From the human T2T-CHM13v2.0 reference genome, Homo sapiens: DNA of 64,000 nucleotides. This document shows, one piece after another, positions 1-64,000 of this stretch. The translations under genes and the position numbers were made by a program. The notes below the pieces were generated by a model. The model saw only the letters and a program-made list of their open reading frames with translations, was not told the DNA's origin and ran no database searches. The DNA is taken from the NCBI RefSeq assembly GCF_009914755.1, contig NC_060934.1; one strand, given 5' to 3'. Position 1 is the first letter of the stretch, and each line of letters opens with the position of its first letter.

Positions 1-1053
1 AACACCAAAAGCAACGGCAACAAAAGCCAAAACTGACAAATGGGATCGAATTAAACTAAAGGGGCTCTGCACAGCAAAAGAAACTATCATCAGAGTGAAC
101 AGGCAGCCTACAGAATGGGAAAAAATGTTTGCAATCTATCTATCTGACAAAGGGCTGATATCCAGAATCTATAAAGAACTTAAACAAATTTACAATAAAA
201 AAGCAAACAACCCCATCAAAAAGTGGGTGAAGGATATGAAGAGACGCTTCTCAAAAGAAGACATTTATGCAGCCAACAAACATGAAAAAAAGCTCATCAT
301 CACTAGTCATTAGAGAAATGCAAATCAAAACCACAATGAGATACTGTCTCACACCAGTTAGAATCGTGATCACTAAAAAGTCAGGAAACAACACATGCTG
401 GAGAGGATGTGGAGAAATAGGAATGCCTTTACACTGTTGGTAGGAGTGTAAATTAGTTCAACCATTGTGGAAGACAGTGTGGTGTTTCTTCAAGGATCTT
501 GAACCAGAAATACCATTTGACCTAGCAATCCCATTATTGAATATGTAACCAAAGGATTATAAATCATTCTATAAGACATCTGTACACATATGTTTATTGT
601 GGCACTATTTACAATAGCAAAGACTTGGAACCAACCCAAATGCCCATCAATGATAGACTGGACAAAGAAAATGTGGCACATATAGACCGTGGAATACTAT
701 GCAGCCATTAAAAAGGATGAGTTCATGTCCTTTGCAGGGACATGGATGAAGCTGGAAACCATCATTTTCAGCAAACTATCACAAAGACAGAAAACCAAAC
801 ACTGCATGTTCTCACTCATAGGTGGGAATTGAACAATGAGAACACTTGGACAGAGGGTGAGGAACATCACACACTGGGGCCTGTGGTGGGGTTGGGGGCA
901 GGAGGAGGGATAGCATTAGGAGAAATACGTAATGTAAATGACGAGTTAATGGGTGGAGCAAACCAACATGGCACATGTATACCTATGTAACAAGCCTGCA
1001 CGTTGTGCATATGTACCCTAGAACTTAAAGTATAACAACAACAACAACAACAA
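1..1053 (+). mobile_element. LINE-1 (older L1PA) 3' end with (CAA)n tail
   Basis: ORF2 C-terminal peptide (NRQPTEWEK...), L1 3'UTR ending GAACTTAAAGTATAA, then a CAA repeat at ~1034-1053. Confidence 0.92.
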
Positions 1054-1145
1054 AATACCCTCACAGAGATACCCAGTAATAACCTTTCACCAGCTATCTG
1101 GGCATGCTTTAGTCAAGTCAAGCTGACATAAAATTAATCATCACA
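1054..1145 (+). mobile_element. MaLR (MLT1-type) LTR 3' fragment
   Basis: ends in the typical MLT1 terminus AGTCAAGCTGACATAAAATTAATCATCACA. Confidence 0.6.
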
Positions 1146-1649
1146 GTAGGCCTAGTATAGGTATAAGTACATGATAAAAGTAGATTGTAAGAAAAATCGC
1201 ATGGGTATCATCAAGACAGAGACACTTCTCAGGACCACAGACTCTGTCTATCAATCTTCTAACCTACCTGGCAATCCACCTGAGAACATGGCTGCTAGTG
1301 TCTGCACCATACTCTTCCCATCTACACTGAAAATTTCGACTACTGGTCGTGAGACCAAAATTAATGTTCTGCCTTCTTTTATTGTTTTGTCTTGGGGTCT
1401 CCTCTTCAGGGTGAAAGTGATTTCATAATTTCAAAGTAAATTGATGTAGAATTACAAAAGTGGGAATGAAAATGACAAATTAGTAGCCAATGCTGTGCTT
1501 GGCATGCATATATTATTCTTAGGGAATTTATATTAGTTAAGTAATGAAGTAAAGACAAGAGACCTATGTGTAATCGTAAAATTTCTATTAAATTATTTGC
1601 ATGCCTAGTTCAGTTATTTTAACAATCCATATTTTCTTACCTTTTAACC

Positions 1650-2165
1650 AAATTATTGGAGGTAATTGTATATTTATATGCAGTTATCAGAAGTAATACA
1701 CAGAAATCTCATGTACTCTTTGCCCAGTCCCTCTCAATAACATCTTGCAAAAATATACTATAATATCACTATCAGGACATTTAAATTGATAGTGAAGACA
1801 TAGAACAATTCCATCACCACGAGGATTCCTTATGCAGCCCCTTTATAGCCACACCCATGCTCCCCCCTTCACCCTCCACCCTATTCTTAGACCCTAGAAA
1901 ATTCATAATCTGTTTCCACTTCTATAATTTTGTCACTTAAGGAATGTCATATAAATGGAAACATACAGTATCTAATCTCTTGGATAATATTTTTTACTCA
2001 TCATAATTCTTTGTGATTCCTCAAAGTTGTTGCCTGTATCAATAATTCGTTACTTTTCATTGGTCAGTATGGTATACATGTACCACAATTAGTTTAACCA
2101 TTCACTCACTGAAGAACCTCTAGGTTGTTTCTGAGTTTGAGCTATTACAAATAAACATGCTATAA
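1650..2165 (-). mobile_element. old L1M 3'UTR fragment
   Basis: diverged antisense L1M-type 3' sequence (GAATGTCATATAAATGGAAACATACAGTA ... GCTATTACAAATAAAC). Confidence 0.6.
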
Positions 2166-2429
2166 ACAGGGTGGGCTGGAAGAAGAGATCTCCTTAGTAT
2201 GAAAAGCTGGAAGCTCAGCTGGAAAGCAAACAAAAAGTCTCAGGTGCTTATATCTCAAGCCCTGATGCGGAAAGGGGCATGATTCTCCTCTCAGGACAAT
2301 GAAGTGAATTAACTGAAACTAATTAAAACTGAATTCTAACACCAAAGGTACCCAACTTATGATTAATGCAAAGAGTTTAGCCTTTCATTCAGCCTGACAG
2401 AGAAAAGGGCATTGCAAATGTTCAGTTTT

Positions 2430-4500
<2,071 letters not shown>

Positions 4501-4502
4501 TT

Positions 4503-4965
4503 CTTTTTTATTTTTACATATAAGATTTTATTTTTTTATTTTTTATTTTTATTATACTTTAAGTTTTAGGGTACACGTGCACAACATGCAGGTTTGTTAC
4601 GTATGTACAAATGTGGCATGTTGGTGTGCCGCACCCATTAACTCGCCATTTACATTAGGTATATCTCCTAATGCTATCCCTCCCCCTCCCCCCACCCCAC
4701 AACAGGCCCCATTGTGTGATGTTCCCCTTCCTGTGTCCATGTGTTTTCATTGATCAATTCCCACCTATGAGTGAGAACATGTGGTGTTTGGCTTTTTGTC
4801 CTTGCGATAGTTTGCAGAGAATGATGGCTTGCAGCTTCATCCATGTCCCTACAAAGGACATGAACTCATCATTTTTTATGGCTGCATAGTATTCCATGGT
4901 GTATATGTGCCACATTTTCTTAATCCAGTCTATCATTTATGGACATCTGGGTTGGTTCCAAGTCT
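4503..4965 (-). mobile_element. L1PA 3' end (poly-T on + strand)
   Basis: T-rich tract 4503-4555 followed by antisense L1PA 3'UTR. Confidence 0.9.
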
Positions 4966-6720
4966 CCTCTTCAAGGAGAACTACAAACCACTACTCAACG
5001 AAATAAAAGAGGACGCAAACAAATGGAAGAACATTCCATGCTCATGCACAGGAAGAATCAATGTCGTGAAAATGGCCATACTGCCCAAGGTAATTTATAG
5101 ATTCAATGCCATCCCCATCAAGCTACCAATGACTTTCTTCACAGAATTGAGAAAAAAACTACTTTAAAGTTCATATGGAACCAAACAACAGCCCGCATTG
5201 CCAAGTCAATCATAAGCCAAAAGAACAAAGCTGGAGGCATCATGCTACCTGACTTCAAACTATACTACAAGGCTACAGTAACCAAAACAAACAGCATGGT
5301 ACTGGTACCAAAACAGCATGGTACTGGTACCAAAACAGAGATACAGACCAATGCAACAGAACAGAGCCCTCAGAAAGAATACCACACATCCACAACCATG
5401 TGATCTTTGACAAACCTGACAAAAACAAGCAATGGGGAAAGGATTCCCTATTTAATAAATGGTTCTGGGAAAACTGGCTAGCCATATGTAGAAAGCTGAA
5501 ACTGGATCCCTTCCTTATACCTTACACAAAAATTAATTCAAGATGGATTCAAGACTTAAATGTTAGACCTAAAACCATAAAAGTCCTAGAAGAAAACCTA
5601 GGCAATACCATTCAGGACATAGGCATGGACAAGGACTTCATGTCTAAGACACCAAAAGCAATGGCAACAAAAGCCAAAATTGACAAATGGGATCTAATTA
5701 AATTAAAGAGTTTCTGCACAGCAAAAGAAACTACCATCAGAGTGAACAGGCAACCTAAAGAATAGGAGAAAAATTTTGCAATCTACTCATCTGACAAAGG
5801 GCTAATATTCAGAACCTACAAAGAACCTAAACAAATTTACAAGAAAAAAACAACCCCATCAAAAAGTGGGCATATGAACAGACACTTCTCAAAAGAAGAC
5901 GTTTATGCAGCCAAAAGACACATGAAAAAATGCTCATCATCACTGGCCATCAGAGAAATGCAAATCAAAACCACAGTGAGATACCATCTCACACCAGTTA
6001 GAATGGCAATCATTAAAAAGTCAGGAAACAACAGGTGCTGGAGAGGATGTGGAGAAATAGGAACACTTTTACCCTGTTGGTGGGACTGTAAACTAGTTCA
6101 ACCATTGTGGAAGTCAGTGTGGTGATTCCTCAAGGATCTAGAACTAGAAATACCATTTGACCCAGCCATCCCATTACTGGGTATATACCCAAAGTATTAT
6201 AAATCATGCTGCTATAAAGACACATGCACATGTATGTTTATTGCAGTACTATTCACAATAGCAAAGAATTGGAACCAACCCAAGCCCATCAGTGATAGAA
6301 TGGATTAAGAAAATGTGGCACATATACAACATGGAATACTATGCAGCCATAAAAAATGATGAGTTCGTGTCCTTTATAGGGACATGGATGAAGCTGGAAA
6401 CCAGCATTCTGAGCAAACTATCTCAAGGACAGAAAACCAAACACCGTGTGTTCTCACTCATAGGTGGGAATTGAACAATGAGAACACTTGGACACAGGAT
6501 GGGGTACATCACACACCAGAGCCTGTCATGGGGTGGGGGGAGGGATAGCATTAGGAGATATACCTAATGTAAATGACGAGTTAATGGGTGCAGCACACCA
6601 ACATGGCACATGTATACATATGTAACAAACCAGCACGTTGTGCACATGTACCCTAGAACTTATGGTATAATAATAAAAAATAAAAAAAATAAATACACAA
6701 ATAAATAAAATAAATAAATA
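4966..6720 (+). mobile_element. 5'-truncated L1PA (ORF2 C-terminus, 3'UTR, A-rich tail)
   Basis: [10 protein letters not shown]..., [12 protein letters not shown] cysteine-rich domain; A/TAAA tail ~6668-6720. Confidence 0.92.
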
Positions 6721-6721
6721 A

Positions 6722-6792
6722 GTGGGTAAATCTCTGTTCGAGGCTCTCAGCTCTGAAGGCTGTGAGACTCCTGATTTCCCACTCCACACCTC
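6722..6792 (+). mobile_element. short MER11-like (ERVK LTR) 3' fragment
   Basis: GTGGGTAAATCTCTGTTCGAGGCTCTCAGCTCTGAAGGCTGTGAGACTCCTGATTTCCCACTCCACACCTC matches my recollection of the MER11 LTR 3' region. Confidence 0.6.
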
Positions 6793-6804
6793 AAAAAAAA
6801 AACA

Positions 6805-9075
6805 AAAACAGAACCAATGACAAAAACCACATGGTTATCTCAACAGATGCAGAAAAGGCCTTCAATAAAATTCAACACCACTTCATGCTAAAAACTCTCA
6901 ATAAGCTGGGTATTGATGGAACATATCTCAAAATAATAAGAGTTATTTATGACAAACCCACAGCCAATATCATACAGAATGGGTAAAAACTGGAAGCATT
7001 CCCTTTGAAAATCAGCACAAGACAAGGATGTCCTCTCTCATCACTCCTATTCAACATAGTATTGGAAGTTCTCTCCAGGGCAATCGGCCAAGAGAAAGCA
7101 ATACAGGATATTGAAATAAGAAGAGAGGAAGTCAAATTGTCCCTGTTTGCAGATGACATGACTGTGTATTTAGAAAATCCCATCGTTACAGCCCAAAACC
7201 TCCTTAAGCTGATAAACAGCTTCAGCAAAGTCTCAGGAAACAAAATCAATGTGCAAAAATCACAAGCATTCCTATACACCAAACAGAGAGCCAAATCATG
7301 AGTCAACTCCCATTCACAATTGCTACTAAGAGAACAAAATACTTAGGAATACAACTTACAAGGGATGTGAAGGACCTCTTCAAGAAGATCTACAAACCAC
7401 TGCTCAAGGAAATAAGAGAGGACACAAACAAACAGAAAAACATTCCATGTTCATGGATAGAATCAATATCGTGAAAATGGCCATACTGTCCAATGTAATT
7501 TATAGATTCAATGCCATCCCCATCAAGCTACCACTGCCTTTCTTCACAGAACTGGAAAAAACTACTTTAAACTTCATATGGAACCAAAAAACGGCCCGCA
7601 TATCCAACACAATCATGGGCAAGAAGAACAAAGCTGGAGGCATCATTCTACCTGACTTCAAACTATACTACAAGGCTACAGTAACCAAAACAGCATGGTA
7701 CTGGTACCAAAACAGATATATACACCAATGGAACAGAACAGAGGCCTCAGAAATAACACCACACAGCTACAACCATCTGATCTTTGACAAACCTGACACA
7801 CACAAGCAATGGGGAAGGGATGCCCTATTTAATAAATGGTGTTGGGAAAACTGGCTAGCCATATGCACAAAACTGAAACTGGACCCCTTCCTTACACCTT
7901 TTACAAAAATCAACTCAAGATGGATCAAAGACTTAAACGTAAGACCTAGGACCATAAAAATCCTAGAAGAAAACCTGGGCAATACCATTCAGGACATAGG
8001 CATGGGAAAAGACTTCATGTCTAAAACACCAAAAGCAATGGCAACAAAAGCCAAAATTGACAAATGGAATCTAATTAAACTAAAGAGCTTTTGCTATGCA
8101 AAAGCAAATATCACCAGAGTGAACGGGCAACCTACAGAATGGGAGAAAAATTTTGCAATCTACTCATCTGACAAAGGGCTAATATTCAGAATCTACAAAG
8201 AACCTAAACAAATTTACAAGAAAAAAAACAACCCCATCAAAAAGTTGGCAAAGGATATGAACAGACATTTCTCAAAAGAAGACATTTATGCAGCCAAAAG
8301 ACACATGAAAAAATGCTCATCATCACTGGCCATCAGAGAAATGCAAATCAAAACCACAATGAGATACCATCTCAAACCAGTTAGAATGGTGATCATTAAA
8401 TAATCAGGAAACAACAGGTGCTGAAGAGGATGTGGAGAAATAGGAACACTTTTACACTGTTGGTGGGAATGTAAATTAGTTCAACCATTGTGGAAGACAG
8501 TGCAGCGATTCCTCAAGGATCTAGAACCAGAAATACCATTTGACCCAGCAACCCCATTACTGGGCATATACCCAAAGGATTATAAATCATTCTATGATAA
8601 AGACACATGCACACGTATGTTTATTGCAGCACTATTCACAATAGCAAAGACTTGGAACCAACCCAAATGCCCATCAATGATAGACTGAAGAAAATGTGGC
8701 ACATATAGACCATGGAATACTATGCAGTCATAAAAAAGGATGAGTTCATGTCCTTTGCAGGGACATGGATGAAGCTGGAAACCATCATTCTCAGCAAACT
8801 ATCACAAGATCAGAAAACCAAACACTGCATGTTCTCACTCGTAAGTGGGGGTTGAACAATGAGAACACATTGACACAAGGAGGGGAACATCACACCCCAG
8901 GGCCTGTTGGGGGGTGGGGAGCTAGGGGAGGGATAACATTAGGAAAAATACCTAATGTAGGTGACAGGTTGATGGGTGCAGCAAACCACCATGGCAGGTG
9001 TATACCTATGTAACAAAACTGCACATTCTGCGCAGGTAACCCAGAACTTACAGTGTAATAATAAAAATAAAATTG
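6805..9075 (+). mobile_element. 5'-truncated LINE-1 (L1PA7/8-like 3' end)
   Basis: ORF2 RT and C-terminal ORFs (7005-7301, 7447-8403); 3'UTR and A-rich tail. Confidence 0.92.
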
Positions 9076-9164
9076 ATATCACCAGCAAAAAAAAAAGTTC
9101 CTAGAAATTCATCAAACCATGTGACACAAAACTCAAATGACATTTCACTTTGTTTTGATTTGTT

Positions 9165-9425
9165 TTGTTTGAGACAAGGTGTCACTCTGTCACCCAGGCT
9201 GAAGTGCGGTGGGGTGATCTGGGCTCACTGCAGGCTCTAACTCCTGGGCCCAAGTGATTCTCTCAACTCAGTCTCTCCAGTATCTGAGGCTACAGGCAGG
9301 CGCCACTAGGCCCAACTAATTTTTTTATGAAATTTTTTGCAAAGATGTCCAGGCTGGTCTTGAACTCCTGGACTCAAATGATCTGCCTACCTCAGCCCTC
9401 CAAAGTGCTGGGATTACAGGCTTGA
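9165..9425 (-). mobile_element. Alu (AluJ-like)
   Basis: antisense Alu: TTTGAGACAAGG ... CAAAGTGCTGGGATTACAGGC. Confidence 0.88.
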
Positions 9426-9501
9426 ACTGTGTAATTTCACGTGGCATGACACAGCACAATGATGAAAAGGAAGAAACCCTGTGGGTCCAGCGTATACTCA
9501 C

Positions 9502-9589
9502 ATGGGTGGATTGATGGCTGGGAAACCCAAGCAGGAGGAGCCAAAACAGCAGCCACTGGACCCGCATGTCCTGGTTTTCTCAGGGCCCC
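9502..9589 (-). pseudogene. orphan NPIPB-like signal-peptide exon (MRVQWLLFWLLLLGFPSHQSTH|gtgagt)
   Basis: acceptor CCTCCTCAG, 22 nt leader, ATG at 9567, 22 codons, phase-0 GTGAGT donor at 9501-9496; peptide closely resembles the NPIPB signal peptide as I recall it (MRVRWLLFWLL...GFISHQSTC). Confidence 0.75.
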
Positions 9590-9995
9590 CTGAGGAGGCC
9601 AGGACAGAGGTGAGGGTGGTTTAGGGCTGAGGGAGGAAAGGGGATGGGGACTGGGGGTGGGACTGCAGTTGGGGAGGGGGAGGGGAGGGAAAGGGATTGG
9701 GAGGGGAGGGAAGGCAAGGGGGACTGTGGGGGGCCTGGAGGAGCAGGGCGGTGGGGGGCTGGAGAAGAAGGAGGAGGAAGAAAAAGAAGGAACCCTGGGA
9801 AAGGATCCAGTTAAAACTAAGTCTTCAAGTGCTGGTGGAAGGTTCAGCTATAGGTCAGTGAAAAAGTCTATCAGCAAAACAGCAGGAGGAGTGGGGCAGG
9901 GGAGCAGGAGGCTCAGGAGCAGTTGGAGGGAGACCAGGGCTCTGGTTTCTACCAAACCTTCTCCTGTCTGGGCGCTACCTTAGCAACCCTGGGGC

Positions 9996-10001
9996 TTTAT
10001 A
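9996..10001 (-). promoter_or_regulatory. candidate TATA box upstream of the signal-peptide exon
   Basis: TATAAA on the minus strand in the context GGAAGTATAAAGCCCC; function not demonstrable from sequence. Confidence 0.3.
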
Positions 10002-12630
10002 CTTCCTCTCCACCAATCCTCGGTCCTGGTACCATAGTGCCTCACAGTGGGCATTCCATGTGATGCCCACATTCTTCCAACACCCCCTCCCCCACCTGAA
10101 CCCCTGATGCGCCATCCCAAAGACAGGTCCTCTCTGGAAACTTCGCAGACCTTCTGACTTCTCATCCTCCCCAACCAGCTCCCTGTCCCTGCTTCTGGGC
10201 TGATCTTTCCTTCCTGAGCTCCAAGTGTTCCTCATGGTCAGTCTTGGCTGCAAAACATGAAAAACAAATGATGGCAGGATGGCAGGAAGAACCTCATACA
10301 CAAGCAGAGTGGGAGGCTCCACAGCCCCCTCTCAGCAATTCATATACTAAGCAACAAAACATCAGTAGGATGTAGAAGGTCCAAATAGTAAACCATCTCC
10401 ATCACATTCATGTAGTCATCTATCCATCACCCTTGTATCTTGGGAATAAATGTTGGCGATATATTCATTTTAAGCACATATGGTACATTTACAAAAATTA
10501 ACCTGACTTATTTTGTTCATCAAGCAAATCTCAATATATTTCAGAGGAATCAAATCACATGTTTCTGATCATATAATTGTGCTAGAAGTCAACGATAAAA
10601 AGCTAACCAAAAATTCTTATATGCTTGGAAATTCAATGTGCCCTTATAAGTAAGATATAAACATAAGGAAGAACCCAAAATGAAACAAGACTGCCTTTGC
10701 ACTCAATGATAGAATCATAATATGGCAATAAAACATCTCCCTCTGGCCTGGGAATTCCACTTTGTGGCACAAGGTTGTGTGGTCCCAAATCATTTCTAAC
10801 CCACCTAGACATTTTAACATCTGAAATGGGGTGATGATGTCACTTATCTATGTCATCTTACTGCCTGTGACCATGGGCTTTAAATTTTGAACCCTAATGA
10901 GGGGAGGAAAACCAAGTTGACTCTCATGATTGACTTCCCAGGTATGACCAAGGAATCTGTGCATTTCAAGTGACGAAGTTCATCAGCTTCTCTCCTGGGA
11001 GATTTGGCCACAATACCCAGAGGGCCAGGCAGCACCAGGAGTAATGGGTGGGGAGTACCAAGCAATTGGGCAGGACCTAGGGGCCCGGTGACCAGGACAG
11101 ACCCCCACTGGCCATCACCTTTCCTGGTCCTGTCTTCAGCTAAACCTCCCAAAGGCCTTCTTCTGCCTGATTGCACAGAGTGTGCCCAAACTCACCCAGG
11201 CTTCTAGCAGCTTAAAACCACTTCTTTAAATCCCTTTACCATTTATTATGACATAAAGTTATTATAAACAGGAAATATTCCATTGAGGCTACAAATAGAA
11301 AGCCAATGCCTTTACCATAAATGGAAAGAAATCCTAAGAAACAAGCATGACAAAAACAAAACACAGATAACAAAACAATGAAATTAAATTATATTTGTAT
11401 ACTGTCACCTGCATAAAGACCCCCAGTTTCAGTTGTCTTGCTTGTAAAAGGAGAGACCAAGAGGGGGTTGAAGTCAGATCTGCACAAAAGTGAACGGCAC
11501 AGATTACCATAATGTCCGTGAAGGGTTGCTGGGGTCACCTTGATTATAGCCCAAGTAGACATAAGGAAAGGAGGGCAATATGAGCAGAGTTTGGGGCCTC
11601 AAACAGGGTAGGTTATTTATGCAGCCCAGGAAAGGCTCCCCAAAGCCAGTGTCAACCTCACAGGCAGGTCCCTCATGGAGGCAAGGCCAAGCACCTTGGA
11701 TTTGAGACCAGCTGTGCTGCTGACCAGCGGTGTGACCCTGGGCTGGTTTCCTTCCATACAATGGGAGTGCCAATGGCTACATGCAAAGACTGTCTGAGGA
11801 CAGGAGGAAGAAATCTGTTGAGCACCTGTGTACCTGAGTGTCAGCACCTCCCAAGGGCATCTGTCCTTCCAGAGCTGGCACCCTGGAAAGTTCTCAGATG
11901 CTAAAGGCAGTCATGATGATAACAGCAGTAAATCATCATTTACTGCTGATGAGGGAGGGCCAGTGGGCAGGACTCCTAGGTTCTGGATAGGAATGAAAGT
12001 CTGGGCACGCCTGGGGACAGCTGAGTGAGTCCTGTATCAGCAGTACAGGCAGGCACAGAGGCAGTAGATTCATCAGAGGTGGCAGGTGTGGGATGGTCTG
12101 ATAAGCAAGCATAGTCACCAAGCTGGCTGACCACTGCCCCCTCACAGAAGATGCCCTGTCCCTTGCCTCACATTCCAGCAGGGCAGAGGCTGGCACCTGG
12201 GGCCTCACAGAGCATCCCTCTGAGACTTCTGTGTCCTGGCCAAAAAATGGGCACTTGCGTCACCCAGCACTGACAGAACAAGGAGGAAGAATCAGGACCC
12301 AGGATGTTTTGGGGAAGTGTTTAGCACAGAAAAATGCTCAGAATACAAACACGACACAGGGGAACTGTTCATGTGGGAGCCAATATTTTATAACCTACAG
12401 CCCTAATCTGAGCACTCTCACCTGTGCAATCTGAAAGAAACAGGGGACTTGCAGGAAGGATAGTGCCTGGATTTAACTTGAAGTAAAATGTTGGAATTTT
12501 CACACTCCTGATATCCTTCCAAATCAACTCTTTCAATGCTCCCATCCTCACCACTATCATGTGGGGTAACTGAGGCAGTCAGGGATTTACTGACTCAATG
12601 TCATTCAGTCATTTCTGAGTTCACTGCTGA

Positions 12631-12706
12631 CTACATCTGACCAAACTTGAAGTTCCCGTTTAATCTTGCCAGTGACGGTTTTTGGCAGCTCTGGGACAAA
12701 CTCCAC
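12631..12706 (-). pseudogene. decayed ACSM terminal coding exon (VEFVPELPKTVTGKIKRE..[frameshift]..GQM*)
   Basis: ccag|GTGGAG acceptor; A10 motif PKTxTGK of acyl-CoA synthetases; GGT CAG ATG TAG out of frame (76 nt exon-to-stop); resembles ACSM1 C-terminus ...ELPKTITGKIERKELRKKETGQM*; 3'UTR-like sequence probably continues to ~12380. Confidence 0.85.
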
Positions 12707-14195
12707 CTGGCTGAAGATAAAGCAAATCTGTGGTGACTTAGTCCTGCTGTCATTTCCTACCAATCCCCTACTCTCCTCCTCTGCCCCTCCACAGTCTCCC
12801 ACACAGGCTAACACCATATGGTGGCCTTAATGGTGTCCACTGAGTATTTCAGCTTCTCCACGTGGGCCGTTTAAGTTGGGTGTAGCCATGTGATTTGCTT
12901 TGACCCAAAAGTGAGTGGAAGCGAAGCATGTCACCTTGAGGCAGAAGAGTTGGGAGCCATTGAGACTGGACACCCTCTTCTCTATCTCCGAGAGCACCTG
13001 ACAGGTTCCACATGGAGGCTGCTCCTTTACCCTGGCAGCAGGATAAGAAGATGTGGTGCACAGGGCCCAGGAGAGCCATGGTGGACGTGCAGCATGAGCA
13101 GGAAAACAACCTCCATTGTTTAAGACTGTTTGTTACCCACAGTGATATCTAGCCCATCCTAGTATGCATGCACCATCTATTCCACACTCTGTTAAGCAGA
13201 CTAGCCTACCATCAGAACATGAACTGCTCGTCAGACACACATAGGTTTCAGTTACAGCTCTTCCTCTTATTGACTGCAACCTCAGGCATTTAACTTTCAA
13301 TCTCTGAGCCTGTTTCACCTCTGTAACATGAGTTGGCTATACTATCTCACATTGTGGAGAGGATTAAATAAAATAAAAATGCACACAGAGCACTGAGCCC
13401 AGGGCCTGGCACACACAGTGAGTACTCAATCAACGTTAACCATGTAACTTCATAATGTGTATTGACTGTCAATATTTAGACAATGCCGCAAAGTACTACA
13501 AAAAAGGAAATGTTAACTATTTTTCAAATGTATTCTTCCAAACTTTATTTTCAAACAGATAGGATGAAACTATGTAAATTCTTTCATAGCCAGTGTTTTT
13601 CTCTTAATAGTATATTGCTAAAATATTTTTATCTCAAAAATAAGATTGTGTTTAAGATTATCATTTTAAATTACAAGTAATGCTCAATTTAATGAATAAT
13701 TTAATTATTACTATTGAACTTTTTGTAGATTGCACACAGCATTTAAAACAAATGAAAGAGAATTAAAAATAAGAATGTATTACATGTTATAAAATAACTA
13801 TGTTTTGTTAATTCTATTATTCATATAAGCACATATATATGCAATATGGAAGGTATTTTTATTGTAATGTTTAAAAATAGTTTAGAAGCTGCTTATTTGG
13901 ATTTCCCTTTTTGAATTTTGCAGGATTATAACTTTTTAAGTACTGTTGGGCACTTGTCTGGTTGTTTTTCTTTAGCTTAACATGCCAGCAATGATTCCTT
14001 TTGGGTTTCTGACACAAGACAGTGGTTTTCATCCACCCCATCCCTAAGCCACTCAGATGGAATGAAAAAGGAGGAAAAGGCCAGTACTGTGACTGCCTAA
14101 GCTTCCCCCAGCATGGCCACGCTATGAGACACAGGGCAGCTGAAAGTCAGAAACTGCTCAAGGGCACCAGGCCCCATCTGTCTGTGCTCACTCAC

Positions 14196-14315
14196 CTTCC
14201 TTTGGTACTTGCATGGGCCTGTCACTGACTTTATGTGCTGCTATAGCTCTTTGGTGAGCTGGCCCTGGTCATGGGACAGGAACTGTGGAGTCAGGACATT
14301 AGGGGGCTTCACCAC
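14196..14315 (-). pseudogene. decayed ACSM penultimate exon ([39 protein letters not shown])
   Basis: 120-nt phase 0/0 exon with tgcag| acceptor and |gtgagt donor; in-frame TAG at 14241-14243; homologous to ACSM1 [40 protein letters not shown] and to the NPIPB N-terminus. Confidence 0.9.
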
Positions 14316-14364
14316 CTGCAGAATGGGAACAGAGGCACATAATGAGTGCCAGCCTATTAGATAA

Positions 14365-16690
<2,326 letters not shown>

Positions 16691-17573
16691 TTAAAAGAAA
16701 ATGTTTGTTGAATGAGTGGAAAAACAAGGTGATGTTTGAGTCTACAGTGCTCAAAAGCATGGGGGCTTCAGAAAAGAACAAGATCAATTTCAAATCCCTG
16801 TACTTCAAATTTCTACTTCATGCCATGCAAAATTACTTTACCCCTCTTAACCTCAATTTCCTTCTGTGTGAAATGGGAAAAATAAAGTTTCATTTTTCAT
16901 TCAGTTTCTGTCAATATTTCATGAGATAAAACATATAAAACATCCAACTTGCTTAAATGTATGATTATTCCTGTCATTATTAGTAGTGGGATCAATTTCA
17001 CTATTATTGTCTATACAGTTCTGTGCCTAAAACCTACAAAACAAGAAAATGTTAACTCTAGAAAGTGCTAGTGATTTGTAATTTTTATATCATTAATTAT
17101 AACCCTGCTTAATCGCACAAGGCTTTTTATATGGCGGGTGCTCAATAAACACTTGCTGAATCAATGAATGTGTGCTCCGGAGCCACACTGTTTAGATTCT
17201 CTTCTCCTTTACCACTTATTAGCTGTGTGATCTGGGAAAGTTAATCCACCTCTTTATGTCTCTGTTTCCTTCTCTATAAAATATACATAATAAGAATCAC
17301 TAGCTTATTAGGTTGTTGCAAGGAATTAATAATTTGGCACATAATAGGGGCTTGTTAAATATTAGCTGTGATGATCTCCTTCCAAGTCTTCATTTTCAGA
17401 GCCACACACAAGGCTACAGTGCCAGCTTGTGACCCTAGAGTGTAAGTGCATATGATCGCCAACTATGTTCTCTTTCCACCCCAGGTCCAACACTGGGTAG
17501 TTAAGGACTGGAGGTTTCTCCTACATCTGCCTTCTTAGTGGCCACCTACAGACTTTTGTATTTTCCTCCTCAC

Positions 17574-17657
17574 ATCCCCGCAGATGGGGTCCAGGTTGCC
17601 CGACACAGCTGGGTGATCAACAGGGCAGTGACCACCTGTGCCAGCCCTATGAGGTAG
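17574..17657 (-). pseudogene. decayed ACSM exon (YLIGLAQVVTAL/DHPAVS-GNLDPICGD)
   Basis: cag|C TAC acceptor, GAT|gtgagg donor; homologous to ACSM (G)[33 protein letters not shown] with a frameshift and a deletion (84 nt vs ~100). Confidence 0.75.
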
Positions 17658-17835
17658 CTGAAGGATCACTGTTCCTTCCTTCTCAGGCTCTGGGCAGATG
17701 CCAGGGCTGGGGTGACACATACCCTCAAGTTTCTTGCTTTGGAGGGTCACATTTTCCCTTGGCAAGGTGGGTAAAGGTCAAAGGGAGCCAGAGACCTGTG
17801 ACCTGCCTGTGCCATGGGCCCAAACTATAAAGACC

Positions 17836-18099
17836 TGTCTTAGAGAGCCTCTCTCTGTTTGGTATCTAGGTTTATATATATATGGTGTCAGGAGTGGGAT
17901 TTGAACAAGATCACCATTGGAAGGAATCAGTGATTCCTGGAACCTATATGGAGCACACAGTTGGGCTCTTTGACCTTTTCACTTTCATGGCTCACCTTTC
18001 CTTTCCTGGTGAGTGTTCTCTTAGATTACGCCTTCTTCCTATTGGTACAGGCTTTTTCACTTGACTTAGGATTTGGTTGGGATAAGGCTGCCTTAGTAA
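17836..18099 (+). repeat. direct duplicate of the ERV LTR-end/PBS/leader junction (second copy 18925-19186)
   Basis: ~262-264 nt near-identical copies; perfect tRNA-Leu PBS TGGTGTCAGGAGTGGGAT at 17883-17900. Confidence 0.9.
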
Positions 18100-18124
18100 G
18101 CTTGCTAGCAGGTTTAAGTGTAAT

Positions 18125-18258
18125 AATGTTAAATGATGAGTTAATGGGTGCAGCACACCAACATGGCACATGTATACATATGTAACTAACCTGCACATTG
18201 TGCACATGTACCCTAAAACTTAAAGTATAATAAAAAATAAATAAAAATTAAAAAAAAC
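18125..18258 (+). mobile_element. short L1PA 3' end with poly-A
   Basis: GAGTTAATGGGTGCAGCACACC...CTTAAAGTATAATAAAA. Confidence 0.85.
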
Positions 18259-18284
18259 AGAGCCACTAATTTTAATCCATTTTT

Positions 18285-18565
18285 CTAAGTCAAGTAACTC
18301 AGGAATGGAAAACCAAACATCATATGTTCTCACTCACAAGTGGGAACTAAGCTATGAGGATGCAAAGGCATAAGAATAATACAATAAACTTTGGGGACTT
18401 GAGGGAAAGGGTGGGAGAAGGCTGAGGAACAAAACAACATATTGAGTACAGAGTACACTGCTCGGGTGATGGGTGCACCAAAATCTAAGAAATCACCACT
18501 AAAGAACTTATTCATGTAACCAAACACCACCTGTTCCCCCCCAAAACCTATTTAAATAAATTATT
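18285..18565 (+). mobile_element. L1PB-like 3' end
   Basis: GATGGGTGCACCAAAATC...CACTAAAGAACTTATTCATGTAACCAAACACCACCTGTTCCCC. Confidence 0.75.
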
Positions 18566-21374
18566 TTAAATGGAGTTACTAATTTTTTAAAAATTCTAAT
18601 AGAGCCAGCAAAGGCCATAAAGTTTTCATGCTTGTATGCCTAATAACAAAAATTATCACAGAAAGACTGCAAAACCCACAACCTTTTGCAAGTACACAAG
18701 AAATACTTCTACAAGGACATCTGCCCAGCAACTGCCTCTCCAACCTTGGACTGAACACACTTTCTATTGATCTTTGTAGCCAAGTATAATTATTTCCAAA
18801 ACAATTAAGTAATCCTCCTCATGTTATGTAAAAACCTGTGTCTTCCTTTACCTCTGTGAGTGCACACGTTTAATATGACAGGTGTATTCTCACTGCAACA
18901 CTTTATTCCCAAATAAGTATTTTTTGTCTTAGAGAGCCTCTCTCTGTTTGGTGTCTAGGTTTATATACACGGTGTCAGGAGTGGGATTTGAACAAGATCA
19001 CCATTGGAAGGAATCAGTGATTCCTGTAACCTGTGTGGAGCACACACTCGGGCTCTTTGACCTTTTCACTTTCATGGCTCACCTTTTCTTTCCTGGTGAG
19101 TGTTCTCTTAGATTAAGCCTTTTTCCTATTGGTAGAGGCTTTTTCACTTGACTTGGGATTTGGTTGGGATAATGCTGCCTTAGTAAAAGATCATACATCC
19201 ATCCAGGGATGATAAAATACTTTTTGTCTTTTCTGGTAGGTCCTTTCTGGTATAAAGACAAGTGTCCTTCTGGACTGAGTACTCTTAGTGTCTACAGAAT
19301 TTACATTCTGCCTGTATGTTTTCTCTGGTTTGCATGCCTAGTTTAATATTTAATTCTGTGTGCATGCCTATGTCAAAATTTTTGCAAACACTTTTATCTT
19401 GCTTTCTTTTGATTTGGTTGGACTCTTTTCCCTTGCAGAATGACTAGTTAAAAGTCACCAGTGAAGTCACCACCATCTAAAATACCCATGTAAACTCCTG
19501 ACATTCCCTGATAGGATTTATAGAATTTTCTTTGCTCTCAAGAGATTAACAAGGAACTGAGTGGTATTCTCAAACATTAAGGGATGACAGGTTTTCTGAC
19601 ACTCTAGACAGCTACATATTACAGCCTGCTCTTGTGCACATTTCAAAACTGTGGGCAAATCACATTAAGAAATGTTCAGTGTTCAAATGGTCATTATTCA
19701 AAAACCTACAAGTATAGAGTTAACAGAGTCTTCTACGTTCTCTATCTCTGTTTTTTTCCTGCCTACTCTGAATCAGCTGACTTTTCTAGTGTTGTTAATA
19801 TAAAACTCATTGCTTATGGCATTCCAGCTAAAAATTTTTAAAAATAAGTCTTAAAGGGCTTTTAAGTTAATGGCTTTACAAGTTACAATGGCTCCATGGT
19901 GAGCAACAACCTAGATACCTTTATAAATACACATTTAGATTTGTCTTACAATTATGTACAGTGATAAAACACTTAACTTAAAAATTAATAATCTAAAAGA
20001 AAAGGAACTAGGTAAGTGTTTACAAAAGTTAGGCTCTTAGATCAAACAGGTCAAAATCTTAAGCTCAGAGCAATAATATGTTATCTCTGTCCAGCAAAAA
20101 AATGTTTGCTTTTGTTGCCACACAGAAGCCAAAATGTAAAAGCGGAGAGAAAAAAGAAACTACTAAAATTCTTTTGCCCACATTTGCTAACCAAGCAAAC
20201 TAAATCAGCAAACAAAAGATAGACTGGTTACTAATTCAATGCTACTTGGAGATTTTGTTCTTTCTTACACTATTCCACCAGTCCTAGTTAAAATGTACAC
20301 ATTGACAATTTAACCATAAATTTATTAGAAACTGAACAAAGGCAGAGAAAAGGGTGAAAGGCTTTTTTTTTTTTTTTTTTTTTTTTACTCAAACTGCTGT
20401 GAAAACTGCTTTACCCAAAATTTTGGTCCACAGCCTTCACCAGATTATCTATTAGGGCAAATAAAGTTTAGCCTCTATATGTAAACAGGTCCCAATTTTG
20501 TCAGAAATATAATTTGGGTCCAAATGTTTTATCAGCCAGTGAGTTTGTATTACTATCTCACAACCAAAATTCTAAAATAAAAGCGATGAGATTTTTATTT
20601 TTTGTGTGTATACATATGTGTTTAGATGTGTTCATATAGAAGCACATGTATCATGTTACATATTATGTCTACATGGTGAAATCTGGCATAGTCAGCCAGA
20701 AATTCCTTAAAGATAAATGAGTACTCATATAAAGTACAAAATATATAATAATTACCAAATGCCTTTTAGTTCACATGACTTAAATAAATCTTTTTATTAT
20801 TATTTTATTTTTATTATTTGATTTTATTTATTTACTGAAGCTCATTTTTAAATTATTGGTAAAAATAAAAATGTCTTTAGAATTGTCAGCATATATTTCT
20901 GCCTGGGTTTACTGGTTACTTTAATATTTGTCTCCGATAGATATTTTAAGGTGTCAGGGTTTCACATGAAGGTTATACAACTGTAAGCCCAGGCTAAAAC
21001 AAAGTGATTTTTGTATAATTATTTGATAAGCAAAACTAACTTAATACTGTTGCTTTAATAAAAACAGCTGTATCTTCTGAGTTGTTGGGAACATGCTCCT
21101 ACATTTAACTTCAAGGTCCTTAATCAGGTGAACATTGATATTCACAAGCTGTAAAAATGATTAACAGGGAAATAACTTGAAATGAGATCGAGTTTTGTCT
21201 AATATCCCAGTTCTCACTGGTAATCCAGGTAAATGTTAGAAAATTAAATGTAAATGAGAAAAATGTCTATAAAGTTTTCATGTAACTTGATGTCTTAAAG
21301 TTACATTAAATAATAGATACTAATTAAATGTGTAGGTCATTTCCAAATAAGATTTTAAAGTTATGTTCTAGGGG

Positions 21375-21725
<351 letters not shown>

Positions 21726-21814
21726 TTAGGGAATATGTTTGTAAAAATTATAAAATGGTTCTTATCTATAAAATACTGATAGGTGACAGACAATTTAAAA
21801 TTTCTTACTTTCAG

Positions 21815-22165
<351 letters not shown>

Positions 22166-24599
22166 TTAAAATTTTTAATTAGTACATATAATTCTATATA
22201 TACAATGTGCCAAAAAATAAGGCGTTCTTGGTGAGAAAAAAATTATTAGAAAGTCATAAAAAATACATTTTATTGAGAAAAAGAATATTTTTATCGAATT
22301 TGGGGATCATTTAAAAGTTGTTTCACAGTAGCTAGAAAAGAACTAGTAAGTAGGAGACAGATGTAAAGAAAGTTATGGATATTAAGATGTAATTTTGGTA
22401 ACAGAAGTCTTTCTAAAGATTGAAATTTGACATTAAAATACATTAATACAAAACAACAAAATAAGTTGGTCCCCTATGTTAGAATGACAGTTTGCTTACT
22501 GATTTGCTCTTAGTAAAATTTTAAGAGGTTTTATTTTTAATTCTAAAATCTTATTTAATAGAAGATTTAAACTAGTTCTAATTCTTCCTGAGATCTAACT
22601 AACTTCCCTAGTTTCAGATTGGAAATGCGGTGTCTTTCTTTCAGAATGGCCATTTCATTTCTAGAGGTAACATTTTTCTTTTTCAAACTTCTCAGATTTA
22701 TATCCGAAATTCAACTTTCTCTGTACCACATTGCAGGTCATAAACCACTGCCTTCTGTTTTTTCCCCCTTTAAAAAGGTGTATCTTTTTGCATGGCCACA
22801 ATGGTAACAGTGGTAGCTCTGTCTTTCAACATTTTTGTCAACTCCTGTAACATTTTTTCTCTGGTTCTAGTTCTGCTGTTATGGCCTGACACTGAAATGG
22901 TTAGCATGAAGGTCTGGAAAACCAATGTTTTCCTCCAACATAACTTGAATCTGTACTTTTGGCTTTTCTTCCTATGTCTAAATTGTTGTTCCATGTAACC
23001 AGGAAACTTCCCATGCTGTTACTAACAGCCATGTATTCCCTGGCTCATGGTACTAATTTCCTTGTTTACATTCCTCTAAAATACAGTGTACACTCATATC
23101 CCTGTACATACTCTTCCTGTGTCTGATTAAATTCAAGTACCCTTTTTGATTACTCAGGAAAACTAAGCTTTAAAAGGGTTCGAGTTTTCATATCCACATA
23201 ACTTTCTGTATAGCTTTTAAGTCTCTGGTTAAATGACTATTCTTTTAACAGTGACCTGTGATTCTGTTTTGATCAAATGTTTTCAATCTTTGACAGGTTT
23301 CCCCAGAGTCAAAAATCCTAAATTAAGTCTTAAAATTAACTTCGGGACTGTTCAGCTGGGTCCCTGGAGAGTCTAAAGAATGGATCTCTCACCTTGTAGA
23401 GATATTAAATTATTAGATTTGGTAGACTGTATGAGCGGGCATTGTCAAATGTTGTGATACTGCATGGGAGAGCATTGTCAAATTATGTGATATTAGATCC
23501 CACTTCAGTTACATTTATAGGTATGTTATTGACACGCATGTTCCAAAAATTATATAAACTTATAAAAATTTAATGATTCATAATTTTGATTGTTACGCTA
23601 AATATTTGCTAAAGTTACATTTGTATAAATATGTTATTAATGCATTCTGAAGATTGTATGAAATTTATAAAAGCCTGGTGGTCCTGATGTGATGCTGTCA
23701 GTCATGATTCTGGTTATTGTCTTAACATGCTGCACGTAAGAGAAGTAACTAAATTTCCTTGTCAATTGGGAACTTTCATCAGATTTTCATCATAGCTATT
23801 CTGTTTCCATCATCCACAGTTCTGCTTTGAATTCGAAAAATATTTGCGATCAGCGATAGTCCAAATTTGCTTTTCATGGAAAAAACTCTTAACAGGTCCT
23901 CTTGAACACAGGTTTCTGATAACTTTCAGATCAATAAACTACCCCAGCCTTTACCGCTATGCAATATAGGCATGTAAGAAACTTGTACTTATACCCTTTA
24001 AATATATTAAAACAAATGTTTTAAAAAAATAAACTAAACACAAATTCCTAGAACTCTAATAAACTTAAGGGTTCAAAAAACTGCTAAGCAAGATCAAGCA
24101 AAACAAAAAATCTATGAAATTAAGATAATATTTTTATAACTTTTATTTAAAACACTGTTGGTTGTATTCTAGATTTAAGAAAGGTTTCTCACAGATGTTA
24201 TCTATAATTTACATCAGTTTGGTAAAGCACACTTGTAAACAAAGGTGGAAGCATTTGGTTTTTCTCCCTAGTTGATCCCTCCAAAATTTGGAAACTATTC
24301 ACAAATATTCTAATTTTCGTTTACATATCGGCTCTTTATAAGCAGGATAAAATCGGAAATATTGGTTATATTATCAAGGCTTTGACTGAAACATCATATT
24401 TAAGAATATGCATAAAATGCCCGGATTCAAGAGTTTCCAGCCTTACAGTGAGGGGAGAAAAATGTCACTTCCTGGCGGACCTGACAACCTTAGAACTTTT
24501 CGGGGAGAAGCTTGGCAGGGAGGGGACCTGGCAGCTGCTCCTGGGCAGGAACCAGAGGGCAAAGTCCGTGGCGACCCTCGGGCCTGGCGGGGACCTTAC

Positions 24600-25332
24600 G
24601 CTTCCCGGCGTCTTTCCCTCTGCCCCGCCGGCTGCTGAGGGAGCGGCGGCCGCCCTGCGCCTGGAGGTCGTTCCCTCGCCTCCTCCGGGCCGCGGGTAGC
24701 GAGAGGCGGCGGCGGCCGGAGCCGGTGTGGGCGGCCTGAGGCGAAAGCCCGGCCGGCCCCTAGGGGAATGAAACAACCACCGGCTACCAGAGCAACAACG
24801 GCCTCCGCGGCTGCACCGCCGACTTCCCGGAGGAGCGAAGGCGCCCCGCAAAAACACGCCGCAGAGCGGAACCCGGGCCCCGCCGCCCCAGCAGGGGGCA
24901 GCAGCGACGCAGACAGGAAGCCCAGGTCCTGAGCGCTGGACACCTCGGCGGCCTCCGCGACCAATGAGCGCCACACCAACCTCCAGGCGGCGCTCCCACC
25001 GCACCTGCCGCCGCCGCCGCCCCGGGGCGAGAACTGCGCCGTCGGCCCTGCCACGCTGACCCGTGGGGCCCCGGCCGCCGCCCCAGGGTGACGAGGAGGA
25101 GCAGGACGGGGCCCCAGAGAAGGGCAAGAGCTCAGAGCTCGGGCTCCAGTGCCAGGAAAAGGCCAGGAGCAGAAGATGGAGAGATGGAGAAGCAGCAGGT
25201 GCGGAGAAGCGGCGTTCCACGGGCTGGGTCAGCATCCGCTGGCGGATCTTAGATGACTTTGAAGATGAGGAAGCAGGGCAGAAAGAGCGGAAACGAGAAG
25301 GTGCAATGACACAACGGAACCCAATGCAGAAT
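24600..25332 (+). pseudogene. PAWRP1: PAWR (Par-4) pseudogene, 5' portion only, CpG-island-like
   Basis: frames give TGYQSNNGLRGCTADFPEE (cf. MATGGYRTSSGLGGSTTDFLEE), PPPQGDEEEQDGAPEKGKSS, EKRRSTG and LDDFEDEEAGQKERKREGAMTQRNPMQN; frameshifts present, start codon lost, homology stops at ~codon 173; symbol from recall of a PAWR pseudogene at this locus. Confidence 0.85.
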
Positions 25333-25577
25333 CCAGCCCCAGGACTCAAACGCTGGCTTTAATTCCAACTCACACCCCGTGCCCCTAATCAGAGAGGATC
25401 AGGGGAGATGGAGGACCCAAGGAACCCTGGCACCTGAAGGGTGGGAATCTGAGGCCAAGACTGATTGTGGGAAATTGTGGGAATCAGGAAAGGAGGAAGT
25501 GAGGCAGAATGGGGGGACGGCGGGGGTGGGGGGATGGCGGGGAGCTGGGCTAGGAAGGATTAAAAATCAGAAGCTCA

Positions 25578-25828
<251 letters not shown>

Positions 25829-26232
25829 GTTAGAACCTTAGGAAGGATCCAGAGGGGAACTGTCCTTAGGAAGGTGCATGCTGGGGATGAAGGAATTGGT
25901 TTTAAGACTCAGGAAGTGAGGGCAAGGGAGAGACGAGTGTTGGGGGTGCAGTGGGGTGCTAATGCAGCAGCCAAGCAGAAGACTGGAGGAAAACAGAGCC
26001 CTTCTCCTCCAACTCCAGCTGCTCCTCTGAGTCCCAGGCCACCTGCTCCTGTGTCTGCCAACCTACTGACATGTCTCCCAGCCCTGCTGGAATGCTGTTC
26101 CTCCTGATCTCTGCCCTGCCCCAGACCTTTCACTAACCCCACCACCCCCACTGTCCAGGTCCTACCACCCCACTGCCCCGACCATAGCCTGCCCCTATCC
26201 CAGATGCCTCTCCTTCCAGCCTCTTGCCCTAG

Positions 26233-26320
26233 GTGACACAAAGGGGACCTGGACATGCAGGTGAAGAGGGTGTTCTTCTGGGTCCTCCTGCTCAAGTATC
26301 CCGCTCATGCAGTTATGAGT
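26233..26320 (+). other. diverged paralogue of the signal-peptide exon (MQVKRVFFWVLLLKYPAHAVMS|gtgagt)
   Basis: CCCTAG acceptor (26230-26232), 22 nt leader ending GGAC, ATG 26255, 22 open codons, GTGAGT donor at 26321: same architecture as 9502-9589(-); upstream flank 25540-26030 aligns by eye to ~10190-9910(-). Confidence 0.7.
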
Positions 26321-26589
26321 GTGAGTAAATGTTGGATATGACACAGATTCTATTTCTCAAGCTGTTTCACACTGTGGTTTACCTAACAGTGTTTTTGTGG
26401 AATCATCTATGGGGATTTGGTCCTCCCTGCAGACCTCAGTGCAGATTTCTTGAGCAGCCTACAGGGGCTCTGGCCCCACCTGTCCACACCAAGTTCTGGG
26501 TCCTGCATGCCCTGCTTGGCCCAAATACAGCAAGGTTGACAGGATGGAAAGCTGAAAATGGTGACTTATAATATCGAAAAGTAAGGATT

Positions 26590-27560
26590 TCACGGCCCAG
26601 TGAAACAGAATGGAGAACCCAGAAATAAATCCTTGCATTTACAACCAACTCATTTTTGACCAAGGCACCAGGAACATACCTTGGGAAACAGATGGTCTCT
26701 TCAATAAATGGTACTGGGAAAATGAGACACGTGAAGAATAAAACTAGACTTCTATGCCTCATCATATATAAAAATCAAATCAAAATGAATTAAAAACTTA
26801 CATGTAGGAAACTATGAAACTACTAGAAGAAAACATAGGGGAAATACTTTAGAACACTGGTCTAGGCAAAGATTTCCTGAGTAAGACCTCAAAAGCACGG
26901 GTAACCAATGCAAAAATTGATAAATAGAATTACATCAAGCTAAAAAGCTTCTTCACATCAATAAAAATAAAAATAAAGTGAAGAGACAACCCACAGAATG
27001 GGAGAAAAATTTTCCAAACTATTCATCCAACAAGGGATCACTAACAAGAATACGTAAGAACTCAAAAACAAAAATTCCAAATAATCCAATTTAAAAATGG
27101 GCAAAAGATTTCAATAGACATTTCCCAAGAGAAGATACACAAATGGCCAACAGTTATATGCAAACATGTTTAACATCACTAATCATCAGATAAATCCAAA
27201 TCAAAACCACAATAAAATATAATTTAACCTCAATTAAAATGGCAATTGTCAAAAACTCAGAAAATAACAAATGCTGAAAAGGACACAGAGAAATGGGAGT
27301 GCTCAAACACTCTTCGTAGGAACATAAAATAGTTTATCCACTATGGAAAACTGCATGGAGGTTCCTCAAAGAACTAAAAATAGAACTATCATATGATTCA
27401 GCAATCCCACTGCTGGGTATATGCCTACAAGAAAGAAAATCAGTATGTCGAAGAGACATCTGCACTCCCAGTTTATTGCAGCACTATTCACAACAGCCAA
27501 AATATGAAATCAACCTAAGTATCAACGGATGAACGGATAAAGTGTGGTACATATATATGA
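26590..27560 (+). mobile_element. old L1 (L1MA/L1PB) ORF2-3' fragment
   Basis: diverged L1 ORF2 C-terminal sequence (CCCAGAAATAAATCC...CAATCCCACTGCTGGGTATATG). Confidence 0.8.
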
Positions 27561-28614
27561 AAAAAAAAGGATTTGTGAATATACTAAAAGCCATTGAATT
27601 GTATGCCTGAAATGGGGAAGTTGTATGCTATATGAGTTCTATTTCAATAAAGTTGTTTTTTAAAACATAAGGAATCTTATTTAATAATCATCATGGGCAT
27701 TCTTGGAAGCCCTCTGCAAGATCCTGTTTCAAGTTCTGCAAGTTTGGGGTCCAACCTGTGTGAACCTTGTTTCCCTATGAGTACATTATTTATGTTTGTG
27801 AAAGCTTGACAGCTCCAAGAACACTAGTACTTAATCGTTGGTTTTAGCACTAGTCTGTGTAACCAAATACCACCTGTACCCCCTATAACTTACGGAAAAA
27901 AAGTGAAATGTCTTTTGCACTCTGTTATTTCGAGTTTGTTGATTTTTAGCAACATCTGGGTCATCCCTTTTCTTCTTCTCTGGCAGGCTGCCCCTAGGGA
28001 TTCCCTGTTCAGCCGGTTTGATGAGAGCCCTAAGAAACCCATCAGATACCAAAATAAATGGCTATATTCTGCTGGAATGTTTGTAGTGGGGGAATCACAT
28101 ATGACCAGGAGGTGAATTATTATTGTCATTTCCTTTGTGAAATGTGTCACTTGTCATCTCTTGATTTACCCAAGGCAGGGAGAGAGAAAGAGAAAAAGGG
28201 AGTTGATCAGACACTTCCCATTAAGATAAGTATTAATAAATTTCTTCTGATCACCATGGCCCAGATACCTATGGAGGGATCTGGAAAGGTCCAGTGTTCA
28301 GGAACAACCCTATCATTTAGGCAGTGTTAGGCCAATTGAATACTTCCAATCAAAAGAACCTATTCTGTTTCTTTCCTTTGAGTCTTTTAAAAGGGCAAAT
28401 GTCTTGAAAACGTTTATTCTTAGAGTTTTGGGGGTTTTGTTGTTGGTTGTTGTTGTTGCTTCTATCTTGGCTGCATTTTTCATAGGTCATCTAACCTCTC
28501 TTTTCCTAGCATCTTTGAGCATTTGGATAAATTAAGCTGTCTTGCATTTCCCACCTCCACCCTTGCTCATGGCCGCATTCGCCTCTCAAAATTCCCCTGA
28601 GCCTTCTGAGGACT

Positions 28615-28875
28615 TTTTTTTTAACTTTTATTTTAGATACAGGGAGTACATGTGCAGGTTTGTTACATGGGTATACTGCAATTAAGTAGTGAGCATAGTA
28701 CTCAGTAGGTCGTTTTTCAACCCACGCTCCTCTCCCTCCTTCCCCACTCTAGTACACTGTGTCTACTGTTCCCATGTTTATGTCAATGGATGCTCTATGT
28801 TTAGCTCCCACTTATAAGTGAGAAAGTGCGGTATTAGGTTTTTCTATTCCTGTATTAATTTGCTTAGGATTATGA
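28615..28875 (-). mobile_element. old L1P 3' end
   Basis: poly-T then CATGTGCAGGTTTGTTACATGGG ... CCCACTTATAAGTGAGA. Confidence 0.8.
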
Positions 28876-31789
28876 CTGAGACCAACTCTTATCCTTCACG
28901 CTGTTAAGTAGCTCTGATCTTCAAGATTAGCCAGAAGGAATCTGTACACTCTGCAAGTGTTTCAGTGGCACTTTGTTTATACTGCTCATGGGGCATTTGA
29001 GTTCATTGCCTTAAATTGCAGGTAATTTGTTATAAATTTGCCTCCTCTAGAAAGTCACAGGTTTTGTAAGGGAAAGAACTGGGTCTTGTCTGTTGACCTA
29101 TCCTATAGGATATTTCCGTATTGGCAGCAGCTCATATTTCCATGTATTTTGTGCATCACTTGAGCAGAATTTGTCCCACTGAAATAATACCTACATGTCT
29201 TTTTAAATCAAATTAGTAATTCCTTGCTGAGGTTGATCTATATCAGTACAGTTAAACACTGGATAAGGGGTTCAACATAAAGATTACTTCCAATGTTGAC
29301 AGTCTAAGATTCTATAAAATTATTTGTGAGGGTGCAAGAAATGTGAAACTACCACATGTATAAGAATGTATAAGAATGGAGTGTACCACATGTGGTAGAA
29401 TGTGTAGTACGTGGTAGAATGTATGGCACACTGTTTGACACTACACTATGTGGTATATCATAAAAATGTGACACTACCACATGTAAAGAATGCTATGACC
29501 TGTGGTCTCAAAGGTTAAAAAGGTTTATATCTCACCCTTCTTCATATATTTTTTATTTCTTTCCCTTTCCATATTCTCTTATTTAAGTTTTTTCATAGAG
29601 AAAAGTATATTTTCTCTCCGTCTCCCCTCTCATTTTCAAGCCTGATACCTTAGGAAATTTTAAATTCTCTCTTCTTAGCTTTCAAATTAATTGTTTGTGT
29701 ATCTTCGCTCTGCTGTACTTTTCAGTTTCTCAGAGTTCAGACAACCACCATGAGACCTGCAGCTTTTGTGGCCCTGTTGGATCTAATCTAGGTAGGAGAG
29801 TCCACTATGGTTATCTGTGTCCAGACAGTTGCCAGATGGAACCAGAGTGACCATGACTGGGAATGCTTTCCCAAGTAGTGACAAAATGGCCTTTGTCCTT
29901 CTTGTCCATTTGATCCCCATCTTTAATCATTGTGCTCAGAGCTACTGCTCCCATTCAGAAAGTGGCTGCTCAAGGACAGCATATTTTTCCCAAAAGTACA
30001 CACTTTACATGCCTTAGCAGTGAGTGCTGAAGATAAGTGTTTTAAGAGTTCAGAGAGGTTTTATATGCAAGAAACTAATGCTTGAATGTGGATCAGTATA
30101 CATTATGAGTTTACTGTCTCCTAAAATACCTGTAAAATCTAGTCTTTGTAAAACAGTATGTTTGTCTTTTTTCTGATGATAATATGTTCCAGAAATTTTA
30201 TATCTTTTTTCATAAGAATTTTATAGCTGCTATTAATTGGTTTAGATGCAATACTATGAAACATGAAGGTGAATTCTTAGTGGTGATTATTTGGGATTGT
30301 GTTTCTAATAAGCTTCTATTTTCAGAGTTTTAATCGTATAATATACAAAAATCCTCTAGTATGAAGTCTTTTATATACTTAAAAATCTTACATTATGTGC
30401 CTTGTTTCAAAATGAAAGTGAATGTTGAACAAAAACTGAAATGGTATTAGAAGCATGGATTAATGGAATAATCCCAGTACAACTATAATAATGGCCACCT
30501 GTTTTTTTGTTACATCTATAATGTATTTCTATATTATTTTTTCAATATAAAATTTTGATCATTATTTGCATTTTTAAAATTTTTCCATTCTTTCATACTG
30601 GTTGGATGTATATTGGGATATTTCCCAAAGGATTTAACCCAGACAATTCATGTATGTTCAAAAGAAAACCTAGGCCCTCTTTTTGTTTCCCATCAAGTTA
30701 CTAACATGAACACTAATTTATGTTTGAAATCAAAGCAAACTTGTAAAATAACCTTTTAGTAAAGACCTCAGTGAGTAAGACAACTGTATAATCTCAATTT
30801 TAAAACTTCAATGTACACATTCCTTCTATTAAGAAAGAAAGAAATCCTTTCTATCAAAAAAAAGCAATAGCATATATTTAGTAGTCAGTGGGCTTTTTTG
30901 CATACTGTTAGCGGTATCGTGAATTCTCACAGGCATCCTAAAAGGCAACTGAATAATAAAATATATCTTCGAAGGCTTTAAAATATTCATATCCTTTTTT
31001 CAGTATAGTTTCATCTCTGGCAATCTACCCTAGCAAAATAACCAGTTGTGCATTCAAAGAACTTATAGGAGGACATTATTTATTATTGTGAAAGTATACA
31101 ATAATCTAAATTATACGTAGTAGGAGAATTATTAAATTATTTTACACCCTTAAGGTGGACTATTAGGCAGTTCTTAAAATTCACATGTTTCAAAGACATT
31201 TTAGGATACAGACACTAATCTTGAGCTAATGTCAGATAAAAGAAAGCAGAAACCAGGAGTTTCTATATAGTATAATTAAAAGTATATATGCTCTGCCTGT
31301 AGAGTGAAAAACTGCTACATAAAAATACCACAAAATACTGTAAACACCTATTCACAGGGACCAAGATAATTTTCCTTTCCTTTTCCCAATACATGTCTAT
31401 TACCAAAATTTCTAGATTGATTATGTAGTATTATGCTCAGAAAATACCATTTTCTTTGAAAATGCAGATTATATAATGTTTTAAATCTTTGATTTTTACT
31501 CATTTGAATGCATTTTTGGTATAGAGTTTATCTTTGGACTTGGTATTACATTTTTCTGATTTCTTATCACTTTTAAAAAATGAAAATAGCTTATTAATTT
31601 TTAAGTTATATCAGTAATAGCCATCACCATAATCAAGATATGGGATATTTTCATAACCCTCAAAATGTACTCTTTGTCCCTCTTTGCAATCCAACTGCTT
31701 CTCCCCTGTTCCAGGCAACTAATTATCTGTTCTCTGTCACTATGGAATTCTTTTGCCTTTGATAAAATTTTACATAAATATGATACACT

Positions 31790-32400
31790 GTATTAGCAAA
31801 ATGAAGAACAAAAACCATATGATCATCTCAGATGTAGAAAAAGCATTGACAAATTCAACATCCTTCACATTAAACACTCTCAACAAATTACAAATAGAAG
31901 GTACATATATGTACCTCAAAATAATAAAACCCATATATACAAGCCTACAGCTAACATTACAGTCAACTAGCTTTTCCCTAAGATCAGGAACAAGACAATA
32001 ATGCCCACTCTCACCATTGCTATCAACATAACACTGTTAATTTTAACCAGAGCAACTAGGCAAGAAAAAGAAATACAAGGCCTCCAAATCAAAATGAAAG
32101 AAGTTAGATTGCCAATGTTTGTAGAAAACATGATCTTATATAGAGAAAACCTAAAGACTTCACCAAAAACCTGTTAGAACTAATAAACCAATTCAGTAAT
32201 GCTGCAGGAGATAAAACTAACATACAAAAATTAGTGGTGTTTCTATACACTAAAAACAAACTATCTGAAAAAGAAATCAAGGAAACCATTCCACTTACAA
32301 GAGCATGAAAAATAAATTAAGATATTTAGAAATAAATTTAACCACAGAGCTGAAGGACTTGTAAACTGAAAATCATAAAACATTTATAAAAGAAATAGAG
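31790..32400 (+). mobile_element. old L1M ORF2 (RT region) fragment
   Basis: KNKNHMII..., SLRSGTRQ peptides. Confidence 0.75.
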
Positions 32401-33716
32401 ATAGTTTTAGCAGGACAATGTACCTAGGATTTCTCAGTCACCTTCTCCATACAGCAAACCTAAAGGGAAACTGGTTACATTCCCATTTTACCCAAACCTA
32501 TAATTTTGAATTGCCCCAAAGTAGCTACCATTAAGTTAGTAGGGAGGATTGGTGAAGCCCAGAAGCCAGTATATAGAAGATCATACTTTCCAGGCCTGCA
32601 AGCTATGTTTTGACAAAATATTTGATTATGTCTATTTACACATGGAATTTATCTAAGGAAAGTAGACCAGAAGCCAAATGCTTGAGGAAATTGTATGACA
32701 AAAAAAAATACTCGTTAAGTCTGGACTTTCTGATACATAGACTAGTTTGACCCATAATAGAACTCCTGAGACCCCAGTTCTGTACCAGCATGAGGTGGGC
32801 TACAAAAGCCATGCTGTCCTCAAGAAGGGCATATTCACCAGTGCCACTTCAGATATGGCCAAAGAGGATCACAAACAAGAAATGGCTTTCCAGAAGGCAA
32901 GCCAAATATCGAGATGACAGCAAAGGTGAGATTGCCTCCCAGAAAGCAGAATTAGTACTTGCCAAGTGAGCTGAGAACCCAAACACTGCCAGGATGTATG
33001 CTTTCACCATTCCTGCCCAGCAGGATTTGACAACTGGGTATTGCTGGGCCCAAGTCAGCTGGGTAATGCTCATTTTTCTCTTTCCAGTCTTGGAGTTTTC
33101 CATGCAATTTTATGGTTCCCACTTCAGACCTAAAGAGTGGGTTGTTTGGAGAGTAGAGATAACTTATGTTTTAGTTTCTAGTTTGCCATATGGCAGGGAC
33201 CCCATCCCTGTTGGTTGAAGAGAACTGAGCAATACCCTCCATCTTGAATTTTGAGTTAGATGTAGCAATTCTGTGAGACTTAGAGGTTATGCTTCTTGGA
33301 GAATATTCTATAAATGGGAAAACTGTTCCATGTTGTGTTCATGGATAGTCAATGAATAGACTGTGATGGAAAATGCTAGTTGTCTCTCAGTATTCATGCC
33401 CACATCTCTCTCATGCATATGGAATCTCCAGTTCTTAGTTGAGCATATAGGCACTCAGAATAAAGATCACAGTTCCCAGACTCTTTCTGAAGCCACATAA
33501 CTTAAGTCTGCGCCAATGGAATATGAGCAGAGGTAATGTGTAAAAATTTCTAGTTATTCACCTAGGCAAGGGGAATGTTCTTCCCCTCACCACTCTCCCG
33601 TCCCACTGGATGGAATATGGACGTGATGGCAAGTTGTTTCAGAAATGCCCTAAAGATGGTGGAGCAACGTTACAGAAAGAATCTGGGTCCCTGAAAGGGT
33701 GAAGATACTAAACCAG

Positions 33717-34290
33717 TGTGATGGATGATTTTAGGTGTCAACTTGACTGGATTCAGAGATACCTAGATATCTGGTAAAGTATTCATTTCTTGATGTGCCT
33801 GTGAGGGTGCTTCTGAAGGATATTGGTGTGTGAGTAGGTGGATTGAGTGGGAAAGATCCACCCTCAATGTGGTAGGCGCCATCTTATTGGCTGAGGGCCT
33901 AGATGCAATGAAAAGCTGAGAAAGGGAAAATTTCTCTCTCTTTCCGTGTGTGTGTGTGTGTGTGTGTGTGTCTATCTACCTCTCCCCCTCCTGGAACTGG
34001 AACACCCTTATTCTCCTGCCCTTGGATATCAGAACTTCAGGTTCTCAGCCCTTCAGCCTCAAATTGAGAGTTAGGCCATTGGCTTCCCTGGTTCTAAAGA
34101 TTTCAAACTTGGACTAAGCCACACTACCAACTTCTCTTGTTCTTCAGCTTACACCATAGGACTTCTCAGCCTCCATAATCACATGAGCTAATTCCCCTAG
34201 TAAGTCCCTCTCACATATCTGTATCTATATTCATCTTTATTTCTCTATTTCCTATTGGTTCTGTTTTTCTGGAGAACCCTGACTAATACA
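33717..34290 (+). mobile_element. MLT2 (ERVL) solo LTR with internal (GT)n, nested in an MLT1-like element
   Basis: TGTGATGG...GTGTCAACTTGACTGG start and CTGGAGAACCCTGACTAATACA end; ACCAG/AACAG near-TSD; strand convention uncertain. Confidence 0.85.
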
Positions 34291-34864
34291 AACAGCTTTT
34301 CACTGCATATGCTCAGACTGTCAATTGAAGAAACAAATTTACTATTTTGTGTCTTTGTTGAAGCAGCCAAACTTATATCTAACCAATGCACCACAATAAG
34401 GAGTTTATTCATCTTAAAGGCAGCATGATGTTTTAGGCAGTACTTGGACTAGATAATTTATTGGAATATTTTAGTTCTAATATTAGATATAGTTACAATG
34501 TTAATATCATCAAATTGAAACCATTAAATCTCAGATTTCTGGAATGCGAATAAGTGAACCCATCATCCAAAGCTTACATTATTTTACTCCCTCTGGCGAC
34601 TGGAAACATGGATAGGAATTGTGATGAAGAACTTCAACCACCAGTAACCAAGTTACACCTCACACAGTTATAAATAAAGTTAAAATCTTATCAAAACAAT
34701 AAATCTTCAATATTTTATTAAACAAATATTGTGACCTCTTTTAAATATATGTTATACACACCCCCTTTCAAATTTTAGTTTTGCTAATTTGAGGCTCCAA
34801 GGTGGACCCTCCCACCGCCCCCCGCTGAGGATCATGAGATCTGGCTCCCTACCTGATTGTTGCA

Positions 34865-34918
34865 AGACTTTCACCTACACTACCTTGAGTACGAGACTTT
34901 CACCTACACTACCTCGAG
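34865..34918. repeat. two-copy tandem repeat, 29-nt period, in the ACSM6 upstream region
   Basis: AGACTTTCACCTACACTACCT(T/C)GAG at 34865-34889 and 34894-34918. Confidence 0.9.
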
Positions 34919-35336
34919 AGGCAATCCCTAGAGGGCCTTCGATGTGCCTATTTATTTAAAAAAAAAAAAAAAAAAAAAAGGCCTGTCATCTCAGTGGGTT
35001 AAAGAGGCAGGGTGTGGTTACCTCACCTGGCTGATGAGCAACCCCCTTCTCCCTTTCTGCAGTGCAGGATTTTGTAAGCAACAAAATCTTATTTAAACTC
35101 TGTGTCCATCATCTTTTCACCACACTTGGCACAGTAGTCTGTGACCTATTTCTCCTGACATCATATCAGAAAGCAAGGCACACCTGTTGCTTCAACTTAG
35201 CTCACAGCCCATAGATTTTATCTCCCAGAAGCAAAAGAGATTGCCTTTTAGGCTTGAGAGCCAATGAAAGTGAGCCAGGACTTAGTTTGTGCTGGCACCA
35301 AGGAAATGCCTTTTTCCCCAGAGCCGGCAACTAAAC

Positions 35337-35432
35337 TATAAGAGGTAAGCAGTTCTCAGAGGAGACAGAAGGCAACAGCTCTACCATCCTCCAAACATCT
35401 GAAGCCCCCCATAGAAACTCCTCTTGGAATTG
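35337..35432 (+). promoter_or_regulatory. ACSM6: ACSM6 TATA-like box and probable non-coding exon 1
   Basis: TATAAGA at 35337-35343; strong donor TTG|GTAAGT at 35432/35433, 161 nt before the exon 2 acceptor. Confidence 0.6.
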
Positions 35433-35614
35433 GTAAGTATCTGTGCTCATGGGCTTCTTCTCCAATGATCTGACTGTTGCTTGTACTCATAAGGAAATTG
35501 TTTGCCTTATGGATTCATTCTCAGCACTACAATCTCAGTGATTATCCCTCTGAGCTGCTCAATTACTCCCTGTCTTTTCCTCAATTTACCTAGGTGGTTC
35601 CCTGTCTGACCCAA

Positions 35615-35806
35615 ATGCTAGGCCGATTTCAACCCTTCTCCTTGGTCCGGAGTTTCAGACTGGGATTTGGAGCCTGCTGCTATCCAAACCAAAAATGTGC
35701 TACTCAGACCATCAGACCCCCTGACTCCAGGAGCCTAGTCCAAGCAGTTTCTCAGAACTTTAATTTTGCAAAGGATGTGTTGGATCAGTGGTCCCAGCTG
35801 GAAAAG
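35615..35806 (+). CDS. ACSM6: ACSM6 first coding exon (exon starts 35594; MLGRFQPFSLVRSFRLGF...DQWSQLEK)
   Basis: tag|GTG acceptor, ATG 35615, AAG|gtaaaa donor, 192 nt; Arg-rich mitochondrial-type leader and ACSM FNFAKDVLDQW motif. Confidence 0.95.
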
Positions 35807-38327
35807 GTAAAACTTGTTGTTTTCTACCTTGGAAACTTTGGCCATGGCCAATTGGTAAAGCGTCCAAAGATCATGAGATTCAAATCCCATCTATGGCTGG
35901 CACTAGAAAGTGCAAATTCAGAGAAAAGAAATTATAGCAAAATGACTAAGAACATAGGCTTGACAGCCAGATGGTTCTACATTGAAATCCTGGCTCTGCT
36001 GCTAAATAACCATGCAAACTTGGACAAGTTATTTGCCTTCTAGGACCTTAGTTTTGTTATCAGTAAAATTGAGATATTAATGGTGTGTTTTTCACAGTGT
36101 TGTTGAGAAGATTAAATGAGACAATCAATAAAAAGTGTTTAGCACAGGACTCAACACCCTGAAAACACTCAATAAAAGTTAGCTTTTATTATCACTAGTA
36201 ATATTATTGTCACATAGATATGATTCTAATTAACCAACATTTTTGAGCATCTTCTAGCACATACAAAATTTTAGAAGCCAAACACTAAAGGAACTTACTG
36301 CGTAGTGTTTTTCTTTAAAGCAAATGATAGCCACAAAGTGCTGAAAAAGAAGTGCCAAAGGAAATAAGTATAAGTATGCCTCTGGATAATGGAATTTAGA
36401 AAGATTTGATAAAGGAGGTGGTATTTACTGCATCCTGAAGAATGAGAAGAATTTCAACAAAAAGACAAGGGAAAGACTGTCTAGGCAGGAACAACCACAT
36501 GAATAGAGACATCATGGAAAGAAGGAAGAGTATTCAGGAACAGTTTGGCTAGGTATAGGGTCAGAGGGAAGAGTATTGAGTTATGAGGAGAAAACAGGCA
36601 GGAAGCAGTCTAATTTTGAAAGGCCCTGCTGTGTGGAGTGGACTTGCTTACTCTCTGGCTAGGTAACTCTGGAGCAAGTCATTTTAACTCTCTGAGCCTC
36701 ATTTCCTCCCTCTGTCAAGTGGGGCTGGTGGTGCCCGCAGGAGAATCCAGTGCGTGTGGAGAGTGAGCAGCGAGAGTTATTTGCATGTGTAATATCTGAT
36801 TGCCCCTCTATTCTCCTCCCCTCCCCAGGCCCCTTCCTGGCCCTCCCCACCTTCATCACCCGCTTTGGGAGGAGTAAGGAAAGTGGACAAAACAGTAATT
36901 CATTGTCTTTGTGCAAAATATACTTACTGCCTTTGGTGCATCATCTAGGGTTAGATAAGAGGGAAGACTTCTGTTTAGGAGACTTAATTTTTACCCATTT
37001 GGGCCAAAGAACAAAAATTCTGTAGAGCAAGGATTGTGAAAGCTCCTTGAAAAGGTTTGAGGCATGTATCCTGAAGGACTTTGGGGTGCTTTCATCTTTG
37101 CTGAGCTGTGCCCCCTCTTGGGGTGCCCTCCCCTCCCCACCCATTCTGCCTTCCCAGCCCAGCCTGTGCTGCTTTCTCTCTCCTCTGCTTTTCTTAGCTT
37201 GTGTTCTACCACCAGGCACTATGTGTGAGTCCTGGGTCCCAGTAAGATTCTAGGGCTAGCGTTGTGCCTTTTATCTCTTTGTGCCCGCATGGCATCTGGC
37301 ACCATGCAGAGCCTTGTTCCTTTGCTCAGCTCTTGATTAAGCATATGGATTACAGACAAAGGCCCAGCTGGGACCTACCCAGCAGAAGCTTCCAGGCTGG
37401 GAGGCAAGACAGATGAGCAGTGATTGGGTGCCAAGGAATTCAGAGGGCTGCAGCTGTGAGCAAAGGCTTGGGCTCCAAAAGCCACACAGTCAGCCCAACT
37501 AAACATTGGTTGTCTGAAGTCACTTGGGGCATCAATCACAGGTGCCCAAAACGTCAGTCAGCAGGAACTTTACAAATCATCTGCTCCAACCCTTTATCAT
37601 TTAAGAGCACTTCATCATAGAATTGTTAGAAAATACTGGTAAACATGAAAAAATTTTAATATGGAATATTACCCAAAGATAACCACTGGTAATTTTCATA
37701 TATATTTCTTTTCTACTGATTTTTATAGATCATCCGATTTCACAAAAGTGGAGTCATTCTATATATAACTATTTGTAACCTGGAATCACACTTGTTACTT
37801 GACTTGTTACTTGCTGTTTTTCTCCTCCAAACACTATGCTGTGAAAGCACTATGCTGTGGAAATAACATGATGTAGAAACAATGCACTGTAGAAATAATA
37901 TAATGTGGAAACAATATGATGTGGAAACTACCTTTCAACACCAATAAATATTCTACTTAATACTTTAATATCTCTATGTTTATAAAGTATTTCATTGAGT
38001 GTTGAACCAAGATGTATTTATTCTTTATTGTTACCCCTCTAAGTAGTTTACAAGTTTTTTTTTGCTATTGTAAGCAAGGCTGAAATGAATATCTTTGTGT
38101 ATCTATATTCTTTTCTTCATTTACATTACCAGAAGTGAAATTACTCCATCAAATGCACTACACGAGCATTTGGAAAATACATTTCTGGATTGCCTTCTAC
38201 AAAAAAGTGCCAATTCCCACACTCAATGGCATCGTGTGGTAGGGTGTGTTTCTTCATACATACATAAACTCTTGGTATTTTCATTGTTTTTCATTTGTAC
38301 TAGTCTGTTCATCAGTAAATTCTATCA

Positions 38328-39356
38328 TGAAGGGGTGGCCTGCCTCTCCACATCTGTGGGTATTTCTAGTCGGGTGGGACGAGAGACTGAGAAAAGAATT
38401 AAGACACAGAGACAAAGTATAGAGAAACAACAGTGGGCCCAGGGGACCAGCACTCAGCATACCAAGGACCTGCACCGGCACCGGTCTCTGAGTTCCCTCA
38501 GTTTTTATTGATTATTATCTTCATTATTTCAGCAAAAAGGAATGTAGTAGGAGAGCAGGGTGATAATAAGGAGAAGGTCAGCAACAAACATGTGAGCAAT
38601 AGAATCCATGTCATAATTAAGTCAAGGGAAGGTACTATGACTGGACATGCACATAAGCCAGATTTATGTTTCTCTCCACCCAAACATCTCAGTGGAGTAA
38701 AGAATAACAAGGCAGCATTGCTGCAAACATGTCTCACCTCCCACCATAGGGCGGTTTTTCTCTCATCTCAGAATTGAACAAATGTACAATCGGGTTTTAT
38801 ACCGAGACATTCAGTTCCCAGGAGCAGGCAGGAGACAGTGGCCTTCCTCTATCTCAACTGCAAGAGGCTTTCCTCTTTTACTAATCCACCTCAGCACAGA
38901 CCCTTTACGGGTGTCGGGCTGGGGGACAGTCAGGTCTTTCTCATCCCACGAGGCCATATTTCAGACTATCACATGGGGAGAAACCTTGGACGATACCCAG
39001 CTTTCAAGGGCAGAAGTCCCTGCGGCTTTCCGCAGTGCACTGTGCCCCTGGTTTATTGAGACTAGAGAATGGCGATGACTTTTACCAAGTATACTGCTTG
39101 TAAACATTTTGTTAACAAGGCACGTCCTGCACAACCCTAGATCCCTTAAACCTTGATTTCATACAACACATGTTTTTGTGAGCTCCAGGTTGGGTCAAAG
39201 TAGCTGGGGCAAAGTGGCTGGGGCAAAGCTACAAATTAACAACATCTCAGCAAAGCAATTGTCTAAAGTACAGGTCTTTTCCAAAATGGAGTCTCTTATG
39301 TCCTCCCTTTCTACATAGACACAGTAACAGTCTGATCTCTCTTTCTTTTCCCTACA
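38328..39356 (-). mobile_element. HERV-K(HML-2) solo LTR, LTR5A-like, antisense in ACSM6 intron 2
   Basis: minus strand begins TGTAGGGAAAAGAAAGAGAGATCAGACTG and ends GGCCACCCCTTCA; 1029 nt; TATCA target-site duplication on both sides. Confidence 0.92.
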
Positions 39357-39501
39357 TATCACCCTAAAAAAAAAACCAGGAAGCCAAAGAATTTGGACCT
39401 GATGTGATGGGCTGTGGCAAACCACTAAAGGTGCTTGAGTGATGTGAGCAGAGTTCTTACTTGGGTCGCACAAAGATATTATAGAACAAAAATGAAAATT
39501 A

Positions 39502-39853
<352 letters not shown>

Positions 39854-39989
39854 TCAAAATGTGGTTGACAAGAAAATAAAAATTAATGGCAGGGGAGAGA
39901 TATAGTTGTGTTTGTTGTTATTGGTCATGGGAGGAGAAGGGGTTGGGGAAGGCCCATCCCATCCCTGCCAATTCTCATTGTTATAATAA

Positions 39990-41780
<1,791 letters not shown>

Positions 41781-42324
41781 CTCTAAACAGGTCAGAACAA
41801 AGTAGCAATTCTATGGGCTGCTCCAGGGTGGATGAGAAAAAGAGAAGAAAGGCAAGAGAAAGAGATAAAAGGAGGAAGAAAGTTGTAAAGGAAGAAAGAA
41901 GTTAAGTTCAGAAGGTAGGAGGGAAGGAAAGGAGGGATGGGGAAAGAGGCGAGAGATGGGGGAAAGAGATGAGAGAGAGAGAGGACAGAAAGGAGGAAAA
42001 AAGGAATAAAGGAGGGAAAGAAGGAAAAAAGGGAGAAAAGAGCCTTCCTTCCCTCCATCCTCAGGGAGAGAAGAGGACAAACCCGTGTTGTTAAGGAGGA
42101 GAAGGCTCAGCTAGAATGGAAATGCTTTGAAAGTTCTAGGTAACTTCATCCATGCATTCACTAAGAGGTATTGGAAATTAAATTCTTTCCCCTTCAAAAC
42201 TCGTCCCACTGAAAAATAAGTTGCATTGGAAGACAGGTATATTTGAAGGCAGGAATAGAATCCTATGCGCTAGGAGGAGGGCACTCTTCTCTACTTACAG
42301 GATCATGCCCTGAGAAATCTTTTC

Positions 42325-42845
42325 TTAAAAAAATTTAGACTCAGGAGGTGCATGTGCAGGTTTGTTGCATGTATAGATGGCACAATGGTGAGGCTTGAGC
42401 TTCTAGTGTACTCATCACCCAAACAGTGACCATAGTACCAAATAGGTAATTTTGCAAACTTCACTCCCCTCCAGCCTCCCCAATGTCTATTATTTGCATC
42501 TTTATGTCCATATGTACCCACTGTTTAACTCCCACTTATAAGTGAAAACAGGCAGTATTTGATTTTCTGTTTCTGAATTATTTCCCATAGGATAATGGCC
42601 TTCAGCTCCATCCATGTTGCTGCAAAAGACAGGATTTCATTCTTTTCCATGGCTGAGTAATATTCCATGTTGTATGTATACCACATTGTCTTTATCCAAT
42701 CATCCACTGATGGACCCTTAGGTTGATTCCATCACTTTGCTATTGTGAATAGAGTGCTACCATAAACACATGAATGCAGGTGTCTTTTTTATATAATGAT
42801 TTCTTTTCTTTTGGGTAGACACCCAGTAGTGGGATTTATGCCCAG
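42325..42845 (-). mobile_element. old L1P/L1MA 3' end
   Basis: antisense 3'UTR; MDDWIKTMWYTYNMEYYSA peptide. Confidence 0.85.
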
Positions 42846-43134
42846 AGAAATCTCTGCCATCCTGGGCAGGGCTGGTTTCACGTTACATGCTGAGTTCTCT
42901 CAGGAGGTTCTTCCCTAGGCTCATGCCTGACATTATGTTGAAACCTACCAGTACTGCCATGTCAGTAAACAGTAAATATTTCTGTGCCAGTTGAGAAACA
43001 GTAGCTCCCCCTAAGCCCAGGCATCCTAGCCTCTCAAGATCTAGCCACTTGAGGGTGCTGTCTGGCAACAGTGGCCTCCCATAGCCAATGTCCATGCTGA
43101 CTAATATTCATATTTTAAACATCACCCTGCCTAG

Positions 43135-43345
43135 GACGGACTCAGAGGGCCTTACCCCGCCCTCTGGAAGGTTAGTGCCAAAGGAGAAGAGGACAAATGG
43201 AGCTTTGAAAGGATGACTCAACTCTCCAAGAAGGCCGCCAGCATCCTCTCAGACACCTGTGCCCTTAGCCATGGAGACCGGCTGATGATAATCTTGCCCC
43301 CAACACCTGAAGCCTACTGGATCTGCCTGGCCTGTGTGCGCTTGG
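43135..43345 (+). CDS. ACSM6: ACSM6 coding exon (DGLRGPYPALW...WICLACVRL)
   Basis: tag|GAC ... G|gtgagg, 211 nt, phase 0 to 1. Confidence 0.95.
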
Positions 43346-43758
43346 GTGAGGCATGGGAGACGGACCCCAGGGGTTGGAGGCTTATGTGAATCCCAGCCTC
43401 AGTTATTCACAGAATGGAGATGTTAGAGGGATCTCTATCTGATGCCTGAATTCTTCCCACAGTGTGGGGGATCTTTAAACAGGCCTAGATTTGAACCCAG
43501 CTCCACCACTTACCACCTCTGTAAATTATGCCTCTCTGAATCTCAGTTTCCTTGTCTATTAAATATGGACAGTAATAGTCCATATTTATAGAACTGTTAC
43601 GGTCCAGTCTTACAGAACTGTTGTGAAGAGTAAATAATCCACAGAGCGCTTAGCTCATAGGCTGTTTATCACCTCAAGGAACTGTAGACCTCTGTCCTAA
43701 CATAGTCATCATCAAAACAACAGACAGAGCATGCACATCTTGCCCTCTCTGGGCCTCA

Positions 43759-44130
<372 letters not shown>

Positions 44131-44149
44131 CTAAAGCGTCCTCTACCTC

Positions 44150-44636
44150 AGTCTGTGACATGTTAGGAACTAGGCTGCACAGCAGGAGATGCGCAGAGGG
44201 CAAGTGAGTGAAGCTTCATCTGTATTTACAGCCACTCCCCATTGCTTGCATTACCACCTGAGCTCTGCCTCCTGTCAGATCAGAGGTGGCATTAGATTCT
44301 CATAGGAGCGCAAATCCTATTGTGAACTGTGCATGCAAGGAATCTGGGTTGTGCACCCCACATGAGAATTTAATGCCTGATCATCTGCCACTGTCTCCCA
44401 TCACTCCCAGATGGGACTCTCTAGTTGCAGAAAAGCAAGCTCAGGGCTCCCATTGACTCTACATTATGATGAGTTGTATAATTATTTCAATATATATTAC
44501 AATGTAATAATAATAGAAATAAAGTGCACAATAAATGTAATGCACTCGAATCATCCCAAAACCATCCTCTTGCCCCAGTCTGTGGAAAAATTGTCTCCCA
44601 CAAAACCCAGGTGCCAAGAAGGTTGGGGACCACTGC
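44150..44636 (+). mobile_element. MER1A-like hAT-Charlie non-autonomous DNA transposon
   Basis: TGTTAGGAAC..GCACAGCAGGAG...GAAGCTTCATCTGTATTTACAGCC ... AAGGTTGGGGACCACTG. Confidence 0.8.
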
Positions 44637-45421
44637 TCTTCATCCAGTATTAGAGAGTCCTTGAGAGTCACCCTGAATGAGCTTGGGATCAGCCAGAATA
44701 GAGCTGCTCTTTGTGGATATCCCATCCATGCCCCTGAGGCTCAATCCTCCAACATAAACAGGAAATGCCTCAATCAAGAGCCCCTTCACATGTGAGAAGT
44801 GAAGGATACTGGAAAGGAGCCCACCCCCAATATCATTCCTCTTTATCTGCTATAGTACCTGACTTTCTATTCTTAGGATACAGGCATATATTTTTTGGTA
44901 GTTGGAAGGTGCGTATGAAAAACAAAGTACCCCTGAGATGGGCCAAACTCATTAGGAGTTGCCACAACTGGCCTACTGCCTTTGCCTGCTAACAGGGATG
45001 CTAGATTTAAAAAAAAAAAAAAAAAAAAAAAACTGAAAAGTGATTCAAAGAGCAGGTGTCTTTGAGAATGCCAGCTGTCAGTTATGGGGAGCATACAGAA
45101 GAGAGGAAGGGAGTGAACCCTACCCTCAGGCCTATCCAGGCTCCCAGTGTTTCCCCAGTTCCCAATGGACTGAGTTATCCTGAGGGACAATTGATCCATG
45201 TCTGAGAAAGGACAGGGACCACTTCAGTCTGGGTCACCAGAAATTCTTCCTACCTGAGGCCAAGTTACGCAGAGTGATTTCCTTAGCCACATACCAGTCC
45301 AAAGCAGGGCTATCATTTTCACTCACAATAATTAAAATTGCTTATTGATGGTATAAGGCAAAATGAATGAAAACAAAATCGAAAACTCAGAACAGACCAA
45401 AGTATATGTAAGAATTTATCA

Positions 45422-45730
<309 letters not shown>

Positions 45731-46407
45731 TATCAGGTCTTTTCAAGCCATTAATGAAAGCATTGATTAGTTCTTAAATGATTTAAAGATAACTGTTTGA
45801 AAACGTTAAATGTCATAACTCTACCTCCAAATAATGTACCAAAATAAATTCAAATGAACCATTAAAAATTGAAATGTTAGAAAAGGACTTAAGTATTAGA
45901 AGAATATATAGGTGAGTACATAAACTCATGGAAAGGCTTTCTGAATATGACACCAGATACCCAAACAAAAAAGGAAAAAAAAGATGTACTACACTTAATG
46001 AAATTTTTAAAATTTCATTCATCAAAAAAATCACTATAATGTATAAGAAACATCTGTGTGGCCAACTTGGAGGAGGGACCAGGGTGCACTCCTCCCTTCT
46101 CCATATATGTGAGATCTGTCTGTGTGATTACATCTGATGTGCCCTTTTGGTGGCATCCAGAAAGCTGCACAGTGGTGGCTCTAACAACACATGCATCTCT
46201 CCTAATGAGAGAGCTCTCAATTATTATAAATTACTCAACATGATAAAGTTAAATTGGCTTTTAAACTACGCTGACATTATCACAAGAAATTTCAACATTA
46301 TATCTGTAAACAAAATGAAAAGCTGTTAGATTATTTTTTAGATATAGTTTCTACTATTATAAAGTTCTAGTATTTTTCTTAAACCACCACAAAAGAAATT
46401 TGAACAC

Positions 46408-46760
46408 TGCCTTAGTCTGCTTGGGTTACTATAGCAAAATGCTATCAACTGAGTAACTCATATATAACAGAAATTTATTTCTCACAACTCTGGAGGCTGG
46501 GAAGTCCAAGATCAAGGCAGACGCAATGTCAGTGAGGGCCCACTTTCTGATTCAGAAATAGCTCCTTCTAGCTGTGTCCTCATATGATGGAAAGAATGAG
46601 GGATCTCTTGGGAGCCTATTTTATTAAGGCACTAATCCCATTCATGAGACCTCCACTCATGATCTGATCACCTTTCAAAGATCTCACCTCCATCACCTTG
46701 GAGTTTAGAATCTCAACATACAAATCTGGGTTGGAGGACACACAAATTCAGACCATGGCA
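46408..46760. mobile_element. MLT1A-type MaLR solo LTR
   Basis: CTCACAACTCTGGAGGCTGGGAAGTCCAAGATCAAGG ... CACTAATCCCATTCATGAG ... ATTCAGACCATGGCA. Confidence 0.8.
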
Positions 46761-48356
46761 AAGACAAATGCCAAAATCGAAAACATATTTGCAACACTTA
46801 TGAAAGATAAGTGGTCAATGGCCTTAATGTAGAAAGAGTTCTTACTAATCAATAGGGAAAATAAATTAACATTACTTGGCACTCCTCTTCAAATGCTTCA
46901 TCTAAGGGTGGGGGCACTTGAAAGTGTTTGCAGTTATCTAAAGAAAGATACTTCTTTGTGTCACCCACAATTGCACGGTTTCATATATATATACTCAATG
47001 CTAAAGGGTAACTTGATAGCTATAAGATGGCAATCAGTGATACTGAACAGGTCTCTTCCACTGTGTCCCTCGGCCTTCCCATCAGCCCAGTGAGTAACTC
47101 GAATTAGATGAACTCCCCATTCCATGCCAGATCCTGTTTCCTATGACTTTGTTTTGGAGATATAATTTATATACTATAAAATTCACCGTTTAAAAGTGTA
47201 CAAATCCATGGTTTTTAGAATATTCACAAAGCTGGGCAACCATCACCACTGTCTATTTCTGGAAGATTTTCATCACCCCAAAAAGAAACCCATTAGCAGT
47301 CCCTCCCTATTCCCCGCTCTCTGCAAAACCTGGCAACCAATAATCTACTTCCTATCTTTGGATTTGCCTCTTCCAGATATTTCTTACAAATAGAATGCAA
47401 CATCTAGCTTTTTGTCCCTGACTTCTTTCAGTTACCATAATGTTTTCAAGGTTCACCCATGTTATAGCATGTGTCAGTACTCCACTCTTTTTATGAATTA
47501 ATAGTATTTCATTGTGTAAATATATATACTATATTTCATTTATCAGTTCATCAGCTGATAGATATTTAGGTTGTTTCCACATTTGGGCTATTACGAACAA
47601 TGACATTTTATGATGCCCAAGAGATGTCAGTGTGAGAAACAGAAGATGAAGGTGCAGTATGTGGGAAAGGCCCACACCGGTAAAGCAGATCCTTTTCCAA
47701 AAATCAATAGGTCTGTAGTTGGGAGTGTAAGCATTACTGCAAGACAAGCAAGGTCATCACCAGTTAATCCTAGAAGTATTCTAGTTCTCTAAGCCTGAAA
47801 ACTAAAAAGAAGCGTCTGTCAGAAGAGCCTCTGGCACACAGATGCAACCAGCATATGCCAGTCTCATAGGAGGTCCACAATAGGTGTTCTATGGATGCAG
47901 AAGAATCTATAGAAACAGCCCAAGAAGAGAGGCAGGAAGGTCTTTTTGTTTTGTCTTTTCTCCAGTGCAAATCCAGAAATCCACAGCAAAAGCCATTCTC
48001 AAGCCATGAGAAAACAACAAAGAGGAAGTTTTCATAATCCCTTTGCATCACAGTTTCAAAATTAGGCTATATTTCAAGTAACTGGTGGTCTGACACTTAG
48101 CCATATAAACTCAGGACCTGATTGAGGTGAAAGGATAACAGCAACAGAGCCACAGATCACTGGATTGTTTCAGTGGGCTCAGTCTCCTGCCTGTCTCAGT
48201 TTTCCCCAGTCGCCATCGTGTTACTGACCCAATAGAGAAGAGAGACTCCTAAGAGAGAGGGTAACCCAGAGACCTCATCCATGCCTGCCAGAATGCTTGA
48301 GGAAAAATTCTCTACTCAAAAGATAAAAATGAAGCCTTCTTTTGTGGTTTTTTCAG

Positions 48357-48564
48357 GAATCACCTTTGTGCCTGGGAGCCCCCAGCTGACTGCCAAGAAA
48401 ATTCGCTATCAATTACGCATGTCTAAGGCCCAGTGCATTGTGGCTAATGAAGCTATGGCCCCAGTTGTAAACTCTGCCGTGTCCGACTGCCCCACCTTGA
48501 AAACCAAGCTCCTGGTGTCAGATAAGAGCTATGATGGGTGGTTGGATTTCAAGAAGTTGATTCA
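48357..48564 (+). CDS. ACSM6: ACSM6 coding exon (GITFVPGSPQLTAKK...GWLDFKKLIQ)
   Basis: cag|GA ... CA|gtaagt, 208 nt, phase 1 to 2. Confidence 0.95.
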
Positions 48565-48612
48565 GTAAGTGGACACTGAATATGAGATGCTTAAATGAAG
48601 GAAATGTTTGAC

Positions 48613-48750
48613 TTTGAAAGATGATGATATATGAGAAAGTGGTGTGAGTGGTCAGAATGAAAAGCTGAATGGCAATTTCTATGCAAGATGAGATGATGTA
48701 TGAGAAGGTGGTGTGAGTGGTCAGAATGAAAAGCTGAATGGCAATTTCTA
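48613..48750. repeat. two-copy tandem duplication, 69-nt period, just after the ACSM6 exon 4 donor
   Basis: ATGAGAA(A/G)GTGGTGTGAGTGGTCAGAATGAAAAGCTGAATGGCAATTTCTA repeated, ending at 48681 and 48750. Confidence 0.9.
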
Positions 48751-48919
48751 GTCCTGAAAAAAGCAGAGTAACCCCCAACACAAGCATCCCTGGTCTGACC
48801 TACAAGTTCCCAGTCTGAGTGAAAGTCTTATGTTCTGATTCATATGTAACCATTCGTTCTGAAAGGATAAAAAATTAGGTAATATAAATATAAACATATT
48901 ACAAAAAACATAACAAAAA

Positions 48920-49630
<711 letters not shown>

Positions 49631-49717
49631 AGTAAACCTCACCCTCACTGGGATATGGGGAAATACTTATTAAAATAGCGAGATGATGCCATGTTCATCC
49701 TCAAGTTAGCCAAATAC

Positions 49718-50020
49718 AGTAGTGCCCCCTTATCTGTGGCTTTGTTTTCTGCGGTTTCAGTTACCTGTGGTCAACTACCGTCCAAAATAGGTGAGTACAG
49801 AGATCACATTTGCATAACTTTTATTACAGTACATTGTTATATTCTATTATTTGTTTTTGTTTTTAATCTCTTACTATACCTAATTTATAAATTTAACTGC
49901 ATCATAGGTATGCATGTATAGGAAAAAGCATAGTGTATATAGGGCTTAGTACTATTGATGGTTTCAGGCATCCACTGAGGGTCTTGGGACACATCCCCCA
50001 CGGATAAGGCAAGACTACTA
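49718..50020. mobile_element. MER44-like (Tigger) MITE
   Basis: terminal inverted repeats CAGTAGTGCCCCCTTATCTGTGG ... CCCCACGGATAAGGCAAGACTACT. Confidence 0.7.
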
Positions 50021-50080
50021 AATTAAGTTTGATAATTATAAATGTGGTCTTTAGAGGGCAGTATTTCAGTGTCCAGGGAT

Positions 50081-50118
<38 letters not shown>

Positions 50119-50744
50119 CAGTAAACGAGACAGTCAAACCCCGACCCTCATGGATTTTATATTATAGACAACAAATAGACAACAAGAAAACACATAAATT
50201 ATCAATATAATAAAGTTTCCAAAAGAAACTCCAAAACAAAACAGGCAAATTAAATAAATTGGTCTGATGTGGAGATGGGGGAATGATTTTAGATTTGGTG
50301 ACTTCTGAGGTGAGGATAAGCTGAGATTTGAATATGACAGAGCTAGCCTTTGGAAGCTCTGAGGGAACACTGTCCCTTGCAGAGGGAACTCAGAGGTAAA
50401 GGACCTGAGGTGGGAGCGAGCTTAAACTGTGTGAGGAACAGAAAGAACACCAGGGCACCTGAAGTGCGGAGAGTGGGGAAGAGAGTAGCAGGAGAGGAGG
50501 CCGAAGCGCAAGGGAGGGGAAGACTGCGGCAGGTCTTGGAGGTCATGTAGGAGTCGTCTAGGAAACACTAAAGGGAAGGACTTGATCTCAGCCACAATTG
50601 TGAAACTCCCTCAACTGCTGTCTGAAAAATGGGAGACAAGAGAGATAGTAAAGGGACCCAGGAGAAGGCTGTTGCTGTCGTCCAGATGAGAGGCCGTGCC
50701 GGTGTGGACCATGGTGGTGGCAATGGAGACAGGACCGAAAACAA

Positions 50745-51390
50745 GCCAGGCAAATGAGGAACTCACCTCAGGCACAAAATGTAAAAGGGCACTGAAAAAT
50801 CCAGTGATCGAGGGAAATAATATTTTAATTTTAAAATAATTTTTAATTAAATTATGAAATAATTTTTATAACTGAAGTTTTAAATTTCCACAAATATTTA
50901 TTTTATATATTTATGTAATGTTTTCATAATTTATAATTTTATAAACTGTATACTCTTTTCAATTGAATAATTTAATTTTTTTTAATTAAAAAAATCAAAT
51001 TGGTAAACTTCTCATGACAGACCAGCTGCCTATTTTTATAAATAAAGTTTTATTGGAACCAGGGACAGGACTGGGCTGACAGGTAAGGTGAGTCATGCAA
51101 GTGCCTATCTGGATTATAGGCTGTGTGAGGACTGCATCTTGAAGCCGGCCTGAATCCCATTCCTAAATCATACTGGGAATATTTGAACAGTTTGGAAGTG
51201 TTGTTGTCCTGTCTTTGTTTTAAATTTCAATATTTTGTTTATCATGGATTTTTACATTAGTTTTCATTATTTAAAAACATTTCACTAAAATATTATTTAT
51301 CTTGACTACTGAATTTGCTGGTATCCCCTTAAATATCACAATGTTTGTGGCAAATGTTTCACTCACTCCACCTTAGTCCCATCCCTGGTT
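50745..51390. mobile_element. palindromic hAT MITE (MER96B-like) nested in an L2 fragment
   Basis: AAAAATCCAGTGATCGAG..AATAATATTTT on the left is mirrored by AAAATATTATTTATCTTGACTACTGAATTT on the right; family name tentative. Confidence 0.5.
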
Positions 51391-51806
51391 AGGGATAGTG
51401 AAGAGAGAGAGACTTGTGACATGTTTTGGAAGTAGAGTTGTCAGGGCTTGGCAATGGTTAGGATGTGGCACAGATAGCTAGGTAGGTAAGTCGATAGATG
51501 GGGAAAGAGGAACAATAATGATTACTACAGATTTTTGACTTGAGCAATTGAATGAATAAAGAGGGTCTTTTACTGAGAAAAATAAGGCTGGCGTATAAAT
51601 GCATCATATATTTCTTATGCAACAAAAATTAATGCAAAAAAAATTTAAGGGAAAAATGGCAGCTGCCCCTCTAACAAATAATCCTCAAATATATCAAGAT
51701 ACCAGCTGTTATTTTTTAAAATCAGAGATTACCAAACCCAGGGCCTAGGCACTTAATCAGCGAACCTAAATTTAGATCTCACTGTTGCCTCTTTCCTGGC
51801 TTACAG

Positions 51807-51950
51807 AGTTGCCCCTCCAAAGCAGACCTACATGAGGACCAAAAGCCAAGATCCAATGGCCATATTCTTCACCAAGGGTACAACAGGAGCTCCCAAAATG
51901 GTCGAGTATTCCCAGTATGGTTTGGGAATGGGATTCAGCCAGGCTTCCAG
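51807..51950 (+). CDS. ACSM6: ACSM6 coding exon with AMP-binding P-loop (FFTKGTTGAPKM)
   Basis: cag|A ... AG|gtacgg, 144 nt, phase 2 to 2. Confidence 0.95.
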
Positions 51951-53034
51951 GTACGGTTCTCGCACAGCCTGTACAGGCCTGAAAGTTGTTCTCTTGCAGG
52001 TAAAGGGAGCTTCATGGGACTAAAGCTAAGAAAGGAGTTTCTTACTCAAGACTGCAGAAAGTGTCAATATTGAGAGAAGGAACAGGGCTGAGGGCCCCAA
52101 AAGATGAAAAGCAAATTACTATAGTTCAAAATTCTAAGAGTAAGCAGGAGGGAAAAGAGGAAGAGCAGGGATTCCATGCAGTAGGTGAGGGATCCAGGAT
52201 GATCACCCCAAAGACACACTGTGGGATGTTACTTGTTTTTCTATGCTACCAGCACCAGGGTGAACAATTGTGTTGACCACTATATGTAGTGATAAACACA
52301 GAGGTAGAGTCATAATTGATAAGGGGTTTGGGTTCTAGAGTCAGCCTCTAAGATGAAAATCACATGTCATCACACCACCCCTTTTTTAAGAAAATTAGTT
52401 AAGTAGCTCATGGGTATCTCTCGGCAAATTCAAAGGGCACTGAAACTGATTTCAATCTCTTTGGTTGAACATGCAATGAAGTAGTTGGCTTGCACTTGTG
52501 TTAGCTTGGTTTGTCTGGGGTTAAGTTTCCCCACCTTACATTCAATCCTGCCTTAGACAAATGGTTGTGTGTTGTTACTCCACCCTCAAGTTCTCTTAAC
52601 AAACTACACAAAGGTCCCTTAGCGGAAATAGGTGTATGTTCCTCACCTTCACCTCAAAGTCTTTGACTCTCATAAGCAACAACGGCCAGTAGATATCAGG
52701 TAGAGAAATAAAACAGGGGAAGCTGAGATCACTGACTTAATCAATCCATTAATTAATAAAAGTGCCTACTGGATTAATTAATTTAATTAATTAATAAACT
52801 TCTGAGACCCCTGAAAGCCATAAAACCTGGAAGGCAATGCCATGCCAATTAAGACTGATACTGAAAAAATTTAAGGAGTCCATTGGCCTCATGACCTCAT
52901 AAACAGGCTTTGCCTGTTTTCATTTGTGTGATCTTTGTTTCTCCCCACAGGTCAGGGCTTGATAATAGCAAGTATTATTGTTGTTGCTAGTACCAGCACG
53001 AGAGAATTCAAATGGCTTTCCTCTTTCTCTTTAG

Positions 53035-53191
53035 ACGGTGGATGGATCTCCAGCCAACAGATGTCTTGTGGAGTCTGGGTGATGCCTTTGGTGGATCTTT
53101 ATCCCTGAGCGCTGTCTTGGGAACTTGGTTCCAAGGAGCCTGTGTGTTTCTGTGTCACATGCCAACCTTCTGCCCTGAGACTGTTCTAAAT
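53035..53191 (+). CDS. ACSM6: ACSM6 coding exon (RWMDLQPTDVLWS...PETVLN)
   Basis: tag|A ... AAT|gtaaga, 157 nt, phase 2 to 0. Confidence 0.95.
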
Positions 53192-54014
53192 GTAAGATCA
53201 ATTCCTAGTGTGGAATGTGTGGGACAAAGGCCAGAGAGAGGCATTAGCAATGACCCAGTGACTCATGCCCAGAATGGGGCAAATCAAGAGTTAAATTTGG
53301 AATGTGATCTTGACTTGAAGATGCTCTCCCTGCTTGTGAGAGCAATGCTCTCTCTCTTCCCTAGGGGCTTTGCAATTAGGAAGACTTGGCTACTTCCATT
53401 GTATCACTGAGAAGGAAACTTTTAAAAGACAATAGTGATATTGAGGAAGATAATATTAATATCAGTTATCATTTACTGATTACTTACTGGCACTTCATAT
53501 GGATTATTTCATCTCCCCAAGAACCCTGTGAGGGAAGAACTGGGGAAACTGATTCTCACAGAGGTTAAGTAAGTAGCCTAAGGAATCACAGAGGCAGAAC
53601 TAGGAATTAAACTGTGGTCTACTGAACTCCACAGCACAATTTCTACACTGCTGTGCTAACCTCTCAACTGCTGCACAATCCACAATTTTGCTGGCAACAT
53701 CTAGGCTTATTATTTAAAGCGACAAAGATCAAAACAAGGCTTCTTGGATCCAGAAGTAAATGCCTCGCTGTGTATGCATTCGGTTATCAGTGATTAATAT
53801 GATAGCTCCTATGTTCACAGAGCTAAAGCTAAATTCTCTCCCAAGGTGTGGAAGGTGGGGAATCACTAAGTCTTTGAGATAAAAGGCATCCCCAAGCTGA
53901 GTTTCAAAGTCTGTGACCCTCTTCCCTGGACTTTCCCGCCTGGACCCCTGCCACAGTCTCACTGTCTCTCCCACCTCACATGCAGATTTTGTTTTTCCTT
54001 CCTTTGGGGCCCAG

Positions 54015-54097
54015 GTCCTGTCCAGATTTCCCATCACCACTCTATCTGCAAATCCAGAGATGTACCAGGAACTGCTTCAGCACAAGTGTTTCACCAG
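54015..54097 (+). CDS. ACSM6: ACSM6 coding exon (VLSRFPITTLSANPEMYQELLQHKCFT)
   Basis: cag|GTC ... AG|gtaaga, 83 nt, phase 0 to 2. Confidence 0.95.
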
Positions 54098-56010
54098 GTA
54101 AGAGAGGATCCCTCAGGAGAGAGTCCATTTCCACTCATGGTACCATAAATAAAATTAGGACCCCTTAATTTGTTGAAGTAGATCCAATCTTACCCTCCGG
54201 TAACACACTTGTCTTGTTGCCATTCATGACAACAACTCCATTAGTGTGTGTGATTTTTTATTCCCTTGCAACTTGAAATCCATATCTTAACCCAGAACAT
54301 AAAATTAAATTATAATTAGAAGGTTGAGTTTGTTAAAAAATTTATAATTATACCTCCCTTTAAAAAGATAAACATTAAAGACAAATATACTACCTTTAAT
54401 TCAAAAAGTAAATATTAACCCATTTCCCATTTTGAAGAAAAAAAAATGTGTAATTCACCGCCAGCACTCATTTCTCAGAGCAAACGGGAAATGAGTTATA
54501 GACAAAGACCACCTTCTCTCTTGGATATGAATTCTTCTAGGCCTTTTTAAAACAAATTTATACCTATGTGTATCTACCTATCCATCTATCCCAAAAGAAA
54601 CATATTATGATATTGGGGTGGGATTATATAGATGGTATCTGTTTATATCATAGTGAAACTTGCATTTTTTTCACACTATTCCTTAAAGCTCTATTTATGA
54701 TAATATGGGTAATACATTTTTAATCATTGCATAGTATTCTTTAGTATGAATGAATTGTACATTAATAAGCCAAGTACCTATCAAAGATAGTTGAATCTTT
54801 TCTAAGCTGCTGAAATGAGCATCATTGCACACACCCCACAATTCCCTAGGGTACCAACTAAGAAGTAGAATTGCCAATCATCATCGATAAAGATTAATGA
54901 GAAATCACAGGTTCTCAATCATTGTATCAAGCCTTAGTGTTTGCTAAATAATCATTTAAGTGTAAATTTCATTTTAGCTATGTGGGCAAGGACATAAACT
55001 CTACAGAAGGAAACAACCATGGTAGCAAACAATACCACCGTATTAAATTATGTTGACATGAAGGAACGCCTAGTTCATTGGCATTTTGTGGAGCAGTTAA
55101 AAATCGCTATGATTAAATATGGTATATCTTTATTCAGCAACATTCCATCTCATATAAAATGTTCAGATTATTTCTTAAACCCTTAAAAGCACTTAAAAAT
55201 TTTAAAATAGTCATCTCTCGCTTATACCCTGAAATTAATAATATAAAGGCAATGATGTAATGGTATATTTGGGATTAATTCAGAATCAGTTCTCCAATTT
55301 TGATCTTGCTTAGTCTTGGGACCTAACTGGGCAGGCAGTTATTATCTAATACAGATGAGCTACCACATTACCATTAATATGGTACATTCATGTATTCAGA
55401 ATATACAGGGTCACTGCCTCTATCTGAGACCATAAAAAGTTTTGCTATAATCTTCCCACACTTGACCCTTCCACTGGACATCACCAAAATCAAATAAACA
55501 TAAAATGAATTGTGGGTTTATAAAAAATGCTCACTACTATTCTATTATGTTGGGGCGCTGTGGAAACTTATAATATCTAGAGATTTTGAGCCTAGTTTAT
55601 AAAATTAGTGGCTCTCTTTCCACCTCCAGACTTCAGAAAATTAGTTCCTTTTTTACCTTACCATTGCTGACACATCCTTCACAAACACTTCTGGCTTTGG
55701 GAGAGGTAATAAAACTCAGAAGGGTTTCTGCAGAAGGCTGGCTTCCTGCCATCAGTTAGCACTGGTTGATTTGCTTTTAACATTAATGCCGCTTGTCCAG
55801 AAGAGTAAATGAGAGTCTTCATGGAGATTGATCTAACTGGGGTGTCTGAATAGATTATCTAATAGAGTAGTATTAAGAACATCAACCACCACTTAATGAG
55901 CATTTCCTGTATTGGAATATCTGCATCATTTTTCCAAGATTCTTTCTAACAGATCTGTTATTGGTAGAAATATTCCCTGAGGCTAAGAACAACTTTTGAT
56001 GCCTCTCCAG

Positions 56011-56134
56011 CTACAGATTCAAGAGTCTGAAGCAGTGTGTGGCTGCAGGAGGACCCATCAGCCCTGGGGTGATTGAGGACTGGAAACGCATCACTAAGTT
56101 GGACATCTATGAAGGCTATGGGCAGACGGAAACT
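56011..56134 (+). CDS. ACSM6: ACSM6 coding exon (YRFKSLKQCVAAGGP...IYEGYGQTET)
   Basis: cag|C ... ACT|gtaggt, 124 nt, phase 2 to 0; adenylation motif YGQTE. Confidence 0.95.
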
Positions 56135-56846
56135 GTAGGTTGATGCTGACTCACTATTTAGCCAGAAACCAAACTTGCCCATTCACTGTGTAAGCACACT
56201 GTCAGAGCACTAAGCACGCACTAGAAATGCACAACTGGATCTTAAGCACAGGAAGAGGAAATGGCTTAAACTAGGGAGACCCCTCTTCCATGATAAGACA
56301 AAGAATTACAGGTACAGATAACTTACAGATTTACAGATTTCACAACAGAAACTTGAACTAGTTTCCACCTGACAATTCCTGCCCTCTTTGTGGAGTATAA
56401 GGCAATATCATGTGATAAGAATGAAAAAATCATGGGGTACAAGTCTGAGTGGAGGATGTTTAAAATTATCACTGCTGAAAATGGAAGAAAGAGTAGATTA
56501 TGAAAATAAAGGAGAAATGGGTTATGATAAGAGCACATTTGAGGTTGGAGAGCATTAATCTTCAAAGTCACTAACTATTTAGTTGTGTCATTTTCTCCAA
56601 TATCACTCTAAAACACAGATGAAAAGCATGGTAAAAGTGGACAGTTAGATTGGAACAGGATTAACATTTTGCCAAGAAGGTGCAATAAAAGGGCAGCAGG
56701 CAAGGGATATAGGGATATTGGCATTAAGATGAAAGACTAAGAAACTAAGCTGATCAGAGAAGGAAGGGAATTCAAGAAAAGGCAGATCAGTGGTGAGAAG
56801 ACAAGGCACTGGAGATGTCAATGGAGCTGGAAGGACTGAAGATAAT

Positions 56847-57545
56847 TGTCTTAGTCTGCTCAGGCTGCTGTAACAAAATATCATAGATTGAGTGGCTTAA
56901 ACAACCAAAGTTATTTTTCTCACAGTTCTAGAGGCTGGAAGTCCAAGATCAGAGTGCCAGAAAGGCCGGGTTTTAGGAAGAGTCCTCTTCTAGGTTGCAG
57001 ACTACCAACTTCTCATGGTGTTCTCACGGACAGGGAGAGAGAGAGAGACCAAGCTCTTTCCAAGCTCTTTAGTGTCTTTCAGTTTGTTTGTTTGTTTTTA
57101 AAGAGAGGCAGGGTCTTGCTTTATTGCCCCAAACTAGAGTGCAGTGGTGTGACCATAGCTCCCTGCAGCCTCAAACTCCTGGGATCAAGAGATTCTCCAA
57201 CCTCAGCCTCTCAAACAGTTGGGACTACAGGTGTGCACCACCATGCTTGCTATTTATTTTATTTTATTTTTTAGCACAGACACAGTCTTGCTATGTTGCC
57301 CAGACTGGTTTCAAACTCCTGGCCTCAGGGACCTTCCCACCTCAGCAACCCAGCATATCCAAGATGACAGACACAATTCACTGTGCCCAGCATCTCTTCT
57401 TATAAGGGCACTAATCCCATCATGAGGGTGCCACCCTCATGACCTCATCTAAACCCAATGACCTCCCAAAGGCCTCATCTCCAAATACCATCACAGTGAG
57501 CAGTAGGGAATTAGCACATAAATTTTGAGGAGACACATCACACTC
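56847..57545. mobile_element. MLT1A-type LTR interrupted by an antisense AluJ (~57085-57392)
   Basis: TGTCTTAGTCTGCTCAGGCTGCTGTAACAAAATATCATAGA ... TCTTATAAGGGCACTAATCCCATCATGAGG. Confidence 0.8.
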
Positions 57546-58225
57546 CCTGGAGATCAGGATCAAGGAAGGAAGAGACTGGGGGTAGAACTGATCATTCATA
57601 TGGCTGCAGGAGGCACTAGGGATGACAGCGGGACCTGGAATCAAAGGAAAGATAATGAACCTCATGCTGAAGGCCTTAACGGATAAGGAATGACTGAGAG
57701 GTTGGTAAATTATAGACAACAAAGAGTGGTATAGGGTGGTAAATGTAAATGGCATGAATCTCAAAAAGACAAGGGAATTGCACATAGCGTCAGAGAAGTA
57801 ATGGTCAGAAGGTGGTATTGGGAGCTCAAAAGATGCCAAACCCAAGGAATATAAAAGGATCAACATCCCCCACTTGAAAAAAATAAGTAGAAACCTCTTC
57901 CCATGGAAGAGCCAGGTCTCTGGAAAGGTAACTGATGAAGAGAACATCCAGTAAAGAGGATATAGATGTGGATGTAGAATAGTTCCTTAACCACTCAATT
58001 GATGTTCTATCTAGACACCATGTGAAAAGTTTCTGGAAGGAAAGAGTCAGGGAACAAACAGTCCTGTTCCTGCAACATGAGGATGAAAATAAGCAGAAAA
58101 GCTTATATGATGGAAACACCACAGATAAGAATGTAGAGCTGGTACCTTAGGCTGGTGGCCAAATTTTTACATGAATTGGTTTCAGTGTTTTCCAGGTAGA
58201 TAGGAACAAAAGAAAATAGAGAAGT

Positions 58226-58718
<493 letters not shown>

Positions 58719-61049
58719 TTATATATTACTACTGTTTTTATTAATTATACTAAGAAGGGAATTCCATAATCTTGGTAACACCAAAGCCTTTTTATAGGAC
58801 TTAGTTCTGTCATACGTCCAAAAAAAATTCTTTGGTGACTAAGAAAACCTCAGACTGTGTGGGAGAAGACAAAACAGCCAAATTCATAGCCTAGGCTCTG
58901 GGGAGAGGTCTATAGTTTGAGGACCCTGGTGGAGCTATGTAGTTCCATATGGCTCCAGAAACATCCTCACTTAGAAAGCTAAAGAAAATTCAGAACACAA
59001 GGTTCAAATCTTTGAGACCTCATAGTCAAGCTCACGCTTGGTACGCAAGTTACAATTCAAAACTGTAAAAGAGGGAACTTGAGAAATGATCAAATTCTGT
59101 CTCAGATTCTGTCTATACTACACTCACAGATCCATTTAATTACATCCAAAGAGTTGACATTTTCAGCACCCAGGACTCATTGCATTGTATTTCCCCACTG
59201 ATCTCAGGTTGTGAATGATTCTGTCTAGCAAGAAAACAGCACATCTTAGGCAGTAATGATTTTGGCTTTATCTTTCTTTTTATGAAATACAAATATAACT
59301 GACACTCAGAACATCTGAAATAAGGCAAGGTTGATACACTAAGTTGATATGACTCCAGCAACACCTAATAAACTTGGCATTTTTAGTTAGTCACACAACC
59401 TGCATGGGAGAAAATGTACATCTTCCATTTAATTGTAATGTACTGGCAATAGCTAAGGAGTCTTGTGTTTTGTGAGCATTATTTGGGATGCAAGTGATGG
59501 AAACATATTTCAAACAAGCCTGAGCAAAAGTGGAAATTATAAGTCCATTTTGCTGGGAATAGCTTCAAGGCTTACGGAATCAAGACTGGAGAGGCCAAAA
59601 CACCAGGACTAAAAAAACTCTTAAAACATCAGCTCTCTCTTTCTCTCCCTCTCAATTGCTCCATCTGCTTTTTTCTCTGAGTTGTTCTCTGATGAGTTTC
59701 TTCCACAAAGCAGACAAGATTAACACCAGCAACTCTGGAGTCACCACTCCTTCAGACAAGATCAAAATAGCCCTACTTCTACCTCTACTTTGGAAAATTC
59801 TTGGAACAGACTCTGATTGTCCATGCTTCTGTCATATGCTTTTCCCTTGGACTATAACTTAAGGGGCCTAACCTGAGACATTTGTTCATGCCAAAAAGTG
59901 GATCTACAGAACCATGATTAATAGTCCCACCAGATTAGATGAAGGGAAGGAGGAGTTCTTAAAGGAACCATAAAACTAGTTACTGCGGTACACTAGAGAG
60001 AGATTACTATGGCCATCCTCAAAAACATTCAGAATCTGGGGGCTCCAATTTGTTAGCATGTAAACACAAGAAAATATTAAGTCTCTTTCCGTGTAAGACA
60101 CAGCAATAGGTACTGGAAAAATAACTATGTAGAAGACAGAAATAATTCCTGTTCTAGGCTGGGAACAGTGGCTCATGCCTATAGTCCCAGCACTTTAGGG
60201 GTAAAATTCTAATAAATAAAATTTTCTCCATCCCATTACACCCATGGTTGACTCATCCAAGATCCAGTTCTCATGTCCTCCAAGGTAGACCTCTGTGCCC
60301 TCTTTGGGGTGCCCTGCATGTATGCTGAAGTATTTCTCAGCAGCCAACAATTACTTATTTTTGAGACATTTATTATTGAAAATCTCAAAAGACAAAAATA
60401 GACAAAACTGTATTTGAATTCCCATGCATCCACTGCCCATTTCATCAATTATTACCTAATCCTGTTTTATCATTACTCCTCTACAATCCCAAAAACAATA
60501 TTTTCTCATAAATAGCTTTAGTATATTTTAAAAAAAAGCACTAAAAAACAAACATATTCTCCAATTATACCTGAAAGTTAACAGTAATTGCCTTTTATTA
60601 ACAAATATCTACCACTGACATTTTCATCCATCATCTAAGTCATGCATGTTTTCTTGCTACCATTTGTTCCAATTAAGCACACACATTGTGGCTAGTTGGT
60701 AAGACTTTTGTGTATCTTTTAATCTATGAATTTCCTCATTACCTTCTTTTTTCCTTGAATTTGTTATTTTAAAAAACTGAGTTGTTGGTTCTTTTGAATA
60801 TTTCACAGCCTGGATTTTGCTAATTGCAGTATGGTTTACATGTTCTTCTGTTCCCCTGCATTTCCTGTAAATTGACCTAGAGGTTAATTTAGTCACACTC
60901 CTGCTCGATTTTTTTTTAATCAAGATTACTTGTTAGACTGTGTAATGTTGTTCTGTTAGGAGGCACATAATGTCTGGTTATGATCAATAACTAGATCCAT
61001 TAATTTATTGCTTTTTTAAAGAAAAACTTGTCTGCATTTCTTTGAACAG

Positions 61050-61130
61050 GGTCTACTCTGTGCCACTTCCAAAACAATAAAATTGAAGCCAAGCTCTCTG
61101 GGGAAGCCATTGCCACCTTATATTGTCCAG
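61050..61130 (+). CDS. ACSM6: ACSM6 coding exon (GLLCATSKTIKLKPSSLGKPLPPYIVQ); gene continues beyond the window
   Basis: cag|GGT ... CAG|gtagga, 81 nt, phase 0 to 0; total spliced CDS in window 1200 nt with no stop. Confidence 0.93.
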
Positions 61131-62329
61131 GTAGGAGATCATAGTAATGATTATGACAGATATTATTAAGTGAGCTGTTACAGTTGTTTATCTAAATTTC
61201 TGACATAAAGGTAGGCAATGAGGAAAGTCCAGCATTCTCTAAATTCACCCCAAGGATAATCTCACATTATTGCTTTTATTTCCACCTCAATATCCTTTTG
61301 GAATACAAAGCCCAGACACAGGAATGAGGGAAGGAGATGCTGACAATTTTGCAGAATATCCCTTTAATGTAGTTCAAGTTTCAAATATGGAGAAATCGAA
61401 TAAAAAAAATTGCTATTAAAAAGATATGTGCAAAATAAAGACAACTATTTTGAATGCACCATAATAAGCGTTCTGTACTTGAACTAAAAATATACTAAAG
61501 TGGGAAGTCTAAGCCACTAGTCAGCTGCTCGGGTGTCGATTATTATAAATACTGTAATGTGATTCCCAAATGATGTAGCTGAATTCACAGTATGGGCATA
61601 GGAAGCAATACTAAGATGGTAGGGCAAATGCTGTGTCTAGGATTTTATTACATAAAAGCAGACTCAAATTAGCAGCACTTATGAAATTACCATTATTCAT
61701 TTTAAGATAGTCCTTTGCTTTCACGCCTATCTCGCCTTTTTTTAACATTGGTCAAAAGGAAATAGTAAGTTCTCAACCTGAATGAAACAAATATTAGTAT
61801 TTACTTTAACTATTGTATCATTCTGAAATTGACCCAATTTTGTTAAAGATAATGTTTACTGTAGAGTTCTATTTTTTGTTTTTTGTTTGCCTATCCAGTT
61901 TCACTACATATTATTTAACAGGATGTGGAAGTTAACCTAATACATTGAGGTTTATATGTTTGTTTTTTCCAGTAATCATGAATAGGTACTACATTATATT
62001 AAATGTGTTTTCTGATCCTATTAAAAAGGTAAAATAGTTTTTCTCTATTAATAGTTAATTAAAAATATTTTCAAATGTTAAATTTTCGTTGCATTTCTTT
62101 CTTTTTATTTTCTTGGATTTAATTTCTTAATTTTTATTTGTTTGGGCCTTTGCATTTAGAGACATGAATAAAATGAGCATGTAATTTTCCTCTCAAAAAA
62201 TAAGAAAAAATTAAAATGTTCCTTGCATACTAAAGTATAAACAAAAATGAAATAAATGAAATTGAAAAATAAAATGTTCCTTAGGATTTTCTTAGAAAAA
62301 AAATCTTCCTACAAAATCAACAAACCTTA

Positions 62330-64000
<1,671 letters not shown>

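What the first reader, a model, noticed from the sequence alone, without database searches (positions are those of the whole stretch)
9470..14315. Possible source or sister locus of the NPIP (LCR16a) 5' exons on a different chromosome
Seen: an ACSM exon reading [39 protein letters not shown], followed 4.6 kb downstream on the same strand by the signal exon MRVQWLLFWLLLLGFPSHQSTH. Recalled: NPIPB proteins start either [40 protein letters not shown] or MRVRWLLFWLL..GFISHQSTC. The window shares DQGQL and PC with NPIPB where ACSM1 has DKDQL and PY. Both alternative NPIP first exons therefore co-occur here, with no NPIP core exons that I could find. Inference: the NPIP 5' module may derive from this decayed ACSM6 3' end (or a common ancestor) rather than directly from ACSM1.
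Basis: partly seen in the sequence, partly recalled or inferred. Interest (0 to 1): 0.8.

Follow-up and report, generated by a model that had tools for sequence, protein, structure and literature searches.

The report
Old chr10 relative of NPIP's start
Upstream of ACSM6 on chromosome 10 lies a decayed, roughly 18-kb relative of the front end of the fast-evolving NPIP genes, which changes the published account of where NPIP's alternative first exons came from.

Summary
Window 9089-27107 is collinear with the 5' end and upstream flank of the LCR16a/NPIP copies. It carries an ACSM exon-12-like exon (TAG at codon 25), an ACSM last-exon-like piece and an intact MRVQ... exon. No NPIP core exon was found.

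In an ML tree the window falls outside a clade of 15 human LCR16a copies (100/100). It joins them and a chr11p15.4 fragment, apart from ACSM1 (100/100). K2P is 0.13-0.16 to LCR16a and 0.24-0.37 to ACSM1.

The fragment is not ACSM6's own 3' end. It belongs to the ACSM1 lineage.

ACSM1's own 3' flank holds an MRVR-like exon, the same Alu and NPIP-core remnants. Chr10q22.3 holds a similar pairing. So the ACSM 3' end next to an NPIP-like gene looks like an ancestral unit, not an independent exon capture.

The module is mosaic in age. The ACSM part is older. The MRVQ part diverged from LCR16a, the ACSM1 flank and chr11 at about one time.

The window also keeps an older second copy of exon 1 with its intron, in full here and cut short in the chr16 copies. 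Direction (chr10 to chr16 or the reverse) is unresolved with human sequence alone.

The parts
14196..14315 (-). ACSM1-lineage exon-12-like exon: 40 codons with TAG at codon 25. It is the homolog of the NPIPB 'MVKL' start exon. Its acceptor at 14315 is the boundary of an exon of the predicted lncRNA LOC107984257.
   Evidence: hub annotation for the lncRNA exon
12605..12706 (-). ACSM last-exon-like ORF (VEFVPELPKTVTGKIKRE...), with one codon missing relative to the ACSM1 locus.
   Evidence: (AMP-binding_C E=0.018, below cut-off)
9502..9589 (-). NPIP-family exon 1 homolog. The MRVQWLLFWLLLLGFPSHQSTH ORF is 9567..9502 with an intact GTGAGT donor. The span equals an exon of the predicted lncRNA.
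9149..9425 (.). Antisense Alu at the same site, with the same flanks, in the window, LCR16a copies and the ACSM1 3' flank.
   Evidence: alignment
9089..11362 (-). Younger block (Y1 plus the exon-1 region Z). It is about equidistant from LCR16a, the ACSM1 flank, chr11:3.39 Mb and chr10q22.3.
11415..14366 (-). Older block: Y2, ACSM 3'UTR and exon 13, intron 12 and exon 12. It is close to LCR16a (about 13% mismatch) and far from ACSM1 and chr10q22.3 (19-23%).
14367..16690 (.). Insertion private to chr10 (L1-like; an ORF at 16518-16817 hits reverse transcriptase).
16691..17837 (-). Homolog of ACSM1 intron 11. K2P is 0.15-0.17 to LCR16a, 0.13-0.15 to chr11:3.43 Mb and 0.32-0.37 to ACSM1.
17838..23088 (.). 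Repeats private to chr10. They replace about 880 bases that LCR16a keeps, about 280 of them ACSM1-homologous.
23089..27107 (+). Block shared with the upstream flank of some LCR16a copies (77-89% identity). It includes the PAWRP1 retro-pseudogene region. Homology ends at 27107, inside a repeat that runs on to about 27555 in the window.
26255..26320 (+). Older second copy of NPIP-type exon 1 (MQVKRVFFWVLLLKYPAHAVMS, then GTGAGT), head to head with the MRVQ exon.
27897..28606 (+). Old homolog of NPIP-like intron 1 as found downstream of ACSM1. It includes the exon-1 flank without the Alu. K2P is 0.31.
29660..30294 (+). A further collinear piece of the old intron-1 homolog. K2P is 0.34 to the chr10q22.3 copy.

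Best explanation
Window 9089-27107 is a non-coding, decayed paralog of the 5' end and upstream flank of the LCR16a/NPIP duplicon. It is not part of ACSM6.

It contains:
- ACSM1-lineage intron 11, exon 12 (now with a stop) and exon 13 with its 3'UTR.
- About 2.8 kb further along the same strand, an NPIP-family first exon (MRVQ..., signal-peptide-like, ORF and donor intact).
- Head to head with these, an older copy of that first exon with its intron.

The pairing 'ACSM 3' exons, then NPIP exon 1' is the ancestral layout of the NPIP family. The functional ACSM1 gene still has an NPIP-like pseudogene directly downstream, and a chr10q22.3 paralog keeps the same layout. NPIP's MVKL exon was therefore carried along as the upstream neighbour, not captured by a separate exon duplication.

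The version in LCR16a belongs to an older ACSM1-3' lineage, shared only with this window and a chr11p15.4 fragment. The window split from the LCR16a lineage before the human copies diversified, and probably before the New World/Old World monkey split.

Today the region most likely acts only as exons and splice sites of the predicted lncRNA LOC107984257.

Shown: homology, extents, tree topology, mosaic divergence. Inferred: ages, order of events, lncRNA role.
For: 1. Collinear homology to LCR16a loci runs over window 9087-14366, 16691-17837 and 23089-27107.

2. An ML tree on 1582 columns of intron 11 plus exon 12 gave two clades, each 100/100: {ACSM1, chr22, chr10:80.4/81.1} and {window, chr11:3.43, 15 LCR16a copies}. 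The 15 LCR16a copies are monophyletic at 100/100, excluding the window.

3. K2P from the window is 0.135-0.155 to LCR16a over 10175-17837. To ACSM1 it is 0.236-0.333 in the blocks, and 0.367 over the whole intron-11 segment.

4. Downstream of the ACSM1 3' end:
- An MRVR-like exon (ATA in place of ATG) with the same Alu at the same site.
- Then intron-1-type sequence.
- Then Pfam NPIP matches at C16:20549101-238 (E 1.7e-5) and C16:20547366-515 (E 3e-13), on the same strand.

5. Chr10:80.39/81.10 has ACSM exons 12-13 followed by NPIP-like exons with open frames. A database protein labelled 'Pan pan...' (P0003) joins that ACSM exon directly to NPIP-like exon 2.

6. ACSM6 exon 3 is 42-50% identical to the other ACSM paralogs.

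7. A tamarin protein (P0002) shares at least 4 derived residues of the last ACSM exon with LCR16a. At those positions the window and ACSM1 keep the other state.

8. The lncRNA exon boundaries 14315 and 9502-9589 coincide with the exon-12 acceptor and the MRVQ exon (hub annotation).
Against: - In the exon-1 region (1035 columns) the window is no closer to LCR16a than to the ACSM1 flank or chr11:3.39. The tree is a near star and the window+LCR16a grouping gets only 89/74. Mismatch there is 17.0% window-ACSM1 against 19.0% window-LCR16a. The two 'first exons' therefore do not share one simple history.
- Interlocus gene conversion, reported for NPIP in the 2025 preprint (figure legend seen), could blur all distances.
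- Only human copies were available, so nesting within a wider primate NPIP clade is untested.
- Naming C16:20.55-20.62 Mb as ACSM1 rests on gene order (recalled), the peptide, and the preprint's statement. No annotation call confirms it.
- The lncRNA model is a prediction.
Confidence: 0.75

Rival explanations
1. Donor reading (the strong form of the first reader's idea): the chr10q23.33 locus, or its direct ancestor, donated the ACSM-exon module with its upstream flank to the NPIP gene at 16p13.1.
For: - The window holds the most complete version. The old exon-1 copy runs on into old intron-1 homologs (27897-28606, 29660-30294) that are absent from the LCR16a copies. A genome search for that intron piece gave 5 of 5 candidate loci scored, none of them LCR16a.
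- The repeat at 26809-27555 is continuous in the window. In the two chr16 copies that reach it, it is cut at 27107 and abuts a duplicon of chr19/chr15 type.
- The old pieces (K2P 0.29-0.34) and the ACSM part (0.32-0.37 in intron 11) are of similar age relative to the ACSM1 locus. That fits one old duplicate resident here.
Against: - LCR16a keeps about 880 bases between 17837 and 23089 that the window lacks, about 280 of them ACSM1-homologous.
- LCR16a may also keep about 12 more bases at the 9089 end (a weak 27-base alignment).
- LCR16a's exon-1 region, distal intron 1 and exon 2 look like a native member of the ACSM1-flank NPIP-like radiation (K2P 0.15-0.24). The MRVR exon need not have come from chr10.
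- The chr19-type junction may be a later event. The copy at 16p13.1 (14.74 Mb) stops even earlier, near window 25889.
Confidence: 0.4
2. Derivative reading: the chr10 block is a partial copy of the ancestral LCR16a 5' region (chr16 to chr10). It was cut just after NPIP exon 1, and the chr16 copies later lost the far upstream part.
For: - LCR16a is a documented driver of duplicative transposition (PMC7419210, passages seen).
- Homology ends right after exon 1 (9089), as expected for the end of a copied segment.
- The window lacks sequence that LCR16a retains.
Against: - It needs every surviving human LCR16a copy to have lost the old intron-1 homolog.
- It leaves the landing 20 kb upstream of another ACSM gene as a coincidence.
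- The window lies outside all 15 human copies with a long stem (0.072), so any such copying would have to be old.
Confidence: 0.3
3. Published reading: the 40-residue MVKL exon arose by an independent duplication of exon 12 of ACSM1 into NPIP.
For: - The exon is of ACSM1 type. Its protein and DNA match ACSM1 better than ACSM2A/B in flank extent.
- The preprint 10.1101/2025.02.04.636496 states this (passages seen; its Fig. S3 itself was not visible).
Against: - The homology is not one exon. It is a block with intron 11, exon 13, the 3'UTR and NPIP exon 1.
- ACSM1 sits in the other clade at 100/100.
- An NPIP-like pseudogene lies next to ACSM1 itself.
Confidence: 0.05
4. One reading: the fragment is the decayed 3' end of ACSM6.
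For: - It lies 20 kb from ACSM6.
- ACSM6's annotated coding part within the window sums to 400 codons (my sum of the hub coordinates). Its annotated model may be shorter than other ACSM genes; that is recalled, not tested.
Against: - ACSM6 exon 3 is only 42-50% identical to all paralogs. The fragment matches ACSM1 at 30 of 40 residues in exon 12 and aligns to ACSM1 in introns and UTR.
- It lies on the opposite strand, upstream of ACSM6.
Confidence: 0.04

Closest known systems
LCR16a core duplicon / NPIP (morpheus) gene family, human chr16 and chr18
   Same: Collinear homology over the NPIP 5' exons (MVKL-type ACSM exon, MRVR-type exon 1), the introns between them and several kb of upstream flank. 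The same Alu and the same PAWR retro-pseudogene region are shared.
   Different: Only 77-89% identical. No NPIP core exons. Single copy, and outside the clade of human copies. The ACSM exon carries a stop and starts with GTG, not ATG.
ACSM1 3' end and its downstream flank (C16:20.547-20.557 Mb in this assembly)
   Same: Same order: intron 11, exon 12, exon 13 with 3'UTR, then an MRVR-like exon with the same Alu. The intron-1 piece downstream of ACSM1 matches the window's old copy.
   Different: K2P is 0.24-0.37 in the ACSM part. About 1 kb of intron 12 and the 1.9-kb Y block are absent at ACSM1, and a 1.06-kb block present at ACSM1 is absent here. ACSM1 is a whole gene; here only the 3' piece exists.
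NPIP-like loci at chr10q22.3 (C10:80.38-80.40 and 81.10-81.12 Mb)
   Same: ACSM exons 12-13 followed by the Y block and NPIP-family sequence. The Y1 block differs from the window by only 10.4%.
   Different: Their ACSM part groups with ACSM1 (DKDQL type). They lack the exon-1 region but keep intron 1 and NPIP-like core exons with open frames.
chr11p15.4 fragments (C11:3.43 Mb and 3.39 Mb)
   Same: The 3.43 Mb piece has intron 11 and exon 12 of the same DQGQ lineage, K2P 0.13-0.15 to the window.
   Different: It stops just after exon 12. A separate piece 38 kb away, of ACSM1-flank type, carries the exon-1 region, intron 1 and one NPIP-like exon.

Membership tests
LCR16a / NPIP core duplicon | Encodes NPIP core exons (Pfam NPIP, PF06409) | tested here: not met
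   150 matches genome-wide (162 candidates, 150 scored), none on C10:96.0-96.1 Mb.
LCR16a / NPIP core duplicon | Homology to the NPIP 5' exons and the sequence between them | tested here: met
   collinear 80-87% identity over window 9087-14366 and 16691-17837.
LCR16a / NPIP core duplicon | Falls inside the clade of LCR16a copies | tested here: not met
   the 15 human copies are monophyletic at 100/100, excluding the window. Non-human copies were not testable.
[quoted passage not shown] | AMP-binding_C domain above the Pfam cut-off and an open frame | tested here: not met
   the last exon scores E=0.018, 16.4 bits against a 24.5-bit cut-off, and exon 12 gives no hit. TAG at codon 25. No further AMP-binding exon was found among 131 further minus-strand ORFs spanning 16.5-35.3 kb (two repeat insertions left out). 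This is a low-sensitivity test.
ACSM1-lineage 3' fragment | Alignable to ACSM1 in non-coding parts as well as in exons 12-13 | tested here: met
   intron 11 at 65-72%, 3'UTR and exon 13 at 72-78%, exon 12 at 81%.
ACSM6 own 3' end | Divergence from other ACSM genes like that of ACSM6's other exons | tested here: not met
   ACSM6 exon 3 is 42-50% identical to its paralogs; the fragment's exon 12 matches ACSM1 at 30 of 40 residues.
Processed (retro) pseudogene | Introns absent | tested here: not met
   Intron 12 and part of intron 11 are retained.

The most novel reading that the evidence does not exclude
The window preserves the resident copy of an old (pre-Alu) duplicate of 'ACSM1 3' end plus NPIP-like 5' end'. 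Around the time of the anthropoid ancestor this duplicate recombined with a younger NPIP-like copy and handed NPIP at 16p13.1 a new upstream flank and its MVKL-type exon. The graft could then be tested as a step in the expression change and later hyper-expansion of LCR16a.
Probability: 0.35. Interest if true: 0.7.

Novelty: new member of a known kind. Interest (0 to 1): 0.55.

Why it matters
NPIP/LCR16a is the textbook 'core duplicon'. It drives the segmental-duplication architecture of chromosome 16p and is among the fastest-evolving ape gene families. How it acquired its alternative promoters and first exons is still being worked out.

This locus, together with the NPIP-like remnant next to ACSM1, gives outgroups for the 5' part of the duplicon. 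It replaces 'one exon copied from ACSM1' with 'an ACSM1-3'/NPIP unit duplicated repeatedly, with an older and a younger layer'. It also makes the donor question testable on existing primate and mammal assemblies.

The searches I made of the library (NPIP+ACSM, ACSM6, NPIP+ACSM6, LCR16a+ACSM1) found no paper that links NPIP to chr10q23.33. The two NPIP papers contain no mention of chr10 in their main text. Their supplements and figures were not seen.

Tried and rejected
The loci could not be cut for the same reason. I then worked from loci already held and from five small fetches.
- Whole-genome searches with window 26800-36800 and 27890-30400 were swamped by interspersed repeats and told nothing.
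- The protein database search with the 40-residue exon found only one tamarin protein. Human and ape ACSM1 or NPIPB entries did not appear, so no cross-species ACSM6/ACSM1 C-terminus comparison was possible.
- The Pfam scan of minus-strand ORFs for more ACSM exons found none, but it is too insensitive to count as absence.
- I considered that ACSM6 plus the old exon-1 copy came from one old block duplication of the chr16 ACSM cluster. I rejected this because ACSM6 is far more diverged than the non-coding homology allows.
- I considered a simple in-place inversion of the ACSM part relative to the old copy. It is not supported: block 23000-26300 holds no old Y or ACSM homolog.
- I first read the tamarin/LCR16a likeness in the last exon as a shared frameshift. 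On re-reading it is shared substitutions.
Full report
**What is there**

On the minus strand the window has three exon-like pieces.
- An exon with a proper acceptor and donor at 14315..14196. It reads like the penultimate coding exon of an ACSM gene, with TAG at codon 25.
- A last-exon-like ORF at 12706..12605 (Pfam AMP-binding_C E=0.018, below cut-off).
- A 22-codon ORF, MRVQWLLFWLLLLGFPSHQSTH, at 9567..9502, followed by GTGAGT.

The hub annotation places exons of the predicted lncRNA LOC107984257 at 11409-14315 and 9502-9589. The ACSM acceptor and the MRVQ exon therefore serve as splice sites in that model.

**Relatives in the same genome**

The 281-base exon query found 23 places:
- itself;
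- 14 LCR16a-type loci on chr16 and one on chr18 (85-87%);
- chr11:3.43 Mb (85%);
- chr10:80.40 and 81.10 Mb (77-78%);
- chr22:17.72 Mb (75%);
- C16:20555008 (81%, exon and near flanks only);
- two exon-only hits.

I read the last three as ACSM1, ACSM2A and ACSM2B. This rests on gene order (recalled), on the peptide [41 protein letters not shown], and on the paralog hits.

A 5.3-kb query showed that homology to LCR16a loci is continuous, not exon-only. Local BLAST of the whole window against the fetched loci extended it to 9087-14366, 16691-17837 and 23089-27107. It is interrupted by insertions private to chr10: 14367-16690, whose edge ORF hits reverse transcriptase, and 17838-23088. The PAWRP1 retro-pseudogene region (24162-25578) is shared with three chr16 copies at 77-79%.

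No NPIP core exon exists here: 0 of 150 genome-wide Pfam NPIP matches fall on chr10:96.0-96.1 Mb.

**Tree and distances**

On intron 11 plus exon 12 (1582 columns), IQ-TREE gave two clades, each 100/100: {ACSM1, chr22, chr10:80.4/81.1} and {window, chr11:3.43, 15 LCR16a copies}. The 15 LCR16a copies form their own 100/100 clade. The window, chr11 and that clade form an unresolved trichotomy. Two exon-only rows (ACSM2A/B) were dropped by the program for too few columns.

K2P values:
- window to LCR16a: 0.135-0.155 over 10175-17837;
- window to chr11:3.43: 0.13-0.15;
- window to ACSM1: 0.236 (exon 12), 0.255 (3'UTR) and 0.32-0.37 (intron 11).

Peptide signatures agree. DQGQ is shared by the window, LCR16a, chr11 and a tamarin protein. 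DKDQ is shared by ACSM1, chr22 and chr10q22.3.

**Not ACSM6's own end**

ACSM6 exon 3 is 42-50% identical to the six other ACSM paralog hits, so ACSM6 is a deep paralog. The fragment's exon 12 matches ACSM1 at 30 of 40 residues and still aligns to ACSM1 in intron and UTR. It is an ACSM1-lineage piece that sits, inverted, 20 kb upstream of ACSM6.

**ACSM1 has an NPIP-like neighbour**

A 3-kb fetch just downstream of the ACSM1 3' end (L066) aligns to window 9094-10162. That stretch includes the MRVQ exon, which at ACSM1 reads IPAWWLLFWLLLQGFSSHQPTH with ATA for ATG. It also includes an antisense Alu at exactly the same site, with the same flanks, in ACSM1, the window and LCR16a.

Further downstream of ACSM1, on the same strand, are Pfam NPIP matches at C16:20549101-238 and C16:20547366-515.

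The chr10q22.3 loci have ACSM exons 12-13, then NPIP-like exons with open frames. A database protein labelled 'Pan pan...' joins that ACSM exon straight to NPIP-like exon 2.

So 'ACSM 3' end, NPIP exon 1, NPIP core' is a unit that was duplicated as a whole. The only place where its ACSM part belongs to a complete gene is ACSM1. [quoted passage not shown] I saw that passage; its Fig. S3 was not visible.

**Mosaic age**

The block is not of one age.
- Window against ACSM1 locus: 168/986 mismatches (17.0%) in the exon-1 region, against 539/2299 (23.4%) in the ACSM part (p=5e-5).
- Window against LCR16a: the opposite trend, 19.0% against 13.6% (p=8e-5).
- Window against chr10q22.3: 10.4% in 10175-11362, but 19.5% from 11415 through exon 12 (p=8e-12). 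Over the same three blocks, window against LCR16a stays at 12.2-13.3%.

In the exon-1 region an ML tree of ACSM1-flank, chr11:3.39, window and 12 LCR16a copies is nearly a star. The internal branch is about 0.01, with support 89/74. I gave that tree 12 of the 26 LCR16a-type copies held.

My reading is that an older ACSM1-3' duplicate (window about 11415-17837 and its LCR16a and chr11 counterparts) is joined at about 11363-11415 to a younger piece carrying NPIP exon 1 and the Alu.

**An older copy on the other strand**

Window 26255-26320 (+) encodes MQVKRVFFWVLLLKYPAHAVMS followed by GTGAGT. It is 63% identical to the MRVQ exon region.

It is followed, after an L1-like insertion, by the Alu-free exon-1 flank and by intron-1 homologs at 27897-28606 and 29660-30294. 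Their K2P is 0.29-0.34 to the ACSM1-flank and chr10q22.3 copies, which differ from each other by only 0.11.

A genome search with the ACSM1-flank intron piece found 5 of 5 candidate loci: ACSM1, chr11:3.39, the two chr10q22.3 loci and this window. None is an LCR16a copy.

LCR16a copies share the left part of this old block up to window 27107. There the two copies that reach it abut a duplicon of chr19/chr15 type.

**Direction**

For chr10 as donor:
- The window has the most complete and continuous version.
- The old pieces and the ACSM part are of similar age.

For chr16 as donor:
- LCR16a keeps about 880 bases that the window has lost.
- LCR16a's exon-1 region, distal intron 1 and exon 2 align to other NPIP-like copies at K2P 0.15-0.24, so they look native.
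- Homology stops right after exon 1 in the window.

Both loci lose the ancestral exon-1 to intron-1 continuity within about 15 bases of the same point. Neither reading explains this cleanly. I leave direction open: about 0.4 for chr10 as donor, 0.3 for the reverse, and the rest for a lost third locus or gene conversion.

**Age**

A tamarin protein (P0002) carries the ACSM pieces. At 4 or more positions of the last exon it shares the LCR16a state where the window and ACSM1 keep the other. The window/LCR16a split therefore probably predates the New World/Old World monkey split. Converting K2P to years would rest on assumed rates and was not computed.

**Literature**

I searched NPIP+ACSM (21 papers), ACSM6 (43), NPIP+ACSM6 (1, a gene list) and LCR16a+ACSM1 (3 versions of one preprint). 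For PMC7419210 and the 2025 preprint I read passages only. Neither main text mentions chr10. Supplements and figures were not seen.

Noticed in passing
outside the window: C10:80379658-80386771 (-) and C10:81111788-81118901 (+); L070: NPIP-like exons with open frames lie downstream of ACSM exon-12/13 fragments at chr10q22.3. They score higher against Pfam NPIP (75-78 bits) than the LCR16a copies do for the same exons. A database protein (P0003) splices the ACSM exon to them.
   Followed up: partly
outside the window: C16:20540302-20549238; L066: NPIP-like pseudogene remnants lie directly downstream of the ACSM1 3' end. One piece (model positions 1-51) is on the opposite strand, 7 kb further on.
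   Followed up: partly
window 24162-25578: The PAWRP1 retro-pseudogene region is shared with three chr16 LCR16a-upstream copies at 77-79%. The retro-insertion therefore predates the chr10/chr16 split.
   Followed up: partly
outside the window: C11:3428014-3431289 (L016) and C11:3386600-3393700 (L069, L071): Two separate fragments lie 38 kb apart on chr11p15.4. One has the window's ACSM lineage (intron 11 plus exon 12 only). The other is of ACSM1-flank type, with the exon-1 region, intron 1 and one NPIP-like exon.
   Followed up: partly
outside the window: C16:29027496-29028070 and C16:28648176-28648750 (L055, L056): The upstream end of two LCR16a blocks abuts a 563-base segment that is 86-88% identical to chr19:0.57 Mb and chr15:28.0/30.1 Mb. 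This is a duplication mosaic junction.
   Followed up: no
outside the window: C1:221879297, C7:65596495-65596895, C23:50372578-50376621: Further weak-to-moderate Pfam NPIP matches lie outside chr16, 18, 10 and 11. They suggest older dispersed NPIP-like relics.
   Followed up: no
NPIPA-type loci, e.g. L012/L047 (C16:14.75 Mb): This NPIPA-type copy (C16:14.75 Mb) lacks the equivalent of window 11363-13624, which holds the last ACSM exon and 3'UTR; Alus sit in that position. NPIPB-type and chr18 copies keep it.
   Followed up: no
window 29352-29492 (-): An ORF with a sub-threshold Pfam hit to the CENP-F Rb-binding domain (E 0.00096, 19 bits against a cut-off of 21). Probably chance.
   Followed up: no
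window 43135-43344 (+): ACSM6 exon 3 is closest to the chr12:7.32 Mb paralog (50%). It is 42-47% identical to the five chr16 ACSM genes.
   Followed up: no
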